Below, piece after piece: positions 1-64,000 of a stretch of 64,000 nucleotides of DNA. The stretch covers positions 42,618 to 106,617 of the forward strand of contig JAFGMG010000012.1 of the NCBI GenBank assembly GCA_016927655.1, in the 5' to 3' direction. Positions within the stretch are counted from its first letter, which is position 1; each line of letters begins with the position of its first letter. Under the pieces are notes generated by a model. The model was not told the origin of the DNA and ran no database searches. It saw nothing but the letters and a program-made list of their open reading frames with translations. Made by a program: the position numbers and the translations under genes. This DNA comes from Candidatus Dojkabacteria bacterium (GTDB lineage Bacteria > Patescibacteriota > Dojkabacteria > B142 > JAFGMG01).

Positions 1-1989
1 TTGTGATTCGTTCATCTGTCCGTGTCCCAAAACAAAGCGTATTTCTGGAAGCAAAGCCTCGAGTTTTTTCCTTACTGATTGAATTGTCTGAACTCTGTTG
101 TGAACAAAATATACCTGTCCGCCTCTCTCAACTTCTTTTTTTATCGCATTTCGTATTTCATCCCAATTCTTTTCATGAACGAAAGTTGCAACAGGTTTTC
201 TTCCCTTTGGAGGAGTTGAAATGATAGAAATGTCCTGGATTTCTGCTAACGCCATACTGAGTGTTCTTGGAATCGGGGTAGCCGTCATACTTAGAATATG
301 GGCTCCATATTTTATTTGTTTAAGCTTCTCTTTTTGTCTTACTCCAAATTTCTGCTCCTCATCAATAATCACAAGTCCTAACTTCGCAATTTTTACATCA
401 GAGCTTAAAAGTCTGTGAGTGCCAATTATTATATCGATTTTGCCATTATTTAATTTTTCCACTGTGTCTCTATTTTCCATGCTGGCTCTAAACCTTGACA
501 GCATATCTACTTTCATTCCAAATTTCTTAAAACGATCTTTAAAAACCTTGTAATGCTGCATGGCAAGAACTGTAGTCGGACAAAGAACAGCAACTTGATA
601 GCCGTCCTGGACAACCTTGAATGCGGCTCGCATTGCGACTTCTGTTTTTCCGAAACCGACATCGCCGACAATCAGCCTGTTCATTGGGTTTTGGCTGGCA
701 ATATCTGACAAAACATCTCTAATAGTTGCCCTTTGATCCTCTGTCTCTTCATAGCCAAAACCACTTACAAATTTCTCATAAGCAGCGTCCTGACTTGTTT
801 GAATTATTGGTGCTTTTGAAAGCTCGATTTTTGCATAATGCTCGGCTAGATCTTTAGCAAATAGAATTATTGATTTCCTAGCTTTTTTTGCAATTTTCTG
901 CCAGGTCTGCCTGTCAAGAGTAGTAATTACAGGCGGCTCACTCGATACATTGATAAATTTGGTTACTTTGTGTAATTGATTAAAGGGGATTAAAAGCTCA
1001 TCCTCATTTGCATAGCCAAGACTTAAATATTCCTCTTTGTTTTCTCTAACCAGCCCTTTATAGAGGCCGATCCCATGATCTTCGTGTACAAGATAATCAC
1101 CAATTTCTACTTCGCCTTCAATTTTTTCAAGCAGCTGTCTGGCTTTTTTGGAGCTTATTTTCTTTTGTTTTTCCTTGGTAATAAACAGCGTCCCAAACAA
1201 TTCCCGATCAGTGAAAAATGCTGTTTTATCTTTCTTATCTAAAAATCCTGCTGCCAGGTCTGTTTTTTTACTGAGGTATTTTTTCAGCGTATCAGGGAGC
1301 TGCATTTCATGCTTGGTTTGGATAAGGATTTTCCAGCCAGCATTTTCCAGCCTTTGCATTTCTCTTTCAAACAAATCAATTCTTCCATAAAACAGCTGCG
1401 GATAATCCATCGCAAGTTCAATTGTACTATCTGCAGCTAGTGGAAAATGTCCAAATACTATTATTTGATAAATACCAGCCAGTTTGTCTGCTTTAGTTTC
1501 AATACTTATATTTCCCCATTCGACCTTATCGTCTAAAATGTGTGTATCGCCAATAATTATTTCACTTATTTTTTCTACTTCAGTTCCATAAATTTCATCG
1601 TAAATATACATTTTCTCAATCTCTTCATCGAAAAACTCTATTCTAATTGGATGTAAATAGCCGATTGGCCAGGCTGATATCACATCTCCAATTCTTGAAA
1701 ACTGCCCAGTCTCCTCAACCTTTGGACAAATCTCAAATCCGTTTTTCTCTAAAATCAGTTCAACTGCTGCATATGTGAAATTTTTATCTAATTGTTCGAT
1801 ATTTTGAAGAAATCTCTCAATTTCGCTTGTCCAGTTTCTAACTATTATTAGATTAGCAGATTTTGCCTTACTGGATCTGTACTTCGAGAGGATTTTATCT
1901 TGTAAATGCGTGAGTCCCCCTTTTATATTTATGAGGGGGTATGCAAAACGGTTGTTTTTTCTAATTGTCGCATTTGCAAACATGAACAT
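1..1989 (-). CDS. mfd: Transcription-repair coupling factor Mfd (C-terminus runs off the left window edge; start uncertain, Met at 1989 or 1983)
   Basis: Manual minus-strand translation in the frame whose codons start at positions 1 mod 3 gives the Walker A motif GDVGFGKTEVAMRAAFKVVQDG near 600-660 and ...LLPEIRFAVGHGQM at positions 1-60, matching the E. coli Mfd motif I and TRG-region pattern. There is no in-frame stop between 1 and 2046. This ORF is absent from the supplied track because its stop lies outside the window. Confidence 0.88.
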   Translation of the reverse strand, partial: MFMFANATIRKNNRFAYPLINIKGGLTHLQDKILSKYRSSKAKSANLIIVRNWTSEIERFLQNIEQLDKNFTYAAVELILEKNGFEICPKVEETGQFSRIGDVISAWPIGYLHPIRIEFFDEEIEKMYIYDEIYGTEVEKISEIIIGDTHILDDKVEWGNISIETKADKLAGIYQIIVFGHFPLAADSTIELAMDYPQLFYGRIDLFEREMQRLENAGWKILIQTKHEMQLPDTLKKYLSKKTDLAAGFLDKKDKTAFFTDRELFGTLFITKEKQKKISSKKARQLLEKIEGEVEIGDYLVHEDHGIGLYKGLVRENKEEYLSLGYANEDELLIPFNQLHKVTKFINVSSEPPVITTLDRQTWQKIAKKARKSIILFAKDLAEHYAKIELSKAPIIQTSQDAAYEKFVSGFGYEETEDQRATIRDVLSDIASQNPMNRLIVGDVGFGKTEVAMRAAFKVVQDGYQVAVLCPTTVLAMQHYKVFKDRFKKFGMKVDMLSRFRASMENRDTVEKLNNGKIDIIIGTHRLLSSDVKIAKLGLVIIDEEQKFGVRQKEKLKQIKYGAHILSMTATPIPRTLSMALAEIQDISIISTPPKGRKPVATFVHEKNWDEIRNAIKKEVERGGQVYFVHNRVQTIQSVRKKLEALLPEIRFVLGHGQMNESQ

Positions 1990-2007
1990 GTGTATTATAC
2001 TGTAGAC

Positions 2008-2721
2008 ATGAAGTATTACAAAACGGATGAAAAAGAAGTGGATGGTTTAACCGGGAAAGAAATTGAAGAACTATATGATGATGGCTATGTACTGACTAGA
2101 ATTGGCAAACTCCAGCAGACAAGGAGCTTGAGGATCGATCTATCTGTATTTGAGCCAAGCAGCGAAAACAGGCGTGTTTTAAGAAAAGCGGAAGAGCTGG
2201 AAATGCTTTCATTTGATCTGCCGTTACCAGATAATTCAACAAACTGGAAAGTGCATTCACTTGGTAAAGTTTTTTATAAAGAAAAATTTGATGATGCCGG
2301 CTTTAGTGCGAATAAAATCCGCGAATTGCTGCTAACAAAACAAAACAAGTTTAATAAATTGTTTGTTTTCTATCAGAATAATCAACTCCCAAATAATGTA
2401 GCTGCAGAAAGCATCGATCATTCAAAGACGCTTGGCTACGTAATCTGCTATATGACGGAGTCAATTTTGCACTATTGTTATCCTTTTTATGATCTGATGA
2501 ATTCCGGCTCTTTCCCTATTGGAATGGCGATGATGCTTGAAGCGATAATTTGGGCAAAAGAGCAGAATTTAAAGTACATTTATCTGGGCTCTTTTACCAG
2601 ACCTGCTGATAGATATAAGCTTCAATTTAAAGGTCTAGAATGGTTTGACTCAGCTATTAGAAAGGAAAAAGATGGGCAGCTATGGTCAAAAGATCTTGAT
2701 AAACTAAAGACACTCGCTTGA
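2008..2721 (+). CDS. Arginyl/leucyl-tRNA--protein transferase-like protein (Ate1/Bpt ATE_C-like); alternative start at 1906 would add a Cys-rich N-terminus
   Basis: ORF 1906..2721. The C-terminal region LKYIYLGSFTRPADRYKLQFKGLEWFD resembles the YxYLGY...YKxxFxP pattern of ATE_C domains. A CxnCxxC motif sits in the 1906-2007 extension. The gene is divergent from mfd. Confidence 0.5.
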   Translation: MKYYKTDEKEVDGLTGKEIEELYDDGYVLTRIGKLQQTRSLRIDLSVFEPSSENRRVLRKAEELEMLSFDLPLPDNSTNWKVHSLGKVFYKEKFDDAGFSANKIRELLLTKQNKFNKLFVFYQNNQLPNNVAAESIDHSKTLGYVICYMTESILHYCYPFYDLMNSGSFPIGMAMMLEAIIWAKEQNLKYIYLGSFTRPADRYKLQFKGLEWFDSAIRKEKDGQLWSKDLDKLKTLA

Positions 2722-2740
2722 TCTTGCCTGCAGCCTTGAT

Positions 2741-3037
2741 TTACTTGACCAATTTCCAGTTTTCAGCAAGCAGCGTGACGACAGCTTTTGCTTCTTTGTC
2801 CTTTTTGGAAGTATACGCCTCATAATCTGGCTGACCGTATATGAAGACCGTGTCGCCTTTTTTAATCAGCTTTGAAGCAGCTTCTGCTCTTTTGCCAAAA
2901 AAGACCACATCGTAAAAATACGTTGTCTCCTCATCTTCTTTTTTCTTTATGTTTACAGCAACTCCAAATTTGGCGTAGCTCTTCTTTGCTTTGCTTTTTT
3001 TGACTTCAACGTCAGTGGTAGCACGACCAAGCACCAT
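2741..3037 (-). CDS. Short SSB-like OB-fold protein (second ssb paralog with no acidic C-terminal tail)
   Basis: ...ETTYFYDVVFFGKRAEAASKLIKKGDTVFIYGQ resembles the E. coli SSB [31 protein letters not shown] region. The start was chosen at MVLGRATT; the track ORF extends to 3106. Confidence 0.5.
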   Translation of the reverse strand: MVLGRATTDVEVKKSKAKKSYAKFGVAVNIKKKEDEETTYFYDVVFFGKRAEAASKLIKKGDTVFIYGQPDYEAYTSKKDKEAKAVVTLLAENWKLVK

Positions 3038-3151
3038 TAAATGATGAAAATACATAAAAATAAAATAATAATTAATGCCGACTTTATAGCAAAGGGAAAT
3101 TGCCAAAATATGGAATATTAATGAAGGAATGATGGAAATTGATGGAAATTA

Positions 3152-4090
3152 CTAAAATCTGTGCAAATCATAGCTGCGCCCCTCTCCCTCAAACCAGGTT
3201 ATCTGCCTTTTGGCGTACTGTTTATGAGCCAGCGCGATCTTCTCAATCAATTCACCCTTAGATTTTATTACGCCATCAATATACTCAATTGTTTGTCTAT
3301 AACCAGTTGCCTGCATTGATTTGAGATCCTTGGCAAAGCCTTTTGCCAAAAGGGCCTCTACTTCCTCTATCAATCCTTCATTAACCATCTCCTCAGCCCG
3401 TTTTTCTATTTTTCTTATCAACTCTTCCTGTTTGTAGTTCGGATAATAAAACTCTACCTCATAGGTATCTATTATTCCCATGCTCGATTTTCCAATTAGC
3501 CTTTTATCATACTGTTTCTCAATTTTTCGAATCAACCTCCTTGGATTTTTCTGATCGGATTCATTAAGTTTATCTAAATCAAAACCAGTGTTTTCAAGCT
3601 CCTGCTGGAGTCTTTTTAGATCCAATACCTCAAGTTTTCTTCTAAGTTCTGGATTAGGTGCTGCTTTCATTTCGTACCCTTTAATCAATCCATCTATATA
3701 CAAACCGCTGCCACCAACGATTATTGGTGTTTTTTTACGTTTTATAATATTTTTAATAACTGCGATTGCGAGGATTTGGAAATGTGCAACGGTGAAATTG
3801 AAATCTGGAGGGACAATGTCAAACATCCAGCCTATGACCCCGGATCCCTCTATTTCAAAAGGGCAGATTTCAAAATTCCTTTCTAGTGCCTCGACTTTTA
3901 TCGGGCTTTCTAATGAAGATCGCTTCATCTTTTCTTTATTCGTGCCAATATCCATTCCCTCATAAACCTGCATCGAATCAGCATTAACGATTTCACCATC
4001 AACCTCACGGGCGAGTTCAATCGCCTTCGAGGTTTTGCCCGATGCTGTCGGGCCGCCGATTATGTAAATCTTATTTGGGAGCTTTATCAT
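3152..4090 (-). CDS. miaA: tRNA dimethylallyltransferase
   Basis: N-terminal P-loop IYIIGGPTASGKTSKAIELAR...VNADSMQVY is typical of MiaA; 312 aa. Confidence 0.88.
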   Translation of the reverse strand: MIKLPNKIYIIGGPTASGKTSKAIELAREVDGEIVNADSMQVYEGMDIGTNKEKMKRSSLESPIKVEALERNFEICPFEIEGSGVIGWMFDIVPPDFNFTVAHFQILAIAVIKNIIKRKKTPIIVGGSGLYIDGLIKGYEMKAAPNPELRRKLEVLDLKRLQQELENTGFDLDKLNESDQKNPRRLIRKIEKQYDKRLIGKSSMGIIDTYEVEFYYPNYKQEELIRKIEKRAEEMVNEGLIEEVEALLAKGFAKDLKSMQATGYRQTIEYIDGVIKSKGELIEKIALAHKQYAKRQITWFEGEGRSYDLHRF

Positions 4091-4979
4091 CCAAGAGATC
4101 CATTATAATTTTCGTCCAGTAAGCATATGAATATACTTGATATGGACTATTAACTGTTCCAGCGAGAATTAAAATACCTATAAGAGCAGCGACTAAGAAT
4201 ACCACACCGATTACTGAATTTACCAGCAGCATTCCGATCCCTAAAATCGTCAATATAATAGCTGGCACTCCCACTGCCATCAATGCAATGATCGCCCAGG
4301 CACAGCCTGGCACAATAGAGACAACTGCAGCAAGAATGATATTTAATACCCTTTCTTTCATCAGCTTAAATCCAGCCTTTATACTCTCCATAGCTCCGGC
4401 ATTATTTAGCACAAGATATCTATGCGCAATTGTATAGGTAATCGCCCAGCCGATAAAATAAATAATATAGAATGGCACCAGACAGCAAAGCAGAATAAAT
4501 ACTGGAGGAAATATTATTCCTCCGATAACTAGAACTATCAATGGCAAAAATACTAAAAAATTTATCGCAAAGCCCGTAAGATCAAGCATCATAATATCAA
4601 GAGCGTGTGACTGGCCATCCCTCCAGCTAGATTTTAGACTCAAATCCTGTGAGTTTCTGTCTTTTTTGACAGCCTCGGTTAGAGCGCCCTTTGACACACT
4701 AAGTAAATACCAGCCAATCAGGGAGACAACAAATACAACACATAATCCAGCAATCAAGATAACCCAAAATAATGGGCTGAGAACAAAATCCTCCACATCA
4801 GACGCAAATTCGTCCATTTTTGCAGTATCTTCCGAACCGCTTGGGAAACTATAATTAGGACTCCCGCCGGAACCCCCGCCTCCGCCAAAGACTGTCAGAA
4901 TAAATCCAAAAACCCAGAGGAATTTGTATTTCCATGCAAATTCTATAGATTCTTTAATTTTATCGACATAATAATTCAT
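4071..4979 (-). CDS. Multi-pass membrane protein with Gly/Ser-rich segment (hypothetical)
   Basis: 302-aa ORF containing GGGGGSGGSPNY and several hydrophobic helices. It overlaps the miaA start by 20 nt. Confidence 0.5.
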   Translation of the reverse strand: MNYYVDKIKESIEFAWKYKFLWVFGFILTVFGGGGGSGGSPNYSFPSGSEDTAKMDEFASDVEDFVLSPLFWVILIAGLCVVFVVSLIGWYLLSVSKGALTEAVKKDRNSQDLSLKSSWRDGQSHALDIMMLDLTGFAINFLVFLPLIVLVIGGIIFPPVFILLCCLVPFYIIYFIGWAITYTIAHRYLVLNNAGAMESIKAGFKLMKERVLNIILAAVVSIVPGCAWAIIALMAVGVPAIILTILGIGMLLVNSVIGVVFLVAALIGILILAGTVNSPYQVYSYAYWTKIIMDLLDDKAPK

Positions 4980-5072
4980 AACTTTAGCGGGATAATAATT
5001 AATTAAGGTTTAATTTATTCGCTATCAAGATAGCATTATTTGCAAATGTCGTAAACTATATTTCAAATGGGC

Positions 5073-5102
5073 TTGACATCTTCGGCTTTCTTTCGGTATC
5101 AT
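5073..5102 (+). promoter_or_regulatory. Putative sigma70-type promoter for the small ORF-dinB operon (TTGACA-18 nt-TATCAT)
   Basis: TTGACA at 5073-5078 and TATCAT at 5097-5102, upstream of the ATG at 5110. Confidence 0.35.
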
Positions 5103-5109
5103 ACTGGTA

Positions 5110-5364
5110 ATGAAACGCTATGAAAAAGTCCACGAACCAGTCAATGTTGTTGTAGTTTACAAAGCCGGCAAAACTCGAATTGAAGGGTTTAAATGGCAGA
5201 ATGAACTCTATAGAATCTCCAGAAATAACTTGCTGACAAAAGCGCAAAAAGGTTCTGTGCCCATTTATTTATTTTCAGTCTCAAATGACAAAGGAGCCTA
5301 CCAGCTTAGATTTGAAACTGACACTTTAGATTGGTTTTTGGAAGAAATTATTTGGGAAGATTAG
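5110..5364 (+). CDS. Small hypothetical protein co-oriented with and immediately upstream of dinB
   Basis: 84-aa ORF ending 4 nt before the dinB start. The overlapping minus-strand ORF 5056..5247 was judged less likely. Confidence 0.4.
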   Translation: MKRYEKVHEPVNVVVVYKAGKTRIEGFKWQNELYRISRNNLLTKAQKGSVPIYLFSVSNDKGAYQLRFETDTLDWFLEEIIWED

Positions 5365-5367
5365 CTA

Positions 5368-6630
5368 ATGCAACTACCAGAGCCCAGAAGAACAATTTTG
5401 CATATTGATTTGAATTCTTTCTTTGCAACAGCAGAGCAGCAGGCAAATCCCTTTTTGCGCGGTAAATCTATGGGAGTCGGGATGAGAGATTACGCCGGAT
5501 CGGCGATTTTGGCAGCGTCGTATCCTGCAAAATGGCAGGGGATTGGGCTTTCGACTAGATACAATGTAGCCAAAAGTATTGACCCGGATTTTGAGCTGGC
5601 TAGTATGGATCCGGTTAAATATTATGATCTGCACAACAGATTTATTGCCATTTTGCAGCAGTTTAGCCCGCAAATTGAAATTTACAGTATAGATGAAGCC
5701 TTTCTGGACATTACCAATCTCACCAAGTCCAGGCGCGATGCGTGGGAAATAAGCTTTGAAGCCAAGCATCAAATCACCAGACAAATGGGAGCAGCGATTA
5801 CTTGCAGTATCGGCATCGCGCCTAACAAACTTCTTGCCAAAATCGCTTCCGACCACGATAAGCCGGATGGTATTACCGAAATCAAGTGGGAAGAGAGGTT
5901 CGAATATCTTGATCCCCTTCCAATTCAGGACGTCTGGGGCATCGGACGAAACATCAGCTACAAAATGAACAAAGCGGGGATCCATACCATTAGACAGATT
6001 CGGGAATTGAGCGACGACGCACTTTACGCCATTATCAAAGGGTACTACAGCAGACTTAGATTGCTCGTTGATGGTTACAACTTCGAACCCGTAACTTCTA
6101 ATCGAGAAAGAAAGCCCGCGCAAAGTATGCAGCATGCGCATACTTTGCATAACGCAACAAGCAGCAAGGCAGAGCTTCATTCACTCGCAAAAAAAATGTC
6201 TGAACGTCTAGCCATCAGACTAAGAAGGCACAGCCAGCGAAGTTCCAAGGGCTTTATTAGTTTTGCATACGCAAATATGGGGAAATACGACTGGAACTTC
6301 GCCCATTGGTTCGGGAGCAATTTTGCTCTGGGAGAACTTACCGATTCTGGCGAGAAAATTTATAGAGCTTGTGCGCCAATAATTGATGAGACAGAGCTTA
6401 AACAGAAAATTAGAAGAATTACGGTCGGACTTTTTGATCTGAGTATTCCGGATCAATTGATTTTGGAAAAACCATCAAAAGAAAGTTCACTGAAATCTGC
6501 GATTGATGAGATCAATGATCGTTTTGGCAGTTTCAAAATCCGCACCGCAGATATCCTCCATCAATACGCTAAAGAGACAGAACTCTCCAGCGCTAAACAC
6601 AACATGCGCTTTCATGCCTGCCTGCCGTGA
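5368..6630 (+). CDS. dinB: DNA polymerase IV (Y-family)
   Basis: LHIDLNSFFATAEQQANPFLRGKSMGV... matches the Y-family polymerase N-terminus (DxD...FFA). 420 aa, TGA stop. Confidence 0.88.
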   Translation: MQLPEPRRTILHIDLNSFFATAEQQANPFLRGKSMGVGMRDYAGSAILAASYPAKWQGIGLSTRYNVAKSIDPDFELASMDPVKYYDLHNRFIAILQQFSPQIEIYSIDEAFLDITNLTKSRRDAWEISFEAKHQITRQMGAAITCSIGIAPNKLLAKIASDHDKPDGITEIKWEERFEYLDPLPIQDVWGIGRNISYKMNKAGIHTIRQIRELSDDALYAIIKGYYSRLRLLVDGYNFEPVTSNRERKPAQSMQHAHTLHNATSSKAELHSLAKKMSERLAIRLRRHSQRSSKGFISFAYANMGKYDWNFAHWFGSNFALGELTDSGEKIYRACAPIIDETELKQKIRRITVGLFDLSIPDQLILEKPSKESSLKSAIDEINDRFGSFKIRTADILHQYAKETELSSAKHNMRFHACLP

Positions 6631-6649
6631 GAAAGGGGATATTTGAACT

Positions 6650-6919
6650 CTACCATGACTCAAGACCCTTCTCTCTCATCGAGAGAAATTCTATTTCATA
6701 CTGTAAGACATCTAGGACTTTTAATAAGCTCTCAAGCTTGACTGGTTCACCCCTTTCGAGTTTCCAAATAGTCTTAGTACTCAATCCCGTCAGTTCAGAT
6801 AGTTTCGTAGCAGAGACTCCAACGTTACGCCTCATAAATTTAACCTGATAGCCAATTTCGGCTTGTCTGGCTTTGACATCATTGTATGGAGGTTTCAATT
6901 TTCGCAGCTCAGGCAACAT
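6650..6919 (-). CDS. Small XRE-family HTH protein
   Basis: HTH segment SATKLSELTGLSTKTIWKLERGEPVKLESLLKVLDVL. Paralogous to the ORF at 35220..35516. Confidence 0.55.
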   Translation of the reverse strand: MLPELRKLKPPYNDVKARQAEIGYQVKFMRRNVGVSATKLSELTGLSTKTIWKLERGEPVKLESLLKVLDVLQYEIEFLSMREKGLESW

Positions 6920-7077
6920 GTCTTGATATTTAACTACTTACTTTGGGTTAATGTTTTTTATTATATCAAATTTTACCCTTGAGAAGCTCCTGCTGGCGAA
7001 TCAAACGGAGAATGATTTTCTTATTGAATATTTTCTTAACCGATAGTAAGTGGCCGATTTCTTGGCATACGTCTATA

Positions 7078-7647
7078 TCATTGATCTTTCATCAACGCAT
7101 AGAAGTCTTCATATCCCATTTGAATTGCAGTGTATGCCATATCTACGAGACTCCAAATGTTATGTGGAATAAGTAAACCATCATTAACTTTTTCTCCAGC
7201 ATATTCTGATAGTACAGTTTTTACTGGCATCCATTCAAATCCGATAATTTCAGAGCTGGGAGTGACAGAGAAACTTAATTCCTCGTCTAACCAGATAATT
7301 CCAGCATAATCCATACAGGGTTTACCGTCCTTTTGCCATGCACTTCCCACAACGAATTTTAAGTTATCATCATATGCTATAGGATTTGTTACACCTTCCT
7401 CCCTTAACTCCCTATCAAAAGCAGCGTACCACAATTCTTCAAGAGTTGGTTTGTCACCAAATGCTGCTTCTAAAGAGTCAAAGTCGCATGTTTCAATGGC
7501 TCCACCTGGAAGTAACAAATAACCTTTATGGTGTTTGAGCATTAAAACCTCTGGATCTTTTGGATTTCTTAATAAGATTACCTTCGCGCCTTTTCGGAAA
7601 GTTTCGACATCTTCTCTTTCAAGATTTCCACCAGAGAGAATAGACAT
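7078..7647 (-). CDS. NUDIX-like hydrolase (Nudix box with an insertion)
   Basis: LPGGAIE...AAFDRELREEGV resembles the GX5EX7REUXEEXGU Nudix motif. Confidence 0.45.
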   Translation of the reverse strand: MSILSGGNLEREDVETFRKGAKVILLRNPKDPEVLMLKHHKGYLLLPGGAIETCDFDSLEAAFGDKPTLEELWYAAFDRELREEGVTNPIAYDDNLKFVVGSAWQKDGKPCMDYAGIIWLDEELSFSVTPSSEIIGFEWMPVKTVLSEYAGEKVNDGLLIPHNIWSLVDMAYTAIQMGYEDFYALMKDQ

Positions 7648-7677
7648 AATAGAAATTTTAAAAAAGACGGCAGTTTA

Positions 7678-9039
7678 TCAAGCCTCTTCTGCTATTTTCA
7701 TAAGCTTTTTCTTCACCGCTTCTTGATCGCTCCATGGATATTCTCTTTCTTCTGCACCAAAGGCCAGACTCTTTTCATGACCTTTTCCAGTTATGAAAAC
7801 TATATCGTTTTTTTCGGCAAGTTTTAGAGCCAGATCAATTGCATCCTCCCTGCTTCTCGGGCTATTTTCGTCAAATGCAAAAAATGGTTTATGCTTACTC
7901 TCAAAAGCTTCCCGCACTTTACTTTGCAATTCCTGCAAATCTGCGCTTTGATAAAGCTTTCTATTTGCAAATCTTTTTATTAGAGCTGCACCCTCTTTAA
8001 CTCCATGTAAAATTATTTCATCATTCACTTCCTCAAGTAACTCATCTCTTGGATCCTCGGATGTCAAAATTGTAATATCCGCCATTTTTGCACTCACAGC
8101 ACCCATCCGTCTTCTGCCTTTGTCCCTTTTGCCCGCACATCCAAAGACAGCTATTATTCTTGAATTCTTGTGTTTGATAGAAACTACAGACTCCAAAGCT
8201 CTTTGTAAAGCACCGGGAGTATGGGCAAAATCAACGATCACCCCAAATGGCTTTGACTGCATTATCTGCATCCTGCCTTCCGGAGTTTTAAAACTAGTCA
8301 GTGCATCTTTGATCTTTTCTAATGGGAGATATCGCTGCATAACCCTTATTGCCTGCAGGGCATTTTCAAAATTATGTTCGCCCAAAATTGGTATCCTAAA
8401 ATGAATATCGTCAAGATCAAATTCAAGCCCCTTTATACTCATAGATTTATTCTTCAAATTCCTTTTAGACACCCATTTCACATAAACAAGCTGTTTTAGA
8501 TCATCCGATCTTTGAGTAAGCCACTTAGCACTTTTTTCATCGTCTTGATTCAATACGGCCAAACCTTCGTGTCTCAATCCTTCAATAAGCTTGAATTTCG
8601 CCCTTGCATAATTCTCCCAGGTTTTATGATAGTCGAGATGGTCTTCTCTGATATTTGTAATAATTGCAGCATCAAATTCTATATAGCTCAATCTGTTTTG
8701 ATCAAGCCCATTTGAAGTCGATTCTAAAACGACATATTCCATGCCAGCTTTTTTCATCATTTTCAGATACTTGGGAACCACCCATGGATCTGGTGTCGTT
8801 ACATGCAGCCCTGAATCAAGACTTTTATCACCAACCAGCACCTCAATCGTGCTTATCATACCGACCTTCATCCCAGAAGCCTTCAAGATATGATAAATCA
8901 TCGAAACGGTGGTCGTTTTGCCATCAGTCCCGGTAACCCCGATTATCTTTAAATTCTTAGCTGGGAAGCCATATCTGATATTTGCAATATATGCTTGGAA
9001 TTTATGAATTCTATTTTTTATCAGTCTTATCATTCCCAA
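7678..9039 (-). CDS. Mur ligase family protein (MurE/MurT-like; P-loop near the N-terminus)
   Basis: IIGVTGTDGKTTTVSMIYHIL P-loop and ...NIREDHLDYH motif. 453 aa, at the end of the dcw-type cluster. Confidence 0.7.
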   Translation of the reverse strand: MGMIRLIKNRIHKFQAYIANIRYGFPAKNLKIIGVTGTDGKTTTVSMIYHILKASGMKVGMISTIEVLVGDKSLDSGLHVTTPDPWVVPKYLKMMKKAGMEYVVLESTSNGLDQNRLSYIEFDAAIITNIREDHLDYHKTWENYARAKFKLIEGLRHEGLAVLNQDDEKSAKWLTQRSDDLKQLVYVKWVSKRNLKNKSMSIKGLEFDLDDIHFRIPILGEHNFENALQAIRVMQRYLPLEKIKDALTSFKTPEGRMQIMQSKPFGVIVDFAHTPGALQRALESVVSIKHKNSRIIAVFGCAGKRDKGRRRMGAVSAKMADITILTSEDPRDELLEEVNDEIILHGVKEGAALIKRFANRKLYQSADLQELQSKVREAFESKHKPFFAFDENSPRSREDAIDLALKLAEKNDIVFITGKGHEKSLAFGAEEREYPWSDQEAVKKKLMKIAEEA

Positions 9040-9589
9040 ATGCTAATTTTAATTTATTTCTAATCCGGTGCAGCCTGGTGCCAATATTTGTTTCTGAAAG
9101 TCCAACTAGTTTCGCAATTGATTTATTGTCCATTCCTTCGAAATATTTATAATAAATCAGGTATTGATCCTGGTCTTTAAATTCTCTTATTGCATTATAC
9201 AAGTGAATGTAGTCTTCGTCATCGATAAGCATTTGCAGAGTACTTTCACTTTGCGCCTCAATAAATTCAGAAATATCTTCTAAGGAAACCGAACCTTTGT
9301 ATTTATTGCTTTTACGATAATGATCTATCACTGTATTTCTTGCTACCCGGAATATCCATGCACTCATCGAAATACCCTGCCATTGGAAGTCATCAATCGA
9401 CTTCATAATTTTCTCAAAAATCTGGCTTGTCAGATCTTCAGCAATATGCTGATCACTCACTCTGCGAAGTACGAAATCGTAAACTCTTTCATGATAACTC
9501 TCATAAACTAATGTGAAATCTTTCTTGTTAAGCTTTTCCTTATCAGCAAGCTTTTTCTGTTCTTGTGGGTTATCAATTAGATTGTTCAA
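9011..9589 (-). CDS. ECF-type sigma-70 family RNA polymerase sigma factor
   Basis: Region-2-like YDFVLRRVSDQHIAEDLTSQIF and region-4 HTH LVGLSETNIGTRLHRIRNKL. 192 aa. Confidence 0.75.
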   Translation of the reverse strand: MNNLIDNPQEQKKLADKEKLNKKDFTLVYESYHERVYDFVLRRVSDQHIAEDLTSQIFEKIMKSIDDFQWQGISMSAWIFRVARNTVIDHYRKSNKYKGSVSLEDISEFIEAQSESTLQMLIDDEDYIHLYNAIREFKDQDQYLIYYKYFEGMDNKSIAKLVGLSETNIGTRLHRIRNKLKLAFGNDKTDKK

Positions 9590-10349
9590 TATTGGTCTTT
9601 ATTCTTTTAGTTAAAAATAGCCCAAGGTCAAATTTGAGAGCTTCAAATCCTGCTTCTTTAAATGTGAGCTGATGATTGATAACTGTCAGAAATATTCCCG
9701 CTATAAAGCTGTATGTAAAAAGCGGAGTGATTGAGGGAATTTTGAGCTTTTCTCCTTTGTAAATAAGCACCCTTTTTGCCAGATCAAACGAAAGGTCTGC
9801 TTTGGTTCCTGCTTTCCCGAAGGCAAGTGCTTTTTTAAATTTGTATTGTTTGATATCTTCCAGACTTACTTGAGCGTTATCATAAATGACTATACTTTTT
9901 TCTGAACTTAAATTTTGGAAAATCTTTTTAACAATCTCTGATTTTTGAGGACTACTTAGCACTACAAAATAATCCGGTGAAAGAAAGCTCGACCAGAACT
10001 TAGCCGTATCAGAGAATTTACAATTAGCGCTAAGAACAAGTATATGCGGATTTATCCTTCCGAAAAGAAGAACCAGATTTACCCGGACAATCAAGCCCAG
10101 CCATTCAAAAAAATTTCTTTTTTTGTCTTTGTACCCTAGGACTGACAAAGGGATTGACATATCCCAGGTGACAGGCTCGGTGTTTCTTCTAACAATAAAT
10201 TTTTCCTTGAGAATATGATAAATCCCTTCTTTTACAACTTCAGAACCAGAAAAACCCGCCACAACAATCACTTCCATTTTATGTTTGTGAATTGCCCATT
10301 TAGAAAGAGAGCTTAAGATAATCTTTAGTATTTTGCGAGGTATGTTCAT
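9573..10349 (-). CDS. Mur ligase N-terminal-like protein with degenerate P-loop (possible pseudo-enzyme)
   Basis: VIVVAGFSGSEVVKEGIYHIL aligns with the Mur ligase VIAITGSNGKTTTKE...IL pattern, but GKT is replaced by GSE. Confidence 0.4.
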   Translation of the reverse strand: MNIPRKILKIILSSLSKWAIHKHKMEVIVVAGFSGSEVVKEGIYHILKEKFIVRRNTEPVTWDMSIPLSVLGYKDKKRNFFEWLGLIVRVNLVLLFGRINPHILVLSANCKFSDTAKFWSSFLSPDYFVVLSSPQKSEIVKKIFQNLSSEKSIVIYDNAQVSLEDIKQYKFKKALAFGKAGTKADLSFDLAKRVLIYKGEKLKIPSITPLFTYSFIAGIFLTVINHQLTFKEAGFEALKFDLGLFLTKRIKTNIEQSN

Positions 10350-11626
10350 ATTCGTTCAATATCTGCTCCAATAGATCTAAACCTTTCCTCAATATTTGAA
10401 TATCCGCGCTCGATTATTTCTCCGCGTTCAATAATGCTTTCTCCTGATGCACCAAGTGCTGCTACTAGAAGTGACATCCCGGCCCGTATATCTGGTGATT
10501 TGAGTACTCTTCCCTTTAGGGCAGTCGGCCCATTTACTATCAATCTGTGTGGATCAGCTAGGAAAATGTCTGCGCCCATCGTGTTGAGTTCTTGAGTATA
10601 AAAAAGCCTTCCTTCATAAAGCTTATCATGAATAAGAATCCTTCCCTTACTTTGGGTTGCAAGTACTATTGCAAATTGAAGCAGATCCGGTGGGAATCCC
10701 GGCCATGGGAGACACTCCAGTTTATTCATAGAACCATCAAGATAATTGCATGTTTTTAGAGTCTGTTTTGCCGGTACGATCAGTGTTTCTCCATCCCACT
10801 TTGTTTTAATATTAAACTTTCCAAATTCTCCCAGGATCATATCAAGATGATTTTTCATTGCATTTTCTATTCTCAGCTCACCTCCTGTAACAATTGCTGC
10901 TGTTATAAATGTGCCGACCTCCATAAAATCATACGAAATTTGGTGTTCCGTGCCAAAGAGCACCTCCACTCCTTCAATATATAGTCTGTCACTCCCGATT
11001 CCTGAGATGCGTGCGCCCATTTTGTTTAAAAAATTACAAAGATCTTGAACGTGTGGTTCTGAAGCAGCGTTAATTATCTCTGTTTTACCTTTTGCCAGAA
11101 CCGCTGCCATTATCAGATTTTCTGTTCCCGTAACAGCTTTTTCTCCCTGCCACACTCTCGAACCTCTAAGATTCGACGCATCAACCTTGAATGAATTATC
11201 TTCATATTCAACCTTGGCTCCAAGCCTTTCTACTGCCTGGAAATAGCTATCCACCGGTCTTTTTCCGAGATTGCAACCGCCTGTAGACCAAAGCGTTGCT
11301 TTCCCAGCCCTTCCTACTAGAGGTCCAAGAAAGAGAATCGAGCCTCTGGTTTTTAAGACATCTTCTTTATCCAGCTTTGTCGTCTTGAGCTTGGTTGCCT
11401 TTACCTCAAGTTCATTTAATTTACGGTTGTATTTAACTGATGCTCCAAGTTTTCTCAGAATATTGATTTGAATCCTAACATCAGAAATATCAGGAACATT
11501 TGTCAGATGTACTTTTTCTGATGTTAAAATTGTCGCTGCTATTATCGGCAATGCTGCGTTTTTGTTTCCCATAGGGGAGATAGTTCCTTTAAGTGGTTTT
11601 CCACCTACTACACGGTATGATGACAT
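10346..11626 (-). CDS. murA: UDP-N-acetylglucosamine 1-carboxyvinyltransferase
   Basis: N-terminus VVGGKPLKGTISPMGNKNAALPIIAATIL; 426 aa EPSP-synthase fold. Confidence 0.88.
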   Translation of the reverse strand: MSSYRVVGGKPLKGTISPMGNKNAALPIIAATILTSEKVHLTNVPDISDVRIQINILRKLGASVKYNRKLNELEVKATKLKTTKLDKEDVLKTRGSILFLGPLVGRAGKATLWSTGGCNLGKRPVDSYFQAVERLGAKVEYEDNSFKVDASNLRGSRVWQGEKAVTGTENLIMAAVLAKGKTEIINAASEPHVQDLCNFLNKMGARISGIGSDRLYIEGVEVLFGTEHQISYDFMEVGTFITAAIVTGGELRIENAMKNHLDMILGEFGKFNIKTKWDGETLIVPAKQTLKTCNYLDGSMNKLECLPWPGFPPDLLQFAIVLATQSKGRILIHDKLYEGRLFYTQELNTMGADIFLADPHRLIVNGPTALKGRVLKSPDIRAGMSLLVAALGASGESIIERGEIIERGYSNIEERFRSIGADIERI

Positions 11627-11713
11627 ATTTTTTGCTCTAATATCTTAAGAAGCACAAAACGCAGTCAAGGCAGTTTCGTTACTATTATAGCAAGACTTGA
11701 GTGAGTAAAGAAG

Positions 11714-12739
11714 CTAGGCTAAATTTATATCTTTTATAATTCGAATAATATTCTGCTGTTCTTCTGACAATCTTTTGAAAATATAGTCTCTGGCAAAATT
11801 TTCTATACCCCAGACTCTAACCAATCCGCCCTCTTCCGGCAAGATAAATCTTTCTATGCGTTTCATCATCCTTTCAAACTCTATTGTTGATTGACCTGGA
11901 CCCTTTATTCTATGCCCCCAGCCTTCAAGCTGGGCTTCTGTTATTTCAACCTTGTATCCGTAGTAATCTGCTAGTTTTTTGTTTTTTGCGCAGGATATGC
12001 CATGAAATCTTGACCGCCAGATATCATCGTACCAGGAAATAAACGGCGACTGCTGATTGAAAGGAGTTTTGTAATAATAGTTTATCCCAAAAGTGAATTT
12101 GTGAATTCTTTCCACATATTTTTGTGCAACTTCGAGGCATTTTTTTATATTTGTACAGCCAGAAGAACTAAGAAGAATTTCCTTCCCAGGAAAAAATTCC
12201 CATATCGTCTCAATCATCTTCTGTATATATTCTTCGCTCATTGTCCATTTTTTCAAACCAAATGCATTGAAAGCTTCATTTTCAGGCTGAATCATCACTA
12301 TATGTCCCAGCTCCTCAGCCGAATACCTGGATTGAAGTTTATTGAGAAGCTCTTCAGAAAAATGAATTGCAACAGCTGCCATATCATCCTCAAGATCAAT
12401 TTCTGTATTATTTGGGGGAATTTTTTCAAGTTTTTTCAATACAACTGCCGGAACATGGCTTTCAGGCCAGCGGAAAGTTTTAATTGGTCCGATATTTAAG
12501 GTTAATTTAATATCAGTATTCAGACAATAGTCCAAGAATGGTTTATAATAATGAAGATCGACTGTTCCATTTTTATCCACCGCCTGATTCCATCTAATTC
12601 CAAGTCGGATATCTTTAATCTCAAATTCTTCACGGACAACCTTCAAAGCTTCTAGGGATTGAAAATAGCTCAAACCTTTAGACTCGAGTTCTTCAGGAGA
12701 GAAACTTGTACCAATTTTTACTCTATTTGTTTTTGTCAT
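11714..12739 (-). CDS. Clan GH-A (GH5-like) TIM-barrel glycoside hydrolase-like protein
   Basis: IRWNQ, IQPENEA (acid/base NE) and EITEAQ (nucleophile TE) motifs. No signal peptide. Embedded in the dcw cluster. Confidence 0.4.
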   Translation of the reverse strand: MTKTNRVKIGTSFSPEELESKGLSYFQSLEALKVVREEFEIKDIRLGIRWNQAVDKNGTVDLHYYKPFLDYCLNTDIKLTLNIGPIKTFRWPESHVPAVVLKKLEKIPPNNTEIDLEDDMAAVAIHFSEELLNKLQSRYSAEELGHIVMIQPENEAFNAFGLKKWTMSEEYIQKMIETIWEFFPGKEILLSSSGCTNIKKCLEVAQKYVERIHKFTFGINYYYKTPFNQQSPFISWYDDIWRSRFHGISCAKNKKLADYYGYKVEITEAQLEGWGHRIKGPGQSTIEFERMMKRIERFILPEEGGLVRVWGIENFARDYIFKRLSEEQQNIIRIIKDINLA

Positions 12740-14508
12740 TAGCCCTTCACTGGAGGGACTCCGAGATAATCTTTTAGATCGATAAATATATCAAGCCACA
12801 AAATTCTAGCACTGTAGTAAGATAAACGCTCTACTGCCTTTGGTTCTTCGAGTTTGACAAGCATAATAAAAGTTTTCTCATCAGAAGCATCAAATCCAAT
12901 ATATGTTGCATTTATGTCACTTGAGTAGCCAGCCCGGTCTTTGTATGGAATTGTCGCCGTACCTGATTTCATTGCGATATTGTATTTGGCAAGTGATTTG
13001 TACCTGCTCTCATCCAAATTCGACTTATAAACCTCGTAAAGCATGTCTTTCAATTTTTGTGCAGTACTAGTCTTTATTGGCTGGCCATTTACGATCGGCT
13101 TGTAAACTCTCTTTTTGCCATTCGCTTCCTCAACTTCAGAAACAACGTATGGAGTCATCAGCTTACCATCGTTTGCCACTGCGCCCACACCCCTAATTGC
13201 TTGAATAGCTGTCATCTGGTATCCGTGTCCAAAAGAATAGGTGGCACTATCTACATTTGTCCACTGATCTAAGTCTTTAAATAGTCCATTTGATTCACCG
13301 GATATATCTATTCCAGTTTTTGTACCAATGCCGAATGCGCTTAAGTATTCATAAAGTTTTTCCGGCCCGATTAGTTTTGATATCTCATAAAGTGCTAGAT
13401 TGTCAGAATTAACAAGGGCTTCAGTTGCAGTCATTCCCCCTCTTGGTTTTTTGTCATATGTACAGATTTCCCAATCCCGTTCTTCTTCTTTCACAGTTGT
13501 ACACCCGCTATGCCCCTTAATAACAACAGTATCCGGCTGAATCACTCCCTGATCAAGAGCTGCTGCTGCTGTAAAGACCTTACCTACAGAACCAAGCTCG
13601 GCAGGATCACTTATTGCAACATTTTTAAAATTATCTGCATTTTCGACTTCATAATATATATTTGGATCGTAGTTTGGATAATTTGCTAACCCCAGGATTT
13701 CGCCGGTTTTAGGATCCATCACAATCACTGTTCCAGATTTAGCGTCGTATTTTTCTACTCCGGCTTTAATATGCTTTTCAATTTTTGCCTGAATATTTTT
13801 ATCAATTGTGGTATGAATAACAGCTCCTCTTCTTGCCTCAATTTGTGCCACGCTGTCTAATGCAATAATATTGCCGAAACTATCAACTTCAGTAAGATTA
13901 AATCCCTCCTGTTCCTTTAGAAGCCCCTCCCAATAGTGTTCCAGCCCTGCACTACCGACAGAATCACCAACATCATTTTTCCCAAGGTATCCAGTCAAAT
14001 GACATGCGAGTGTGTCTTCAGGATAAATCCTCTGCGAAGTATAAGCAACACGAAGACCTAGCAGATTTTGATCAGGATCGTTGTCTCTTTTCAGGTTTAA
14101 AACCTGCTCTTTTGCTTCATAAGGTATCTTGTATTTTATCGTAGTCCAATCATTTCCATCTTCCAATTGAGCTTCAAGATCTGACAGCTCCAAAACAGCA
14201 GATACCTTCGTAATAAATTCCTCTCTTGTTTGTTTCTCATATTTTTCAGCAAATTCAAGTTCTGTCTTGTAAACAATAATATCGAATCTTGGCTCTGAAT
14301 AAGCAAGCGTAGTATTATCTTTTGCTAGTATTTCTCCTCTAAGCTCAGGAATAGACTGGTCCACGATCCTTTCATTGGCCAATGCTACGAACATATCATG
14401 TCTAAAAATCTGCCACCTGATGAGTAATGCAAGATTGAGGATAAAAAACAAGATAAATCCAAAGACAAATAGTTTGTATTTAGTTTCTGAAAATACCTGG
14501 TTTCTCAT
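12739..14508 (-). CDS. ftsI: Penicillin-binding protein, FtsI/PBP2-type transpeptidase
   Basis: N-terminal TM anchor, SxxK motif (GSVGKVFT) and KSGT motif. 589 aa. Confidence 0.82.
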   Translation of the reverse strand: MRNQVFSETKYKLFVFGFILFFILNLALLIRWQIFRHDMFVALANERIVDQSIPELRGEILAKDNTTLAYSEPRFDIIVYKTELEFAEKYEKQTREEFITKVSAVLELSDLEAQLEDGNDWTTIKYKIPYEAKEQVLNLKRDNDPDQNLLGLRVAYTSQRIYPEDTLACHLTGYLGKNDVGDSVGSAGLEHYWEGLLKEQEGFNLTEVDSFGNIIALDSVAQIEARRGAVIHTTIDKNIQAKIEKHIKAGVEKYDAKSGTVIVMDPKTGEILGLANYPNYDPNIYYEVENADNFKNVAISDPAELGSVGKVFTAAAALDQGVIQPDTVVIKGHSGCTTVKEEERDWEICTYDKKPRGGMTATEALVNSDNLALYEISKLIGPEKLYEYLSAFGIGTKTGIDISGESNGLFKDLDQWTNVDSATYSFGHGYQMTAIQAIRGVGAVANDGKLMTPYVVSEVEEANGKKRVYKPIVNGQPIKTSTAQKLKDMLYEVYKSNLDESRYKSLAKYNIAMKSGTATIPYKDRAGYSSDINATYIGFDASDEKTFIMLVKLEEPKAVERLSYYSARILWLDIFIDLKDYLGVPPVKG

Positions 14509-14513
14509 GCAAA

Positions 14514-14924
14514 TTAATTATCTGCAGCAATTGTAGAATCAGCAAGCTCAATTTTTTTGACTTGTGTCTGAACTAGACCAAGCTCGCTTCCGGCCTTGGC
14601 TTCGATATCACCACTTATTCTGAGCTCGTTGATCTTTGAGCGTTTTATATCATTTTGAATTTTCAACTCCTCCTGCTCAGCTCTAAGTCTTGATATCTCG
14701 GGCCCATGCACTCCTGCAAGGTCCAGCACTACAAATTGTGCGATTATAAAAACTACTAATAATGTTCCAATTGAGATAGTAATATACCTTTGGAGCTCGC
14801 CTAGATCAAGTCCAGCGCGTCGTTTTCGTCTTTTCATGGGCAGTAAATTTTTTAAAATAGTTAAAGTGCGCTTTGCAATTATTTTGTTTCTCAAGCGCGG
14901 AATACAAGTTCCGAATACTTTCAA
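14514..14924 (-). CDS. FtsL/DivIC-like septal membrane protein
   Basis: Small bitopic coiled-coil protein between rsmH and ftsI. Confidence 0.5.
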   Translation of the reverse strand: MKVFGTCIPRLRNKIIAKRTLTILKNLLPMKRRKRRAGLDLGELQRYITISIGTLLVVFIIAQFVVLDLAGVHGPEISRLRAEQEELKIQNDIKRSKINELRISGDIEAKAGSELGLVQTQVKKIELADSTIAADN

Positions 14925-14957
14925 AACAAAATAATTGCTTCGCCTAGATTTACGAAT

Positions 14958-15887
14958 TCAAGAAGATGTCTTCTCCAGAACTCGCATCTTGGCGGATGAA
15001 CTCCTGGAATTGGCTGCAATTTCCAATTCCTTTGGTTCGATTAATTTGTCAATTTCCCTAGCTTTTCCTGCTTTTACCTTTTCTCTGAAGAAATTTTTTA
15101 CAATTCGATCCTCCCCAGAGTGAAAGCTTATTACAGCTAATCTTCCCTTGAAGCTGAGTGCGTCAAACGCCTGGGGCAGAAACCGGGTCAAGGCATATAA
15201 TTCCTGATTCACCGCGATTCTAAGCGCTTGAAACACTCGTGCTTCAAGGGACTTCGTACGCGAACTCGTGCTTAAAGGCACAGCTTGATAAATTAGCTTC
15301 TTTAGATCTTTAGTTGTCAAAATTGGCTTTTTGGCTCTTTCTTGAATGATTCTTTTGACGAATCTTCTTGAAATCCCCTGCATATCTGCCAACTCATTAA
15401 ATAGTTTAACCAATTCCTTTTCAGTTAAACCATTTAGTAAATCGGCTGCGCTTACCTGCGAATTCTCGTCCATTCTCATATCGAGATTGCTTTCTCCTTT
15501 AATACTGGAACCCTTTTCCTCGTCTTCCAGCTGATCTTGTGAGGTTCCAAGATCCGCTAAAATTTTATTGACTTTCGAAATCTTCAGATTCATCAGAATA
15601 CTTTCTAATTCAGCAAAATTTGAATTTATCAGATAAATTTCGATATTCTTGCTGGTTTTCAAAGAACTTAATGTTTTTGAATTTTCCTTAAATCTTTCAA
15701 TTGCTTTTTTGTCTCTATCAACTCCGATAAATACTGTTTTTTCTTTTGCCTGACTGATACTATTTATCATTGCTTCGAAATGTCCTCCGCCTCCTAAAGT
15801 TGCATCTACTACAGTTTCACCTGGCTGGACATTCAAACTCTCAAGAACTTCATCTAATAAAACCGGTATGTGTTTTGTTTTCTGCAT
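14958..15887 (-). CDS. rsmH: 16S rRNA (cytosine1402-N4)-methyltransferase
   Basis: HIPVLLDEVLESL...VDATLGGGGH is the RsmH/MraW signature. Confidence 0.88.
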   Translation of the reverse strand: MQKTKHIPVLLDEVLESLNVQPGETVVDATLGGGGHFEAMINSISQAKEKTVFIGVDRDKKAIERFKENSKTLSSLKTSKNIEIYLINSNFAELESILMNLKISKVNKILADLGTSQDQLEDEEKGSSIKGESNLDMRMDENSQVSAADLLNGLTEKELVKLFNELADMQGISRRFVKRIIQERAKKPILTTKDLKKLIYQAVPLSTSSRTKSLEARVFQALRIAVNQELYALTRFLPQAFDALSFKGRLAVISFHSGEDRIVKNFFREKVKAGKAREIDKLIEPKELEIAANSRSSSAKMRVLEKTSS

Positions 15888-15896
15888 TTGAAATAT

Positions 15897-16328
15897 TTAA
15901 TCTTTTAATTCGCTTAACCTGTCTCCGATATCTGCTGCATTTTTTGCAATTTCTGCAATCTTTTGATTCCACTTTGCCTCATCCCAGATTTCTACAAAAT
16001 CCTGAATTCCTACAAATATCAAGTCTGTTATTAGTTTTGCATAGTTTTTTAATTGCTCCGGCATTACGAATCTTCCTTGTGCGTCTAGAATGATTTCTCT
16101 TGCTCCTCCTATCAAAAATCTTTTTGTATTTCTAGCATCTGTATTTGTAAAAGGCCTTATTTCGATAGTCTTTATCAATTCCTGCCATCTGCTTTTATCT
16201 ACAATGATCAGACATCCTTCATAGCCTCTTGTGATCATTAATTCTCCTTTGAACTGCTCTCTAAATTCTTTTGGAAGAGCTGTCCTGTTTTTTTCTCCTA
16301 ATTTTGAGCTGTATTCGCCTATTAGCAT
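15897..16328 (-). CDS. mraZ: Transcriptional regulator MraZ
   Basis: MLIGEYSSKLGEKNRTALPKEFRE...; 143 aa with the duplicated MraZ fold pattern. Confidence 0.88.
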   Translation of the reverse strand: MLIGEYSSKLGEKNRTALPKEFREQFKGELMITRGYEGCLIIVDKSRWQELIKTIEIRPFTNTDARNTKRFLIGGAREIILDAQGRFVMPEQLKNYAKLITDLIFVGIQDFVEIWDEAKWNQKIAEIAKNAADIGDRLSELKD

Positions 16329-16490
16329 ATATTTTTCAAGCTAACAATTTGTCAAAGGGCAGTTTAAAAATTTGTGGTGAAAGACGTGTATTAATGCATT
16401 TCGTCTAAGAAGTGTTGTGTAGATTAACTGGTTGTCCAGGCCAGTTGCAGTTTTGTCCAAAAGTAGTTAAGAGTACAATTTTGCAGTTAA

Positions 16491-16516
16491 TCACCACCTT
16501 TCACCACTAGTCACCA
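16491..16516 (-). promoter_or_regulatory. Three TGGTGA direct repeats at exact 10-bp phasing upstream of mraZ (candidate MraZ operator); one more inverted copy at 16375-16380
   Basis: On the plus strand, TCACCA occurs at 16491, 16501 and 16511. MraZ operators are phased GTGG-type direct repeats. Confidence 0.4.
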
Positions 16517-17059
16517 GTATAAAGAAAAGTACGCGGCGGAGCAATGGTATATATACCGGAATCTTCCCGAAAATGGAGGAGAGTATTTTTAGAAGAAAGA
16601 ACCAGTCGTGCAAGAAGATCTTTTATTAGCTTTTGTTTGAACTTCTGGCAAACTAATGCCCATAGAACCTATCTGATATACACACTGATGTTCTTAGTTA
16701 CCAGCCTCTATGGTTCAGGGGAAATGACAGTTACGGATTCACGACAAACAGAAATTGTTAATTCCAGTGGTCTGCTTTTCCCATTTCCTGTTTCTTCTAA
16801 CCCAGGCTTAGAATATCCAAGTGGACATGATTCACCCAACTGACATTGCAGCAAACCCTCTCTTCCCCTTCCTCCACCTCCAGTTGTATATCTTTGAAAA
16901 CAAAACGGCGCCCCCTCTGGACCATACGGACATGCAGTAGACATTTTGGAAAAGTAACTAGCTGATTATCAAATATCAGAGGAGAAAATCAACATACCGC
17001 AACCCTGATTTGCAAAAGAATTACTTTGCGATTAATATTCTTGAGTTGCCTTCATATTT

Positions 17060-18859
17060 TTATGTCAAATCTACCACCAGACCATCTGCAGCGTCTACCA
17101 GTTCTTTGCTTTTCATGATTATTGACTGGGTTTGGGTTCCGCAGTTGAATGCAGCTCGTTCCTGATCGAGTACATCATCGTCAAAATATGTATCAAGTCC
17201 CAGGATATTCCCAAATGGCGGGACACCTCCGACAACGAGCCCGAATCTGTCTTTTATCACCTGCGGATCTTCAAAGCTGTATCTCTGAGCGAGCAATATG
17301 GCCAGTTTCTTCATCTCAAGCTTTTTATTGCCCGGAAGGCAGACCATAATATTTTTCCCATCTTTTTCCCCTTTTAGAATTAGCGCTTTCACGCCCTCTT
17401 CAGGCATTGTACCTCGCACTCTCGCCGAATCTTCACTTGTCGGGGTTGGCTCGTGTTCCTGGTATTCGTATACAAAACCCCTCTTATCAAGGATGCTTTT
17501 AATCTTTGCAACAATATTTTCTTCACCTACTATAACCTCCTGCTTCAAGCCAATTGATGCAACTCTTTTTGTATCTGAAGGGAACAGAACTGCCTCACGA
17601 ATATTTTCAAGACCAAGCAACTGCATTGTAAATCTTTCCAATCCCAAACCAAATCCGCCATGTTTCGGCATTCCATATTTAAAAATTGATAGATAATCAG
17701 TGAAATCCGCAGGATCAAGCTCCTTCATCTTCAGGTTTTCAATCAGCTTCTCATAATTATCAATTCTCTGCCCGCCGCTGCTAACTTCAGCGCCATTGCA
17801 CAAAAGATCGCCATAATTGCAGACTTCTGGATTCTCATCATTTGGCATTGCATAGAATGCGCATTTCGATCTTGGAAACTGAGTCACAAAAACAAAGTCA
17901 ATTCCGTCTTTCTCTTTAACGTAATTACAAATAAATCTCTCGGCCTCCGGAGAAAGATCATTTTCATTACGTTCGTCCGTACCAGTTTCCTTGAAATAGA
18001 GCTCAAGTGCTTCTTTCAGAGTATATCTGGGAATTTTTACTTCGTCTTTAAGTACAGCAGAATTTTCGAACATTTTCAGTTCTTCTGCACATTCTTTCTG
18101 AACTTTTTTATAAATTTGCCTAATCACTTTTTCCTCCCATTCAAGAACATCTTCGAATTTTTCAATAAAGCCGATTTCAAACTCCAGCTGCGTTGCCTCT
18201 GTGATGTGCCTTCTCGTATTTGATTTCTCTGCCCGGAAGCATTTCAAAGTCCCAAAAACACGCTCATAAACTCCCACCATCATCTGTTTATAAAGCTGAT
18301 TTGACTGAGACAATTTCACATCGTGTCCAAAATAATTAACCGTAAAAAGCTCGGCACCACCTTCAGAAGAAGCATTTATAATTGCCGGCCCCATAAACTC
18401 AGTGAATCCATTTTCAATCAAAAACTCCCGATACGCTTCCAAAATTACCCCCTGGACTTTAAAAACCGCAGCAATTTTCTCATTTCGCAAAGTCAATGGT
18501 CTGTGATCTAGAATTGTATCCAGGCTTGCTCTGATTTCCGGCTTATTTACCTCGACAGGCCAAGGACTTGTAACGGGCACTTCAATATTTATCACCGGAT
18601 TGATAATCTCGGCAGCGGATTTGAATTGTGACGAAGCTTGTACATTTCCTTCAATCATTAACACACTTCCCGGCTGTAAATCCTTTACTTTTTCCAATTC
18701 CGCCTTGTCTTGTATTATCACCTGAGTAATCCCGCCTCGATCCCTGATGTGCATGAAATTCACTGCCCCTAGCATCCTTAATGAATGCATCCAGCCTCTA
18801 ATCAATACCTGTTCACCAATATGGGATTTCAATTCATTCGATAATACTCTTTCCATCAA
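17060..18859 (-). CDS. aspS: Aspartyl-tRNA synthetase (archaeal/class IIb type) with a fused C-terminal YbaK/ProX-like deacylase domain
   Basis: N-terminal OB fold. Flipping loop LSQSNQLYKQ, motif 2 FRAEKSNTRRHITEATQLEFE and motif 3 GGFGLGLERF. The last ~150 aa carry GLVVGGVPPFGN, matching the YbaK GYLVGGISPLG signature. Confidence 0.82.
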   Translation of the reverse strand: MMERVLSNELKSHIGEQVLIRGWMHSLRMLGAVNFMHIRDRGGITQVIIQDKAELEKVKDLQPGSVLMIEGNVQASSQFKSAAEIINPVINIEVPVTSPWPVEVNKPEIRASLDTILDHRPLTLRNEKIAAVFKVQGVILEAYREFLIENGFTEFMGPAIINASSEGGAELFTVNYFGHDVKLSQSNQLYKQMMVGVYERVFGTLKCFRAEKSNTRRHITEATQLEFEIGFIEKFEDVLEWEEKVIRQIYKKVQKECAEELKMFENSAVLKDEVKIPRYTLKEALELYFKETGTDERNENDLSPEAERFICNYVKEKDGIDFVFVTQFPRSKCAFYAMPNDENPEVCNYGDLLCNGAEVSSGGQRIDNYEKLIENLKMKELDPADFTDYLSIFKYGMPKHGGFGLGLERFTMQLLGLENIREAVLFPSDTKRVASIGLKQEVIVGEENIVAKIKSILDKRGFVYEYQEHEPTPTSEDSARVRGTMPEEGVKALILKGEKDGKNIMVCLPGNKKLEMKKLAILLAQRYSFEDPQVIKDRFGLVVGGVPPFGNILGLDTYFDDDVLDQERAAFNCGTQTQSIIMKSKELVDAADGLVVDLT

Positions 18860-18893
18860 AGATTTTTAAAAACTAGATTTACCTTCTGAAGTT

Positions 18894-18930
18894 TACCAAA
18901 AAAAGGCGAAGTCTGGAAAACTTCGCCTTT
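18894..18930 (-). terminator. Rho-independent terminator after the 18955..20175 gene
   Basis: Minus-strand hairpin AAGGCGAAGTTTTCCAGACTTCGCCTT followed by TTTTTTTGG. Confidence 0.55.
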
Positions 18931-18954
18931 AAATTACTAATTTTGCTCAACTTA

Positions 18955-20175
18955 TCAGAGTTCGGAGCCATATTCCTCAAGAAGTTGATTGTATTGATCA
19001 ATTTCTTCCTGGGTCATACCCGATGACTGAAGATATAACTGAGTGAAGTATTCCTCTAGACTCACAGCATCACTTGGAACTTCTACTGCGTCCTCAACTT
19101 TATCATAATCCCAAAGCTGGAGATTTAGTGAAAGTGAGGTTCCATCATCAAAATCAAAAGTTGCATTAACTTTATATATGTGGCTGTCTCTTCTTCCGCT
19201 ACATACATCAAGGGTCAGTGTTCCGCCCTCGCCTATTGATGCTAATTCACTATCACTTACTTCCTGCTCCCAGATCTCTGCTCCTTTTGTAGCAAGACCC
19301 TCCATTCCAGATTTATCAAGAGTCATTCTAAAACAGTTTGTTCGAACTCCCTCAATGACCTCATCATCAGTTCTTACCAAAACATCCGCCATTTCATCAC
19401 TATAGATAAATTCCTGAAGCTTTGTCAGATCAGCAGCAGTCATATCAGTTCCACCCACTAAACTGGTTACACTCTGATCTAACCCCAGACTCGAAACTGT
19501 ATCAGCAGATGAGCTTCCATCCATTGAAAGCCATTGCCCAGTTAGTGTAGTTGCATCCATTCCAAGTCCTTGAGCCAATGATGCAGGTAATTCGGATAGG
19601 TATAAGTAAGCTACATCATCTGTGTATCTCATCTCGCCGGCAAAATCCATATCTGCTCCTTGAACAGTATAAGTACCAGTTACGTCTGCATCTATCTGGC
19701 TTTTTTCATTAGCCATCCTTGTGAATCCGGCTACATTCAAATCTACACTGCCATTATCTCCCATATCAGCTGTAAGCGTTGCATCATATCTGAAGTTATC
19801 CGCCTCAAATTTGTCTTTGATCAAAGCCTCGGCCTCAGCTTTTGTATAACCGCTGTCCTCTGTTGCCATATCGGCAAGCATAGAAAAGACGAAGTCATTT
19901 ACATCATCTTGGATAGCTTCATCAGTCATACCTTCTGTAGCAACTGTATTCTCAACAGTTTCTACAACTCCAGAAAATACTGGCACATTTTTATTGCTAA
20001 AAAAAGCATATGCGGTACCACCAAGTAATAGTGCTACCAGACAGCCTCCAACAAGCACACAGCCAAGAATCAGCATTTTCATGCCGGAGCCGGCGCCTTT
20101 TTTCATGGAGGATTTAGGCATTTCTGCAGGGACTGCAGAACCTTCTTCCTTTTCCATAACAGATAAAAGTAACAA
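18955..20175 (-). CDS. Membrane-anchored acidic secreted protein (hypothetical)
   Basis: N-terminal TM helix. D/E/T-rich, 406 aa. Confidence 0.5.
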   Translation of the reverse strand: MLLLSVMEKEEGSAVPAEMPKSSMKKGAGSGMKMLILGCVLVGGCLVALLLGGTAYAFFSNKNVPVFSGVVETVENTVATEGMTDEAIQDDVNDFVFSMLADMATEDSGYTKAEAEALIKDKFEADNFRYDATLTADMGDNGSVDLNVAGFTRMANEKSQIDADVTGTYTVQGADMDFAGEMRYTDDVAYLYLSELPASLAQGLGMDATTLTGQWLSMDGSSSADTVSSLGLDQSVTSLVGGTDMTAADLTKLQEFIYSDEMADVLVRTDDEVIEGVRTNCFRMTLDKSGMEGLATKGAEIWEQEVSDSELASIGEGGTLTLDVCSGRRDSHIYKVNATFDFDDGTSLSLNLQLWDYDKVEDAVEVPSDAVSLEEYFTQLYLQSSGMTQEEIDQYNQLLEEYGSEL

Positions 20176-20231
20176 ATTATATTTTCATAATAGCAAGGAG
20201 AATTTTGGAATGCAAGAATCGGGCCAAATTG

Positions 20232-21467
20232 TTAGCTTCTAATTAATTTGTCGAACAACTCTTGCTGTTGCATTATCTTTGATTCTGTTTCGTTTCTTTG
20301 CTTTACCTCATAGCCGCCGGACTCAAGAGACCTCTTGCTTATGACCAATCTAATTGGATTACCAATGAGATCAGCGTCTGTAAATTTTTCTCCCGCGCTT
20401 GTATCTCTATCATCCCAAAGCACCTCAACCCCTTTTTCCATAAGGTCTTTGTAAAGACTCTCGGACTCGTTTTTCACCTCTTCGTCCTCACCAAGAGAAA
20501 TTAGATGGACCTGGAAAGGAGCCACATTCTCGGGCCAGATAATACCGTTTTCATCATGGAATTTCTCGACAATAACCCCCATAGCTCTGGTGGTCCCGAT
20601 CCCATAACAGCCCATAAATGGGTACTTTTCTTCACCACTTGCGTCAGTAAAACTGAATTCAAAATCTTTCGGATATTTTTGGGCAAGATCGAAAACATTT
20701 CCCACTTCTGCCGCTTTTGCTTTTTGTAATTTTGCTCCGCACTTTTTGCATTCGGCCAGATCTCCTGCAATTTCCTGATTTATGCAAAAGTCACATTTAT
20801 CGCAATATAAAATATCATCTTCACCAGCATCTGTCAGAACCATAAATTCATAAGAAATCTTCTTTGAAAAGCTTCCACCCGAAGCTTCTGTGACTTTTGC
20901 AGTCAATCCAAGTCTCTCAAAGATTTTCTTATAAGCTCCCTTCACTTCCTCATAAAACTTCAAAAAATCTTCAGGGGTTTCATGAAAACTGTACATATCT
21001 TTCATTCCAAATTCTCTGCCCCTCAATATTCCAGATTTGGCTCGAAGTTCGTCGCGGTATTTATTCTGAATCTGATAAACTGCTACTGGCATATCTTTGT
21101 ATGAATTTACGTATTCTTTTAAAAGCGGTGTGACGACTTCTTCTTCGCTCTGACCCAAAGCGTAATCTTTTTCTGTTCGGCTTTTGATTTTGAACAGAAC
21201 ATCAACGCCGTCCCACGCTCCAGTCTGTTTCCAGTTTTCGGAAGGATGAAGTGCAGGCATTTTTATTTCCTGTCCACCGATTGCATCCATTTCTTCGCGA
21301 ATTACATCTTCAATCTTCCTTAGAACTCTCAAGCCTAATGGCAATATGGTATAAACACCAGCCATCAATTGATTTACAAATCCAGCTTTTGTCAAAAGTG
21401 TTGCGTTTATTGTGTCATATTCTTTTGCAGTTTTATCTGTTCTTGTGAACAGCGTAGACATTTTCAT
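20232..21467 (-). CDS. proS: Prolyl-tRNA synthetase (bacterial type, INS editing domain replaced by a Cys4 mini-insertion)
   Basis: Class II motifs (…RGREFGMKDMYSFHE; GCYGIGTTRAMG). CDKCDFC...CKKCG zinc-ribbon-like insert. Only 411 aa. Confidence 0.82.
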   Translation of the reverse strand: MKMSTLFTRTDKTAKEYDTINATLLTKAGFVNQLMAGVYTILPLGLRVLRKIEDVIREEMDAIGGQEIKMPALHPSENWKQTGAWDGVDVLFKIKSRTEKDYALGQSEEEVVTPLLKEYVNSYKDMPVAVYQIQNKYRDELRAKSGILRGREFGMKDMYSFHETPEDFLKFYEEVKGAYKKIFERLGLTAKVTEASGGSFSKKISYEFMVLTDAGEDDILYCDKCDFCINQEIAGDLAECKKCGAKLQKAKAAEVGNVFDLAQKYPKDFEFSFTDASGEEKYPFMGCYGIGTTRAMGVIVEKFHDENGIIWPENVAPFQVHLISLGEDEEVKNESESLYKDLMEKGVEVLWDDRDTSAGEKFTDADLIGNPIRLVISKRSLESGGYEVKQRNETESKIMQQQELFDKLIRS

Positions 21468-21507
21468 ATGAATTTTACTAACAAGTTATTCAAATTTAGC
21501 TATTAGA

Positions 21508-21996
21508 TTAAAAAGGTAAATCATCCGGGTCGATCTCGTCGGTACTGACCGGCTTTTGGTTCTGACTTCCTGATTTTGGATCTTCTTTTACAGATTTATC
21601 TTCCGCCATTTCTCTTGGTTCACCGCCTTTGCCCGGCTGCTCACTGCCACGCTCATAACGATCTAGCAAAATCACCCTATCTGCTACAATCTCCGTTCTA
21701 TAATTTTTCTTTCCATCCTGATCGTCCCAGCTTCTTGTCTGCAATCTTCCTTTTACATAGATTCTAGTCCCTTTACTTGCCCTCTGGCTCAAATACTCGG
21801 CGTCATTCCCCCATACGACAACATTGTGAAATGCCACTTCTTCAGTCCATTCCTCCGCACCCTGCTTCCTGTAGCTCCTATTGGTTGCAACGGAAAAATT
21901 TACAACAGCGCTTCCGCCTGTTGTGTATCTGACTTCAAGGTCTTGAGTGATATTGCCGATTATTTGTGCTTCGTTGAGATCTCCAAAAACTGCCAT
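21508..21996 (-). CDS. ssb: Single-stranded DNA-binding protein
   Basis: OB-fold ...FHNVVVWGNDAEYLSQRASKGTRIYVKGRLQTRSW and the C-terminal DDLPF tail. Confidence 0.88.
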   Translation of the reverse strand: MAVFGDLNEAQIIGNITQDLEVRYTTGGSAVVNFSVATNRSYRKQGAEEWTEEVAFHNVVVWGNDAEYLSQRASKGTRIYVKGRLQTRSWDDQDGKKNYRTEIVADRVILLDRYERGSEQPGKGGEPREMAEDKSVKEDPKSGSQNQKPVSTDEIDPDDLPF

Positions 21997-22033
21997 GCTT
22001 TTACTTTAAGAAGTTAAATCTATTTGAGTTATT

Positions 22034-22933
22034 CTAACATAAAACAGCATCGAAATATCTTCTTGCAAGTTCAAACTGCCCCGAAACATCCCCACTTCTG
22101 CGCAATATCTCCAACCTAGTCAATAATTCTACCGGCCCCATTGCTTCAGATCCATCATCAAGAGGCATACGAAATCTTTGATCACTAGCTGCTAGACACA
22201 GATTATTTGGATCTCTCAGCATTTCCAGTTCTAAATTCTTATTAACAGTGCCCTGAGCCAGCACTTGATCAGCACCTGGGACAAAGTAGCAGCTTTTAGC
22301 TAATCTCTGCCTTGCTTCAAGCTCGGGATTTGAAGTATTTCCTGCATTCATTCCAAATCCTGCCCTTATCCAGGGAGGTATCCTTTGGCCGCCAATTTTA
22401 ATATCTGGGATAGTTCTTGTTGCATGTATTTCACTAGGATAATCTTTCAATGCATCTGTCCCAAATTTTTCTGTAACAGCAAATAATTCCACCGTTGTTT
22501 TTTGGGATCCATTGTCCCCGTTTCCTCCTGAGAGTATTTTGTTTCGAATATTCTTGTAAGCTAATAATTTATCCGCAATATCATCTAAAACCAGAAATTT
22601 TCCATTTGGATCTACAGAAGAATCAAGAAAATAATCTCCTTCTCTGCTCTGTGCATCATCAGGAAGCTTTGCAGCAAAAATGATATTAGGCAAATTATCT
22701 GCTGTTATGTCTTTCAGAACATACAAAGCAGGAACAACCCCTCCATTTAGAGGAACAACTAAAGTTGGCATCCTACCGGTTTCGGTCGATATCTCATTAA
22801 TTCTATCTCGGACAGTATTGGAGTATTTATCAAGCACAATATCGACATCCTGCATCCCGGGAACTATCAATAATTCACCATTTAACAGCGACCTATCTTC
22901 TAATTTAGGGATTGGATCCATTATGTATAACAA
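22034..22933 (-). CDS. Hypothetical protein (weak PRTase-like FLVLDDIAD segment)
   Basis: 299-aa ORF. Its composition is somewhat GC- and Arg-richer than its neighbours. Confidence 0.45.
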   Translation of the reverse strand: MLYIMDPIPKLEDRSLLNGELLIVPGMQDVDIVLDKYSNTVRDRINEISTETGRMPTLVVPLNGGVVPALYVLKDITADNLPNIIFAAKLPDDAQSREGDYFLDSSVDPNGKFLVLDDIADKLLAYKNIRNKILSGGNGDNGSQKTTVELFAVTEKFGTDALKDYPSEIHATRTIPDIKIGGQRIPPWIRAGFGMNAGNTSNPELEARQRLAKSCYFVPGADQVLAQGTVNKNLELEMLRDPNNLCLAASDQRFRMPLDDGSEAMGPVELLTRLEILRRSGDVSGQFELARRYFDAVLC

Positions 22934-22981
22934 AATTAAATATGCAACTGTTATTACAATAAATTCAGCTATACTAAAATC

Positions 22982-23527
22982 TCAAGAAGAAAACTCGAGT
23001 AATATTTCCGCACTAAAATTGATATTTGTTTTCGGCTCAACTGATATTTCAAATTCCATACTTTCTCCACTTCTAAGTGCAAACATTTTTTTGGCTGAAG
23101 AGTTCAGCGCAATCTCCGCTTTTGATGATTCATTTTTCAAAATGACTACAGCACTATCCTCAATTGCCAGCGAAGAATCTGCTCTTATAAATAGTTTCCT
23201 CGTTTCGCCTGATTTATTAGTAATTCTAACAAGCTTCGATTCTAATGCCCTCTCAAGCGAATCAAAATTTAGAGCTAAACGATAATTCGTATTATCCGAT
23301 CTATCCTGCGAAATAGAAAAGGACGAACTATTTCTCCAGATTGGTTCATATTCAAGTCCTTTCAAAGATGCCTCGCCTAATATTGAATTTTGATTTGCAA
23401 CGGCAAAATCTGATTCTTCATAGTTTATTGGAGAGAGCGCCACTGTAACCAAAAAGGCTACCACCACAAGCCCGATACAAAGGGATACAATAGCTCCATC
23501 AGTTAAAAATTGCATTAAGGATTTCAT
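22982..23527 (-). CDS. Membrane-anchored hypothetical protein
   Basis: N-terminal hydrophobic helix; 181 aa. Confidence 0.45.
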   Translation of the reverse strand: MKSLMQFLTDGAIVSLCIGLVVVAFLVTVALSPINYEESDFAVANQNSILGEASLKGLEYEPIWRNSSSFSISQDRSDNTNYRLALNFDSLERALESKLVRITNKSGETRKLFIRADSSLAIEDSAVVILKNESSKAEIALNSSAKKMFALRSGESMEFEISVEPKTNINFSAEILLEFSS

Positions 23528-23565
23528 ATTGATTCTTTCACTATCTACAGCGTATAGCAGAACAC

Positions 23566-25125
23566 CTAAAGCGTCAAGAGGTTCTGGCCCTCCATTTCCA
23601 AAGGCTTTTCGATATTGAAGTGCGCCAACACAGTTGGCGCAATATCCACGAGGCTTCCATATTCCAATTCCTTTTTCTTAAGACCTTTTCCAACTGCGAT
23701 AAAAGGTACGTCATTACTTGAGTGTTTCGTGTCGATTTCACCCGTTCTTGTATTGATCAATTCCTCGCAATTACCATGATCCGCGGTAACTAATAATAAA
23801 GCGTCTTTTTTCATTCCATACTCAACAACCCGCCCAAGCTGGGCATCCACCACCTCCATAGCCTTTATCGAAGCCTCAAGAACTCCTGTGTGGCTTACCA
23901 TATCAGGAGCTGCAAAATTGATCAAAGCAAAGCCATATTTTTTATCCTCGTCATATTTAATAAATGTATCAGCTATTTCCTTTGATCTCATCTCAGGAGC
24001 CTGGTCATAAGTAGCCACAGCCCTGTTCGATGGGACCTCAATCTGATCCGCACCCTCATAAAGCACCTCATTTTCCCCATCGAAAAAATACGTCACATGC
24101 GGAAATTTTTCAGATTCAGCGAGTCTTAACTGGCTTATTCGATTTGTACTTAGAACTTCTCCGAGGCATTTTGTTACCTTTTCTCTTGGAAAAGCGATAT
24201 GAGGTGGAAAGCCATGATTATAATCAGTCATACCGACGTAATATAAATTTTCTATCTTTTCTCTTTGAAAGCCCTGGAAATCATCTTGCATAAAAGCCTG
24301 AGTGATTTGAAGAGCACGATCGGGACGAAAGTCAAAGTTTATAACACTATCACCAGCCTGGATCTTTGCAACCCCGCCATCGAAGTTATTAATAATGTAC
24401 GGCTCTACATATTCATCACTTTTTCCTTTTTTATAATATTTCTCAAGAACAACTTCGTACCCATCAACTTTCGTACCAAGTGATTTTGTCATCATTTCAT
24501 AGGCAATTTTTGTACGCTCCCATCTTCCGTCTCTGTCTTTCGCGTAGTATCTGCCGATAAAACTTGCAATTCTGCCCAGCCGCTTCCCATCCATATACCC
24601 GTCAATTTTTTTCAATACCCTGGCTCCCGCATCAGTAGAAGAGTCTCTCCCATCAAGAATCGCATGTAAAAATACTTTGTCTGGATTAAATTTCTGCTTA
24701 TCTAGAAGATCGATCAACGCAAATAAATGATCAAGGTTCGAATGAACGAGACCATTTCCAACCAAACCAATTAAATGGATTGCGCCATTATTTTTCTTAG
24801 CGTGTTCTATCGCAGCCAGGAATTCTTTATTGTTTCTAAAACTACCTGTTTCAATCGCATTATCAATCCTAGGCAGATCCTGCAGGATTACCTTGCCAGC
24901 CCCCATCGTAAGATGTCCGACTTCGCTGTTCCCGTCTGCATCTTGTGGTAATCCAACGTATTTACCATATGCTTTTAAAACCGTATGAGGATATTTTTGC
25001 CAGAGCTTATCAAGATTTGGAGTATTTGCCAGCGTTACGGCATTGCCAGGTCCCGGAGGAGCCACACCAACCCCATCCATTATCACCAAAATTACTTTCG
25101 CAAAATCTTTTTTGAATAATGCCAT
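23566..25125 (-). CDS. gpmI: 2,3-bisphosphoglycerate-independent phosphoglycerate mutase
   Basis: VILVIMDGVGVAPPGPGNAV... N-terminus and metal-binding ...ADHGNCE motif. 519 aa. Confidence 0.88.
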   Translation of the reverse strand: MALFKKDFAKVILVIMDGVGVAPPGPGNAVTLANTPNLDKLWQKYPHTVLKAYGKYVGLPQDADGNSEVGHLTMGAGKVILQDLPRIDNAIETGSFRNNKEFLAAIEHAKKNNGAIHLIGLVGNGLVHSNLDHLFALIDLLDKQKFNPDKVFLHAILDGRDSSTDAGARVLKKIDGYMDGKRLGRIASFIGRYYAKDRDGRWERTKIAYEMMTKSLGTKVDGYEVVLEKYYKKGKSDEYVEPYIINNFDGGVAKIQAGDSVINFDFRPDRALQITQAFMQDDFQGFQREKIENLYYVGMTDYNHGFPPHIAFPREKVTKCLGEVLSTNRISQLRLAESEKFPHVTYFFDGENEVLYEGADQIEVPSNRAVATYDQAPEMRSKEIADTFIKYDEDKKYGFALINFAAPDMVSHTGVLEASIKAMEVVDAQLGRVVEYGMKKDALLLVTADHGNCEELINTRTGEIDTKHSSNDVPFIAVGKGLKKKELEYGSLVDIAPTVLAHFNIEKPLEMEGQNLLTL

Positions 25126-25140
25126 GGGCAGAGTAACTTT

Positions 25141-25767
25141 CTAGTCTAAAATAAATCCGTCTTCTGTAATATACAAATTGTACGATTTTGCTTCATTCTG
25201 CACAAATTTTGTGGCAAAATTTCCATAAATACTATCTACTAGAAATTCATAGTCGCCTTCATTTCTCTGCAGCCTTTTCCAGTATTCATCAGTTCCGCCA
25301 TTAAGCTCGTAAAGACTGCGGTGTCCTTGTTCTGCTGCAATATTTGCCTTTTTAACATCAGTATAATCTCCTTCCAGCCTTGTGACTTTGTATATATTCT
25401 CCAAATTGAGTAACAGCCAGAAATCATCAAATTTCACAATTTCACCTCCTACTTCGAAATGATCGCCATATAGAGTATAGCTCGCACTTTCGTCGTATTC
25501 ATCAATTCCCGGCCTATTTGAAGTAAGAATTGTCAGAAGCCCCGATTGCTGTTTCTTTGGCCTGTATGTCAAATCAAAATATTCATACCCGTTTTCATCA
25601 GTCTTCAGCTCACTGACTTGGATTTCAGCAACCAGCGTTTTTGCAGTAAAAACCCGATATGTGTGCAGCCAGGAGGCAAAAGAAATTATTACAATAAAAA
25701 CCCCGCAAAATACAAGAAGGATGATAATTAAAATCAAACTAAAGATTATCTTCAGGGTATTTTTCAT
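25141..25767 (-). CDS. Membrane-anchored hypothetical protein
   Basis: N-terminal TM; 208 aa. Confidence 0.5.
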   Translation of the reverse strand: MKNTLKIIFSLILIIILLVFCGVFIVIISFASWLHTYRVFTAKTLVAEIQVSELKTDENGYEYFDLTYRPKKQQSGLLTILTSNRPGIDEYDESASYTLYGDHFEVGGEIVKFDDFWLLLNLENIYKVTRLEGDYTDVKKANIAAEQGHRSLYELNGGTDEYWKRLQRNEGDYEFLVDSIYGNFATKFVQNEAKSYNLYITEDGFILD

Positions 25768-25846
25768 TCATCAATTTCATTAAGAATTAGTACATTATAT
25801 TACAATTTCGGCATAAATATCTAACCTTCCTTGAAGCAGCGACCTT

Positions 25847-27259
25847 TTGTTGCTACAATTACTCATGCAAAAACAAAAAACAAAAATTCTTTGTACTATC
25901 GGACCATCTACATGGGATGAGAATGTCTTACGTTCTATGGTCAATGAAGGCATGACAATCGCAAGGATTAACGGAGCTTATGCAGACATTGCTGAATTAA
26001 AAAGAGTAGCAGCAACTATCAGATCAATTTCAAAAAATGTCGCCTTGATGCTAGATATAAAAGGGACAGAGGTTAGACTAAACAAATTCGAAACGCCGAT
26101 ACCGATCAAAATTGGAGATGAAATAGTACTTGGGAGTTCAAAGCAAAATGCTATTTACCCGGTGACTTATCCGGAGCTGTACAAAGACTTGAAGCCGGGC
26201 GATATGCTCAAACTTGATGACGGAAAGGTTTCACTTAGGGTGCAGAAAATCGAGAATCAAAAGATTATTGCCAAAGTGGGCCAAGGCAGAGAAATACTTC
26301 CCGGTAAAACGATAAATACACCGGGGATTCCTCTATCAAATCCGCCTCTAACCCCTACGGATATAGAGCAGATCAAATTTGCCGTAAATGATAATTGGGA
26401 CTTTGTTGCTGCCTCTTTCGTCAGGAACGCGCAGGATATTGAAGAGGTAAAAAAGCATCTTGGTAAATCAATTATCAAAGTTATGGCAAAAATTGAAGAT
26501 GAACAGGGGACAAAAAATATTGATGAAATAATTGATGCATGCGACGGGATTATTATTGCAAGAGGTGATATGGGAGTAGAAATGCCTTACGAACAGGTCC
26601 CGGCAATTCAGAAAATGATGGTGCAAAAATGCATATTGAAGGCCAAGCCTGCCATTGTCGCTACTCATATGCTCGAATCGATGATTGAAAATCCAAATGC
26701 AACAAGGGCGGAAATTAACGATGTAGCGAATGCAATATTTGATGGGACTGATTGCGTCTGGCTAAGTGCGGAGACCTCAAAAGGTAAATATCCTATTGAG
26801 GCGGTCCACACACTCAAAAGAATTTCACTCGAAATTGAAAAACATCTCATGCCGGAGATTTTGCACGGAGACCCTGATATCAACCCAATCACCGTTGCTC
26901 TTGCAAGAGGAGTAATCGACATTGTCGAGAGTGTGAGCATAGACAAAATTATTGTAGCAACAGGTACGGGAAAGACTGCAAGAATTATTTCGAGCTTCAG
27001 ACCGAGACAGCCAATTATTGCATTGACCAGCAATGAAACATACAAGCGTCAGCTCCAGGCTACTTGGGGAATAACCCCTATAGTTCTAGATACCGAAGTA
27101 AAAGACAGAGACAGAGGTGTGAAGAGAATTGTGAAAAGAGTCATGGCAGAAAAGCTCGTAGAGCCTGAGGATCTGGTTCTTGTGATAAGAGGCACTACCC
27201 CAATTACAAAGAAGACAAATTCCCTTGAGGTTGGCCTTGCTAAAGATATGGCTAAATAA
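25847..27259 (+). CDS. pyk: Pyruvate kinase
   Basis: KTKILCTIGPST...; ...IIARGDMGVE...; 470 aa. Confidence 0.88.
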   Translation: MLLQLLMQKQKTKILCTIGPSTWDENVLRSMVNEGMTIARINGAYADIAELKRVAATIRSISKNVALMLDIKGTEVRLNKFETPIPIKIGDEIVLGSSKQNAIYPVTYPELYKDLKPGDMLKLDDGKVSLRVQKIENQKIIAKVGQGREILPGKTINTPGIPLSNPPLTPTDIEQIKFAVNDNWDFVAASFVRNAQDIEEVKKHLGKSIIKVMAKIEDEQGTKNIDEIIDACDGIIIARGDMGVEMPYEQVPAIQKMMVQKCILKAKPAIVATHMLESMIENPNATRAEINDVANAIFDGTDCVWLSAETSKGKYPIEAVHTLKRISLEIEKHLMPEILHGDPDINPITVALARGVIDIVESVSIDKIIVATGTGKTARIISSFRPRQPIIALTSNETYKRQLQATWGITPIVLDTEVKDRDRGVKRIVKRVMAEKLVEPEDLVLVIRGTTPITKKTNSLEVGLAKDMAK

Positions 27260-27269
27260 CCACAGAATC

Positions 27270-28043
27270 CTACATAAACAGCATATAGGCAAGAATTGCT
27301 GACGCTGCCAGGATCGCAAGTATTAAAAATATTAATACAATTTGCATCATTCCTCCTGATCCACCTTTTTTGCCAGGTTTTTTTTGTGCTTTATCCATTT
27401 CGACTTTTTCATCCAAACTTGGAAGTCCTGTGTCTTCTGGTTGTGTGGGCGCTGCCATTATCTCTTCCAATTTATCTTGATTTGGTACTTCATGCACAGG
27501 TTCTGCAGGTTCTACTTTTACCGGTTGTTCCGCTGGTTGTTCTTCTGGTTGTTCTGCTGCAAGTTCAGGGAGTTTATCCAGTGTTACTTTTTCTTCAACT
27601 GGTTCTGCTATTTTGTTATCTGTAGATTCCATCATAGGAGCTGGTTCCATTACTGGTTCTGGGGTCATTGCCGGAGCTGGCTCTAATGTCGGTTCTATTG
27701 AAGGTTCGGGGGTAGTATCTTTAACCGGTTCCGGCATAGTAACCGGTGCCGGCTCAGTGCTTCCTTCTACTACATGTTCACTTCCATTGCCGTTTTTCAA
27801 TTCAGCATTTGGATCAATCGGCACTTCAGCCGGTTGCGTCACACCCGCTACAGTATCATCTGCAGGGATTTTCATTTCAGCATCCAGATCCACCGTTGTT
27901 GTTGCTGCGTCTTGATCTTGGTCTAAAGCTGCTTCTTGAGCTGGAGCCTGAGGTGTAGCCATTTCGTCCACAGGCGGCACTACTGGTGCTGCCGGATTTG
28001 TACTATCTAAAGCTGGTTCTGTACCTGTTTGTGGAATTGCCAT
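27270..28043 (-). CDS. Low-complexity Pro/Glu/Ala/Thr-rich protein with C-terminal TM tail-anchor
   Basis: Reiterated PEPV/TPEP/EPAP units at protein and DNA level. C-terminal MMQIVLIFLILAILAASAILAYMLFM. Confidence 0.5.
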   Translation of the reverse strand: MAIPQTGTEPALDSTNPAAPVVPPVDEMATPQAPAQEAALDQDQDAATTTVDLDAEMKIPADDTVAGVTQPAEVPIDPNAELKNGNGSEHVVEGSTEPAPVTMPEPVKDTTPEPSIEPTLEPAPAMTPEPVMEPAPMMESTDNKIAEPVEEKVTLDKLPELAAEQPEEQPAEQPVKVEPAEPVHEVPNQDKLEEIMAAPTQPEDTGLPSLDEKVEMDKAQKKPGKKGGSGGMMQIVLIFLILAILAASAILAYMLFM

Positions 28044-28151
28044 AATTTTTATTAATTAATAAACAAATACAATATATAGAAAGCTGGAAGATATGACAAG
28101 AATTTTTTAAGTCTCAATCAGGTTCTTTTTGTGATAAAATTGAATGGAGTT

Positions 28152-28226
28152 GGTGTAGTAGCCAAGTAGTAAGGCAACGGTCTGCAAAACCGTTATACGC
28201 GGGTGCAATTCCCGCCTACACCTCCA
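28152..28226 (+). tRNA. tRNA-Cys (GCA)
   Basis: Acceptor GGTGTAG/CTACACC, anticodon loop CTGCAAA, T-arm GCGGG-TGCAATT-CCCGC, discriminator U73 (a Cys identity element), CCA encoded. Confidence 0.85.
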
Positions 28227-28228
28227 AA

Positions 28229-28301
28229 GCCGGCCTGTCTACCGACAGGTAGACATGGTGGAATTGGTAGACCTGCCTGCCGGCAGGCAGGCACGCTGGA
28301 C
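28229..28301 (+). pseudogene. Decayed duplicate of tRNA-Leu positions 1-32, interrupted by two perfect palindromic mini-insertions
   Basis: GCCGG[cctgtctaccgacaggtagac]ATGGTGGAATTGGTAGAC[ctgcctgccggcaggcagg]CACGCTGGAC matches the intact tRNA-Leu at 28559 onward, outside the bracketed inserts, up to the anticodon loop. Confidence 0.6.
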
Positions 28302-28315
28302 ATTAGAAACATTAA

Positions 28316-28612
28316 ATGTACTATGTTTATGCCATTAAAAGTCAAATTAGAAATTACATCTACGTAGGACTAACAAATAATATCAAAAGAAGGCTTGACC
28401 AACATAACAAGGGGAAATCTAAAACAACTAAACCTTACAGACCGTTTGGATTGATATATTTAAAAGAAGTTCGTACACGGAAAGAAGCCAGAGAAATTGA
28501 GAAGAATCTTAAATCAGGCTATAGAAAAGAGTACCTAAAAGGTTTAAAATCTAATAATGCCGGGATGGTGGAATTGGTAGACACGCTGGACTTAAAATCC
28601 AGTGGGAGTTAA
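28316..28612 (+). CDS. GIY-YIG nuclease domain protein; last ~18 codons read into tRNA-Leu
   Basis: YYVYAIKS...IYVGLTNNIKRRLDQHN is a GIY-YIG signature. The ORF overlaps the tRNA-Leu gene at 28559-28612. Confidence 0.7.
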   Translation: MYYVYAIKSQIRNYIYVGLTNNIKRRLDQHNKGKSKTTKPYRPFGLIYLKEVRTRKEAREIEKNLKSGYRKEYLKGLKSNNAGMVELVDTLDLKSSGS

Positions 28613-28644
28613 ATCCCGTGCGGGTTCAAGTCCCGCTCCCGGCA
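28559..28644 (+). tRNA. tRNA-Leu (TAA), class II with long variable arm
   Basis: Acceptor GCCGGGA/TCCCGGC, anticodon loop CTTAAAA, variable arm TGGGAGTTAAATCCCGT, T-arm GCGGG-TTCAAGT-CCCGC, discriminator A. Confidence 0.88.
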
Positions 28645-28680
28645 CTTTACCTAATCAAACTAGCCTTCAAGACAATACTT

Positions 28681-29226
28681 ATGAAACGCTATTATGGGTT
28701 TTGGCTGCTTTTTGATTCCTCAACAAAAAAAAACTTGCGGCCAATTATTCAAACTTTAAGCAATAAATTCCTAGGTGGAGAAGTATTCGAGCCGCATATA
28801 TCAGTAAATTATCCTTCTTATTGCGAATTAAAAGATATTGTATTAAAAATTGAAGAAAACTTTATTAATCAGAAACAATTTACAGTCAATACTGAAGGGA
28901 TTGGAATGGAAGATACATGGTCAAAAACTTTGTATGTAAATATTAAAATGCAAAAAGAATTGATTAATATTAATAATAAACTAAAACAAATCTTTCCAAG
29001 AAAAGAAACTCCGAATGAGCAATTCCATCCACACATGAGTTTATTGTACAAACAAGGGTTGAGAGAAAAAGATAAAGTACTCTCTATCGAAAATATTTCT
29101 ATCCCTAAAAGATTACAAATAACTTCTCTTGCAATAATTGATCCTGGTATTGATAATGATAACTGGAAAGATTTCACACAATGGAAAATCCCATATAAGA
29201 TTGACTTTAATCATCCCACCACATAA
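28681..29226 (+). CDS. 2H phosphoesterase family protein (LigT / 2'-5' RNA ligase / cyclic phosphodiesterase-like)
   Basis: Two H-x-S/T-x motifs (FEPHISV, FHPHMSLLY) at the spacing typical of the 2H superfamily. Start set at MKRYYGF (28681), after the tRNA. Confidence 0.55.
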   Translation: MKRYYGFWLLFDSSTKKNLRPIIQTLSNKFLGGEVFEPHISVNYPSYCELKDIVLKIEENFINQKQFTVNTEGIGMEDTWSKTLYVNIKMQKELININNKLKQIFPRKETPNEQFHPHMSLLYKQGLREKDKVLSIENISIPKRLQITSLAIIDPGIDNDNWKDFTQWKIPYKIDFNHPTT

Positions 29227-30371
29227 AGCTCCTCCTGCGCTCTGGTAACTCCTGTGTAGAGCCAGCGCCTGAACATCTCATCATCCATCTGTGGAAAGCG
29301 TTCTTCGAAGAGTATAACTCTTTTTGCCTGGGAGCCCTGGGCTTTGTGAACTGTTAGAGCGTAACCGAAATCAAAAAGGTCTGAATCAATAGTTTTTCTT
29401 CTGTCAGTTCCCATATTCATTGGAGTCTGCGAATGAAATTGTTCTTTCAAAATTTCTCCTTTATAGAACTGATCGTAGTCTTCAAAATCAACTTCAGCAA
29501 GAAAATGTCTCTCCCCAAGACTCTCAATAGATTTCAAAGTCCCCGCCATCCCATTAAAAATCTGCATTTTGTGGTTATTTCGAAGACATATCACCCGATC
29601 TCCGGATTGCGGTTCTAAAGAATGAATATCCAGCAGGCTGCGAATGTACTTATTAAGTTCAACCCGGGTTCTATTGAAACCGCAAAGAACCATAGTATCG
29701 CTATCAAAACTGCAAAACAGATCTTCAATCAACTCGCCGGATTCACTATCAGCCCTGCTCAGTTTTCTTACTTTGTTTGAGAAATCACCAATTGGGATTT
29801 CTCCATTTTTCCTGACTTGTACAGATAGCTGAATGATTGGATTGTCTTTCGCCTGCCGGTGGATTTCCTCAAGTTTTAATAAAGGCTTTTCCATTAGATT
29901 GAAATTTGTCCCAACCGGAGGCAGCTGGCCATGATCTCCTACTGCAATAATTGGCACTTTGAAACTTAAGAGGTCCTGCCAGATTTCGCGCGTGACCATC
30001 GAAGCTTCATCAACCACAATAATATCCGCCTTCAGGTCATCTTTTTTCTCCCAGCCAATGATTTCCTGCGTTCGTGAATCTTCAATTGGAGAGTAAATCA
30101 AAGAGTGAATGGTTCCGGTAAAATCGCCTTTGAATTTTGCTTTCTGTTCCCTAATAGAATTATCCAAGACTCTTGCGGCTTTGCCCGTAAAACTGACAAA
30201 TGCCCACTTGGATTTCTCATCTTTTTTACGAGCCATTCTTCTAAGCAGCCCAATCAGAGTTGTCTTTCCTGTCCCGGCAAAGCCGCCAAGTGTAATAAAT
30301 CCCCCTTGTGGTTTTGCTGCCCATGAAAGTAATGCATCCAATGCGAATTTTTGATCATTTGATAGTTGCAT
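29211..30371 (-). CDS. RecD/Dda-like SF1B DNA helicase
   Basis: Walker A GGFAGTGKTTLIGLL, Walker B IIVVDEASMV, and C-terminal ALTVHKAQGSQ...TRAQEEL motifs. Start set at MQLSNDQKF. Confidence 0.78.
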   Translation of the reverse strand: MQLSNDQKFALDALLSWAAKPQGGFITLGGFAGTGKTTLIGLLRRMARKKDEKSKWAFVSFTGKAARVLDNSIREQKAKFKGDFTGTIHSLIYSPIEDSRTQEIIGWEKKDDLKADIIVVDEASMVTREIWQDLLSFKVPIIAVGDHGQLPPVGTNFNLMEKPLLKLEEIHRQAKDNPIIQLSVQVRKNGEIPIGDFSNKVRKLSRADSESGELIEDLFCSFDSDTMVLCGFNRTRVELNKYIRSLLDIHSLEPQSGDRVICLRNNHKMQIFNGMAGTLKSIESLGERHFLAEVDFEDYDQFYKGEILKEQFHSQTPMNMGTDRRKTIDSDLFDFGYALTVHKAQGSQAKRVILFEERFPQMDDEMFRRWLYTGVTRAQEELYVVG

Positions 30372-30379
30372 AGTAGTTT

Positions 30380-31654
30380 CTAATTTATACTCCCAGCCAC
30401 AAAGCCGCTGCTCCACGCCCACTGAAGGTTGTAGCCGCCGCATTCACCATCTATATCAAGGACTTCACCACAGAAGAATAATCCAGGCTGAAGTTTTGAT
30501 TCGAGTGTCGCAGGGTTAACTTCTTTTGTATCAACTCCACCCGCTGTGAAATGCGCTTCTTCAAAGCCGCGAACCGAATCGACTTGAAAAGTAAGACCGG
30601 TCAAAAGCTCTGCGATTTTGGATCTCAATTCCTTGTTAATCTCTGCGACTTTTTTGCTTGGATCCATTCCTGCTGTTTCCAAAATCGCAGGAAACACTTT
30701 CTTCGGTAATACTCCAATCAATGAAAAACCAAGGGTGCGATTTGGACTGTTGGTCCAGATGCGCTGAATCATTTCTTCGACCTCCCTGGCATTTTTTCCA
30801 GGAAAAAAATTCAAGCTGATCTCTGCTTTTTTTTCATTCAGGAAAAATTCTCTTGCAATTTCCCGGCTGATTTCCAGAATTCCAGGCGCAGACAAACCGT
30901 AATGAGCAAACATTACAGTCCCGGTGTTTTCTGCTATCACTTCACTACCAATCCTTGCTGTGATAGCAGCTTCCAATTTTGTTCCCTGCAGAATATGCAG
31001 CAGGGGGAAATTTTTAGAATCAGATTCCTTCGTAATATTTAAGCCTGAATAAACAGGGAATGTTTCTATAATCTTGTGCCCGAATTGCCTTGCAAATTCA
31101 TAACCATCCCCAGTAGATCCTGTTTGTTCATGAGTTTTGCCGCCAGTAGCAATTATTAATTTCGAAGTCCCGAAAACCCGTCCATCTGATATTTTAACTG
31201 CAAATTTATTATTTCCAATTTTTTTTATCTCTTTAACTCCCGCTCCATTTATCAATTTTATATTTAATTCCCGGAGTTCGTATTCAAGCACATCAACTAC
31301 TGACTGAGCCTGATTGCCAGCAGGAAACATACGCCCATTATCCTCCTCGACAAATTTGACACCGAGATTTTCGAAAAATTCCTTTGTCTCTTCATAGCCG
31401 AATTTATTGAAAACAGACATAACAAATTTCGGATTATTGCCAAAATAGTGTTTTACCTGCCTTTTATCTTCTTTGGCAAACTTATTCGAGATATTGCACC
31501 TCCCATTTCCGGTAAGTAGAATTTTCTTCCCAAGCTTCTCTTTTTTCTCCAGCAGGACGACTTTCCTGCCAGTTCTAGCAGCTGTAATCGCAGCCATGAT
31601 TCCGGATGCCCCGCCGCCAATAATTACAGTTTCATATTGTAGTAATTTTTCCAT
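30380..31654 (-). CDS. HI0933/BaiN-like FAD-dependent oxidoreductase
   Basis: VIIGGGASGIMAAITAARTGRKVVLLEKKEKLGKKILLTGNGRCNISN. Confidence 0.78.
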   Translation of the reverse strand: MEKLLQYETVIIGGGASGIMAAITAARTGRKVVLLEKKEKLGKKILLTGNGRCNISNKFAKEDKRQVKHYFGNNPKFVMSVFNKFGYEETKEFFENLGVKFVEEDNGRMFPAGNQAQSVVDVLEYELRELNIKLINGAGVKEIKKIGNNKFAVKISDGRVFGTSKLIIATGGKTHEQTGSTGDGYEFARQFGHKIIETFPVYSGLNITKESDSKNFPLLHILQGTKLEAAITARIGSEVIAENTGTVMFAHYGLSAPGILEISREIAREFFLNEKKAEISLNFFPGKNAREVEEMIQRIWTNSPNRTLGFSLIGVLPKKVFPAILETAGMDPSKKVAEINKELRSKIAELLTGLTFQVDSVRGFEEAHFTAGGVDTKEVNPATLESKLQPGLFFCGEVLDIDGECGGYNLQWAWSSGFVAGSIN

Positions 31655-31722
31655 AGAAGTATTATATCATTCTTGATTTTGCTTAACTATTATGGCAAAT
31701 TGATACTGGTTAAATATTAATT

Positions 31723-32514
31723 ATGACAAAGTCAAATCGGAAGCAAAAAAAACTTGCTCTCTCACTTCGAGGCGGCGGGGCAAGGTGTGCGGCGTATCTT
31801 GGAGCCCTTAGAGCTTTTGAAGAAAATGATATCAAAATTGACATGATCACAGGTGCAAGCGGCGGAGCAATCACTGGCGGATCGTACGCTGCTGGAAAGA
31901 GTATTGATGAGATTATAGAGCATTTTAAAAATATTAAATACTCAAAGTATATTGGCCTAGATTCATTAAAAAATATCTCAATAGCAAGCGAAGACAAATC
32001 AATAGAATATGCAAAAGAACTAGTCGGCGACATGCGAATTGAGTCAACAAAGATTAAATTCTGGCCCCAGGTGACAAGGATATTAACCGGTGATGTGGAA
32101 TACCTAGCAACCGGCTCGCTTGCTGAATCAGCTGTTGCTTCATCTGCAGCCCCTGGATTTATGAAACCAGTTACAATTAAAAACAAAAAATATATTGACG
32201 GGGATATTTCCGGAGGTTTTGGAGCAGAGTTCCTCAGAAATAACGGCGCAGATATTGTAATTGGGCTCGCAGTGGGAGAATTCAAGTTCTTTGAAAATTA
32301 CGATACAACATTGGATAAGCTTCTCCTTCCTTTTAATATCATGCTTTACAGAATCAAGAATCTGGACCTGAAACTAAATCCTGTTGATTTTCTGATAGAT
32401 GGTATGGGCTTGGAGTATGGCTTTTTTGATTTCAAAAAAGCCCAGGAAATAGCGGAACATGGGTACGAAATGACTATGGAAAAAATTCCTGAAATAAAAG
32501 CCCTGCTATTCTAA
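31723..32514 (+). CDS. Patatin-like phospholipase
   Basis: Oxyanion GGGARCAAYLG and nucleophile elbow GASGG. Confidence 0.68.
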   Translation: MTKSNRKQKKLALSLRGGGARCAAYLGALRAFEENDIKIDMITGASGGAITGGSYAAGKSIDEIIEHFKNIKYSKYIGLDSLKNISIASEDKSIEYAKELVGDMRIESTKIKFWPQVTRILTGDVEYLATGSLAESAVASSAAPGFMKPVTIKNKKYIDGDISGGFGAEFLRNNGADIVIGLAVGEFKFFENYDTTLDKLLLPFNIMLYRIKNLDLKLNPVDFLIDGMGLEYGFFDFKKAQEIAEHGYEMTMEKIPEIKALLF

Positions 32515-34244
32515 TCCTTCAGCTCACCTGTCTGCAGGTTCCACAGACCATTATAAAGCCCGCCCTTTTTGGCTGAAAGTTCTGTGTGAGTACCTTCCTC
32601 GAATATCTCCCCATCTTTAAGCACAATTATCCTGTCTGCTTTTCTGATAGTTGAAAGCCTATGTGCAATCACAATAGTAGTTTTATCTTCCGCAATTTCC
32701 CAAAATGCTTGCTGAATAGCTTTTTCAGACTCGGAATCCAGCTGGCTCGTAGCTTCATCAAAAACTACGATCGGCGGGTTTTCAAGAATCGTTCTTGCAA
32801 TCGCCAGTCTCTGTCTTTGTCCGCCCGATAATTTGATCCCGCGCTCTCCTACTAATGTGTCATATTTCTCAGGCAGCCGCTCTATAAATTCATCCAGATT
32901 CGCTAATTTTGCAGCATTTTTGATCTCCTTCAAACTCGCATTCTCTTTCGCGTAGCCGATATTAAATCTTATAGTATCATTAAACATCATTGTGTCTTGA
33001 GGAACAATTCCGATTGCTTTTCTCAAACTTTCCTTCGTTAGATTTTTGATATTCTTCCCGTCAATTAATATTTCCCCGCTTGTTACGTCATAAAATCTCA
33101 ATAATAATTTCACGAGAGTCGATTTGCCGGCTCCGGAAACTCCAACCAGAGCGACAGATTCATTTGGTTTGATATCCAGATTAAAATTGCTGATTACCTT
33201 TTCTCTTTCTCTGTACTGAAAATTTACATTTTTGTATTCAATATGCCCCTTTACATTCTTCAGGATTTCGGCATCCGGCTCTTCGACAATCTCGGTCTTC
33301 TCGTCTAGAACTTCAAGATACTTTTCAAAATCAGTCTGATTTTTTGTCAATTCCCTAAATCTAAAAATCACCTCTCCAAGACGCGGGAAAAATGAAATCG
33401 AAAGAGTAACAACCAAAGCAAATTCTCCCACGCTCATTGTGCCGGCAAGAAGCTGTTCTCTGCTGACTAACATCAGAAGTGTCACACTCACAGTGATCAG
33501 AATTCCGATCCAGAGTTCAATTACTCTAAACGAATTAGCATAGCTCCAGATTGCTTTTGTCCAGTTATCATACTGATTGGTTAACCGTTTTTGCTCTAGA
33601 TTTTCATTCCCGAAATATTTCACTGTATCATAATTAATCATATTATCAGCAATTATTCCAGTGATATTGTCTTCCTGTCTGTTCAGCTCTCTTCTGGTCC
33701 GCATATTTATTTTTATCAAGACATATGTAAAGCCAAGATTTAATACAAACCCGACTAAAATTATTATCATTAAAATCGGGCTGACCAGAAAGAATGCCAC
33801 AGCAGTAAATATCAGATCGATCAACACACGCAGCAGATTTCTCTCAATTTCGATATTGTAGCTCCAAAAGGCATTCTCACCTCTTCGCATCATAGAAATC
33901 AATGAACCGCTTCTTTTATTTGTGTGATAAAAAACATCAAGTTCGTGAAGTTTTCTAAAAATATCAAGTTTCATGTCTCTATTTGCATTGATCATATATT
34001 TATCATGGATCAAATTTCCCAAAGGGCCGATCAGCGTAGAGAAAATCTGCGGAAGAGCAAATAGCAAAACATAGAAAAGCATCTTCGAATAATCTCCCTC
34101 CCCCACTGCATTAAAAATATATTTGGTCATATAATACGCTGTATTGTCTGCAATCCTAGCCAGAGCCAGAAGCAGCATACCGATAAAAAAACTGTATTTG
34201 TAACGTTTGATATATTTTAGAGAGAAACGGATGATACGTCTCAT
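32511..34244 (-). CDS. ABC exporter, fused permease/ATPase (MsbA-like)
   Basis: Six-TM N-terminal half; Walker A GVSGAGKST, signature LSGGQRQR, Walker B IVVFDEATS. Confidence 0.85.
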   Translation of the reverse strand: MRRIIRFSLKYIKRYKYSFFIGMLLLALARIADNTAYYMTKYIFNAVGEGDYSKMLFYVLLFALPQIFSTLIGPLGNLIHDKYMINANRDMKLDIFRKLHELDVFYHTNKRSGSLISMMRRGENAFWSYNIEIERNLLRVLIDLIFTAVAFFLVSPILMIIILVGFVLNLGFTYVLIKINMRTRRELNRQEDNITGIIADNMINYDTVKYFGNENLEQKRLTNQYDNWTKAIWSYANSFRVIELWIGILITVSVTLLMLVSREQLLAGTMSVGEFALVVTLSISFFPRLGEVIFRFRELTKNQTDFEKYLEVLDEKTEIVEEPDAEILKNVKGHIEYKNVNFQYREREKVISNFNLDIKPNESVALVGVSGAGKSTLVKLLLRFYDVTSGEILIDGKNIKNLTKESLRKAIGIVPQDTMMFNDTIRFNIGYAKENASLKEIKNAAKLANLDEFIERLPEKYDTLVGERGIKLSGGQRQRLAIARTILENPPIVVFDEATSQLDSESEKAIQQAFWEIAEDKTTIVIAHRLSTIRKADRIIVLKDGEIFEEGTHTELSAKKGGLYNGLWNLQTGELKD

Positions 34245-34608
34245 GATATTTTCGGAAAAAATTCGCCATCATTGTAGCATAGCTTTTATGCCTAGGCTAT
34301 ATACTTTAAGCTAATTTTTCCACCTCTGCTTTAAGATCAAAGACAATAGCATTGATTCTGCTAAGCGTCTCGTATAGTTTGTCCCGTTCATTTGCATTTA
34401 GAGAAGTCCTGGCTATTTGCAAAAGCCGATCTGTATGCCCGATAATTTCAATTGCCTTGTCTGTTATAGAATCGTTTATTGACATAATTGGATGGGTAAA
34501 AAATAAAATAATTAAGAAGTGTTAATATATCAGAGTATAGAATTTAGTTCATGGAAAATAGATAACAATTCTATTCATATAGAAGAAGTTTCAGTATATA
34601 GTTAAATC

Positions 34609-35211
34609 ATGAACAAAGACAATACAATCGGGATACAAATTAAAAAAGCCAGAACTGAAAACGGACTCTCACAAGAAGAGCTGGGAGAGAAAATCGGCGT
34701 AACCTGGGAAATGATCAGCAGATATGAAAATGGCAGAAGCAGTCCTTCAAGACATTTAGATAAACTGGCTAAAGTATTGGGTAAATCTGTCGCATATCTT
34801 TATGGACAGGATACTGACCCGATTAAGTATAACGTTGAAAAAATCGCCAGTGCACTTCGCGAACAAGGAATTGGCTACGAGAGAAAAGCTAATGAGGTCG
34901 TTCTCGTAGATGATATCGCTATTCTTGGATTTGAAAGAAGCCTGAAATTAACCAGACAGTATTACAATGCTCCTGAATGGCTTTTGGAAAAATATGGGGA
35001 TGTTTTTGCATTAAGACTAAATAGTATACTGCCTGATGAATTGGACACAAATGAAGGCGATATTGGATTTTTCTCCACAAGTTTGAAACCAACTACAGGA
35101 GACATAGTTCTTGCTTATTCCGGGAAAAAATATTCACTTAAGAAATTCTCATTAAAGTTAAAAGGCGAGGTCCTCGCCGTACTTCTTGTGCAGGAGAAGA
35201 GATTTAGATAG
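34609..35211 (+). CDS. XRE-family HTH repressor with C-terminal LexA/CI-like (S24-like) domain
   Basis: HTH LSQEELGEKIGVTWEMISRYENGRSSPS. C-terminal GDIGFFS...TTGDIVLA resembles the S24 fold. Confidence 0.5.
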   Translation: MNKDNTIGIQIKKARTENGLSQEELGEKIGVTWEMISRYENGRSSPSRHLDKLAKVLGKSVAYLYGQDTDPIKYNVEKIASALREQGIGYERKANEVVLVDDIAILGFERSLKLTRQYYNAPEWLLEKYGDVFALRLNSILPDELDTNEGDIGFFSTSLKPTTGDIVLAYSGKKYSLKKFSLKLKGEVLAVLLVQEKRFR

Positions 35212-35219
35212 AACTTTAT

Positions 35220-35516
35220 TCAAAGGTCTACTTCAATTTCTAACTTACAATCCAGCGCTTCAACTACTTGCAATAAGCTATCCAGTTTTACGGGTTTGCC
35301 ATTTTCGATTTTTGATAGGGTTTTCAGGTTTACCTTGGCTTTCTTTGCTAGTAACTTGGCAGACATTTCTCTCTCTATTCGCCGAAGACTTTTGATTTTT
35401 ACTGCGATTTCCATTCGTCTAGCCTTGGCATTGGTTTTTACCCGATCATTTTTTGATAGCAGATTATATTTAAATCTTTGTGTTGAGAGATCTCTTTCCA
35501 TAAGTTTTCCAAACAT
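35220..35516 (-). CDS. Small XRE-family HTH protein (Cro-like), paralog of 6650..6919
   Basis: ...KIENGKPVKLDSLLQVVEALDCKLEIEV aligns with ...KLERGEPVKLESLLKVLDVLQYEIEF. Confidence 0.55.
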   Translation of the reverse strand: MFGKLMERDLSTQRFKYNLLSKNDRVKTNAKARRMEIAVKIKSLRRIEREMSAKLLAKKAKVNLKTLSKIENGKPVKLDSLLQVVEALDCKLEIEVDL

Positions 35517-35678
35517 TACTCTTCGGTAATGCTGACCAATTATTGGCCGATTCTATCACCAGGATCCTTTGTCTGGCAAACCTTCACAAGCACGCAAGGA
35601 TGCATTCACCGATCGACATTACCTAAAGGTAATTTTCTAAATTCATGTAAAAGCGATCACCTTGCAGGCTCGCATGCC

Positions 35679-36812
35679 CTATTTGTCGCTTAGGACGAGG
35701 AAATATATCCGCCTTTTGATCCTAGCTTTGTCAGGAGTGTCATACTCGATTGGACTATGGGTTGTTTCAAATCCGTACTTCTTAATAAATCCTGTCTCTA
35801 CTTCTACAGTTCTGCCATCATATGTCTCGAAAAACGGAATAATGCAGACAACCGGAGCCCCTTTTGTTAAATTTTCCGCTAGATTTGCAAATACAGCACT
35901 GTACAGAAGTGACAATTCAGAACTTATTTTTTTAGCCTTTTCATAGTTTGGCAGTTTTTCCATAAAAGGGCCCATATATGGCTCGAAAACACATGCATCA
36001 GCCTGAAATGTTGCCGTTTGGGCATCTTCGCAGATTAGTTTACAATTCTTCTGAAGGTTAAAGCTTTTTTTTGCCCAATTTGTATTAGCAAGCGAAGCGT
36101 CAATCATTCTCTGCTCATTATCTATTCCAATCACATCAAATCCTGCAAACATTCCCTCTATTAGAAACGTTCCAATCCCGCAAAACGGATCTACAAGTGT
36201 TTTCGAGCCATCAAGTCCCAAGCAATTGACCATCATGCGTGCCAGCCGAAAAGACGTCCCTCTTGTAAATTCCTGCTTGGGGCGTTTATTATCCAGCTCC
36301 TCAAATATTTCAGAGTCGCCGCATGCGATTGTCTTTGCAAAATAGTAATTACCATCTTCTTTTAATAAAAACAATTCAAACCCTTCGGAAAGATTCCATG
36401 ATTTGAAATTTGCCGGACTCGCTATCCAATCGTCTGGTCTTTTTTCAACACCTCGAATTTTAAACTTCTTCTGCAATTTTTTAAGAATCCCACGAACTTG
36501 ATTGAGTTCATCCTCCCCACAGTTGACCCCACTAATTGCATAATTGAAATTTTTCTCAAAATAGAAGCCAAGCTTTTCAATTTGCTCCTCAGTTATTTCT
36601 GATGAAGCGGCGAAAAACTCCGCAATTCTCACAGTCCCGCCAAGCCTTTTTATAAGTTTCTTCACATCAACATCCTCTCCAAACTCAACAACCTGATAAT
36701 CCCCTTTCTCAAAAGCCACACTGAAGGCAAAGCTCTGCGATCCACAATATTTTTCAAATTCAATTTTTCCGAGTTCGGCATCTCTGCCATAGATTACCAA
36801 ATGCATTGTCAC
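35679..36812 (-). CDS. THUMP-domain RNA methyltransferase (Trm11/RlmL-like N2-guanine/N6-adenine class)
   Basis: Motif I DPFCGIGTF and DPPY-like FEPYMGP; N-terminal THUMP-like region. Confidence 0.6.
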   Translation of the reverse strand: MTMHLVIYGRDAELGKIEFEKYCGSQSFAFSVAFEKGDYQVVEFGEDVDVKKLIKRLGGTVRIAEFFAASSEITEEQIEKLGFYFEKNFNYAISGVNCGEDELNQVRGILKKLQKKFKIRGVEKRPDDWIASPANFKSWNLSEGFELFLLKEDGNYYFAKTIACGDSEIFEELDNKRPKQEFTRGTSFRLARMMVNCLGLDGSKTLVDPFCGIGTFLIEGMFAGFDVIGIDNEQRMIDASLANTNWAKKSFNLQKNCKLICEDAQTATFQADACVFEPYMGPFMEKLPNYEKAKKISSELSLLYSAVFANLAENLTKGAPVVCIIPFFETYDGRTVEVETGFIKKYGFETTHSPIEYDTPDKARIKRRIYFLVLSDK

Positions 36813-36865
36813 TGGTATAAATTTATGATTTAATCTGATTGTAACAGTTTATAAATCTTTTTAAA

Positions 36866-37450
36866 ATGCTGGATTTCTCTGATTCATTCATTAGAAAATA
36901 TATCAATTTCCTGTCTTTATATATTTTCCTTGCTGGTAACATAATCCTTATACTGCTACTGCTGCCAGGAGATATTGACATCACAAAAGTGGAAATAAGC
37001 AAACTCGGAGTTTCAGAAAAGTACGGCACTATTTTCAATATGCTTTTTATGTTTTGCGGCCTGCTCGAAGTTGGGTTTGCATATTTGATTATCAAAAGAT
37101 TTAAATTCAACTTTTACGAGTCCCTATTTTTTCTCACACCCTGGGTACTGACTTTTGGTATTGGTTTTTTCAATCTTGATTCAAATGAAACGCTGCACAA
37201 ATTTTCCGCTTACTCATTTGCTATTACCTGGATATTCATGCAACTAGTCATGATTATCAAATTCTACTCAAAGCGATTCAAAAATATTACCTTAGCTACA
37301 ATATTCTTCCAGCTGCTAACAGGAGTGGTTTTTCTACTCTATTATGGAAAAATTAACGGCGTTTTTGAGATGACCTACATGACTTTTGTATATTTTTGGG
37401 CTTTCTATATGCTGATGACACTCAAGCGCAAATTATCCAACAAGGCTTGA
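36866..37450 (+). CDS. Multi-pass membrane protein (hypothetical)
   Basis: 194 aa with five or six hydrophobic helices. Confidence 0.45.
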   Translation: MLDFSDSFIRKYINFLSLYIFLAGNIILILLLLPGDIDITKVEISKLGVSEKYGTIFNMLFMFCGLLEVGFAYLIIKRFKFNFYESLFFLTPWVLTFGIGFFNLDSNETLHKFSAYSFAITWIFMQLVMIIKFYSKRFKNITLATIFFQLLTGVVFLLYYGKINGVFEMTYMTFVYFWAFYMLMTLKRKLSNKA

Positions 37451-38067
37451 ACCGATTCGTCATTTATTTCTTCAGGTTTGATCTCACATTTTTCGAATAT
37501 TTGATTTTCGATTTTCTGCCAATATCCTACCAACTCGTCAAACTTATCTACTTCAGTTAAGTGTTTAAAGTGATTTCTTTTCTTATATCGGTCTCTCGAT
37601 TTATGGTGCCTCTCTTCCATTGATTTGATCCCGTCAATGTCCACCCTTTGATCCGAATACCTTGAAATCTTTGCATTAAAATTCTCCGATTCTGCCGTTT
37701 TGTTACCATTCGCAAATCCCCAATCCCTTAGAATCTCCATCACATCCTCTCCAACTCCGATCTCCTTTGCTATCTGAAATGTTGCTTTGTGTTCATCTTC
37801 TCCATATTTCAAGATAAATTCATCTTGAACTCCTTTCCAATACTCATATCCTTCCGGCTTTAAATGTTCAGGATAGAGTTGCAAATTAAATTTAATAATA
37901 TTTCCCATGTCATGCAGCAAACAAGACGTGATTATGATCGTCTCATCAAGACCAGAAGGAGCTTTGAAATTATCAACTATCTGCTTAGCAACCGCGGCAA
38001 CTCTTAGCTGGTGCTCTTGCAGCTGCGGAGGAATTTTGTATTTTTTATAAATTTCTGCAATTTTCAT
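37405..38067 (-). CDS. HD-domain phosphohydrolase
   Basis: H...LLHDMGN motif. Confidence 0.55.
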   Translation of the reverse strand: MKIAEIYKKYKIPPQLQEHQLRVAAVAKQIVDNFKAPSGLDETIIITSCLLHDMGNIIKFNLQLYPEHLKPEGYEYWKGVQDEFILKYGEDEHKATFQIAKEIGVGEDVMEILRDWGFANGNKTAESENFNAKISRYSDQRVDIDGIKSMEERHHKSRDRYKKRNHFKHLTEVDKFDELVGYWQKIENQIFEKCEIKPEEINDESVQALLDNLRLSVISI

Positions 38068-38116
38068 GCGATAATTATACTTGTTTTTGAAATCAAACTA
38101 AATTAAGATATTTTGT

Positions 38117-39346
38117 ATGAAGATTGTCTACATTTCACATATGCATTTGAGGAAGGACTTCCCTCTTGAAAATATCGGGGGGATCCAGAGAATGAGTACG
38201 CAGCTTCTTGAAAACCTCGAAGCCCAGAAAAATCTCGAAATAATACCCATGCTTTGCTACGCTGACCGGGAGCATATGCTGGTGCCGGCAGCCATGTTCT
38301 GGATTAGGATGATGTTGATCTTGCCAGGCGTGATCATCAGAAGACAGCCCGACGCGATAGTATTCACATCAATGGTCACTGCAAATCTGGCGATTCCTCT
38401 TCGACTTTTTGGGATTCGTACGCCCCTTATTACAATCAATCACGGCCATGACATTACTATGCCTGCTCCATGGTATCAATTTTTGCTTCGTCGAATTACT
38501 TTCCCGCTGCTTGACGGGACAATCTCAGTCTCAAGAGCAACCAGACAGGCAACTCTTAAACGCGGGGTAAAGAATAAAAAAGCCGTTGTAATACCAAATG
38601 GGATGGAACTTGGAGACTGGCAGAACGGAAGGACTAAAAAAGAAGCAAGAAAAATTCTACAGGAAACTTTTGCTCTGCCATTAAAGAAAGATACAAAAAT
38701 CATGCTTACTATCGGAAGACAGGTCAGACGCAAAGGACATAAATGGTTTATTGAAGAAGTACTCCCGCAAGTGAAATGCAACTGTATGTATCTGGTAATA
38801 GGAGACGGTCCCGAACATGAGAGAATTGTAAGGACAATGGAAAAATCTACTGAAAAGAATCGAATATTGATACTCGGTAGACAGCCAGATAGTGTTGTAA
38901 AACTCGCATACCGGGCAGCTGATGTATTTATCATGCCAAATATCAAAGTTCATAATGACATGGAGGGTTTCGGCCTTGTAATGATTGAAGCCAATTCTTC
39001 TGAAACCCCCGTCATAGCGAGCGATTTAGAAGGTATCAAAGATGTCATTGCGAATGGAGAAAATGGATACAGAGTCAAATACAAAAGTGCAAAAGCATTC
39101 GCAAAAAGAATAGACGATGTACTTTCAGCAGAACACAAGAAGCTTGGAGAAAATTCCCGCAAATACGTAGAGGCTAATTTCACATGGGCTCCAATTGCTA
39201 AAAAATACATTAAAGAAATTGACAAATTTAGTGAAATTAAGAAAAAAGAGCTTTTTGAGCAAAGGAAGTCAATGGTCAAAAGATTCAGTTTCGGTAAAAT
39301 TGACTATGAAAAAGTTGCTAACTGGATGGCGAGACTGGCAAACTGA
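38117..39346 (+). CDS. Glycosyltransferase family 4 (GT-B)
   Basis: EGFGLVMIEANSSETPVIASDLEGIKDVIANGENGY (E-x7-E motif). Confidence 0.78.
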   Translation: MKIVYISHMHLRKDFPLENIGGIQRMSTQLLENLEAQKNLEIIPMLCYADREHMLVPAAMFWIRMMLILPGVIIRRQPDAIVFTSMVTANLAIPLRLFGIRTPLITINHGHDITMPAPWYQFLLRRITFPLLDGTISVSRATRQATLKRGVKNKKAVVIPNGMELGDWQNGRTKKEARKILQETFALPLKKDTKIMLTIGRQVRRKGHKWFIEEVLPQVKCNCMYLVIGDGPEHERIVRTMEKSTEKNRILILGRQPDSVVKLAYRAADVFIMPNIKVHNDMEGFGLVMIEANSSETPVIASDLEGIKDVIANGENGYRVKYKSAKAFAKRIDDVLSAEHKKLGENSRKYVEANFTWAPIAKKYIKEIDKFSEIKKKELFEQRKSMVKRFSFGKIDYEKVANWMARLAN

Positions 39347-39354
39347 CTTCAAGC

Positions 39355-41595
39355 CTAATATGTACAGCTTTCCTGACAGCCTTCAGTACAAGTCATCCCT
39401 GGAGGGCAGTAGAAATCACAATCATTAAAATCGCCGTTGTATTCATCACATTCACTTTCTTCAATTGAGAAACATTTGTTTTCAACAGCAACAAAAGAAC
39501 CCCCATAGTATCCACATATAACACCTGGGGCTGTGCTCCCTTCACCAGAAACACGAATGCTTAATTGACTTGTGCCCCCAGCACCATAGGATACAACCAG
39601 GAAAGTATTGTATGTCCGCACTGATGTGGGAATGAAACCAACTTCAACACTGCAACTTTCACCAGCAGCTATCGTCGGAGTACTACTTCCGCAAGGATTC
39701 GAAGCTCCTTCTGGATTTGTATCCAATGAGAAATTTGAGCTGTCAAGCAGGCTGATACCAGCTATTTCCATCTCCTGAGCAGTTTGATTGGTTATGGATA
39801 TTTCACGAGTGGCAGTTTGTCTTCCAGAAAGCAATGCAGAGAAATTCACAAGAGAGGAACTTGCCCTAACCTCTTCAGGTGAGGCTATACATTCGTACTT
39901 TTCATTGTAGGTTGATACGCCTGCATTGAAATCATTGCAGTCTTTATTATCTGGTATACCAGAAGGGCAAGTGACCGGCTTATTCAAGCTAAGACCCCAG
40001 TTATAATATCCGTCGCCGTCTCTATCCAGACAATCAATACTTCTCGAATTTGCATCAACAATTGGCAATATTAATCCATGCGTCCAGCCAAAGTTTGTGA
40101 TCGGAGTTTTCAAATTTACATATCCGTGATTTCCCCAGGTATTCCCCCAGCTGTTTTTGAATATCCAGACAGGTTCGTCATAAGAGTCAGTATACCAGCC
40201 GACAAGGACCATTGCGTGACTCCAGGAATAAATCCCTCCGCTAACCGGGCCCTGCTCAATTATCAGCTTTTTCAAGTTATCTTCTGTTTTATTTGTGAAA
40301 TCCACCCTTCCGCTGATTTTGATTCGCTCACTTGGGCTTGCACATTTTAAAGAACAAGAGAGATCTCTTGCTGAATATGAAAAGCAGGATTCATTTACTA
40401 CTCCATTGTTTTTAATATAATCCAACGTCAAGCTAGGCCATCCGCCGCTGCATGATCCGGCACCGCTGCAGGAAAGCATATCCTGTTCAGAAAGATCCAG
40501 ATTGACATGCTTATTGTAATAAAGATTAGCCAGAGATTCGGTTGCTCCAACCGCGGCAAACGCCCAGCAGGATCCGCAGCTCGCCTGGTTTTTGACCGCT
40601 GTTATCCATCCATTTCCGGTTTCATTTGAATCTGGATTGCCATCAAAATAAGGCGATGCAGGATTATTGGCCCCATGGACAGTTCTCCAGTCCCAGCTAG
40701 ATGCATAAATTGATGCTCCTTTTACATCACCGTTCATACTTCTTGTTGCCGATGCAAATAGGCCTAATACAGTTTCTGGCAGGTTCGTAATTATGCTTAC
40801 AAGCATAGGTCTTGTAGTAGGCGTTCGCCCACTTGATTCATCTACAACCACTTCCAGGACTCCTCCAACATAAAATTCTGCTCCTTGGAAATTCGGCAGC
40901 TCCTCGGAGTACAATTGAGATTTCTCTTCATAGCTGAGTTCGCCGAAAGCCGTTCTACCGGCCTGCCAGTCATATCCTTTTTCTTCAATCGAATCATTAA
41001 GCTCGGCAATTTTCTCATCAAGAACATCTTCTTTTTTCTGTTCGATTTGTGCCGCTTCAGCCGCAGTTGCCTCGCTCTGATTCATATTGACCTTTGTGAC
41101 TTCTAGACCAGCTCCGTTTTCTGTGTAGACTTCCAGGCTGGCTATTTTTGTTTCCCCAAGTAAACACGTTTCTTCACATTTTTCTTGGACACTGAACTCA
41201 CCCTGTCCATTTAGTAAATAATATGCTTCATAGACAAGATATTTCGTCCCATCATCTGAATAAAGAATTACTCTAGCTAAGCTGTCTTTATTTGGTAAAT
41301 TTACATCCGCATTGATTGTGAGGCCATATATTGTTGCGTCTTTTTCAATTTCGACATCCTGAGTATCACTTTCACTTGTAGGATCTTCTGTAGCAGCCGG
41401 GGTTCCTTCAGATAACTCAGCCTCAATTGATTCTTCTCCAACAGGGATGTCTTCTGGAGTTTGATCTGAATCTTTACCCGCATTGAATAGAAAATAAGCA
41501 AACAGTATTGCCAGTATCAGTAAAAGGTACAACTCCACTTCTAATCGGGGATTATTTTTGATTTCTTTTCTAAACTTTTGAAAGAAATTTGCCAT
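39355..41595 (-). CDS. Large membrane-anchored secreted protein with a papain-like C1 cysteine peptidase domain and Cys-rich C-terminal modules
   Basis: N-terminal TM. QASCGSCWAFAAVGATESL is the papain catalytic-Cys signature. Downstream His/Asn region; 746 aa; Cys-rich tail. Confidence 0.75.
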   Translation of the reverse strand: MANFFQKFRKEIKNNPRLEVELYLLLILAILFAYFLFNAGKDSDQTPEDIPVGEESIEAELSEGTPAATEDPTSESDTQDVEIEKDATIYGLTINADVNLPNKDSLARVILYSDDGTKYLVYEAYYLLNGQGEFSVQEKCEETCLLGETKIASLEVYTENGAGLEVTKVNMNQSEATAAEAAQIEQKKEDVLDEKIAELNDSIEEKGYDWQAGRTAFGELSYEEKSQLYSEELPNFQGAEFYVGGVLEVVVDESSGRTPTTRPMLVSIITNLPETVLGLFASATRSMNGDVKGASIYASSWDWRTVHGANNPASPYFDGNPDSNETGNGWITAVKNQASCGSCWAFAAVGATESLANLYYNKHVNLDLSEQDMLSCSGAGSCSGGWPSLTLDYIKNNGVVNESCFSYSARDLSCSLKCASPSERIKISGRVDFTNKTEDNLKKLIIEQGPVSGGIYSWSHAMVLVGWYTDSYDEPVWIFKNSWGNTWGNHGYVNLKTPITNFGWTHGLILPIVDANSRSIDCLDRDGDGYYNWGLSLNKPVTCPSGIPDNKDCNDFNAGVSTYNEKYECIASPEEVRASSSLVNFSALLSGRQTATREISITNQTAQEMEIAGISLLDSSNFSLDTNPEGASNPCGSSTPTIAAGESCSVEVGFIPTSVRTYNTFLVVSYGAGGTSQLSIRVSGEGSTAPGVICGYYGGSFVAVENKCFSIEESECDEYNGDFNDCDFYCPPGMTCTEGCQESCTY

Positions 41596-41660
41596 TGAGC
41601 GGAAAACTTGTTAGTTCTACTATACATATTTTTGAGGAAGGGGTAAAGGATTCGAAAAAG

Positions 41661-41732
41661 TGAGTCCGGGGGGACTCGAACCCCCAACCAATGGCTTAAA
41701 AGGCCACTGCTCTACCATTGAGCTACAGACCC
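41661..41732 (-). tRNA. tRNA-Lys (TTT)
   Basis: Reverse complement GGGTCTGTAGCTCAATGGTAGAGCAGTGGCCTTTTAAGCCATTGGTTGGGGGTTCGAGTCCCCCCGGACTCA. Anticodon loop CTTTTAA. CCA not encoded. Confidence 0.88.
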
Positions 41733-42004
41733 GACGTCGGAATTTTGCTTCAGACTGCGTTCATTTGTATACAAATGAACTTTACCTTTCGCAAATTCCT
41801 CCTTTTTCGAATTAATTCCCGAAGGTCATTAATTCGAGCAAAGTGAAGATAAATTTCTAAAGAACTTCGCAATTATACTCCAAAGCAAGTCTTCTTGTCA
41901 CGAAGCTATTTGATTATAAGAAATTATTTATCTTATTGTTATATTTTTTATCTTCTGACGTTTGATATGTATAATTAGAAAATTATCCCTCTCAAAAATA
42001 ATAG

Positions 42005-42712
42005 ATGCAGAGGAGCCTAGAAAAAACCAAGGACCTGGATCAAGACCTCATTACCTCCGAGCTTAGCTATCGCCGCCTGTTTGAAACCGCTCAAGATGGC
42101 ATACTTCTGGTCGATTTCAAAACTGGAATGATTCTTGATGCCAATCAATTCCTCATTGATATGCTCGGTTATTCCAAGGCCGATTTTCTAAAGAAGCACC
42201 TCTGGGAAATTGGAGCTTTTAAAGACATTGCCGCGTCAAAAGAAAATTTCTCCACATTAAGGGAAAAGAGATATGTACGCTTCGAAGATCTCCCCCTTGA
42301 AACAAAATCGGGCAAACACATTGATGTTGAGTTTGTAGCAAACGCCTACCAGGTCAATGACGCTACAATCATCCAATGCAATATCCGCGACATTACGGCT
42401 AGGAAAAAAATCGAAAAAACTCTTGAGGATAAAGAGGTTCTATACAGGCAGTTATTTGAAAACATGATTAGCGGAGTGGTTATCTATGAAACAAAGGATA
42501 AAGGCAAGACTTTTATAATAAAAGACTGCAATCATGCAACTGAAAAAATCGAGAAGGTAAAAAAGAATGAAATCATCGGCCGGAGTGTTGCCAAAGTATT
42601 TCCTGGGGTTAAAAATTTCGGGCTTTTCCGGGTTTTTCAAAGAGTATGGAAAACAGGAAAGGCTGAAAATTTCCCGATCTCTTTGTACAAAGACAATAGA
42701 ATTTCAGGATAG
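42005..42712 (+). CDS. PAS-domain protein; N-terminal part of a multi-PAS sensor histidine kinase, ending at an in-frame TAG
   Basis: Two PAS units. The stop at 42710-42712 is in the same frame as the downstream kinase ORF. Confidence 0.6.
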   Translation: MQRSLEKTKDLDQDLITSELSYRRLFETAQDGILLVDFKTGMILDANQFLIDMLGYSKADFLKKHLWEIGAFKDIAASKENFSTLREKRYVRFEDLPLETKSGKHIDVEFVANAYQVNDATIIQCNIRDITARKKIEKTLEDKEVLYRQLFENMISGVVIYETKDKGKTFIIKDCNHATEKIEKVKKNEIIGRSVAKVFPGVKNFGLFRVFQRVWKTGKAENFPISLYKDNRISG

Positions 42713-45415
42713 AGGAAGAATTTCGTTTATAAACTTCCCAATGGCAATCTTGTTGTAATTTACAGCGATATAACCGCCCAGAAAAAAGCAGAGAAAAAAA
42801 TAGAGCAGCTCTTAAAAACAACTACTGCAATTTATGAGACTTCCAGAATAATTTTTGAGAATTCGGATTCGGATAAATCTTTTAATAATTTGATTAAAAT
42901 CTTACCTAATTCATTTCAATTTCCAGAATTAATTTGTGTCAGAATTATTTACAACGGCAAAGAATACAAATCAGATAATTTCAAAGAAACGAAGCACAAA
43001 CTTATTCAGTATCTCAAAATCGATAGCCAAGAGCTGGGAGCTATAGAGGTATATTACCTAAAAAACAGAGGTTTCATTGATGAAGAAAAGGATATGATCA
43101 GCGAAGTTGGTTCTCAGATCGTGACTATCATCGAGCAAAAAAGAACACAGCAAAAACTAAAAGACAGCGAAGAAAAATATAGATTGTTATTTAACAACTC
43201 AAAAGATGCTTTGATGACGCTAGAGCCTCCTGATTGGAAATTTACTACCAGCAATCCCGCAATAAAAAAAATGTTTGGAATCAAAAGCGAAAAGGAATTT
43301 ACCTTCTTAAACCCATGGGAAATATCTCCAAAATACCAGCCTGATGGACAGCTCTCAAGTACAAAAGCCAAAAAGATGATTCAAAAAGCGCTTAAAGATG
43401 GCAGTAATTTTTTTGAATGGACTCATAAAAAGCTAGACGGAGAAAATTTCTATGCCACAGTATTACTAGTCAGAATATCATCCGGTAAAAAGAAGTTTCT
43501 TCAAGCCACGGTTCGAGATATTACTGAAGAAAAACACGCAAAATATTTAGCCAAAATTTCCGAACTTCGTTATCGTCGCCTATTCGAAACTGCCCAGGAC
43601 GGTATCCTAATACTGGATTATAAAACCGGAATGATTCTGGCCGCAAACAAGTTTCTCATGAATTTATTAGGTTATTCCAAAAAAGAGCTGCTGAAAAAAC
43701 ACTTCTGGGAGATAAGCTCATTTAAAGATATAGTGCCCTCGAAGAAAAAATTTGCGTCTATACGTAAGAAAAAGTCACTTCATTTTGAAGACCTCCCTCT
43801 TGAAACAAAAAGTGGGAAAAAGGTTGAAGTAGAGTTTGTCTCCACTATGTATCTTGTTGGAGAATCGAAAAGAATACATTGCAACATTCGAGATATTACT
43901 GCTAGAAGGAAGAGTGAGCGCGAAGCTCAAAAATTACTGCGCTTGAGTGAAGAAAAATTTTCCAAAGCCTTTCATACCTCACCATACGTCATGACAATTA
44001 CCGAGATGAAAACCGGCAAATTTATCGAGATTAATGAGGAGTTTACGAAATTAACAGGTTACAGCAGGGAAGAAACTCTTGCCAATTCGTCAATAGGACT
44101 TGGCGTGTGGAGCGACAAGGAAGATCGGGAGCTGATTGCAGCGAAACTTCTTGCAGGTCTGCCTGTTAATAACCAAGAATGCCAATTCAAAACTAAAAGC
44201 GGGGAGGAGAGAACCGGCTTGTACTCTGCTCAATTGATTGAACTTAACCAGGGATTATGCATTTTATCAAGTGTTACTGATATTACAGAACGCGAAAAGA
44301 CGCAGCGGTTAATTCACGATATTAAAAACAGAGACGAAGCACTGCTAGAATCAATAGGTGATGCCGTCTTTGCTACCGATGTTTCGGGGAAAATCCTGCT
44401 TTTTAACAAAATGGCTGAAAAAATGACCGGGAAATCTGCCACAGAGGTAATTGGTAAGCATTATAAAGAGGCAGTAACTTTTATCAGTGAAGATACCGGG
44501 AAACCTCACGAAGATTTTATCGTCAGTGCGGTGGATGAGGATAAAATAACGAAAATGGGCAGCCATGTAGAATTGATCCGCAAAGATGGTGTCAAAATAC
44601 CGGTAGCTGACTCGGCTGCTCCGATCAAAGACATGGAAGGTAAAATTATTGGCTGCGTCGTGGTTTTTCATGACGTGACTCAAGAACGCCTTGTGGATAG
44701 AGCCAAAACAGAATTTGTCTCACTTGCTTCACACCAGCTGCGAACCCCCTTATCTACAATCAACTGGTATGTGGAAATGCTTTTATCGCTGGATGTCGGG
44801 AATCTAACTCCGAAACAAAAACAATATAGTGAGCAGATCAGCAAAGCCAGCAGAAGAATGGTAGATCTGGTAAATGCTCTTTTAAATGTTTCCAGGCTGG
44901 AACTTGGAACATTTATGATCGAACCGAAACGAGTCAATATCAAAAAGACCGCGCAAGGATGCCTCAATGAGCTCAAGTCGAAGATTGTAAAGAAAAAGTT
45001 GAACGTTAGGCAGAGCTACAAAGGAGTTTCTTACATAAAAGCCGATCCTCAGCTCCTGACGATTATTTTCCAGAACCTTCTTTCAAATGCAATTAAATAT
45101 TCGAATAATAACGGGCGCGTCGGCCTAACAGTCAAAAAAGAAAAAAGTGGTATTTTGATAAAGATATCCGACGCTGGTATCGGAATACCCAAGCATCAGC
45201 AAAAGGGAATTTTCCAGAAACTCTTCCGAGCAGACAATGCAAAAACTCTTGACCCGGATGGCACTGGACTGGGATTGTATATTGTCAAACAAATTACTGA
45301 CTATACAGGAGGAGAGGTCTGGTTTAGATCTATTGAAAATAAGGGGACAACTTTTTATATAAGACTGCCTCTATCTGGGATGACAAAGAAGGTTGGCAGT
45401 AAATCACTAACTTAA
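42713..45415 (+). CDS. Multi-PAS sensor histidine kinase (HisKA + HATPase_c), continuous in frame with 42005..42712; the true start is unclear (track start 42890 is a TTG)
   Basis: Several PAS units, H-box SHQLRTPLSTI, and N/G boxes (NLLSNAIKYS, DAGIGIP, GTGLGLYIV). There is no stop between 42713 and 42890 in this frame. Confidence 0.7.
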   Translation, partial: RKNFVYKLPNGNLVVIYSDITAQKKAEKKIEQLLKTTTAIYETSRIIFENSDSDKSFNNLIKILPNSFQFPELICVRIIYNGKEYKSDNFKETKHKLIQYLKIDSQELGAIEVYYLKNRGFIDEEKDMISEVGSQIVTIIEQKRTQQKLKDSEEKYRLLFNNSKDALMTLEPPDWKFTTSNPAIKKMFGIKSEKEFTFLNPWEISPKYQPDGQLSSTKAKKMIQKALKDGSNFFEWTHKKLDGENFYATVLLVRISSGKKKFLQATVRDITEEKHAKYLAKISELRYRRLFETAQDGILILDYKTGMILAANKFLMNLLGYSKKELLKKHFWEISSFKDIVPSKKKFASIRKKKSLHFEDLPLETKSGKKVEVEFVSTMYLVGESKRIHCNIRDITARRKSEREAQKLLRLSEEKFSKAFHTSPYVMTITEMKTGKFIEINEEFTKLTGYSREETLANSSIGLGVWSDKEDRELIAAKLLAGLPVNNQECQFKTKSGEERTGLYSAQLIELNQGLCILSSVTDITEREKTQRLIHDIKNRDEALLESIGDAVFATDVSGKILLFNKMAEKMTGKSATEVIGKHYKEAVTFISEDTGKPHEDFIVSAVDEDKITKMGSHVELIRKDGVKIPVADSAAPIKDMEGKIIGCVVVFHDVTQERLVDRAKTEFVSLASHQLRTPLSTINWYVEMLLSLDVGNLTPKQKQYSEQISKASRRMVDLVNALLNVSRLELGTFMIEPKRVNIKKTAQGCLNELKSKIVKKKLNVRQSYKGVSYIKADPQLLTIIFQNLLSNAIKYSNNNGRVGLTVKKEKSGILIKISDAGIGIPKHQQKGIFQKLFRADNAKTLDPDGTGLGLYIVKQITDYTGGEVWFRSIENKGTTFYIRLPLSGMTKKVGSKSLT

Positions 45416-45432
45416 CTTATTAATAATTTATT

Positions 45433-45804
45433 ATGAAAAAAACAATCCTTCTTATTGATGATGAGCCGGCTTTACTGGCTGCCCTTGTTGACAAATTTTC
45501 ACGAGCTGGATTTGACATTATCAGTGCAGAAAACGGGGAATTGGGCCTGGAATCTGCTCTCGAGAATAAACCTGACCTTATCCTTTTAGATATCATTATG
45601 CCGGTTATGGATGGGATAACTATGCTTAGCAAGCTGCGGACAGACCCCTGGGGAAAGAAAGCCAAGGTAATACTGCTGACGAATTTATCCTACCCTTTGA
45701 AGCCTCCTGAGGGCCTAACTAAAGGAATAAGAGGCTATTTAGTCAAATCTGACTGGCAGATTGAAGATGTGGTGAGTAAAGTCAGCAAGGAACTAGGGGT
45801 ATAA
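45433..45804 (+). CDS. Stand-alone response regulator receiver (CheY-like)
   Basis: ILLIDDEP...DLILLDIIMPVMDG with the phospho-acceptor Asp context. 123 aa. Confidence 0.8.
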   Translation: MKKTILLIDDEPALLAALVDKFSRAGFDIISAENGELGLESALENKPDLILLDIIMPVMDGITMLSKLRTDPWGKKAKVILLTNLSYPLKPPEGLTKGIRGYLVKSDWQIEDVVSKVSKELGV

Positions 45805-45935
45805 TTAATCTTTCGGAAGAATCAATTTACTCCGAAAATAAAAATTTCGCAAATTAAAGTTTCACTGATTGAGTTTCACCATCTTCTTGATAGATTGATC
45901 ATAAGTTTCAAAAATAGCTTTTAATTTTTCATTAA

Positions 45936-46307
45936 ATGTTTGAGCCAATTCCACTAAGCCGGGAGCAAGTCTGGGGGTTACAGCTTAAACAATACCTTCA
46001 GACAAAAGATCCCGCCTCCTTTGATTTTGTTGTTGATAATGAGAGGGGAGATTATTACAGGGTAATTGGAGGACAGGCTGTACGAGAAGATTTAGTTGCG
46101 AATTTTGTTGATGAGATGCTTCTTGACCAATCTCCAGAGTCCGGGCTGGAAGGAAAGCCGGCAAACCCTCTCGAACCTGAATTTTTCACAGCAGGTAGAG
46201 AATTTCCTGATGCGAATTTAGGAGGAGCACAAAGTGCTTCGGCAGGGAGGCAATATCCTTCAGGAGCAAGTACATTTGCCGCAAATACCGCTTCAAAATA
46301 CGACTAA
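45936..46307 (+). CDS. Hypothetical protein (GC-richer than context; coding status uncertain)
   Basis: 123-aa ORF with no recognisable domain. Confidence 0.3.
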   Translation: MFEPIPLSREQVWGLQLKQYLQTKDPASFDFVVDNERGDYYRVIGGQAVREDLVANFVDEMLLDQSPESGLEGKPANPLEPEFFTAGREFPDANLGGAQSASAGRQYPSGASTFAANTASKYD

Positions 46308-46311
46308 AATA

Positions 46312-47331
46312 TCAATCCACCCCAACCGCTTTTCTTACTTTCTGTATCACTTTTGCAGCTACCTCACGCACCTCAGCATTATTTTTTATGATCAACTTGT
46401 CTATTCCCGCCTTATCTGCTGCAAATTTTTCTCTCCTCTGCCTTGCCTCTTTGAAATATTCCATAAAAAATTCAAAGAATGCTTTTTTAATTTCCACATC
46501 GCCTATAGTTCCTTTTTTGTAGCGCGACTCAAAATCTTTTAGTTTCGCATCGTCGTATTCCATCAATTTCATATAGCTGAATATTGGATTTTTTGCCGGA
46601 TCACCAGGATCATCAGGATGAATTCTTGCCGGATCAGTTACAGTTGCAAAAATCTGTTTGCGGATTTCTTCTTCAGCTGCAAATATCGGCAGATCATTAC
46701 CAAGAGACTTACTCATTTTTTTCTTCCCATCAATTCCTACAACTCTGGCAACCTCTTTCTTGACATAAAGTTTCGGAACTTTCAAAATCTCCCCATATCT
46801 TTTATTGAAACTTTGCGCGATATTGCGGGCAATCTCAACATGCTGAGTCTGATCCTCCCCAACTGGTACAAAATCCGGTTCAAATATCAAAATATCTGCT
46901 GCCATTAAAACCGGATAGTTAAAAAGTCCGTGATTTATCGAGTCTTCATTTACTCCTTTTTGGAACTTGTCTTTGTATGCATGCATTCTTTTAAGTTCAG
47001 CCATTGTCACAACGTTGTTTAGAATTATGTTCAACTCAGCAATCTCAGGCACACCACTCTCGATATAGAAATTGACATTTTTTCTTTCAGGTTCAAGCCC
47101 AAGAGAAAGATAATCAAGATAAGTATTTCTGACATTTGACCTCATCTGCTCCGGATCATGTACAGTATTGAGGGCATGATAGTCAGCAATGAAATAATTT
47201 GCATGCTTGACTTGAGCTTGGAACATAACGTGCGGTTTGACCGCACCAAGATAGTTTCCCAGATGCAGCCCCTTAGCCGAACTCGGCGTGATCCCAGTAA
47301 CTAAAGTTTGTTTTGATAAGTCTTTTTTCAT
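46312..47331 (-). CDS. trpS: Tryptophanyl-tRNA synthetase
   Basis: Class I HIGH-like LHLGNYLGAV and KMSKS motifs. 339 aa. Confidence 0.88.
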   Translation of the reverse strand: MKKDLSKQTLVTGITPSSAKGLHLGNYLGAVKPHVMFQAQVKHANYFIADYHALNTVHDPEQMRSNVRNTYLDYLSLGLEPERKNVNFYIESGVPEIAELNIILNNVVTMAELKRMHAYKDKFQKGVNEDSINHGLFNYPVLMAADILIFEPDFVPVGEDQTQHVEIARNIAQSFNKRYGEILKVPKLYVKKEVARVVGIDGKKKMSKSLGNDLPIFAAEEEIRKQIFATVTDPARIHPDDPGDPAKNPIFSYMKLMEYDDAKLKDFESRYKKGTIGDVEIKKAFFEFFMEYFKEARQRREKFAADKAGIDKLIIKNNAEVREVAAKVIQKVRKAVGVD

Positions 47332-47350
47332 AAATTATATATACTAATAA

Positions 47351-48037
47351 TTAATTATAATAATAGTCAACCAATTCCTCGGCAAGGGCGTTCATTGAGT
47401 TTATAATTCTGCCGCTCAATGCTTCATAGTTTATTGCAAGAGGGAGCTCAGTACAACCAAGGATAACATTTTCGGCGCCAGCTTCATATAGACTATTCAA
47501 GATTCTCACATAGTCTTTTTTCTCTTTGCCATTATCAGTGCCGGCTAGTACATAACGGATAATTTTGTCTACAGTTTTTCTATCTGCAATGCGAGGCTTG
47601 ATTATCTCAATGCCGAAATTGCCAAGTGTCTTGTCATAGAGATCCGCCCCAAGTGTGACGCTGGAAGCAAGCAGTCCAACTTTCTTCAATCCATTGCATT
47701 TTTCCGCAACTGCATCAATTATCGAGCTAAATTCGACTTCCGTTTCTCCCTGCAGGTCACTCAGCAATAAATGCACAGTGTTACTTGCAATAGCAAGCCT
47801 GGTCGCACCAGCTTGAGTCAAAATTCCGACTGATTTCTTGAGCATTTTTTTCGCATCACCCATCCCATCTTTGTTTGAAATGAAATCAGGGATAGGAACT
47901 GAATCGATAATCACTCTTGGATAATCGTCATTGTTTTTTGCAGCAAAGTTTTTCTGTGAGAACTCTATGATTTTTTTATACAGAATTGCCGTAGCCTGAG
48001 GTCCAACCCCACCTAGAATTCCTATTATTTTGTTCAT
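47351..48037 (-). CDS. Asp/Glu racemase family protein (aspartate racemase-like)
   Basis: IIGILGGVGPQATAILYKKII and a second Cys-containing half (GCTELPL). 19 nt upstream of trpS. Confidence 0.65.
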   Translation of the reverse strand: MNKIIGILGGVGPQATAILYKKIIEFSQKNFAAKNNDDYPRVIIDSVPIPDFISNKDGMGDAKKMLKKSVGILTQAGATRLAIASNTVHLLLSDLQGETEVEFSSIIDAVAEKCNGLKKVGLLASSVTLGADLYDKTLGNFGIEIIKPRIADRKTVDKIIRYVLAGTDNGKEKKDYVRILNSLYEAGAENVILGCTELPLAINYEALSGRIINSMNALAEELVDYYYN

Positions 48038-48052
48038 AATAATTTGTCTAAC

Positions 48053-48080
48053 AAATATAAAAAATCCCGATTTTGCGGGA
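48053..48080 (-). terminator. Intrinsic terminator/attenuator hairpin about 15 nt before the racemase start codon
   Basis: Minus strand ATCCCGCAAAATCGGGAT followed by TTTTTTATATTT. Confidence 0.5.
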
Positions 48081-48205
48081 TAGATTGAAAGAAGAAAAAT
48101 ATTTAAATCAAAGGATTATTCCCGCCAAGTTTGCGGGTTCCACCAGTTATTTAAAGTAAGTTGTACGTTAGTGTTGTTTTTCATAATCTGAAGGAATTAT
48201 AACAT
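48081..48205 (-). promoter_or_regulatory. Candidate cis-regulatory leader (extended -10 TGTTATAAT promoter, upstream hairpin with GGTGGAACCCGC T-box-like core, alternative pairing with the terminator stem)
   Basis: Minus strand ...TGTTATAAT...AACTGGTGGAACCCGCAAACTTGGCGGGAATAAT.... GCGGGAATA can pair with TATCCCGC, the 5' arm of the terminator. Confidence 0.35.
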
Positions 48206-48360
48206 AAAATTGTTGACTGGAGAATTTTGCGCTCCAGAAGGAGGTAGCTTTTTATTACTTTTCTATGTATTACCGATAGGTAATGTTGCTTTATTATTCC
48301 ATTTCTATCAACCCCACACCCCTTTACTACCAGCCAATCTGAAGCCTACAAACTCTTACC

Positions 48361-48390
48361 TATTATCAAACATTGCCGATCGGCAATGTC
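48361..48390 (-). terminator. Possible lepA terminator (18-nt perfect palindrome + weak U tract)
   Basis: Minus strand GACATTGCCGATCGGCAATGTTTGATAATA. Confidence 0.35.
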
Positions 48391-48481
48391 TAAAAAATGC
48401 TCTACAAGACAGAGGCTATGACAATGAAAAATCCAATCCGAGAAGACTAAAACCAATAAATATCCCTTCACTGCAAATCAA

Positions 48482-50368
48482 CTACGAAGTCTTCAGTGCC
48501 TCCAAAAAAGCCTCCTTTGGAATTTCGACCTTCCCAAACATTTTCATTCTCTTCTTTCCCTTTTTCTGCTTTTCAAGAAGCTTTTTCTTTCTAGTCACGT
48601 CACCACCATATAGCTTAGCAGTTACATCTTTTTTGTAGGCATCAATAGTCTCTCTTGCAATTACTTTCCCTCCAATAGCAGACTGGATTGGCACTTTGAA
48701 CTGCTGTCTTGGAATTATATCTTTTAACTTTGCTACAACTGCTTTGCCTTTCGCAAAAGAATTGTCCCTGTGAGTTAGAAATGAAAGTGCTTCCACCTCC
48801 AGGTAATTAACCAAGATGCTCACTTTGACAATATCAGAAGTCCTGTATTCATAAAACTCATAATCCATCGAAGCATAACCCTGACTGATTGATTTCAATT
48901 TATCAAAATAGTTCACAATTATTTCTCCAGTTGGAATTTCATACTTGAGTATTACGTGCTTTTTACCTTTAATCGTTTCATCCCCAGTCACATATTCCAT
49001 TAATTTATACACACCTCTTGCTGCTTGTGAGATTTCCATAATAGATCCGATGTATTCTTCCGGAGTGATTATTTCTAATTTAACCCAAGGTTCTTTAACT
49101 TCTTCAATGAGTGACATGTCCGGGAATTCCGCAGCATTTCTAATATTTAAATACTCGCCTTCAATATTTGCCACGTTAAGATTTGGAATTTTTGAATAAT
49201 CCTTCGTAGTAAGTTTGATTTTGTATTCAACAGTAGGAGTGGTAGAAATAAGCGAAACGTCAAATTCCCTTTCAAGCCTTTCCTGAGTAATTTCAAGATG
49301 TAAAAGCCCAAGGAATCCGCAGACAAAACCAGATCCAAGAACGGGAGAATTCTCCCTTTGGACGGTCAAGGCTGAATCATTCAAGGCAAGCTTCTCAATC
49401 GCATCTGCTAATTCTTCAAATTCATCACTCTCAATAGGATATAAAGAGGCATATACCATTGGTTTTGGAGGATGATAGCCGGGAAGCGGATCAATGTCTT
49501 TATTGCTTTGATAATCAGAATTCAAAACTATAGTATCTCCGATATGAATTGCTTTGATATCTTTGAGCCCCGTTGCTATGTAGCCGACCTCGCCAAGATC
49601 TATCTGCCTATCCTTTTGCATTCTTGGGAGCAGGTAGCCGATTTCAATTGGTTCAATTTCAGTCTTTGTTTCAATTGTGTGCAGATTTTCATCAGCGTTG
49701 ATCTCCCCCTCCATGACTTTGACCATTGCCACTACACCTTTGTGCTCATCATAGAATGAATCAAATATCAGCGCCTTTGTGACGCCATTATTTGCAGGTT
49801 CTGGAGGCGGGACTTTTTTTACAATCATGTCTAAAAGGTTTTCCACTCCGAGACCAGTCTTACCGGAAGTTTCGACGATTTCATCCGGATCAAACCCAAA
49901 AGTGGCTATCAATTCTTCTTTTGTGCTATCGACATCAGCGCTTGGCAAATCGACTTTGTTGATAACAGGAATGATCGTAAGATTGTGTTCGAGTGCTTTG
50001 TAGACAGTAGTAAGAGTTTGAGCTTGAATGCCCTGAGTCGCATCGACAAGTAATATCGCGCCTTCCGAGGCTGCAAGCGATCTGGAAACTTCATATGAGA
50101 AATCCACATGCCCAGGCGTGTCGATGAGATTTAGAACATAGTCTTTGTAGTGCATCCTCACTGTCTGGAGTTTGATTGTAATGCCCCTCTCCTGTTCCAA
50201 TTCAAGTGTATCAAGCATTCTATCTTTGCTTTCGCGCTTCTCCACTGCCCCGGTAAATTCCATAATTCGATCAGCCAAAGTCGATTTGCCATGATCGATA
50301 TGTGCAATGATCGAGAAATTCCGAATTTTATTGAGTGCTTTTGTTTTTTCCAGGTCCAAATTTGCCAT
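48482..50368 (-). CDS. lepA: Elongation factor 4
   Basis: NFSIIAHIDHGKSTLADRI G-domain, DTPGHVDF, NKVD. 628 aa. Confidence 0.92.
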   Translation of the reverse strand: MANLDLEKTKALNKIRNFSIIAHIDHGKSTLADRIMEFTGAVEKRESKDRMLDTLELEQERGITIKLQTVRMHYKDYVLNLIDTPGHVDFSYEVSRSLAASEGAILLVDATQGIQAQTLTTVYKALEHNLTIIPVINKVDLPSADVDSTKEELIATFGFDPDEIVETSGKTGLGVENLLDMIVKKVPPPEPANNGVTKALIFDSFYDEHKGVVAMVKVMEGEINADENLHTIETKTEIEPIEIGYLLPRMQKDRQIDLGEVGYIATGLKDIKAIHIGDTIVLNSDYQSNKDIDPLPGYHPPKPMVYASLYPIESDEFEELADAIEKLALNDSALTVQRENSPVLGSGFVCGFLGLLHLEITQERLEREFDVSLISTTPTVEYKIKLTTKDYSKIPNLNVANIEGEYLNIRNAAEFPDMSLIEEVKEPWVKLEIITPEEYIGSIMEISQAARGVYKLMEYVTGDETIKGKKHVILKYEIPTGEIIVNYFDKLKSISQGYASMDYEFYEYRTSDIVKVSILVNYLEVEALSFLTHRDNSFAKGKAVVAKLKDIIPRQQFKVPIQSAIGGKVIARETIDAYKKDVTAKLYGGDVTRKKKLLEKQKKGKKRMKMFGKVEIPKEAFLEALKTS

Positions 50369-50545
50369 AGGATGATTATATCAGGTTTCGACTGAGCTGG
50401 CGGGTATGTCTAGTCACTGATGGCCTGACTTACTTTCTGTCACAATTATTAACAAGGAAATGCAATGTGAAACCAAAATGTGCCACATAGTAAATCATCC
50501 TGTTTGAGCATATACCTCCCAGGTACCGGTCAAAGTAAAGAAAAA

Positions 50546-50574
50546 TTGACTCCGATCTACACCTCTTCTATACT
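50546..50574 (+). promoter_or_regulatory. Putative sigma70-type promoter (TTGACT-17 nt-TATACT) for the TPR gene
   Basis: TTGACT at 50546-50551 and TATACT at 50569-50574. Confidence 0.35.
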
Positions 50575-50618
50575 GATTGCAATCCAGTTAAGAGAATAAT
50601 TCTTACCGTCCAAATTAA

Positions 50619-52025
50619 ATGAAAAAATACCTGACCAAAATAAATATAGCCATCGGAGTCGTGGTTCTTTTAAGTATTGCAGCTCTTGTTTATTATTTCT
50701 TCTTCTTCAACAGCCGCCCGGGAACAAATCCATATTATGACGACGCTGAAGTTCTTTATTCAAACAGGGAATATTCAAGTGCACTTGCCAAATACAAGGA
50801 GGCTGTGAATTACGATCCGCAAAGAACTGATGGTTATCTTAAGGCTGCAGAAATTTTGGAGTTGAAAGGCGACACTCCTGAAGCACTAAATATCCTTCTT
50901 GCTGGAGTTGATTTTGCAGATAATCAGGCAAAATTAAAGAATGAAATTGCAAAGACATATATAAGTCTTGGCGAATATGCCAACGCTGTTTCATTTGCTA
51001 ATAATGCTGCCAGCAATTCGACTGAAATTGAGTATAAGAAAAATTACATCAGTTACCTATTCATCAATGACGAAATCGAAAAAGGATTGAATGAAGCTAA
51101 AAATATCAGCTCGGGGAACAGCATACAAAATGAATACATAAAAGCAGTTGCAAATTTTGAGGATCCGCAGGATGCCTACAATCATGCAGAAAGCGCAAAT
51201 TCAAATGACCCGGAACAAAAATATTCCGGATTGATGGAAGCGATAGACCTTGAACTAGACGATGAGGAGAAGCAGATTGAGAGTAGGATGAAAATTGCTG
51301 ATTTCGCTTTTGCTCAAGGCGACTATGCCCTTGCAATGCCAATACTTCGATCTGTTAGAGAAAGTAATCAATATTATGAAGGAAGCTATATCTATGAGGC
51401 ATATATTCTGCAGAATTACAAAAAATTTGATGAATCTATTGAACTGCTGGATGCTGCTACGCTTTATGCTCCGCAAAACCATGACATTTTCAGGCTTTTA
51501 GCAAACGCTTATTTAAACCTTGACAATTATGAAAGCGCTTTAGAAAACATTGTGAAAGCGGGGCAGATACTGCCTGATAATTTTGAAATCAAATATCTCG
51601 AGTATCAGATTTATCTGGAACAGGATAATTTCACGAAGGCTCTGGAGCTTGCAGACTGGTTTTTAGATCAAAATGCGCAGGATTATGAATTTATCAAGTT
51701 CAAAGCGATGCTGCTTTATGATCTGGAGAAATTCAAAGAACTGGCGAGCTTTGCCTCATCTTACGAAGATAAAGAAAACCTCAGCGATGAACAACAGGCA
51801 GAGATGAAAGCATTCAAATCCTGGGCTCTTCTAAAAACTGGAGAAACTGCCAAAGCCGCCGAAGAAATAACACTTGCCCAGAAATTATTTGAGAACAGCG
51901 CTTATGTGCAGTATTTTTCCAGCTTGATCGACTCAGAAAACGGCAACGAAAAAGAAGCCGCGGCTGAACTTGAAAGGGCCCGTGACCTTGATACTGGGGG
52001 CATTATCACAAGCTGGACTGATTAA
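50619..52025 (+). CDS. Membrane-anchored TPR-repeat protein
   Basis: N-terminal TM, then multiple TPR-like A..Y..A repeats. 468 aa. Confidence 0.65.
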   Translation: MKKYLTKINIAIGVVVLLSIAALVYYFFFFNSRPGTNPYYDDAEVLYSNREYSSALAKYKEAVNYDPQRTDGYLKAAEILELKGDTPEALNILLAGVDFADNQAKLKNEIAKTYISLGEYANAVSFANNAASNSTEIEYKKNYISYLFINDEIEKGLNEAKNISSGNSIQNEYIKAVANFEDPQDAYNHAESANSNDPEQKYSGLMEAIDLELDDEEKQIESRMKIADFAFAQGDYALAMPILRSVRESNQYYEGSYIYEAYILQNYKKFDESIELLDAATLYAPQNHDIFRLLANAYLNLDNYESALENIVKAGQILPDNFEIKYLEYQIYLEQDNFTKALELADWFLDQNAQDYEFIKFKAMLLYDLEKFKELASFASSYEDKENLSDEQQAEMKAFKSWALLKTGETAKAAEEITLAQKLFENSAYVQYFSSLIDSENGNEKEAAAELERARDLDTGGIITSWTD

Positions 52026-52036
52026 TTGTAACATTC

Positions 52037-52690
52037 ATGAAGAGGCTGGTCCTTCTGAGAAAATTTCAAAAGAATTTTGTACGCCTTGCTTTGAGTTTAC
52101 TTGTCGCGGGCATATTTTTTTCAGCATTTATGCTACTACGCAGCCCATTGCAGGATGTATTAGAACCAGACAGACAGGAAATGAATTTTGATTATGAAAT
52201 TATCCAGAATAATGCCGGCAGTGTTCAGGGAGTCAGCACCAAAATTTCCTCATTGAAAGTTGAGACGCTGGATTCAAGAGGCTGGGTATTCGACCAGTAT
52301 TTGAAAAATAACGATTCTCCTCTAGCAGGCCATGGCGAGGATTTTGTAAATGCCTGTGATAAATTCAACACCCCGCACGACTGCACACTTTTAATCGCAA
52401 TTGCAAAGGTCGAGACGAATCTCTGCAAGACGGGGATTTCATCTAAACAGTATAACTGCTGGGGCTATGGCGGATCGGGAGAAAACAGAATCATATACAC
52501 GAGCTTTGAACAGGCGATTGACGATATCACGGGCAGACTGATGAATGGCTACAGAGCCAGGTTTTTCGAAGATCCGGAAGCAGGAGAACTTTTTTACTGC
52601 GGCGCACACTGTAATAGCTGGGGCGATAAAGTCAAAGATGTGCAAAATGAGCTAAAGGCATATGCGAAAGAACTGGGATATGAGCTTTAA
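52037..52690 (+). CDS. Membrane-anchored secreted protein, possibly glucosaminidase-like (weak)
   Basis: LLIAIAKVETNL...NCWGYGG faintly resembles the glucosaminidase AQAILESGWG...NLFGI region. Confidence 0.4.
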   Translation: MKRLVLLRKFQKNFVRLALSLLVAGIFFSAFMLLRSPLQDVLEPDRQEMNFDYEIIQNNAGSVQGVSTKISSLKVETLDSRGWVFDQYLKNNDSPLAGHGEDFVNACDKFNTPHDCTLLIAIAKVETNLCKTGISSKQYNCWGYGGSGENRIIYTSFEQAIDDITGRLMNGYRARFFEDPEAGELFYCGAHCNSWGDKVKDVQNELKAYAKELGYEL

Positions 52691-54996
52691 TCTTCAAACG
52701 TCTGATCAAACTGCCTGTCTTCCTGACCGATGAATTTCGGAATTGTAGCTGTAAATGTCGAGCCTTTACCAATTTCACTCTTCACATCAATTTTTCCATT
52801 CATAAGTTTCATCAGGTTAAAAGCAACATAAAGTCCAAGACCTGTTCCTCCAGGCCTTACCACACCATTTCCATCCGCACCCTTTGAAGTTGGAATATGC
52901 TGTTTTGCTCTAAAAAACTTCTTGCCAAGGTATTTCATATCTTCTTTAGCTATTCCAATTCCTTCATCTGTAACAGTAAATAGCACGTTCTTGTCGTTCT
53001 CCGTAATTTCAACTGTGACCTCGCCTTCTAAAGTATATTTGATTGCATTACTGACAAGATTATCTATTACTTCCTGGAATCTTGTTTTGTCTGCATAAAT
53101 CAAAGTTTCCTTCTTTGGTTTGGTGTAGACAATTTTGACATCTTTTTCTTTTGCAAAGTGCTCGTGTGCTTCTATTGCATTCTCAACTACCTGATTGGCA
53201 TCAAGCTGAGTAAGAAGCAGCTGGATTCTATTTGATTCGACTTTAGTTGCAGAAAGCAGAGTCTCTACAAGGTCAAGCTCTCTTTTTGCTCCCTCTGAGG
53301 CTTTTTCAATATAATTTGCAAGCTCACTTTCTGTAATTTTTTCTTTCTTTTTAATCTTTGATTGCAGAATCATCAGGGAATTTCTGACTATTGTAATTGG
53401 TGTTCGAAGCTCGTGACCCATGACATCGATCATATCTCTTTCCTGCCTGCGGACTTCTTCGAGCTTATCTAAAGTATCTTCAAGATCTTTATTTTTCTGT
53501 GAAATTTCTTCTGTTGCCTCATCGATACGCTTTTGAAGATTTTTATTGAGATCTTCGACTTCGAGGTAATAAAGTGAACGTGTAATTGCAAGGCCTAGTG
53601 TTGTGGCTATCCCATCGAGATATCCAACATCCTGATTTGTATATGGGCTGTCGGCTTCTTTTTCACCGATTAGCAGCATTGCGAAATTTTCTTCACTTTG
53701 CTTAAGAGGCATAATAATTTTGAGTTTGCTGCTAGCCATGCTTTTCATCACAGCTTCAATTTCGCTTTCAAGTCCCCGGAAATGCCTCGGTATTTCGAGT
53801 TCAAGTTCGTCGTAAACAATTGGGAATTTGCCTGCTTTATCCCATATGGCTTTGAGTTTTTCGAGACTTTCCATTTTAACTTCTTTTTTGTCCCCAAGTT
53901 CTTGTAGGTATTTTTTCTCTGCTGACTTCTCGAAGTCCTCGCCAGGAATAACAAGCACTGCCTGGTATTTAGCGCGTATTGTTCTACTGAGAGTTTCTAG
54001 AGTTGACTGTGAAATATCTCTAATACTCAAGTGTGTAGCGATTTTTCTTGAAAGCTGGTCTGTTTCTTCAAGCGGATCGTAGCCTGGATTGATGATTCTG
54101 GTACGAACCTGCTTTCGCAGGAAATTATTCAACCAAACAAACACCATTGCAAAGATAATCGCATTTGGAATACCAGATAAAACACCCCCCGTTGTCTCAC
54201 TCCCGCCAAAAGAAATAATATCAAAGAAGTAGATGGTGAAATAAGTCAGATAAAACAAAGAGCCAATAAGGGCATAGTAAACAATGCGGCCGACGAGGAT
54301 ACGAACGTCGAGGAATTGATAGCGTAAAATTGCATAAGTCACAGATAAGGTGAAGAATGTTGTACCAAGGGGTCCATAATGTTGAAGTAAAAAATTGCCG
54401 AAAAGATAAGGTAGAAATAGATTTGTGGAGATAGCAAAAATACTTGAGAGAACTATTCCTATTGTTATTATCGTAATTTGTCGTTTAGAAATTTTTTCAC
54501 TTCTTCTTCTCTTGATTAATAAAATTATTACACTAACTAGCATGGAACCTGCAAAATGGAGAATAAATAGAGGATATAAAATGCCATATATTGTATTATA
54601 CTCACCGTTTAAATATTCTTCTTTCTCATCAATGTATGGAGAAAATATAGTTATGTACACTAAGAATAACGTTAGTGCCGTGTATACAATCTTTATGAAA
54701 TGCTTCTTAATCAGACTATTCCCTTCTGGAAATTCGTTCGTAAAAAAGAGAACAAAATACCCTAAACTGGTTGTAGCTACAAAGTTTATCCTACCCCAAA
54801 ATAGAAATGCTGCTTCGCTTCTATATAAACTTAAATATAGTTCCAATGAAAATATCCAGCCAACAAGTGAACAGACCAGAAAGAAGAATAATTGATTAAG
54901 TCTTTTCCCGGGTTTATAACCTAAAATCAATAATCCTAAAATACTATTCAGTGAAATACTGATTATTGTTATCAACTCGGTTAACTGCATATTCAA
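52687..54996 (-). CDS. Polytopic membrane sensor histidine kinase
   Basis: About 9 TM helices. H-box GHELRTPITIV and HATPase N/G boxes (NLVSNAIKYT, DEGIGI, GTGLGLYVA). Confidence 0.8.
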   Translation of the reverse strand: MNMQLTELITIISISLNSILGLLILGYKPGKRLNQLFFFLVCSLVGWIFSLELYLSLYRSEAAFLFWGRINFVATTSLGYFVLFFTNEFPEGNSLIKKHFIKIVYTALTLFLVYITIFSPYIDEKEEYLNGEYNTIYGILYPLFILHFAGSMLVSVIILLIKRRRSEKISKRQITIITIGIVLSSIFAISTNLFLPYLFGNFLLQHYGPLGTTFFTLSVTYAILRYQFLDVRILVGRIVYYALIGSLFYLTYFTIYFFDIISFGGSETTGGVLSGIPNAIIFAMVFVWLNNFLRKQVRTRIINPGYDPLEETDQLSRKIATHLSIRDISQSTLETLSRTIRAKYQAVLVIPGEDFEKSAEKKYLQELGDKKEVKMESLEKLKAIWDKAGKFPIVYDELELEIPRHFRGLESEIEAVMKSMASSKLKIIMPLKQSEENFAMLLIGEKEADSPYTNQDVGYLDGIATTLGLAITRSLYYLEVEDLNKNLQKRIDEATEEISQKNKDLEDTLDKLEEVRRQERDMIDVMGHELRTPITIVRNSLMILQSKIKKKEKITESELANYIEKASEGAKRELDLVETLLSATKVESNRIQLLLTQLDANQVVENAIEAHEHFAKEKDVKIVYTKPKKETLIYADKTRFQEVIDNLVSNAIKYTLEGEVTVEITENDKNVLFTVTDEGIGIAKEDMKYLGKKFFRAKQHIPTSKGADGNGVVRPGGTGLGLYVAFNLMKLMNGKIDVKSEIGKGSTFTATIPKFIGQEDRQFDQTFED

Positions 54997-55034
54997 CTTG
55001 CTATTAACTATTACTTATAAACAATATAGCAGAT

Positions 55035-55829
55035 CTAGCTTAAATTTAAAATCAAGCATTTTACGCCCCCACCCGTTTTTATGTATTCACTTACGTCTAG
55101 TTTGTGTACTATGAACCCTGCCTTGATTATATCCTCCTCCAACTTTTCTGAAATTCGCGAACTTATAAATACATTTTTTCCATCCGAAAATATATTACAT
55201 CCAAAATTTAACGCATCATCATAGGATACTTCAATGACATGTTTTACATTTCCAAGTATCCAATCATAATCACTATTTTTGAATCCGAGAGGACAAACCA
55301 GAGATACTTCTGGACTTATCATAGAAAAACAGACATCAAGATGATAAAAATATGGATCAATGAGTTCAACAAGTTTTACCTTTTTAATTTTAAGATGTTT
55401 TATAATGTCTTCATATGCCTCTTTATCTGCACGTATTCCATAACTTGCGAGAAGCCAATCTCCCACAATTACAGAACAGGCCTCTCCCTCCCAAACCATA
55501 TTTTTAGGTAAATTTACTACTTCAAACCCATTAGAAGTAAACCATTTCATGAAGTATTTCTTTTCGCTCTGCCTTTCCTCGTCTCTGAAACTACTTAATA
55601 TAACTTTTTCCCCAACAACCATTCCAGCATTTGCAGCAAAAACCATATCTGGAAGATGCTCTTCCGAATTACATACCGACACCTTAACATTGGCGGTCTC
55701 TAATTCATTTCTGACTTTATTCCATTGCCTTTTTGCTAAATCCTTATTGATACTCTGATTAAGATTCATCCAAGGATTAATCGAATATTTCAGATCGTAA
55801 TTTTTTGGATCAACAAGTAATATTTTCAT
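55035..55829 (-). CDS. Amidinotransferase-superfamily protein (DDAH/arginine-deiminase-like fold)
   Basis: HLD motif (YHLDVCF) and C-terminal catalytic-Cys motif GGGVKC. Confidence 0.5.
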   Translation of the reverse strand: MKILLVDPKNYDLKYSINPWMNLNQSINKDLAKRQWNKVRNELETANVKVSVCNSEEHLPDMVFAANAGMVVGEKVILSSFRDEERQSEKKYFMKWFTSNGFEVVNLPKNMVWEGEACSVIVGDWLLASYGIRADKEAYEDIIKHLKIKKVKLVELIDPYFYHLDVCFSMISPEVSLVCPLGFKNSDYDWILGNVKHVIEVSYDDALNFGCNIFSDGKNVFISSRISEKLEEDIIKAGFIVHKLDVSEYIKTGGGVKCLILNLS

Positions 55830-57157
55830 CCTACAGTGAGTAATTCCGCCTCAAGGCTGTTTGCGTATTCTTTGGCTTTTTCAATTCTATCGGAAGCAAT
55901 ATAATTATCTACCCTCAAATCAAGTACTCTTAAAGTTTCCGCAACTTTTGATGCATTCATAAGATCCTGAGAAAAAACGACATAATCAAAGTCATTGTTA
56001 TACAATGTATTTAGGATATTACGGTTTCCAAGCAAAGAGTTTGTCTTCAATATTTTCATAATTCTTTCAAGACTAAAAGCAAATCCTGTGGCAAAAAGTA
56101 TTGGTTTCACAAGCGACTTTCCCATTATCTTGTTTACAAAATAATCATACCTTCCACCCCCAGCAATCTCGGATACAATTCCTTTTCCAATATGGACATC
56201 TGCTTGGAATGTTAATTTATTATAATACTCCTGACTTCTTGTAACAGATGTATCAATAACGACCTTCATTCCTAAATTTTCAAAGTATTTTGTTAACAAG
56301 TAAAGGTCGGCAAGTGCTTCTTGAGGGAAGCCTTTTAGTTTATTTTTAATATCTTCACTACTCAGATATCCATTGTATAATATTTTCCACTTCTTAATTA
56401 ATCGAGAACTAATATTAATCTCATGGAGATACTTATCTATCCTGGCTAATTCAGTACTTAGTAACTTTTTTTTATTCTGGGCCCTAAAGGAAGCAATATT
56501 ATCTAAATGGTTTTTTACAGCATTCTGCTTGTTAACATTAAGCTTCGATTTTTCCGCTAGGAAACGGAATAATCTTACGTCATTTACCCGCACAATAATG
56601 CTTTCTGATTCGAGTCCTATTTTGACAAGACTGTTTATCAGTAGCTGAATAATCTCAATATCCGCCTTTATACTTCCGATTCCCAAATATTCCGCTCCAA
56701 TCTGTACGAATTCTCTTAATTTAGTATCTGACAATGTAGAAACCAGTTCATTTCTGAAACAATTTGACGTATAAAATAATTTCACTGGTTTTCCATTTTT
56801 AAATCTACTGTCACATGCTTCTATTTTTGAACTTACCCACCTGCAAAGAGATGTTGTTCCTTCTGGAATTAAAAAATATTTCCCCTCCATACTATCCACA
56901 TCTTCGTAAGCCTTATTATAATCTCGAGCAGTAACAGCAAATAAGCTTTTAGGATGGAAGTTGGGCCAAGGATGTGTCCCGACATATTCACTAGAAAAAA
57001 ATTTCTGATGTTCCAAGGTAGGAATTTTTAATTTATCAAACCCGCACTTGTAAAAGTAATTACTTATACTTGATAAAACAAAGTCTTGTGCATATGAATC
57101 TTCGTAGCAGTATTCATTAAATCCTGCTGGAGAAGAAAACCTTGAATTTTGTCTCAT
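55826..57157 (-). CDS. hisS: Histidyl-tRNA synthetase
   Basis: Class II motif 2 (NCFRNE...REFVQIGAEYLG) and motif 3 (AGGGRYD...GFAFSLERI). Confidence 0.78.
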   Translation of the reverse strand: MRQNSRFSSPAGFNEYCYEDSYAQDFVLSSISNYFYKCGFDKLKIPTLEHQKFFSSEYVGTHPWPNFHPKSLFAVTARDYNKAYEDVDSMEGKYFLIPEGTTSLCRWVSSKIEACDSRFKNGKPVKLFYTSNCFRNELVSTLSDTKLREFVQIGAEYLGIGSIKADIEIIQLLINSLVKIGLESESIIVRVNDVRLFRFLAEKSKLNVNKQNAVKNHLDNIASFRAQNKKKLLSTELARIDKYLHEINISSRLIKKWKILYNGYLSSEDIKNKLKGFPQEALADLYLLTKYFENLGMKVVIDTSVTRSQEYYNKLTFQADVHIGKGIVSEIAGGGRYDYFVNKIMGKSLVKPILFATGFAFSLERIMKILKTNSLLGNRNILNTLYNNDFDYVVFSQDLMNASKVAETLRVLDLRVDNYIASDRIEKAKEYANSLEAELLTVG

Positions 57158-57173
57158 ATGTTAGTAGTAAAAA

Positions 57174-58220
57174 TTATTGTTTCACTAAATATTTCAATCT
57201 CAATGCTTTTAATGCTAATAGTAATCTATTCGGAGATTCTGCAAAACCTAACAGATCCCCGACTCTAATAGAGAATATATATCTGTCCTGTCTCTCGACA
57301 GTGGGTACTGGGTATCTTTTCATCTTGAGATTTTCGGCAAACTTCATCACCGGCAATTTTCTTTTTGGTAGATATGGCACATAAATACCTGGATGTATTC
57401 CTTTCCGATCAAGCTGATATGTATCATGTTTATTAAACATCTCAGCCAACTCTTCTTTCTCAAGATCCGTACCTGTGATACCCTCTCTAGTCAATAACCG
57501 TCTCTCCTCTTCGCTTAAAGGCTTATGCCCTTTTGTTGTGAGTAAAATATGAGTATCTGCATTAACTCTTCTGACCTGTGTCACCGCTCTTAACAAATCT
57601 CTTGTGAGAGTACGGAAAGGCTCAAGACCACTACGATAATCAGAAGCAATGAATAATTCGCTCCAATACACCGATAGCTCAGGTAATTGAAAAAACAAAT
57701 CCTTCCTAAATTCCTCTGGAGTTATTTCTATAGTTTGTTCTAGGAATTTCTTAAGGTCATCATATAACTTCTCATTATCGAGAGTTTTAAGTATCCCTAA
57801 ACCAATTGGTTGCCCCTCTGAATTCCAAATAATCGAAATCACATCCTCAGCTTTTAGGAGTGCTATTTCATCTAGTAACATACTGGCATTTGTATCTTCT
57901 TCTAACCATTCCTCTTGAAATACTCTTGAATAAGTATGTCCCAAATCATTCAAGGCCGCATTTGTTCTACTATATTCATCACCAACATAAGGAGCTATCT
58001 GGTCACCCCTATGCGTCGATATAAATAACTTATGGCCTGCCTCATTCTCTGCTGTTGATATAGAGACCATTCCCACTTCAGAAAGAGCTGGGATTAGAGC
58101 AATAGCATCGCGAGGATCCTTTTCCCCGTACAAATCTTGAAATACCCATGAACTTGTGTCCATGGGACCTAAATTAGGGATTGTAACTATCTCACCCATC
58201 CTAATCATCTTATATATCAC
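57174..58220 (-). CDS. Hypothetical protein
   Basis: 348 aa with no recognised motif. Likely in an operon with hisS. Confidence 0.5.
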   Translation of the reverse strand: MIYKMIRMGEIVTIPNLGPMDTSSWVFQDLYGEKDPRDAIALIPALSEVGMVSISTAENEAGHKLFISTHRGDQIAPYVGDEYSRTNAALNDLGHTYSRVFQEEWLEEDTNASMLLDEIALLKAEDVISIIWNSEGQPIGLGILKTLDNEKLYDDLKKFLEQTIEITPEEFRKDLFFQLPELSVYWSELFIASDYRSGLEPFRTLTRDLLRAVTQVRRVNADTHILLTTKGHKPLSEEERRLLTREGITGTDLEKEELAEMFNKHDTYQLDRKGIHPGIYVPYLPKRKLPVMKFAENLKMKRYPVPTVERQDRYIFSIRVGDLLGFAESPNRLLLALKALRLKYLVKQ

Positions 58221-58267
58221 AAATCATTATATATTATACCAAAAACATATCCTATAGTATAGCCCAA

Positions 58268-59056
58268 TCAGCTGATCAACCTCCTGACAACCTGTAAGAA
58301 TTTACTATTTGGTATATATTCTATTGACTCAAAACGCGGATAATTCCATAAAGGTTCTCTATAAAGACTCATCTTTATATTAAAACACTCAACCCTCAAT
58401 CCTATTTCTCTTGATTCAAGAGAATTAAAATTATATTGGTTGTTATCTACCTCATCCCATATATTCTTAATATCTGGATATTTCTCAACTACTTTCTCAT
58501 TCCTCCTATACCAAGTATCATCTCGCATAAATTCCATTTGTTTTTTAACTCTGCCAAGTTGATAGTAAAGCATTTCCATATATTTATCTGTTTGAAGATA
58601 TTTCTTGATCATATAGCTATCATCTACTAGCAAAGCCACAACTGAATCCCCTAGAATTTTCGAAACTGTCTCACGATACTTGTCTCCTAATAGCCTTTTA
58701 AAAATTTTCTCAAAACCTTTCGAAAAATACAGCATCCTGAACCTATCATCAAGCATATATGCATATACATTATTATTTGTATAATGATTTCTTAAAACTT
58801 CGATTGCTTTTTGTACTTCATCGTCTGACGCAGGTTCTGCTATCGTTCCAATAAGATAGTCAACTTCCCTGTCATTTAATAATAATATCTTACCAATATA
58901 TAAGACAGTCTCCTTACTCGGATTGACCTTGCCGCTCTCTATTCTCGAAATCATGCCTACAGAAGCGTTCATGGCCAGCTCGAGGTCCATCTGGCTCATT
59001 CCAGCTCTTTTTCTGAAGTATTTAATTCTTCGGCCCAATGTCTTTGCGTCAATCAT
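58268..59056 (-). CDS. XRE-family HTH regulator with ~200-aa C-terminal domain (Rgg/RNPP-like architecture), copy 2
   Basis: N-terminus MIDAKTLGRRIKYFRKRAGMSQMDLELAMNASVGMISRIESGKVNPS. Confidence 0.6.
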   Translation of the reverse strand: MIDAKTLGRRIKYFRKRAGMSQMDLELAMNASVGMISRIESGKVNPSKETVLYIGKILLLNDREVDYLIGTIAEPASDDEVQKAIEVLRNHYTNNNVYAYMLDDRFRMLYFSKGFEKIFKRLLGDKYRETVSKILGDSVVALLVDDSYMIKKYLQTDKYMEMLYYQLGRVKKQMEFMRDDTWYRRNEKVVEKYPDIKNIWDEVDNNQYNFNSLESREIGLRVECFNIKMSLYREPLWNYPRFESIEYIPNSKFLQVVRRLIS

Positions 59057-59838
59057 TTCCTGCCCTTTAAAAGGTTTTGAACCGTTCTGAAATATTTATT
59101 CACGGGAATATATTCAACAATTTCGAATCTTGGATTATCAAGCAGTCTCTCCCTGGCATACATCATTTTAAATTTCACTGGCCCGACTTTAAATGGAACA
59201 ATTCTCTCATCTTTCTCGTAAAACACTCCCAATTTTTCAGTATCCAGACTATTCCAGTACTCAAATATCTTCGGATGTTTCTCTATTTCTTCTATACTGA
59301 CCTGATATATCTTATCATCCTTCATAAAACTAATCTCTCTTTTACAATAGGCAAGCTGAATGCGAACCATTTCGTCATAAGCACTTTCATCGAACAATCC
59401 CTTTACACCAAGACGTTCATCTAGAAGAATCTGAATAATAGTTTTGCCAAATACTCCATCAATGGTTTTTTGATCAGCATTCAATATTTTTTGGAATCCT
59501 TTTGATACATGAAGGATTCTCCATCTTTCGTCAGTTAGATAACCAAATACAGAGCTTTTATCGAGATAGTATTTGAGCTGCTGATAAACTTCTTCGATCT
59601 CTTCTTTAGTTGAAGGGACAGCTGTTACACCGATTAAATAGTCTAATTCGTTGGGATTCATATTCAGTATCTCTGCAACTTTTCTCACGCTCTCCTTGCT
59701 CGGATTGACCTTGCCGCTCTCTATTCTCGAAATCATGCCTGCGGAGGCATTCATTGCCAGCTCGAGTTCCATCTGGCTCATTCCAGCTCTTTTTCTGAAG
59801 TATTTAATTCTTCTGCCCAATGTCTTTGCGTCAATCAT
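59053..59838 (-). CDS. XRE-family HTH regulator, tandem paralog (copy 1), translationally coupled (ATGA) to copy 2
   Basis: The N-terminal 50 aa are near-identical to copy 2. The stop overlaps the downstream start. Confidence 0.6.
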   Translation of the reverse strand: MIDAKTLGRRIKYFRKRAGMSQMELELAMNASAGMISRIESGKVNPSKESVRKVAEILNMNPNELDYLIGVTAVPSTKEEIEEVYQQLKYYLDKSSVFGYLTDERWRILHVSKGFQKILNADQKTIDGVFGKTIIQILLDERLGVKGLFDESAYDEMVRIQLAYCKREISFMKDDKIYQVSIEEIEKHPKIFEYWNSLDTEKLGVFYEKDERIVPFKVGPVKFKMMYARERLLDNPRFEIVEYIPVNKYFRTVQNLLKGRK

Positions 59839-59960
59839 GCCCCTGGGATTAACTATTCGATTATATCATTAACATTATATATACACAATTAGTATATAAC
59901 TGTTTGTAATTTTTCCATTCTTGTTCTAGTATGGGCGCTTCTGTTTATTAAAATAATATT

Positions 59961-60347
59961 ATGGACGATCAGAACTTACAAGAAGCAATGGACGAGCAGG
60001 GCCTGGATGAAGAAAACACCAACCGTATCGAAGAGTATTTTAAGACCAAAGATGCAATCAGAACATTTAGAAATGATCTGAAAGAGCTCAAAGAAACCCA
60101 TGAAGACGCAGAGAACCTGAAGAACCTGTCAGAAGAAGTGAAAAATCTCAGGAAAAAAATCAACGACACAGAAGACATTCGAATAATCAGCGACAAAATC
60201 TCAGGGTTAAAAGAAAGGATGGATCTTCTCAAAGATATTATCTACGCTGAACTCAAAGAGACAGACGAGAAAGAAGTTAAAATGAACGGTCGGAAACTGA
60301 AAATTATAGAGGTGCTGAAAGAAATGAAGGACGAGGAGAGCGAGTAG
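59961..60347 (+). CDS. Acidic coiled-coil protein (hypothetical)
   Basis: E/K-rich heptad-like sequence. 128 aa. Confidence 0.45.
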   Translation: MDDQNLQEAMDEQGLDEENTNRIEEYFKTKDAIRTFRNDLKELKETHEDAENLKNLSEEVKNLRKKINDTEDIRIISDKISGLKERMDLLKDIIYAELKETDEKEVKMNGRKLKIIEVLKEMKDEESE

Positions 60348-60542
60348 CAAATTTTTTGCCAAATTCAAACAATTTCCATCTATTTTCATGGGATTTCCAT
60401 GATTCTTCCATAGTTCTGCAATCTTTTCCTGCTAACTTATTTCTGCAATAAATTTTCCATAATTTGTATTGCAATACAATGCGGAGGTTTAAAAAGAGTG
60501 CTATAAACACTCAGATTATTTTTTATTTATTAGTTTCTTGCG

Positions 60543-61154
60543 ATGTCAAAGTTCAAACTCAGTCTAATTTTGGCAAGTGGGATATTGTCTGCGGTCTTCA
60601 TTTTTCAAGGATTAAATTCTCCGGCTGAAGCTCAAACCTCAAATTGGGGTGCTTGTACAAATGGGGTTTGTTACACTGGCGGGAGAGTTGGGATTGGAAC
60701 ACTTTCTCCAGGAAGCGGTCTTGATGTGAGCGGGAACTTTCAGACAAGGACTGCCTACGGCGGGGCAAGTTTTGTAGTCGCCCCGAATTCCGGGAGTTCT
60801 CAGAAATATGGAATGACGAATCTTGATACTGGTACTTTATTCTTTGGCAGGACTACCGGAGCTGGCGGCGGGGTTTCTCCTGATCTGAGTCTTTTCTCTG
60901 GCAATGTGGGTGTAAACAAGGCTTATCCGGGGACGAATTTGGATGTAAACGGATTTGTTCGTTCGAATCCGTTAAATAACGGAGGCGCAACTTATGTAGT
61001 AACTCCAAGTAATGGTACTGCTCAAAGTTATGGTATGACTGCTGCTGACGATGGGACGTACTTTTTCGGTAGGACAAATGGGCCAAGCCAGGGGATATTG
61101 GCGAGCATAAAAGTGTACAGCAACGGCGGCATGTGCCTTGGCAAGTGCTGGTAA
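60543..61154 (+). CDS. Secreted protein with two ~38-aa Gly-rich internal repeats
   Basis: Signal/TM, then GGASFVVAPNSGSSQKYGMTNLDTGTLFFGRTTGAGGG and GGATYVVTPSNGTAQSYGMTAADDGTYFFGRTNGPSQG. Confidence 0.5.
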   Translation: MSKFKLSLILASGILSAVFIFQGLNSPAEAQTSNWGACTNGVCYTGGRVGIGTLSPGSGLDVSGNFQTRTAYGGASFVVAPNSGSSQKYGMTNLDTGTLFFGRTTGAGGGVSPDLSLFSGNVGVNKAYPGTNLDVNGFVRSNPLNNGGATYVVTPSNGTAQSYGMTAADDGTYFFGRTNGPSQGILASIKVYSNGGMCLGKCW

Positions 61155-61197
61155 AAGAAACGGGAAGTTTATTCTTTATTTATGTTAGGTTAGAAAG

Positions 61198-62682
61198 ATG
61201 AAAAAGAAACTAATATTATTAATACTAGGCATACCCGTCATTGTTATCGGTGGATTTGTCTTTAAAAGCATAGTTTTGGCAAAAGGGGATGATACAATCA
61301 TAATAAAAGAGAACTTAGTAGCAGACGGTGAATTTGTCCGTGGTCCAAATGTGGAAAATTTTGGAGTTGAGAAATACATCAATAAAAAACTAAAAAAATA
61401 CTCTTCTTTCCAAAAGGAAATTGATGATCAGTCTGAAATGTATAGTATCAACCCTGAGTTATTGATAACACTAATAGACATTCAATATCAAAATGTGGAC
61501 TTAACAGATATGAAGCCTGAAGAGTTTAACGATTTGATCGAAAAATTGGTGATTGATCTTACGGATAACTACTATGGCTGCATTGCCCAAGCAGTAGAAA
61601 GAGCAGATAATAAACTAGAGAAAGAATATGAATCCCCTTTTGGATACAGAGTCAAACTAGACGATGAAGTAAATGCAGCCACTAATGCAACAATATTTGC
61701 AATGATTCAAAGAATGGATAAACAGGATATGAAAAATTTTGCAAGGAACGGAGATAACGGAGATTTTCATAAACACTTTTCAAAACTATTTCCAGAATCG
61801 GATCCACTAGATGGAAGTAATGTGATTGACTATGAAATAGTAAGTGGGAAAAAGAAACCTGAGAAATTTTCTTTATCAAACAGCATTGTTCAGAAGGCTC
61901 AAGCCCAATCAACTCCATTTAAAGAAACCCTGCAATTTCCTTATCCAATAGGGCAGTCTTGGGTATTTAATGGCGTACATTCTACTAATATGTCCGGAAT
62001 AGACTTTTCTCCAACAAATCCTTTTCCAAGCTGGCTTCAACCAGAAAATGATATCACAGCAACTGATTATCGGGTTGTTGCAGCCGCAGATGGTATAGCA
62101 CAAAAATATTCTAATTGCCTTGTTTATATTGATCACGGTGGAGGGTGGAAGACTAAATATTACCATCTCGAAAATGTACAATTCAGTCAAAACACCTCTG
62201 TTGAAGCAAATGATACGATTGCATACTTGGCTAACACCTACTCTGAAGCTATTTGCAATACCGGAGATGCTACTGGTAGACATGTTCATTTTGGATTGAT
62301 GTATAATGGAGCTTATACTGCTCTTGATGGATCGGAATTTTCCGGATGGAAGGTAAACGTAAATACGACAACACCTTATTCTATCGATTGCACAAAAATG
62401 TATCTTTATAGAGACGGAGTAACCAAGTGTCCACGCAGTAGTATTTTAAATGACGCATCGACAGATTCATGTATTCCTTCTCCAGGACTCGATTGGGTTA
62501 TTGACGGACAGGTATGTGAGATTACTTCCAATATGGTGGCTGATAGAAATGTGTTGGTGAAGAATAACTCTGAATTAAGACTTTTAGCTAATTCTAGTCT
62601 TAACATTGATTTCCTGAACTATTCTATACAAACAGAACCCTATGGTAAAATAACCATAGATTCGACTGCTAAGCTATTTTAA
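61198..62682 (+). CDS. Membrane-anchored secreted M23-family (LytM-like) metallopeptidase
   Basis: YIDHGGGWKTKYYHL (HxxxD region) and GDATGRHVHFGL (HxH) motifs. Confidence 0.68.
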   Translation: MKKKLILLILGIPVIVIGGFVFKSIVLAKGDDTIIIKENLVADGEFVRGPNVENFGVEKYINKKLKKYSSFQKEIDDQSEMYSINPELLITLIDIQYQNVDLTDMKPEEFNDLIEKLVIDLTDNYYGCIAQAVERADNKLEKEYESPFGYRVKLDDEVNAATNATIFAMIQRMDKQDMKNFARNGDNGDFHKHFSKLFPESDPLDGSNVIDYEIVSGKKKPEKFSLSNSIVQKAQAQSTPFKETLQFPYPIGQSWVFNGVHSTNMSGIDFSPTNPFPSWLQPENDITATDYRVVAAADGIAQKYSNCLVYIDHGGGWKTKYYHLENVQFSQNTSVEANDTIAYLANTYSEAICNTGDATGRHVHFGLMYNGAYTALDGSEFSGWKVNVNTTTPYSIDCTKMYLYRDGVTKCPRSSILNDASTDSCIPSPGLDWVIDGQVCEITSNMVADRNVLVKNNSELRLLANSSLNIDFLNYSIQTEPYGKITIDSTAKLF

Positions 62683-62720
62683 CTTACAAAAACTATGAAA
62701 AAAACACTAATAATTCTTTT
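62569..62720 (+). repeat. About 150-bp direct repeat, copy 1 (gene 3' end + intergenic + signal-peptide codons)
   Basis: Matches 63340..63490. Confidence 0.6.
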
Positions 62721-63324
62721 AATAATCGGCCTAGTTGTTTTTACAGCTATTATTGGAATAGTAGGTTATTTGTTAATCACTAAAAAATCAGAACCTGCCA
62801 TTTCAACTCAACGAGAGGCAAACAATAACACCACTTCCGATAATATTGCTAATAATACTGAGCCAACTGATAATCAGACGACTCAAACATTCCTTACATA
62901 TACAATCCCGAAATATTCCAGTTATCCAGAGGTAGGGCTTACTTACCCAGAATCATGGATAATGGAAAAGACTGTGACTGCAGGTCAACCAGAGTATTCA
63001 TTCACAAAAAATGGATATGAATTGATGATAAGGCGTGTAGAAGGCGGTGGAGTTGAATGTCATTTCGATAGCAATTTCCCTGCAGAAATGGCTGATTTCA
63101 ACCTAGATATCAGTCAATATGACTACAAGAAGATCTCTTCTAATTTAGGAGATTTTTACTACTTCGATACAGGAAGCAAATATGAGTTTTGTGGTCCATC
63201 TTCACAGGTTACTGGGAAACTAGTTGAGATGAATATGCTTGGTTTGATCACTTTTGAGACTCCTGCAAACCCTAGTTCTGAGATCATGGACGAAATGGTC
63301 GCTATTATAGAAAGTGCCCAATAG
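62695..63324 (+). CDS. Membrane-anchored secreted protein, paralog family A
   Basis: Shares GYEL.IRR..G.G.ECH..SNF..EM.DFN.DI..YDY with the next gene. Confidence 0.5.
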   Translation: MKKTLIILLIIGLVVFTAIIGIVGYLLITKKSEPAISTQREANNNTTSDNIANNTEPTDNQTTQTFLTYTIPKYSSYPEVGLTYPESWIMEKTVTAGQPEYSFTKNGYELMIRRVEGGGVECHFDSNFPAEMADFNLDISQYDYKKISSNLGDFYYFDTGSKYEFCGPSSQVTGKLVEMNMLGLITFETPANPSSEIMDEMVAIIESAQ

Positions 63325-63338
63325 AACCAGCAAATAAC

Positions 63339-63452
63339 GCAGAACTGAGATTACTTGCAAATTCGAGTCTGGACATTGATTTCTTGAACTATTCAGTTCA
63401 AGTAGAACCCTATGGTAAGATAACCATAGATTCAACTTCTAAATTATTTTAA
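63339..63452 (+). pseudogene. Duplicated C-terminal fragment of the M23 peptidase gene (AELRLLANSSLDIDFLNYSVQVEPYGKITIDSTSKLF*)
   Basis: About 88% DNA identity to 62569..62682, the 3' end of the 61198..62682 gene. Confidence 0.5.
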
Positions 63453-63490
63453 TTTGCAATAATTATGAAAAAAACATTAATAACTCTAAT
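63340..63490 (+). repeat. About 150-bp direct repeat, copy 2
   Basis: Matches 62569..62720. Confidence 0.6.
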
Positions 63491-64000
63491 AGTATTCGAG
63501 CTGGTTGTCCTAATGGTAATAACTGGGATTATAGTTTGTTTAACCCTAAGAAATTATACTAACGGAAAGTCTGAGACTATAATTACAACCCCAGATGGAA
63601 ATGCCGGCGAGTCAGAAGAAGGTTTTCCTGACAATATCGTTGATGCACAAACATCAGAAGAACCCTCTACATACATAGTGAAAGCATTTGGGAATTTCTC
63701 TGGTTTTTCATTTGATTATCCTTCAAATTGGACAGTTGAAAAAGACGAAAAAGGAAATATATATCAAAATCTAACACTAACAAAAATAGGAGGTTATGAA
63801 TTAAGTATACGGCGCGCAAGTGGAGACGGACAAGAGTGTCATCTCAACAGTAATTTTTCCCAAGAAATGACAGACTTTAATATTGACATTACCAAATATG
63901 ATTATAACTTCGTCGAGTCAAAACTAGGAAGAGTGTATTACTTTGCAAAGGACAAAAATAACGCGTACGAATATTGCATTCCAGGCAAAGATAACCCTAA
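63465..64000 (+). CDS. Membrane-anchored secreted protein, paralog family A (runs off the right edge)
   Basis: Manual translation MKKTLITLIVFELVVLMVITGIIV...GYELSIRRASGDGQECHLNSNFSQEMTDFNIDITKYDY.... Confidence 0.5.
   Translation, partial: MKKTLITLIVFELVVLMVITGIIVCLTLRNYTNGKSETIITTPDGNAGESEEGFPDNIVDAQTSEEPSTYIVKAFGNFSGFSFDYPSNWTVEKDEKGNIYQNLTLTKIGGYELSIRRASGDGQECHLNSNFSQEMTDFNIDITKYDYNFVESKLGRVYYFAKDKNNAYEYCIPGKDNP

Follow-up and report, generated by a model that had tools for sequence, protein, structure and literature searches.

A YeaK-like putative editing domain fused to the C-terminus of an archaeal-type aspartyl-tRNA synthetase in Candidatus Dojkabacteria

The aspS locus and its flanking genes

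The window analysed, a 64,000 nucleotide stretch of the genome of a Candidatus Dojkabacteria bacterium (GCA_016927655.1, JAFGMG010000012.1:42618-106617), harbors on its minus strand an aspartyl-tRNA synthetase (AspRS) gene, aspS, whose product carries an additional C-terminal domain, and a prolyl-tRNA synthetase (ProRS) gene located, as the first-pass annotation had stated, two genes away, with a single ORF between the synthetase genes. These genes, and the domains and motifs recognized in them, are as follows.

17060..18859, minus strand: AspRS–editing-domain fusion, single ORF of 599 amino acids (aa) from the TTG at 18859; stop codon at 17060-17062
18590..18808, minus strand: N-terminal OB-fold anticodon-binding domain of AspRS, aa 18-90 (PF01336, 41.5 bits)
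17573..18520, minus strand: archaeal-type AspRS class IIb catalytic core, aa 114-429 (PF00152, 257 bits)
17525..17572, minus strand: linker, approximately aa 430-445, following the AspRS C-terminus FPSDxKR[IV]A (low AF2 confidence)
17063..17524, minus strand: INS/YbaK-superfamily editing domain, YeaK/ProXp-ST1-like, aa 446-599 (PF04073, AF2 model and YeaK profile score)
17387..17389, minus strand: codon of Lys491, equivalent of the catalytic Lys in INS, YbaK and ProXp enzymes
17210..17230, minus strand: GGVPPFG loop, aa 544-550, in which G544…P548 corresponds to the GXXXP motif of the superfamily
18902..18930, minus strand: terminator-like hairpin (13-pair stem and T-run) between the upstream 406 aa ORF and the aspS start
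18955..20175, minus strand: intervening 406 aa ORF; N-terminal membrane segment predicted, body acidic; no family match
20232..21467, minus strand: bacterial-type ProRS lacking INS, 411 aa; context rather than a demonstrated partner
20739..20804, minus strand: CxxC(xxC)…CxxC mini-insert of ProRS, aa 222-243, at the usual INS site (read from the sequence)

Architecture of the AspRS fusion protein

The aspS ORF is uninterrupted and its 599 aa product comprises an intact archaeal-type AspRS, a linker of ~15 aa and a PF04073 domain of 154 aa. The ATG at 18856, rather than the TTG at 18859, is probably the true start codon, since the homologous proteins open with MER…. The same three-domain architecture is found in all of the best 120 database homologues (50-87% amino acid identity), which derive from many independent assemblies and are tightly conserved in total length (594-620 aa, mostly 595-604 aa), ruling out a frameshift or assembly artefact. 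The fusion recognized in the first-pass annotation is thus genuine, rather than reflecting a separate, frameshifted gene.

Each of the motifs quoted in that annotation is present, namely the QSNQLYKQ flipping loop (aa 185-192), FRAE motif 2 (aa 208-211) and GLVVGGVPPFGN (aa 540-551). The core also contains the GFGLGLER motif 3, and the AspRS catalytic residues do not vary across an alignment of 30 sequences. The AspRS part matches the NCBIfam model for aspartate--tRNA(Asn) ligase (NF003483; Bitscore: 476.4, cutoff 353; aa 1-433, 438-position model) and exceeds the equivalog cutoff of TIGR00458 (Bitscore: 369.9, cutoff 368.4), which places it in the archaeal-type ‘non-discriminating’ class, a model name suggesting that tRNAAsn may be charged in addition to tRNAAsp. 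The linker is poorly ordered in the AF2 prediction (pLDDT < 50 for aa 428-439), and the full-length model (whole-chain pTM 0.56) shows no confident docking of the editing domain on the AspRS core; it therefore provides no structural argument for action in cis.

The C-terminal domain, predicted at roughly 150 aa in the first-pass annotation, was recovered in a search with PF04073 (tRNA_edit; Bitscore: 87.2, cutoff 25.5; e-value: 1.2e-24), the match extending over aa 469-589 and model positions 1-122 of 123. Its AF2 model (pLDDT 95.7) adopts a YbaK-type alpha/beta fold, and Foldseek comparison gave TM scores of 0.78-0.87 to 2CX5, 1WDV, 1VKI, 2DXA, 1DBU and 3OP6. A Lys is found at position 491 in all 32 fused and 121 free-standing representatives of the subfamily, as well as in all five PDB exemplars. 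G544, P548 and G550 do not vary among the fused members, while across all 153 representatives P548 is invariant and G544 is retained in 152. At the pocket positions, Thr is found at 474 in 133 and Ser at 475 in 138 of the 153. The domain is as such a member of the INS/YbaK superfamily in which the catalytic motifs have been retained.

Placement among the known editing families

The subfamily profile scores highest, of all reference proteins, against E. coli YeaK (ProXp-ST1; 94.4 bits), followed by 3OP6 (82.8 bits), 1WDV (55.5 bits), the ProXp-x protein 2CX5 (52.9 bits) and YbaK (50-52.5 bits). The ProXp-ala exemplars (5VXB/1VJF, 30 bits; human 8HUZ, 19 bits) score weakest among the stand-alone editing families, and ProXp-ala is thus not the closest relative. 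The earlier description of the domain as YbaK/ProX-type holds at the level of the superfamily, but not for YbaK itself, as the scores fall well below the YbaK cutoffs (TIGR00011: 56-60 versus 153.25 bits; NF007951: 26-30 versus 243 bits). YbaK is furthermore a free-standing single domain, while here the domain is joined in-frame to AspRS.

NCBIfam holds no curated YeaK model. Direct hhalign comparison with YeaK (probability 99.6; e-value: 1e-23; 159 columns) aligns the motifs IRGT, GAKAL, PPF, FNAG and KSVI, which belong to a common set (HE…, (I/V)RGT, G(A/V)KAL, PPF, FN(A/C)G, KS(I/V)), and equivalents of R482, N572 and S579 are also found in YeaK. By profile score, the domain appears to form a distinct subfamily, of which YeaK/ProXp-ST1 is the nearest characterised relative. 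However, the two share only ~25% amino acid identity and T474/S475 correspond to K/C in YeaK, so that the specificity of YeaK is not transferable to the subfamily. YeaK also differs in consisting of a single domain, with no synthetase gene linked to it in the E. coli region examined.

Among the other relatives, ProXp-x of T. thermophilus (TTHA1699; 2CX5/2Z0K) ranks first among the structural neighbours (TM 0.85 to 2CX5) and among the single-sequence PDB matches, but its profile score is lower (53 bits), it lacks R482, S475, N572 and S579, and it is free-standing. The uncharacterised Legionella pneumophila protein lpg1207 (3OP6) is, at 84 bits, the best profile match of solved structure and has PPFGNL and FNAG motifs in common with the subfamily, but is also free-standing and lacks R482, S475 and S579. 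The INS domain of ProRS shares the superfamily, the fold (TM 0.62-0.73), the catalytic Lys and the GXXXP loop and is likewise a covalent part of a class II synthetase. Its sequence similarity is, however, very low (25 bits), and it is located between ProRS motifs 2 and 3, whereas the domain described here follows a class IIb AspRS at its C-terminal end, joined by a flexible linker. An INS-superfamily trans-editing module is also covalently attached to a synthetase in Plasmodium and Trypanosoma, where ProXp-ala is joined to the N-terminus of ProRS (PMC11295145). In those organisms the partner, ProRS, itself makes the error that is corrected. The partner here is AspRS, and none of the stand-alone families is further from the subfamily than ProXp-ala (30 bits for 5VXB/1VJF).

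Distribution and linkage to AspRS

The domain occurs in 254 GTDB species genomes, mostly of Chlamydiota and Dojkabacteria, and several hundred uncultured bacteria besides the present one have an AspRS that ends in it. The fusion is most abundant in Chlamydiota and, within the CPR, is restricted to Dojkabacteria. A survey of AspRS architectures, as the first-pass annotation had proposed, revealed a recurrent fusion, with the domain at the C-terminus of three AspRS backbones: archaeal-type, bacterial lacking the GAD domain (representatives P0123 and P0147) and bacterial containing it (P0169 and P0173). No ProRS gene is located within 10 kb at any of 80 related loci, which include at least seven of Dojkabacteria. 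Where representatives are extended N-terminally, the extension is AspRS in 32 of 35, and the fused domains are scattered over several subclades, intermixed with free-standing forms. In Saccharibacteria, the free-standing domain adjoins AspRS and AsnRS genes. At five of six genome loci with a free-standing domain an AspRS gene is found within ~3 kb, accompanied at two by an AsnRS gene, while no AspRS gene is located near the free-standing members P0121 and P0122.

The first-pass annotation considered the architecture unusual, and this is borne out: to our knowledge, no AspRS with an editing (aminoacyl-tRNA deacylase) domain is known, and no description of such a fusion was found in the searchable literature.

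ProXp-ST1 is a free-standing Ser-/Thr-tRNA deacylase with broad tRNA specificity (PMC11295145), and the appended domain could be a general factor of this type, clearing Ser-/Thr-tRNAs derived from AlaRS, ThrRS, LysRS and ValRS, with its fusion to AspRS serving expression economy or stability in small genomes and being unrelated to AspRS products. The flexible linker and lack of predicted docking would suit a freely acting module, free-standing relatives are numerous and the hosts are genome-reduced lineages. Neutral ‘parking’ would, however, hardly explain why the domain keeps returning to AspRS, both as a fusion on three backbones and in AspRS/AsnRS neighbourhoods, and avoids every other synthetase, and we regard this explanation as unlikely.

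The ProRS gene and its relation to the fusion

The nearby ProRS consists of a ProRS core and an anticodon-binding domain. TIGR00409 (Bitscore: 434, cutoff 306.7) recognizes it in two separate segments (aa 1-238 and aa 250-404), and the alignment of the protein to 5UCM passes over 5UCM residues 250-411. Searches with the Pfam and NCBIfam profiles identified no PF04073/INS segment in this 411 aa protein, which bears the Cys-containing mini-insert CDKCDFCINQEIAGDLAECKKC in its place, in agreement with the first-pass annotation. This mini-insert is shared by 115 of the 120 closest ProRS homologues, and INS-less ProRS proteins of ~410 aa carrying it are found CPR-wide, including in Levy-, Beckwith-, Davies- and Magasanikbacteria. 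The INS-less ProRS is therefore far more widespread than the AspRS fusion. The intervening 406 aa ORF lies outside the system.

Ala-tRNAPro formed by ProRS must be dealt with by some factor, and a ProRS without INS thus needs another one. The earlier proposal that this helper function has been moved onto AspRS, so that the domain would edit Ala-/Cys-tRNAPro in trans and its tethering to AspRS would be incidental, is favoured by this requirement, by the distance of 1.4 kb between the genes, which is kept in near relatives only (one of them 65% identical), and by the absence of a second YbaK-like gene from the 64-kb window. ProXp-x and INS relatives, furthermore, act on Ala-tRNAPro, weakly in the case of ProXp-x, which also acts on Abu-tRNAs (PMC11295145). 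Against this, the domain falls below the YbaK cutoffs and is least similar to ProXp-ala among the stand-alone families, the INS-less ProRS is CPR-wide while the fusion is not, and Chlamydiota are the most frequent fusion hosts. The terminator-like hairpin separates ProRS from aspS, proximity to ProRS is not seen at the 80 related loci, and the synthetase partner is AspRS and never ProRS. A trans role on tRNAPro has no specific support, and we consider the proposal poorly supported and decidedly doubtful.

Proposed function of the AspRS-coupled domain

The recurrent linkage places this putative PF04073 deacylase with the synthetases for aspartate and asparagine, and not with the ProRS nearby. 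We consider it slightly better than an even prospect that the C-terminal 154 aa constitute a catalytically competent INS/YbaK deacylase, of a distinct YeaK-related subfamily, that is functionally coupled to AspRS and not to ProRS; the fusion protein is most likely an AspRS-coupled aminoacyl-tRNA deacylase. The AspRS dimer would bind tRNAAsp or tRNAAsn through its OB domain and aminoacylate it, after which the deacylase, on its flexible linker of ~15 residues, could sample the 3′ end of the tRNA as this exits the synthetic site, either in the same subunit or in the other one of the dimer. An unwanted ester would be hydrolysed with the help of Lys491 and the G544-P548 loop, as in other INS-type domains, and the correct aminoacyl-tRNA would pass to EF-Tu (or GatCAB).

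Another C-terminal appendage of AspRS is represented by the NCBIfam model NF009460, an AspRS–GatC fusion, which shows that AspRS can acquire partners in the formation of Asn-tRNA in this way. This fusion resembles the present protein in that the appended partner acts on the AspRS product, but the module is GatC and not a deacylase. A non-catalytic role, in which the domain has lost hydrolysis and provides a further module for binding or chaperoning tRNA, for instance holding Asp-tRNAAsn for GatCAB, would accord with these fusions and with the frequent use of appended synthetase domains in tRNA binding. It is, however, very improbable, since all 153 representatives, whether fused or free, strictly conserve the catalytic Lys and GXXXP loop, as an active enzyme would be expected to do.

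We know of no need for editing by AspRS, nor of a non-cognate amino acid that it misactivates. For an AspRS-coupled deacylase there are two leading candidate substrates. The first is Asp-tRNAAsn, which either would be produced by a relaxed AspRS of the archaeal ‘non-discriminating’ type where the cell has an AsnRS as well, or would have escaped from the transamidosome. The second, by analogy with ProXp-ST1, would be a Ser/Thr-type mischarged tRNA. Tentatively, and with low confidence, we suggest that the deacylase hydrolyses mis-aspartylated tRNAAsn, or another error made by AspRS, on exit, rendering an ancestrally non-discriminating AspRS effectively discriminating or providing a back-up when GatCAB fails to capture Asp-tRNAAsn. 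If so, AspRS would bring the number of synthetase families with an editing domain of their own to eight, and Chlamydiota and several CPR phyla would be solving the Asp/Asn decoding problem in a new way.

Classical Chlamydia are not known to possess AsnRS. In AsnRS-less lineages, hydrolysis of Asp-tRNAAsn would oppose the essential GatCAB route, and this substrate would thus require kinetic partitioning. The complete Dojkabacteria genome AP024679.1 encodes a bona fide AsnRS two genes past the fusion gene, making a non-discriminating AspRS unnecessary in this relative.

The fused AspRS gene and its architecture

In this Candidatus Dojkabacteria (WS6, CPR) MAG, a single uninterrupted reading frame, aspS, encodes an aspartyl-tRNA synthetase (AspRS) joined to a C-terminal editing domain, and is followed upstream by an INS-less prolyl-tRNA synthetase (ProRS) and two unassigned reading frames.

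Features around aspS (window coordinates)
17060..18859, minus strand: AspRS–editing-domain fusion, 599 aa, uninterrupted
18955-20175, minus strand: 406-aa ORF, N-terminal membrane segment and acidic body, no Pfam/NCBIfam match
20232..21467, minus strand: bacterial-type ProRS, INS-less, 411 aa, two-block match skipping INS
20739-20804, minus strand: CxxC(xxC)…CxxC knuckle inside ProRS, in place of INS
22034-22933, minus strand: 299-aa ORF, no Pfam/NCBIfam match

Pfam assigns to the fusion protein an OB anticodon-binding domain (aa 18-90), a class IIb catalytic core (aa 114-429; 257 bits) and the PF04073 'aminoacyl-tRNA editing domain' (aa 469-589; 87 bits; E: 1e-24), and residues 1-433 score above both cutoffs of the NCBIfam equivalogs for the archaeal-type 'aspartate--tRNA(Asn) ligase'. 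The same three-domain architecture is found in 120/120 of the best whole-protein homologues, which share 50-87% identity, are 594-620 aa in length and derive from independent assemblies; the organisms named among them are Dojkabacteria and one 'Parachlamydiaceae'. An origin by frameshift or mis-assembly is ruled out by the continuous reading frame and the uniform homologues, and the fusion is thus genuine and long-standing. The first-pass annotation had described an AspRS extended in this way near a ProRS lacking its INS editing domain, and this observation is confirmed, since the fused ORF, the domain matches, all of the quoted motifs and the INS-less ProRS were found.

The two parts are joined by a linker of ~15 residues. 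In the full-length AF2 model, the pLDDT falls below 50 at aa 428-439 and the whole-chain pTM is 0.56, so the model supports no particular docking geometry of the domain on the AspRS core in cis. What is established is a complete AspRS, the linker and a deacylase-family domain with an intact catalytic lysine (K491) and GXXXP loop (G544…P548).

Family assignment of the editing domain

The isolated editing domain is modelled with a pLDDT of 95.7 and a pTM of 0.89. It superimposes on stand-alone INS-superfamily structures with TM values of 0.74-0.87, at 15-26% identity, and on the ProRS INS domain with values of 0.62-0.73. As the TM values are similar across the superfamily, assignment to a family is impossible from the fold alone. 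Families were ranked by scoring a sequence profile of 22 subfamily members against reference proteins.

Scores of reference proteins with the 22-member subfamily profile
E. coli YeaK (ProXp-ST1): 94.4 bits
Legionella pneumophila lpg1207 (3OP6): 82.8 bits
APE2540 (1WDV): 55.5 bits
ProXp-x (2CX5): 52.9 bits
YbaK: 50-52.5 bits
ProXp-ala: 30 bits
ProRS INS: 25 bits

Comparison of the subfamily with YeaK by hhalign gave a probability of 99.6, and the (I/V)RGT, GAKAL, PPF, FNAG and KS(V/I) motifs are common to both. Their identity is, however, ~25%, and T474/S475 of the subfamily correspond to K/C in YeaK. Furthermore, all solved INS-superfamily structures are without R482, S475 and S579. An alignment of 30 sequences shows the editing domain to be no less conserved than the synthetase core, with H469, T474, S475, R482, G489, K491, E530, G544, P547, P548, G550, F571, N572 and S579 invariant. 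Across 32 AspRS-fused and 121 apparently free representatives, H469, T474, S475, R482, K491, G544, P547-G550, F571, N572, G574 and S579 are near-invariant, giving the subfamily signature H-x4-T-S-x6-R-G-T…K…G-x-V-P-P-F-G…F-N-x-G…S. Since YeaK ranks first and yet the signature residues differ from those of YeaK and of the solved structures, the domain thus appears, from its sequence, to represent a distinct, large and uncharacterised INS subfamily nearest to ProXp-ST1, and this subfamily could equal one of the function-unknown ProXp-7/8/9.

Two more familiar identities were considered. That of YbaK is ruled out by the profile ranking and by the curated YbaK models, against which the domain scores 60 bits, a wide shortfall from the cutoff of 153, while that of ProXp-ala is ruled out by the ranking. 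Free-standing relatives have been named inconsistently by annotation pipelines, as 'YbaK/EbsC', 'Ala-tRNA(Pro) deacylase' or, for 160-aa proteins, 'nondiscriminating aspartyl-tRNA synthetase'. The latter label, applied by JGI to six free-standing proteins of ~160 aa (P0394, P0419, P0421, P0424, P0428 and P0431), was probably carried over from fused proteins. A metagenomic protein of 448 aa (P0151), related to lpg1207, carries three tandem PF04073 domains.

Distribution and recurrent association with AspRS

A pattern search derived from an 8-sequence alignment, applied to one genome per GTDB species, identified relatives of the domain in 254 genomes. Chlamydiota (Parachlamydiales, Rhabdochlamydia and others) account for most of the best 80 of these; the remainder comprises Dojkabacteria together with some Saccharibacteria/Patescibacteria and a few MAGs recorded as Legionellaceae, Verrucomicrobiota or Bdellovibrionales. 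When the ±10 kb around each hit was inspected, the domain was found directly after AspRS, with no gap, in 74 of the 80 best loci, and free-standing in 6/80. With only the domain as query, HMMER was run exhaustively against 1.84 billion representatives and returned 1779 matches; within the best 150, every multi-domain protein tested by Pfam is an AspRS, of one of three backbones.

AspRS backbones bearing the domain
Archaeal-type AspRS: about 600 aa
Bacterial-type AspRS without the GAD insertion (P0123, P0147): about 626 aa
Bacterial-type AspRS with GAD (P0169, P0173): about 746 aa

The N-terminal extension is an AspRS in 32 of the 35 extended representatives (19 archaeal-type, 13 bacterial-type), while one of the other three is a GmrSD_N domain and two have no family assignment. 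A metagenomic protein of 286 aa (P0157) combines an N-terminal GmrSD_N restriction-endonuclease domain with PF04073, which could reflect a genuine fusion or an error of gene calling. In a rough NJ tree, which is poorly resolved and where some 'free' entries are possibly fragments, fused domains occur in several subclades among free-standing ones, an intermixing that implies repeated fusion or fission.

Where the domain is encoded by a separate gene of ~160 aa, an AspRS gene lies within about 3 kb in five of the six loci, and in two of these five, both from Saccharibacteria (L044 and L075), a bona fide AsnRS also belongs to the cluster. A comparable arrangement is seen in AP024679.1, a complete Dojkabacteria genome, where one unassigned ORF of 155 aa separates the fusion gene from a following AsnRS gene (501 bits; cutoff: 414). 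The AspRS–AsnRS clusters span 8001-11597 in this genome (L088), 7709-13062 in L044 and 6452-10471 in L075. The neighbourhood tie to AspRS is not universal, as two free-standing relatives (P0121 and P0122) have no AspRS in their gene neighbourhood. NCBIfam also includes an AspRS–GatC fusion model (NF009460), a precedent for the C-terminal capture by AspRS of partners in Asn-tRNA formation.

Possible function of the fused domain

Seven synthetase families with editing domains are recognized in a 2024 review (PMC11295145), in which INS-superfamily members besides the ProRS INS domain are said to be single-domain; elsewhere the same review describes a fusion of ProXp-ala with ProRS and, in plants, a C-terminal extension. 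In the full-text literature searched, no account of an AspRS with an INS/YbaK-type domain was found. The fusion sequences are already in public databases, annotated merely as 'aspartate--tRNA(Asn) ligase'; their deacylase superfamily is a known one, but its synthetase context is new and widely conserved. To our knowledge, AspRS is regarded as requiring no proofreading. The presence on AspRS, in hundreds of species, of a conserved and apparently active deacylase implies either that AspRS makes an unrecognised error, that a proofreading layer overlies the indirect Asn-tRNA pathway, or that a broad-spectrum editor is deployed in a new way.

On balance, we lean towards an active deacylase that is functionally coupled to AspRS. 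The tethered domain would hydrolyse an aminoacyl-tRNA ester produced on, or delivered by, AspRS, and the module may sample the acceptor end while the tRNA departs the synthetic site of the AspRS dimer. We know of no 'mischarged' product of this AspRS class other than Asp-tRNAAsn, and the clusters of AspRS, AsnRS and editing domain fit a role in Asp/Asn fidelity. In GatCAB-dependent lineages, hydrolysis of Asp-tRNAAsn would need kinetic partitioning, for example if EF-Tu shielded cognate Asp-tRNAAsp and the transamidosome channelled Asp-tRNAAsn.

Ser/Thr-type substrates are also candidates for such a coupled deacylase. ProXp-ST1 removes Ser and Thr from a broad range of tRNAs (PMC11295145), and kinship with it suggests substrates of this type, although the identity is only 25% and the pocket positions are altered. 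An unlikely alternative to the coupled deacylase is a general trans-editor of Ser/Thr errors that is parked on AspRS and has no functional tie to it.

The neighbouring ProRS

The first-pass annotation had proposed that a YbaK/ProXp helper of the INS-less ProRS had moved onto AspRS. The ProRS (100% identity to NCBI protein JW978_03950) has no PF04073 match in Pfam, and at the INS position reads CDKCDFCINQEIAGDLAECKKC, where the CxxC knuckle looks like a zinc-binding mini-domain typical of CPR ProRS. The Cys mini-insert is present in 115 of the 120 closest ProRS homologues, from many CPR phyla, and an INS-less ProRS of ~410 aa is the CPR norm (Levy-, Beckwith-, Davies-, Magasanikbacteria and others); these features are therefore far broader in CPR than the AspRS fusion. 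Several CPR ProRS are named 'hypothetical' or 'aminoacyl--tRNA ligase-related protein' by NCBI. None of the 80 best related loci contains a ProRS gene less than 10 kb from the domain (0/80), and the order SSB–ProRS–x–x–AspRS–…–MraZ is conserved in one close relative alone. The upstream ORF and aspS are separated by a terminator-like hairpin with a 13-pair stem (18930..18902). No second YbaK-like gene, AsnRS or GatCAB was found within the 64-kb window, a result that bears little on the rest of the genome. The link of the domain to ProRS is weak. While the INS-less ProRS and the fusion itself stand, the YbaK/ProXp-ala identity fails on cutoffs and ranking and the proximity to ProRS recurs only in a close relative, and we consider a ProRS helper somewhat less probable still than a parked Ser/Thr editor. 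A non-catalytic role, for a domain that retains its catalytic lysine, appears very improbable.

Genomic surroundings

The genes at 12739-16328 (minus strand) look like the head of a dcw cluster (mraZ, rsmH, ftsL-like and PBP/FtsI), which would place aspS immediately upstream of the cell-division cluster. Upstream of this dcw-like head follow MurA-like (PF00275) and Mur ligase genes. The same MraZ neighbourhood surrounds the aspS of another locus (L087). The gap between the aspS stop and mraZ (16329-17059; ~730 bp) is unusually long for this compact genome, and contains no convincing ORF (only one of 99 aa, on the plus strand) and no Rfam match. An Rfam scan of the window identified three tRNAs and nothing else. 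Papain-family (C1) proteases are uncommon in bacteria, and a 746-aa protein with such a cysteine protease domain is encoded at 39355-41595 (minus strand).

Follow-up and report, generated by a model that had tools for sequence, protein, structure and literature searches.

A small GIY-YIG nuclease gene and a 20-nt hairpin between a broken and an intact tRNA-Leu gene: a probable Ssn-like cassette in tRNA operons

The window, as we call the whole 64-kb stretch of DNA analysed here, contains a broken tRNA-Leu gene carrying two hairpins, followed by a nuclease gene and an intact tRNA-Leu gene. This arrangement had been picked out by a reading of the DNA letters without database searches (the sequence-only reading), and we found it to be genuine, with small corrections. 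We consider it probable that the locus is one case of a widespread selfish, Ssn-like cassette in tRNA operons, in which a gene for a GIY-YIG nuclease of ~80 aa and its cognate 20-nt hairpin lie between a hairpin-interrupted partial tRNA duplicate and the intact tRNA. The layout, with a tiny GIY-YIG gene and a palindrome inside tRNA genes, is widespread and apparently undescribed; the sequence-only reading could not name a described case, and our literature searches likewise turned up no description.

All features of the locus lie on the forward strand. An intact tRNA-Cys(GCA) at 28152..28226 (ARAGORN; Rfam tRNA 67.5 bits) is followed, after a spacer of 2 nt, by a partial, non-functional copy of tRNA-Leu(TAA) at 28229..28301, defined from the sequence and by alignment to the intact gene; because the copy begins 2 nt past it, tRNA-Cys serves as a marker of the original upstream junction. 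Inside the copy are two 20-nt hairpins: the variant hp2 (CCTGTCTACCGACAGGTAGA; 28234..28253; sequence and DNA fold) between tRNA positions 5|6, and the canonical palindrome hp1 (CCTGCCTGCCGGCAGGCAGG; 28272..28291; sequence, with clean n|n+1 junctions) between tRNA positions 23|24. The whole of 28229-28301 reads GCCGG[CCTGTCTACCGACAGGTAGA]C-ATGGTGGAATTGGTAGA[CCTGCCTGCCGGCAGGCAGG]CACGCTGGAC, where the inner brackets mark the hairpin inserts. The GIY-YIG nuclease ORF, which encodes a single-domain protein of 98 aa (Pfam PF01541), occupies 28316..28612, and the intact, functional copy of tRNA-Leu(TAA) occupies 28559..28645 (ARAGORN; Rfam tRNA 63.9 bits, full length), beginning directly past the conserved core of the ORF. 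The insert is ~330 bp in size with one 80-aa ORF, and it is the 5′ part of the tRNA that is duplicated in the window.

The sequence-only reading had placed tRNA-Leu positions 1-32 in the duplicate. The duplication stands, and its extent needs correction: the copy covers positions 1-33 with a single substitution, G6>C (1/33 positions differing from the intact gene), and in the alignment a gapped likeness extends to about position 39, at 28308. The similarity goes beyond chance, since a 16-nt D-arm string occurs only twice in the whole 64 kb. The suspicion that the fragment is non-functional also held up, as neither ARAGORN nor Rfam called a tRNA at 28229-28301. Among 76 tRNA-Leu genes, the best match to the window fragment is its own neighbouring tRNA-Leu, and the own neighbouring tRNA is the best match for 47 of 48 family fragments. 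Thus the local tRNA is the source of the duplicated, broken copy, as had been proposed, and a fragment brought in from a donor is ruled out.

The two hairpins had been described as mini-insertions of 21 and 19 nt. They are indeed discrete, with clean junctions in the tRNA copies, and both measure 20 nt. The second, hp1, is the perfect palindrome that it was said to be, at 20 nt, and shows no target-site duplication at its insertion. The first, hp2, forms a hairpin (6-8 bp stem, 4-nt loop; DNA fold z = -3.8) and is not a full palindrome. The two are mutually similar: hp2 shows five differences from hp1, and these are mutually compensatory, with both 6-bp stem registers still fully paired. Each hairpin is present as one copy in the 64-kb window (for hp1 at up to 3 mismatches, this is the sole occurrence, with 0.01 expected), so that a dispersed-repeat lifestyle is not evident in this genome. 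Outside the window, the identical hp2 20-mer recurs in two distant genomes, in the T-loop of tRNA-Leu fragments from a member of the Cyclobacteriaceae (locus L006) and from Flavobacterium cheonanense (L063). Hairpin copies adjoining homologous ORFs, counted as 20-mers within 5 substitutions of hp1, are exact in 47 of 81 cases, while the proteins share just 60-70% identity; the hairpin sequence is conserved far better than the protein or the surrounding DNA. Its sites in the tRNA-Leu fragments of the family are 5|6, 15|16, 23|24, 31|32, 39|40, and the T-loop, and the preferred insertion points are 15|16 (the commonest), 23|24, 39|40, and the T-stem/T-loop junction. The flanks of hp1 are whichever tRNA position has been interrupted, or unrelated DNA, with no conserved directional flank. 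An origin of the palindromes as local inverted copies of their flanks (P-nucleotide-like) is ruled out by the presence of the same 20-mer in unrelated flanks.

By profile, by conserved residues, and by modelled fold, the predicted protein belongs to the GIY-YIG nuclease superfamily. The window ORF matches Pfam PF01541 over residues 1-71 (E = 5.7e-19; 68.6 bits, cut-off 22.6) and the family profile over positions 1-79 (135.8 bits, frameshift-free). Its homologues are 77-83 aa long, with matches limited to the GIY-YIG domain and related nuclease families over the same stretch, and the family comprises 2,906 clusters (50% identity, E ≤ 1e-10). NCBIfam holds no model for it, and the group I intron endonuclease model TIGR01453 gives 20 bits against a cut-off of 56. 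The conserved catalytic set is present (Tyr of GIY, Tyr of YIG, Arg, His, and Glu): across 25 homologues Y5, Y16, G18, R26, and H30 never vary and at least 90% have E62, and these residues presumably correspond to the catalytic residues of I-TevI. The AF2 model (pLDDT 91.8) has the element order E-E-H-E-H-H, matching the GIY-YIG fold of a three-stranded sheet with helices on its flanks, and the closest folds found by Foldseek are UPF0213, Slx1, and HIGLE (probability 1.0), with I-TevI far weaker. Profile, homologues, and AF2 model agree that there is no linker or C-terminal DNA-binding domain and that the protein stops after the catalytic domain. The ORF had been noted to end in the 5′ part of the tRNA-Leu gene, and its final 17 sense codons and stop do lie there. 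The conserved core is residues 1-80, and this last stretch is probably an accidental tail. In loci of the window-like form the gap from stop to tRNA has a median of 11 nt (range 1-82); because homologues normally end ~11 nt ahead of the tRNA, we regard the running of the ORF into the tRNA as incidental.

The sequence-only reading took the layout for the scar of a small element with hairpins riding along. Instead, we found a conserved architecture, with two mirror forms, in multiple phyla. We compared 81 close-homologue loci, drawn from Patescibacteria, Bacteroidota, Ignavibacteriota, and others. In 75 of them a same-strand tRNA-Leu lies beside the ORF, with all five anticodons represented and a distance of no more than 120 nt in 69 of the 75, which confirms the suspected tie between the GIY-YIG gene and tRNA-Leu. 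Nor are the hairpins mere passengers: about 95% of the ORFs have a near-exact copy with them, and in about 75 of the 81 loci a copy within about 2 differences (substitutions or small indels) of hp1 is no farther than 300 nt from the ORF. Nearly all of these hairpins are inserted without target duplication in a partial copy of the same tRNA, and the hairpin-bearing copy always flanks the ORF opposite the intact tRNA, either as a 5′ fragment upstream of the ORF or, in the mirror form, as a 3′ fragment downstream. The palindrome stands on both sides of the ORF in about 13 of the 81 loci, and tandem arrays of fragment and ORF are present at L001, L003, L010, L015, and L049. Fragments of tRNA-Asn, Ser, Lys, Arg, and a further tRNA also contain the exact palindrome, with homologous ORFs alongside.

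The family is patchily shared across distant hosts and stable within some. An ORF from Paceibacterota is 82% identical to one from Flavobacterium (a neighbour-joining tree of the 80-aa protein is too weak for dating transfers), and the same locus and layout are kept in Flagellimonas, Flavobacterium, and Chitinophagaceae. We found no pair of empty and filled sites, and it is therefore the distribution only that speaks for mobility. Exact-sequence look-ups of window proteins, aimed at empty-site strain variants, gave no record of the GIY-YIG ORF, of the helicase, or of the 181-aa protein downstream, and the look-up with the upstream 257-aa protein led to one contig, which ends inside tRNA-Cys and did not yield the empty site. 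Viral contigs scanned for the ORF gave 2 loci only, and because the family is this rare there, they point to no transfer vehicle.

The palindrome also turns up by itself in unrelated settings, metagenomic and viral, in at least 160 cases, which makes it a widespread element in its own right. Its solitary settings are intergenic DNA, the inside of coding sequence, and phage tRNAs; at L014 it lies in frame within a coding sequence, the host gene being presumably miaA-like from its translated motif. On metagenome and viral contigs, ~92% of exact palindromes have no family ORF within 400 nt, and 42 exact palindromes are on viral contigs. Apart from this GIY-YIG family, no protein recurs as a neighbour of the palindrome. 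The sequence-only reading had allowed that the palindromes might be generic, abundant repeats and that GIY-YIG ORFs might show no enrichment at tRNA loci; this holds in part, as the copies elsewhere number at least 160, yet the GIY-YIG gene is tied to tRNA-Leu in 75 of 81 loci. Rickettsia palindromic elements are likewise short and palindromic and can insert in frame into protein-coding genes. The in-frame palindrome at L014 is similar in this respect but differs from them in sequence and length, and we know of no link between Rickettsia palindromic elements and tRNA fragments or this family of GIY-YIG ORFs.

Our preferred reading as a selfish cassette is modelled on Ssn, single-domain GIY-YIG nucleases of ssDNA that cut beside hairpin repeats (NTS/SRM) flanking their own genes (Chenal et al., Nat Commun 2025, PMC11893778). 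The likenesses are a single GIY-YIG domain of about 80-95 aa with no DNA-binding domain (the core here is ~80 aa; for the Ssn family, cd10448, about 90-100 aa is given), a gene beside which lies a hairpin-forming inverted repeat of 20-50 nt with further copies elsewhere, and, in some loci, an IS-like layout of repeat, gene, and repeat. The differences are that no tRNA association is reported for Ssn, that the motif of Ssn has a direction, set by a conserved flank upstream of it (Neisseria NTS), whereas the hairpin here is a perfect palindrome, and that the hairpin here sits in a duplicated tRNA fragment. A single sequence link was obtained, 33% identity to the longer single-domain GIY-YIG ORF of L170, which has the same palindrome downstream and which may be Ssn-like. 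The Ssn authors themselves liken Ssn to REP/RAYT and IS200/IS605 (PMC11893778). The family here shares with those systems short palindromic hairpins without target-site duplication, in many solitary copies with few protein genes; however, where those systems have an HUH/Y1 transposase, it has a GIY-YIG hydrolase, which cannot carry out strand transfer itself. No HUH/Y1 transposase gene lies next to the window locus.

Because Ssn nucleases act on their flanking hairpins in this way, and because the modelled fold is nearest to structure-selective nucleases, we postulate that what the nuclease recognises is the hairpin in an extruded or single-stranded state. Recognition centred on the hairpin is also favoured by its presence with homologous ORFs on other tRNA species and by the lack of any other recurrent protein neighbour. 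The nearest matches in both sequence and fold are UPF0213 and Slx1-like proteins (PDB 1zg2, 1ywl; Slx1 7cq2, 6seh); Slx1 is a structure-selective nuclease. For UPF0213 and Slx1-like proteins no link to tRNA genes or hairpin repeats is known, the sole hint being a fusion to TrmH (tRNA Gm18 methylase) noted for prokaryotic Slx1-like proteins (PMC1564403). The insertion mechanism of the cassette is one that we infer. The point at which the cassette entered a tRNA gene would have been a structural junction, in most cases past the D arm or in the anticodon loop, and the stretch from the gene end to the entry point would have been duplicated, either by widely staggered nicks and fill-in or by single-crossover integration of a circular copy; owing to the duplicated stretch, the host would keep an intact tRNA. 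Hairpins would keep inserting into tRNA-like DNA and would survive only in the dispensable copy, and tRNA genes would offer the selfish pair of nuclease and hairpin a safe, conserved, and highly expressed home. Since a GIY-YIG nuclease has no strand transfer of its own, host repair functions must be assumed.

We also put forward, tentatively and as a possibility, that the family represents a prokaryotic mobile element of a new class, made up of a minimal structure-selective GIY-YIG nuclease and a palindromic hairpin of 20 nt. Together the two would enter structured DNA, chiefly tRNA genes, along a single-strand route that leaves no target-site duplication; part of the target would be duplicated and the intact tRNA thereby regenerated. 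The hairpin would also spread alone (into intergenic DNA, phage tRNAs, and coding sequences in frame), and the element would have radiated onto different tRNA species in at least four phyla.

Two kinds of known tRNA-gene insertion were considered and rejected. Group I introns occur in bacterial tRNA genes, including tRNA-Leu(UAA) and the tRNA genes of Patescibacteria (PMC13011429). They resemble the present locus in their insertion at or near the anticodon loop, in sometimes having a homing endonuclease ORF, and in the frequency of Patescibacteria as hosts; here, in contrast, no intron RNA is detected, the downstream tRNA is complete and not a 3′ exon, and the 5′ piece is a duplicate. A group I intron and a split or permuted tRNA are both ruled out, as Rfam at E ≤ 10 gave only the two intact tRNAs and noise (miRNA families; permuted tmRNA at 14.9 bits, cut-off 47), with no group I intron match within 27900-28900. 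Integrative elements that target tRNA genes have an integrase and a duplicated 3′ end as attL/attR, whereas here there is neither and it is the 5′ part that is duplicated in the window. The lack of an integrase, the tiny insert, and the wrong duplicated end exclude an integrase-type tRNA island.

The best-surviving alternative, which we nevertheless consider unlikely, is a classical free-standing homing endonuclease that cuts cassette-free duplex tRNA-Leu genes, with repair copying the ORF and its flanks and the hairpins either unrelated or merely breaking the target in the spare copy. The strict tie to tRNA-Leu is consistent with this, the tandem arrays fit repeated gene conversion, and the commonest hairpin site, 15|16, breaks the most conserved stretch of tRNA-Leu. 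A precedent is T4 SegB, a GIY-YIG homing endonuclease encoded within a tRNA gene cluster, which favours the passing on of its own gene together with the tRNA region next to it (PMC2330249). The gene here also lies amid same-strand tRNA genes, but the family is chromosomal, with 2 viral loci only. SegB and enzymes of the I-TevI type are phage-borne and comprise several domains, one of them a DNA-binding module, in about 200 aa or more, and to our knowledge neither a hairpin nor a duplicated tRNA fragment accompanies them. Against homing, the protein here is an ~80-aa catalytic domain alone, without linker or DNA-binding domain, and its fold is nearer to Slx1 and UPF0213 than to I-TevI. As for immunity of the gene-bearing allele through an altered or split target, the signs are mixed: the spare copy is split by the hairpin, yet next to it in cis there is always an unaltered tRNA-Leu, which equals the fragment in sequence around the hairpin site and would be a self-target. 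The hairpin positions also vary, so that no single site is masked, and the same pair of hairpin and ORF occurs on five other tRNA species.

Less probable again is that the protein is a domesticated Ssn-like host nuclease directed against incoming palindrome-bearing ssDNA (from transformation, conjugation, or phage), with the tRNA operon providing constitutive expression only, the fragment an old scar, and the hairpin autoregulatory or leftover. SsnA does restrict transforming DNA bearing its hairpin (PMC11893778), and the 42 exact palindromes on viral contigs are in keeping with such a role. The ORF is clearly constrained, as seen in the five invariant catalytic-motif residues and the at least 90% conservation of E62, and locus and layout are stable in the host clades named above. 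However, a domesticated function leaves unexplained why a tRNA fragment nearly always houses the hairpin, why the fragment takes two mirror forms, and how the tandem arrays, the patchy cross-phylum spread at 82% identity, and the parallel lineages on other tRNAs arose.

The transcription of the locus bears on a third alternative. A candidate extended -10 element, TGaTAAAAT, was picked out by eye at 28132..28140, 11 nt upstream of tRNA-Cys; the consensus scan gave no -35/-10 pair at this position, which is likely the start of a transcript through tRNA-Cys, the fragment, the ORF, and tRNA-Leu. The consensus scan gave no plausible ORF-specific promoter, its one forward-strand hit (28297-28324) putting the -10 over the ATG, and no terminator was found on the forward strand over 28152-28645. 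The ORF would be co-transcribed with the tRNAs without a promoter of its own, and RNase P would release the tRNA from the 3′ end of the ORF transcript. An RNA-level element, in which hairpin and tRNA-like fragment would work within the transcript, signalling processing or stability so that a leaderless nuclease mRNA is freed from the tRNA precursor, would suit the same-strand orientation in all loci, the very short distance to the tRNA, and the lack of a separate promoter or terminator, and the hairpin would fold as RNA too. We judge it very improbable all the same: the hairpin precedes the ORF in one form and follows it in the other, it occupies many fragment positions, it stands by itself in phage tRNAs, between genes, and within a coding sequence, and it matches no Rfam family. 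That the locus is inert debris, with the duplication in decay and the gene dying and no longer active, is hardly credible, for although the window ORF lacks a normal stop and runs into the tRNA and the fragment is unable to make a tRNA, the ORF retains its frameshift-free match of 135.8 bits to positions 1-79 of the family profile, the hairpin is an exact consensus copy, and the fragment differs from the intact gene at only 1 of 33 positions.

If the hairpin is the recognition site, the nuclease would be a candidate for a very small DNA-cutting tool specific for both sequence and structure. The cassette would also add a new case of selfish DNA that occupies an essential gene while the host survives, and would extend the Ssn idea of a nuclease and its hairpin to Patescibacteria, Bacteroidota, and Ignavibacteriota and tie it to tRNA genes. 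Thousands of unannotated 'GIY-YIG nuclease family proteins' gain a genomic signature and a testable partner sequence. The architecture accounts, finally, for a set of annotation artefacts, namely pseudo-tRNA fragments, assembly breaks at tRNA-Leu, and N- or C-terminal 'LPAGRQ' and 'MVELVDT' extensions; many homologues in the databases carry N-terminal extensions that translate the same upstream motif, for example WRNLPAGRQVGR and MVELVDTHDLPAGRQ.

Direct reading of 27800–29200 confirmed the order tRNA-Cys, broken tRNA-Leu with hairpins, GIY-YIG ORF, and intact tRNA-Leu proposed in the sequence-only reading. ARAGORN called both tRNA-Cys(GCA) (28152–28226, plus strand; Rfam tRNA model 67.5 bits) and intact tRNA-Leu(TAA) (28559–28645, plus strand; 63.9 bits). 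The partial tRNA-Leu copy begins two bases past tRNA-Cys and reads GCCGG(CCTGTCTACCGACAGGTAGA)C-ATGGTGGAATTGGTAGA(CCTGCCTGCCGGCAGGCAGG)CACGCTGGAC, with the 20-mer inserts in parentheses. Aligned to the intact gene, this copy minus both 20-mers is tRNA-Leu positions 1–33 with one substitution (G6>C), and gapped similarity extends to about position 39; the duplication is thus real, with an extent of 1–33 instead of the 1–32 first described. Because removing the 20-mers restores positions 1–33, each insert is 20 nt, rather than 21 and 19 nt as originally read. The hairpin variant hp2 (CCTGTCTACCGACAGGTAGA, 28234–28253, plus strand) lies at 5|6 (between tRNA positions 5 and 6), and hp1 (CCTGCCTGCCGGCAGGCAGG, 28272–28291, plus strand), a perfect palindrome as first noted, lies at 23|24; both form hairpins as single-stranded DNA (fold z = –3.8). 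Neither ARAGORN nor the Rfam tRNA model called a tRNA in the copy (28229–28301), which had been predicted to be nonfunctional. Within the 64-kb window, the 16-nt D-arm string occurs just twice, hp1 is the sole G+C-rich long palindrome, and no further hp1 copy was found at ≤3 mismatches (expected 0.01). Two 20-nt perfect palindromes unrelated in sequence to hp1 were also seen, TTCATTTGTATACAAATGAA (41760–41779, 28 nt 5′ of a minus-strand tRNA-Lys) and ACATTGCCGATCGGCAATGT (48370–48389).

The ORF (28316–28612, plus strand; GIY-YIG domain match E = 5.7e–19) does read into tRNA-Leu, which supplies its last 17 codons and stop. This tail is probably accidental, as the window ORF has 98 aa and homologues (58–73% identity) normally have 77–83 aa. 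N-terminal extensions are also common in database entries (e.g., WRNLPAGRQVGR, MVELVDTHDLPAGRQ, PACRQAG), and they arise from translation of a tRNA 5′ fragment together with the palindrome, as LPAGRQ is encoded by CTGCCTGCCGGCAGGCAG. A library-wide profile search (E ≤ 1e–10) gave 2,906 clusters at 50% identity. Among 25 homologues, Y5, Y16, G18, R26, and H30 are invariant and E62 is kept in at least 90% of sequences. No NCBIfam model covers the family, and its nearest solved sequences are UPF0213 proteins. The AlphaFold model of the window protein (pLDDT 91.8) is closest in fold to UPF0213, Slx1, and plant HIGLE, with much weaker matches to I-TevI and UvrC. UPF0213, Slx1, and plant HIGLE are structure-selective nucleases. 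In one tRNA-Leu(TAA)-linked homologue (locus L179, ~640–900), a TGA codon occupies the invariant Gly position of the YVG-LT motif and more TGAs occur in frame; UGA probably encodes Gly in this host (code 25, Gracilibacteria/Absconditabacteria). Another locus (L170, 4913–5538) has a longer single-domain GIY-YIG ORF (...GFTKRYNCHYLVYYE...REKEIKKWRREKK...) that shares 33% identity with the one in the window; downstream of it, a ~140-nt repeat occurs twice, with the exact palindrome in each copy.

Scanning a single genome for each species returned more than 546 relatives, and we compared the best 80, from Patescibacteria, Bacteroidota, Ignavibacteriota, Chlorobiota, and one Planctomycetales MAG, together with the window locus (81 loci). 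A same-strand tRNA-Leu adjoins the ORF in 75 of the 81, with all five anticodons represented and a distance of ≤120 nt in 69 of these 75; the other six lie at contig ends or within tandem arrays. The layouts mirror each other: 52 loci, like the window, run 5′ fragment, ORF, intact tRNA (type A; median stop-to-tRNA distance 11 nt), and 23 run intact tRNA, ORF, 3′ fragment plus repeated trailer (type B). Tandem arrays of fragment plus ORF were found too. When fragments were compared with all 76 intact tRNA-Leu genes, the best match was the fragment's own neighbor in 47 of 48 clean-junction loci, indicating that the duplication was made at, or kept homogenized with, the resident gene and that the fragment was not imported with the ORF. 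These data show that the arrangement is conserved across several phyla and combines a nuclease gene, a hairpin, an intact tRNA gene, and a partial duplicate of that local tRNA.

The hairpin is a regular partner as well. In about 75 of the 81 loci, an hp1 copy (about two differences at most) lies no more than 300 nt from the ORF. It invariably interrupts the tRNA fragment, on the ORF side opposite the intact gene, and 47 copies are exact despite proteins at 60–70% identity. With flanks mapped onto the neighboring tRNA, the junctions are clean (left flank ending at n, right flank beginning at n+1), with no target duplication. The hairpin most often interrupts the D loop at 15|16 (GGAA^TTGG; ~35 loci). 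Other favored points are 23|24 (GGTAGA^C; the window and ~10 others, largely from Patescibacteria), 39|40 (3′ border of the anticodon loop), and the boundary between T stem and T loop. In type A fragments the ends nearest the ORF, although fuzzy as local-alignment ends, cluster around positions 23–25 and 33–40, the hairpin-site regions. The identical hp2 sequence is present in tRNA-Leu fragments of two other hosts, a Cyclobacteriaceae MAG and Flavobacterium cheonanense. hp2 differs from hp1 at five positions; these changes abolish the long palindrome but keep every base pair of the two 6-bp stem registers. Such a pattern would arise if the feature that matters is a short stem-loop, formed on either strand; templated copying from one arm to the other could likewise account for it. 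Downstream of intact tRNA-Leu(TAA) in locus L038 (~3420–3780), two more full-length pseudo-tRNA-Leu copies hold several different short insertions, including two adjacent T-loop palindromes; such spare copies seem to act as hairpin sinks.

The possibility that the palindromes are generic repeats is partly borne out, since solitary copies occur in metagenome and viral DNA. An exact 20-mer search matched at least 120 metagenome and 35 viral stretches, and among the matches listed a family ORF lay within 400 nt of 8 of the 127 copies from metagenomes and of 1 of the 42 from viral contigs. The ORF–tRNA and ORF–hairpin links are nevertheless much too strong to be incidental. Among the same matches, GIY-YIG was the sole protein family recurring beside the palindrome, and ORF-linked palindromes showed the same layout with tRNA-Asn, tRNA-Ser, tRNA-Lys, and tRNA-Arg and, on a viral contig, with one additional tRNA. 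What stays constant is therefore the nuclease paired with its hairpin, and what varies is the tRNA. Some solitary palindromes lie in AT-rich, tandem-repeat-rich intergenic DNA. They often sit amid short intergenic tandem repeats with one 10–25-nt unit on both sides, as in the metagenomic or viral loci L083, L100, L123, L126, L151, L209, and L224, which may be a signature of local duplication or simply local sequence style. Others lie in complete phage tRNA-Met genes: two viral contigs (L225, 2239–2330; L202, ~8616) carry the exact palindrome in a tRNA-Met that is otherwise complete, where the variable loop would be. ARAGORN still calls the former as a 92-nt tRNA-Met, and the tRNA may thus accommodate the hairpin as an additional arm. 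In locus L014, ~2030 nt downstream of the GIY-YIG ORF (~5030–5050), the palindrome variant CCTGCCTGCCGGTAGGCAGG forms a 21-nt in-frame insertion (...AQKLRR-LPAGRQ-GEIISADSRQ...) in a coding sequence whose translated motif suggests a miaA-like gene. The insertion recalls Rickettsia palindromic elements.

We propose that the nuclease recognizes the hairpin and that the cassette inserts at structural junctions of tRNA genes, duplicating part of the gene and so leaving the host a working tRNA; the ORF would be cotranscribed with the tRNAs, and hairpins would last only in the dispensable copy. The earlier interpretation, a small GIY-YIG element targeted to or duplicated with the tRNA-Leu 5′ half, was largely right but too narrow, as the locus is one member of a widespread cassette. 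A classical double-strand homing endonuclease aimed at tRNA-Leu is argued against by the lack of any DNA-binding domain in the window protein, the unaltered tRNA-Leu in cis, the differing hairpin positions among loci, and the same nuclease/hairpin pair on other tRNAs. The most relevant precedent for the tRNA-nested cassette is the Ssn family (PMC11893778). Its members, single-domain GIY-YIG proteins, bind hairpin repeats located beside the genes that encode them and cut adjacent single-stranded DNA; that study makes no mention of tRNA association. Our literature search found no paper with the palindrome, the LPAGRQ peptide, or a GIY-YIG link to partial tRNAs. The cassette appears to be undescribed and is best filed as a putative variant of Ssn-type nuclease/hairpin pairs.

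Exact-sequence look-ups of window proteins recovered no empty site. The only public contig found with an identical window protein, the 257-aa one encoded upstream of the tRNA cluster (L236; Logan SRR13394437, 29 kb), ends inside tRNA-Cys, indicating that assembly breaks at the repeat-bearing tRNA locus. No terminator or credible promoter was found between tRNA-Cys and tRNA-Leu; a TGaTAAAAT resembling an extended –10 element was noted by eye 5′ of tRNA-Cys. The minus-strand gene next to the tRNA cluster on its upstream side (27270–28043) encodes a 257-aa protein of low complexity, rich in Pro, Glu, and Ala, that ends in a hydrophobic C-terminal segment and has no Pfam match. Directly 3′ of tRNA-Leu (28681–29226, plus strand), a 181-aa 2H-phosphoesterase/2′-5′ RNA ligase-like ORF (PF13563, PF07823) may share a transcription unit with the tRNAs and nuclease.

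Follow-up and report, generated by a model that had tools for sequence, protein, structure and literature searches.

A CPDase-clade 2H phosphoesterase gene, a small GIY-YIG ORF and a native SF1B helicase gene lie side by side at a tRNA locus in Candidatus Dojkabacteria

We analysed a 64-kb stretch (the window) of a Candidatus Dojkabacteria (CPR) contig in which a 2H phosphoesterase gene and a helicase gene are convergent and overlap by 16 nt (29211-29226), with both ORFs intact. On the plus strand upstream of the 2H gene lie tRNA-Cys, a GIY-YIG ORF and tRNA-Leu(UAA). The features of the locus are as follows:

28152-28226, plus strand: tRNA-Cys(GCA), native (ARAGORN; Rfam 67.5 bits)
28229-28301, plus strand: relic of a tRNA-Leu 5' half (matches the intact tRNA-Leu exactly over 18 nt and 10 nt)
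28316-28612, plus strand: small, stand-alone GIY-YIG nuclease ORF (Pfam GIY-YIG 68.6 bits; G+C 0.305)
28559-28645, plus strand: intact tRNA-Leu(UAA) (ARAGORN; Rfam 63.9 bits)
28650-29209, plus strand: insertion of about 560 nt with the 2H ORF as its sole content (alignment to comparison locus L001; sequence reading)
28681-29226, plus strand: 2H phosphoesterase of the CPDase/Cpd1 clade, 181 aa (Pfam, fold, motifs; G+C 0.295)
29211-30371, minus strand: compact SF1B (Dda/RecD-like) DNA helicase, 386 aa (Pfam, PHROG, synteny; G+C 0.422)
30380-31654, minus strand: HI0933-like (aminoacetone-oxidase family) flavoprotein (Pfam 289 bits; TIGR00275 436 bits)

These coordinates and gene calls agree with those of a first-pass annotation of the same DNA, and its 2H and SF1B assignments are borne out by Pfam and PHROG scores and by motifs. 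The helicase start at 30371 matches the NCBI 386-aa model and the lengths of homologues (382-405 aa). The flavoprotein gene, which shares the helicase's strand and lies 8 nt upstream of it, is also adjacent to it in L001; it is context only and stands outside any system. No further copy of the 2H, GIY-YIG or helicase gene was found within the 64-kb window. For comparison we assembled a small sample of relatives, 21 loci in all, of which seven contain helicase homologues (L001-L007, about 5 independent contexts) and 14 contain 2H homologues (L008-L021, about 8). L001 is the nearest relative with data, and its helicase is 83% identical to that of the window.

The 2H protein carries the twin motifs H39-I-S-V-N-Y and H118-M-S-L-L-Y123, and a 35-sequence alignment of its family shows no variation at H39, P117, H118 or Y123. 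Its two Hx(T/S) motifs on a pseudo-two-fold alpha+beta fold and its top fold matches, all of which are 2H proteins, place it within the 2H superfamily. It scores 41.0 bits against Pfam 2_5_RNA_ligase2 (cut-off 27) and, above the gathering threshold of 21, 38.3 bits against Pfam CPDase (PF07823), for which members of its family also have precomputed matches. The AlphaFold model (pLDDT 96.2) aligns in Foldseek with the Arabidopsis CPDase structure 1JH6 at TM 0.83 (E = 1.4e-11, rmsd 2.4 A), compared with TM 0.50-0.60 for LigT/ThpR, 0.66 for YjcG and 0.48 for Acb1, and the sole significant sequence match in the PDB is another Arabidopsis CPDase entry (1FSI, E = 1.6e-5). The protein does not group with ThpR orthologs: the ThpR model TIGR02258 gives 22.3 bits against a cut-off of 65.7. 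(Grouping with ThpR was one of the outcomes that, for the first-pass annotation, would have spoken against its reading.) A distal HxSxxY motif is the signature of Cpd1/CPDase, and HxTxxR that of ThpR (PMC4201822). The distal motif of the window protein is HxSxxY, with Tyr and not Arg, and in place of the HxTxxF and HxTxxR of the ThpR clade it has HISVNY and HMSLLY.

By Pfam, motifs and fold the protein thus belongs to the CPDase/Cpd1 clade and not to LigT/ThpR, and 2'-5' ligase activity is therefore not expected of it. The first-pass description of a LigT-like 2H enzyme was right about the 2H phosphoesterase and wrong about LigT. The NCBI name of the identical 181-aa protein is '2'-5' RNA ligase family protein [Candidatus Dojkabacteria bacterium]'. 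Since its TIGR02258 score, TM values and motifs are not of the ThpR type, both 'LigT-like' and '2'-5' RNA ligase' are misleading, and 'CPDase-like' fits. The closest known proteins are Arabidopsis CPDase (1FSI, 1JH6, 1JH7) and yeast Cpd1 (PF07823), which share with it a length of about 180 aa, the fold, the HxS/T pair and the Tyr three residues after the distal Ser (HxSxxY). It differs from them in being only about 20% identical, in being bacterial (CPR) rather than eukaryotic, and in having no known Tpt1 or tRNA-splicing context. Alignment to 1FSI gives it no matching Cys, and the Cys pairs that we take to form the plant disulfides are accordingly not conserved. E. coli ThpR (LigT/YadP; 4QAK, 5LDI), an RNA 2',3'-cyclic phosphodiesterase that leaves a 2'-phosphate end (PMC4201822), shares the superfamily and the two-His mechanism. 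By analogy with the Arabidopsis and yeast enzymes, the window protein would hydrolyse a cyclic phosphodiester, with H39 as general acid and H118 as general base, plus Tyr123. The activity that defines the CPDase/Cpd1 family is hydrolysis of Appr>p or 2',3'-cNMP, which yields the 1''- or 2'-phosphate.

Several other assignments of the 2H protein were tried and rejected. An Acb1-like anti-CBASS enzyme is a far poorer match than CPDase (7T26, TM 0.48, E = 5e-3), and fold matches for AKAP18-like, Usb1-like and CNPase-like assignments are likewise much poorer. A word-indexed protein search returned only the protein itself, and the homologues used here came from an exhaustive HMMER search; a scan of genome contigs with the 2H family alignment gave no match. 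The bacterial CPDase-like family comprises about 540 cluster representatives, and to our knowledge none of its members has been characterised.

The helicase translation shows Walker A (GTGKT), DEAS and other SF1 motifs, and it matches Pfam AAA_30 (70.6 bits), AAA_19 (66.2), UvrD_C_2 (68.1) and SH3_13 (24.7) as well as PHROG 325, 'Dda-like helicase' (304 bits). Its motor, SH3-like insertion, UvrD_C_2 domain and PDB matches to RecD2, Dda and RecD place it among SF1B Dda/RecD-like helicases. It falls short of the RecD2 model TIGR01448 (141.5 bits against a cut-off of 500, the match spanning only positions 310-688 of 713) and of the RecD model TIGR01447 (104.6 bits against 310). The motor, the SH3-like insertion (SH3_13) and the UvrD_C_2 C-terminus are shared with T4 Dda/PHROG 325 and Deinococcus RecD2 (3UPU, 3E1S), but unlike RecD2 the window protein lacks N-terminal domains and has no RecB/RecC context. 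Phage Dda-like helicases, at about 390 aa, are collinear with it over their full length; unlike phage Dda, it is chromosomal, vertically inherited and CPR-wide.

More than 7,900 helicase homologues were found at E<=1e-10. Among the best 120, identity ranges from 54 to 83% and length from 375 to 405 aa, and the sources include Dojkabacteria, Nomurabacteria, Shapirobacteria and Pacebacteria, with contigs of up to 1.09 Mb; a scan of genome contigs with the helicase alone gave no match. The helicase G+C is typical for the window. In L003/L004 and L006/L007 it is syntenic with PK, tRNA-Cys/tRNA-Leu, HTH, a 59-aa ORF and patatin, in an orientation opposite to that of the window. The helicase is a native, vertically inherited chromosomal gene common across CPR, and its role, judged by family analogy, is presumably that of a 5'-3' DNA helicase for replication or repair.

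These properties bear on the first-pass proposal that the GIY-YIG, 2H and Dda-like helicase genes form one module, for RNA end-healing and repair or for defence, on the remnant of a phage-like element. The genes are physically adjacent, the helicase has full-length phage homologues at 35-38% identity that are annotated as Dda-like helicases, and it matches PADLOC models for the helicases of candidate defence systems, for example PDC-M16A at 151 bits. Against this, the helicase is 55-83% identical across CPR phyla in a syntenic chromosomal context, and it is convergent with the GIY-YIG and 2H genes and is therefore not co-transcribed with them. The co-localisation in relatives by which the link was to be judged is lacking: neither a 2H nor a GIY-YIG match occurs at any of the seven helicase loci, an SF1B helicase match occurs at none of the 14 2H loci, and all three genes occur together at 0 of the 21, while L001 has the same junction without the 2H gene. 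The ORFs that converge on the helicase gene in relatives (L002, 137 and 219 aa; L003, 119 aa; L006, 241 aa) did not prove to be diverged 2H genes either, as none gave a 2H signal in Pfam or tblastn.

No phage or defence context was apparent around the genes either. The 6 kb to either side contain no integrase or phage gene. The 2H protein has no PHROG, PADLOC or phage tblastn match and no relative in a scan of viral contigs (IMG/VR), and its best viral fold match reaches TM 0.62-0.67. PADLOC found no named defence system complete; the helicase alone matches helicase models (PDC-M16A, PDC-S68, type IV RecD), and the GIY-YIG protein reaches only 16.7 bits. A prophage, ICE or island at the tRNA was rejected, there being no integrase and no foreign block, and a duplication of the 5' half of the tRNA rather than its 3' end. 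The idea of an integrated-element remnant likewise gives way to a helicase and two tRNAs that are native, syntenic Dojkabacteria genes. The supposed pairing of nuclease and ligase in tRNA end-healing falls with the CPDase-clade assignment, the known activity of that clade being hydrolysis rather than ligation, and with a GIY-YIG protein that appears to be homing-type and not an RNA nuclease. We regard a single three-gene module as very improbable.

The tRNA part of the locus has a history of its own. All the Dojkabacteria relatives that we examined (L003, L004, L006, L007) have tRNA-Cys and tRNA-Leu(UAA) as a pair. In the window, 2 nt after tRNA-Cys, a relic covers approximately positions 1-33 of tRNA-Leu. 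The pseudo-tRNA of the first-pass annotation is thus real, with the 5' half of tRNA-Leu repeated exactly over 18 nt (28255-28272 = 28565-28582) and 10 nt. In L006 tRNA-Leu begins 3 nt after tRNA-Cys, which puts the relic at the ancestral tRNA-Leu position. Two hairpin inserts split the relic, one at 28234-28254 and the other a perfect 20-nt palindrome at 28272-28291, and the RNA fold of the relic has a free energy of -41.8 kcal/mol (z = -4.8). The GC palindrome has no other copy within the 64-kb window.

Between the relic and the intact tRNA-Leu, and extending with its 3' end into the latter, lies the GIY-YIG ORF. Its product belongs to the GIY-YIG superfamily (PF01541, residues 1-71, threshold 22.6 bits), and no DNA-binding domain was detected in it; a scan of viral contigs gave only generic N-terminal matches. 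The ORF is absent between the tRNAs in L003/L004 and L006/L007. It is a lineage-specific selfish insertion between the tRNA pair, separate from the 2H gene, and the small protein resembles free-standing homing-type DNA endonucleases and not an RNA nuclease. A precedent is T4 SegB, a GIY-YIG homing endonuclease that stands free within a cluster of tRNA genes (PMC2330249). Like SegB, the window ORF stands alone between tRNA genes and is polymorphic in presence between relatives. Unlike SegB, it encodes a catalytic domain of about 80 aa alone, its homing is putative, and it accompanies a duplicated 5' tRNA half with hairpin inserts. In literature searches, small GIY-YIG genes had not been described from CPR tRNA loci. 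Separately, we observed small GIY-YIG ORFs beside hairpin-interrupted relic tRNA halves in two unrelated contigs.

The 2H gene is the second foreign feature. The GIY-YIG and 2H ORFs are the only two small ORFs that are compositionally foreign. Both are low in G+C and absent from the tRNA locus in relatives, and the first-pass annotation was right to suspect something foreign there. Among 55 ORFs (mean G+C 0.391, sd 0.034), the 2H ORF ranks lowest in G+C (z = -2.9). A 6-nt direct repeat, ACTTTA, marks the edges of the inserted segment (28644-28649 and 29204-29209), and the ORF's final five codons and stop lie opposite the helicase 3' end, on its antisense strand. In L001 there is no 2H gene, and a truncated tRNA-Leu lies 4 nt after the helicase stop; this junction was established by alignment and Rfam (truncated tRNA at L001 2478-2540) on a contig that stops inside tRNA-Leu (WJLN01000125.1, assembly GCA_014728495.1). 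After tRNA-Leu, L003/L004 continue with a methyltransferase gene and L006/L007 with a transposase gene. Promoter and terminator scans at the locus gave signal at the level of shuffled sequence, with none evident for the 2H gene. The 2H gene therefore looks like a recent, promoterless, single-ORF insertion of about 560 nt.

The opposite direction of change would have the 2H gene ancestral at the junction and lost by deletion in the L001 lineage, with the protein functioning as above. CPR genomes are streamlined and deletion-prone, which favours a loss, and L001 is the single close relative that informs on the junction. But the more distant L003/L004 and L006/L007 also lack a 2H gene next to tRNA-Leu, the 2H gene is the ORF with the lowest G+C, as noted above, the closest homologue anywhere is 42% identical, and the named matches to the family profile include no Dojkabacteria other than the window protein itself. 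The last five codons and stop, borrowed from helicase antisense DNA, fit an ORF-sized insertion. An ancestral 2H gene is thus improbable.

A further alternative keeps the helicase out and treats the 2H gene and small GIY-YIG ORFs as loosely associated passengers of tRNA loci. In one version, GIY-YIG homing would have co-converted the tRNA-Leu 5' half, perhaps the whole tRNA, together with a 2H cassette from a donor of lower G+C; in the other, the CPDase-type enzyme would have a tRNA-related role, for example in clearing 2',3'-cyclic phosphate ends or Appr>p that arise when tRNAs are cleaved and repaired, and hence be co-transcribed with tRNAs. The atypically low G+C of both ORFs and their joint absence at the locus in relatives suit such an association, as do positions elsewhere. 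The 2H ORF starts 36 nt after tRNA-Leu in the window. Of the 8 other contexts, 2 have a tRNA immediately next to the 2H homologue: in L020/L021 the homologue starts 4-5 nt after tRNA-Ser(UGA), in the same orientation and lacking its own promoter, and in L008-L010 it overlaps a convergent tRNA-Glu. Of about 7 other contexts, 2 have a small GIY-YIG ORF within 2.1 kb of the 2H homologue (0.95 kb in L017, 2.0 kb in L020), in each case beside a tRNA or tmRNA gene. Because of these proximities, there may be some dependence among 2H, GIY-YIG and tRNA genes.

Yet 2H genes also occur without GIY-YIG or an adjacent tRNA (L011, L012/L013, L014/L015, L016, L018/L019). The GIY-YIG copies share only about 35% identity among the window, L017 and L020, and they differ in where they lie and which way they point with respect to the 2H gene. 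The flanks of tRNA genes are generic insertion hot spots, so that co-location needs no functional link. The counts are too small for statistics, and L001, which lacks the 2H gene, is silent on GIY-YIG. Such an association between passengers seems unlikely to us, if less so than the two alternatives above.

The explanation that we favour, and consider probable, is that three independent features came to lie side by side through genome rearrangement and two small insertions. A conserved Dojkabacteria block of HTH, the 59-aa ORF, patatin, HI0933 and the helicase is inverted in the window lineage, which would have brought the helicase 3' end beside tRNA-Leu. Afterwards the low-G+C 2H segment of about 560 nt would have entered the 4-6 nt gap between tRNA-Leu and the helicase stop. 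The GIY-YIG insertion would have broken the ancestral tRNA-Leu in the anticodon loop and brought a replacement 5' half, so leaving the relic half upstream. The 2H gene is presumably expressed, its mRNA probably arising by read-through from the tRNA-Leu promoter and being freed by tRNA processing.

The genes at this locus are ordinary representatives of known families that became neighbours through rearrangement and insertion, and the result is mainly corrective: a tempting candidate, the 'GIY-YIG + 2H + Dda' system, proves false and drops off the list. It also reveals what lies behind the database label '2'-5' RNA ligase family protein', namely an enzyme of the CPDase/Cpd1 type in a CPR bacterium. 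The occasional direct fusion of bacterial CPDase-like genes to tRNA transcription units is a modest lead toward cyclic-phosphate and ADP-ribose-cyclic-phosphate metabolism in minimal genomes, and the small GIY-YIG ORFs beside hairpin-interrupted relic tRNA halves are probably more interesting. It is a speculative and rather doubtful idea that CPR carry promoterless, tRNA-punctuated CPDase-type 2H cassettes 3' of tRNA genes that are mobilised with GIY-YIG elements of about 80 aa, elements that bring a replacement 5' half and leave hairpin-studded relic halves behind. If true, such cassettes would form a kind of tRNA-targeting mobile unit not described before, with a cargo acting on the cyclic-phosphate products of tRNA cleavage.

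The GIY-YIG, 2H and helicase genes of this Candidatus Dojkabacteria (WS6, CPR/Patescibacteria) contig adjoin as the first-pass annotation had described, and their domain assignments all lie above the curated cut-offs in Pfam, NCBIfam and PHROG scans. The 3′ ends of the helicase and 2H ORFs overlap by 16 nt in the following arrangement:

28152-28226, + strand: tRNA-Cys
Between tRNA-Cys and the GIY-YIG ORF, + strand: 73-nt stretch that repeats the tRNA-Leu 5′ half exactly over 18 nt and 10 nt
28316-28612, + strand: GIY-YIG ORF, 98 codons
28559-28645, + strand: tRNA-Leu(UAA)
28681-29226, + strand: 2H ORF, 181 codons
29211-30371, - strand: SF1B helicase, 386 codons

Protein searching recovered over 7,900 homologues of the helicase (E<=1e-10). 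The top 120 of these (54-83% identity, 375-405 aa) span many CPR phyla on contigs that reach 1.09 Mb. Phage Dda-like helicases are collinear with the window protein yet share only 35-38% identity with it, and the protein falls far under the RecD2 and RecD equivalog cut-offs. Gene neighbourhoods were compared for five orthologues. Two Dojkabacteria lineages, represented by comparison loci L003/L004 (helicase 68% identical to the window's) and L006/L007 (60%), share the order pyruvate kinase, small ORF, tRNA-Cys, tRNA-Leu(UAA), variable gene, HTH, 59-aa ORF, patatin and helicase; L006/L007, but not L003/L004, have an HI0933-like flavoprotein gene between the 59-aa ORF and patatin. The window retains the HTH-to-helicase block in inverted orientation, which turns the 3′ end of the helicase gene towards the flank of tRNA-Leu. 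Given the CPR-wide homologues, the shared synteny and a G+C content typical for the window (0.422), the helicase is a chromosomal gene conserved in the CPR, and it and the tRNA pair are resident genes rather than the integrated-element remnant proposed earlier.

Other features of this neighbourhood were observed. The pyruvate kinase gene (25847-27259) lies on the strand opposite to its neighbours in the window and is co-directional with them in L003/L004/L006; its orientation is a single-gene inversion, additional to that of the HTH-to-helicase block (29211-35211). The minus strand at 27270-28043 encodes a low-complexity, Pro/Glu/Thr/Ala-rich 257-aa protein that has a hydrophobic C-terminal segment and no Pfam match. 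Relatives carry ORFs of similar size in the same slot before tRNA-Cys, with undetectable sequence similarity to the window protein. L005 (6207-9167), from another Dojkabacteria genome, has a helicase orthologue with 57% identity, preceded on its own strand, at a distance of ~630 nt, by a gene for the RNA ligase RtcB; this single instance is probably coincidence.

The first-pass annotation had suggested a link among the three genes, and functional or mobile-element unity among them is not supported. We sampled 14 loci with 2H homologues (L008-L021, ~8 independent contexts), whose neighbours are housekeeping or miscellaneous genes, including UvrA, Obg, EF-P, sortase, methyltransferases, deaminase, HAD, NUDIX, SmpB and an aminoacyl-tRNA synthetase. 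In tblastn searches, the window helicase had no match in any of these 14 loci, and the 2H and GIY-YIG proteins had none in the seven helicase loci (L001-L007). For these loci, the lack of co-localisation is the outcome that the first-pass annotation had named as refuting the three-gene link.

Next after tRNA-Leu, L003/L004 carry a methyltransferase gene and L006/L007 a transposase gene. L001, the nearest relative with data at this junction (helicase 83% identical), shares the window's HI0933-to-helicase arrangement, and alignment places only 4 nt between its helicase stop and the reverse complement of tRNA-Leu(UAA), inside which the contig ends (Rfam tRNA, 33.1 bits, 5′ end missing). Relative to L001, the window has ~560 additional nt (28650-29209), flanked on both sides by the 6-nt repeat ACTTTA; this segment contains the 2H ORF behind a leader of 31 nt. 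Sequence antisense to the 3′ end of the helicase gene supplies the final five codons and the stop of the 2H ORF. The G+C content of the 2H ORF (0.295) is the lowest among 55 long window ORFs (mean 0.391, sd 0.034) and close to that of the GIY-YIG ORF (0.305). The parsimonious reading is that the 2H gene is a recent single-ORF insertion in the window lineage; its deletion in the L001 lineage is a conceivable alternative.

An exhaustive HMMER search identified 539 cluster representatives of the 2H family at E<=1e-3 (best 42% identical). In a 35-sequence alignment, H39, P117, H118 and Y123 are invariant and F36, P38, S120 and L121 nearly so. Arabidopsis cyclic phosphodiesterase (CPDase) is the only significant PDB sequence match, and the predicted model (pLDDT 96.2) matches its fold with TM 0.83 and E = 1.4e-11; matches are weaker for YjcG (TM 0.66), E. 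coli LigT/ThpR (0.50-0.60), Acb1 (0.48), and AKAP18 and Usb1 (<=0.63). The ThpR clade has HxTxxF and HxTxxR motifs, the Arg of which is replaced by Tyr in yeast Cpd1 and Arabidopsis CPDase (PMC4201822). The window protein instead has HISVNY and HMSLLY, with the same Tyr, and misses the ThpR equivalog model (22.3 bits against a cut-off of 65.7). Sequence, fold and motif thus assign it to the CPDase clade as a CPDase/Cpd1-type enzyme, replacing its earlier LigT-like label. Its predicted activity is hydrolysis of cyclic phosphodiesters (2′,3′-cNMP, RNA>p or Appr>p) rather than RNA ligation. PHROG, tblastn against phage genomes, an IMG/VR scan and a viral fold library yielded no phage relatives of the protein. 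NUDIX hydrolase genes occur directly downstream of the 2H homologue in L016 (1468-2519) and 1.5 kb from it in L020 (2940-3449), two cases only, which could be compatible with ADP-ribose-derived substrates.

The GIY-YIG gene is best read as selfish DNA that was inserted separately. In L006, 3 nt separate tRNA-Cys from tRNA-Leu. At this ancestral tRNA-Leu position, 2 nt after tRNA-Cys, the window has a relic 5′ half of tRNA-Leu(UAA) (tRNA positions 1-33; 28229-28315), followed directly by the GIY-YIG ORF and then the intact tRNA. Two inserts interrupt the relic, a 21-nt hairpin (28234-28254) and a perfect 20-nt palindrome, CCTGCCTGCCGGCAGGCAGG (28272-28291), which has no further copy in the 64-kb window. 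The relic is predicted to form a pair of strong hairpins (-41.8 kcal/mol, z = -4.8). On the simplest reading, a homing-endonuclease-like GIY-YIG element would have entered the tRNA-Leu anticodon loop, bringing a replacement 5′ half. Fungal mitochondrial GIY-YIG elements that carry a replacement gene segment are one analogue. Another is T4 SegB, a documented homing enzyme of a tRNA cluster that, like the window protein, is a free-standing GIY-YIG enzyme at tRNA genes (PMC2330249). An unrelated contig (L017, 1-470, minus strand) encodes an 87-aa GIY-YIG ORF, then a relic of a tRNA 5′ part, then an intact tRNA cut by the contig end. This relic contains exact 11-nt and 8-nt repeats at differing spacings and is interrupted by three short hairpins. 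That the arrangement recurs suggests that small GIY-YIG elements of this kind come systematically with hairpin-split relics.

Two associations persist after these comparisons. A tRNA directly adjoins the 2H gene in three of ~9 contexts, the window counted, and small GIY-YIG ORFs, both with a tRNA or tmRNA gene next to them, occur 0.95 kb (L017) and 2.0 kb (L020) from 2H homologues. They may reflect only the tendency of tRNA flanks to gather insertions, and we keep an association of 2H and GIY-YIG genes with tRNA loci, helicase not included, as an unlikely rival reading. The 2H homologue overlaps a convergent tRNA-Glu in L008-L010 and starts 4-5 nt past a same-strand tRNA-Ser(UGA) in L020/L021 (4740-5531), and the window's CPDase-type ORF starts 36 nt past tRNA-Leu (tRNA and ORF together, 28559-29226). 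The 2H ORFs of L020/L021 and the window have no recognisable promoter or Shine-Dalgarno sequence, which suggests tRNA-punctuated, near-leaderless expression. In L020 (6998-7778), the GIY-YIG ORF (78 aa, starting MYYVY) belongs to the same family as the window's; the tmRNA gene lies 134 nt upstream of it, and a long imperfect hairpin precedes the ORF. The tRNA-linked 2H cassette and the relic tRNA halves are small leads that may merit follow-up.
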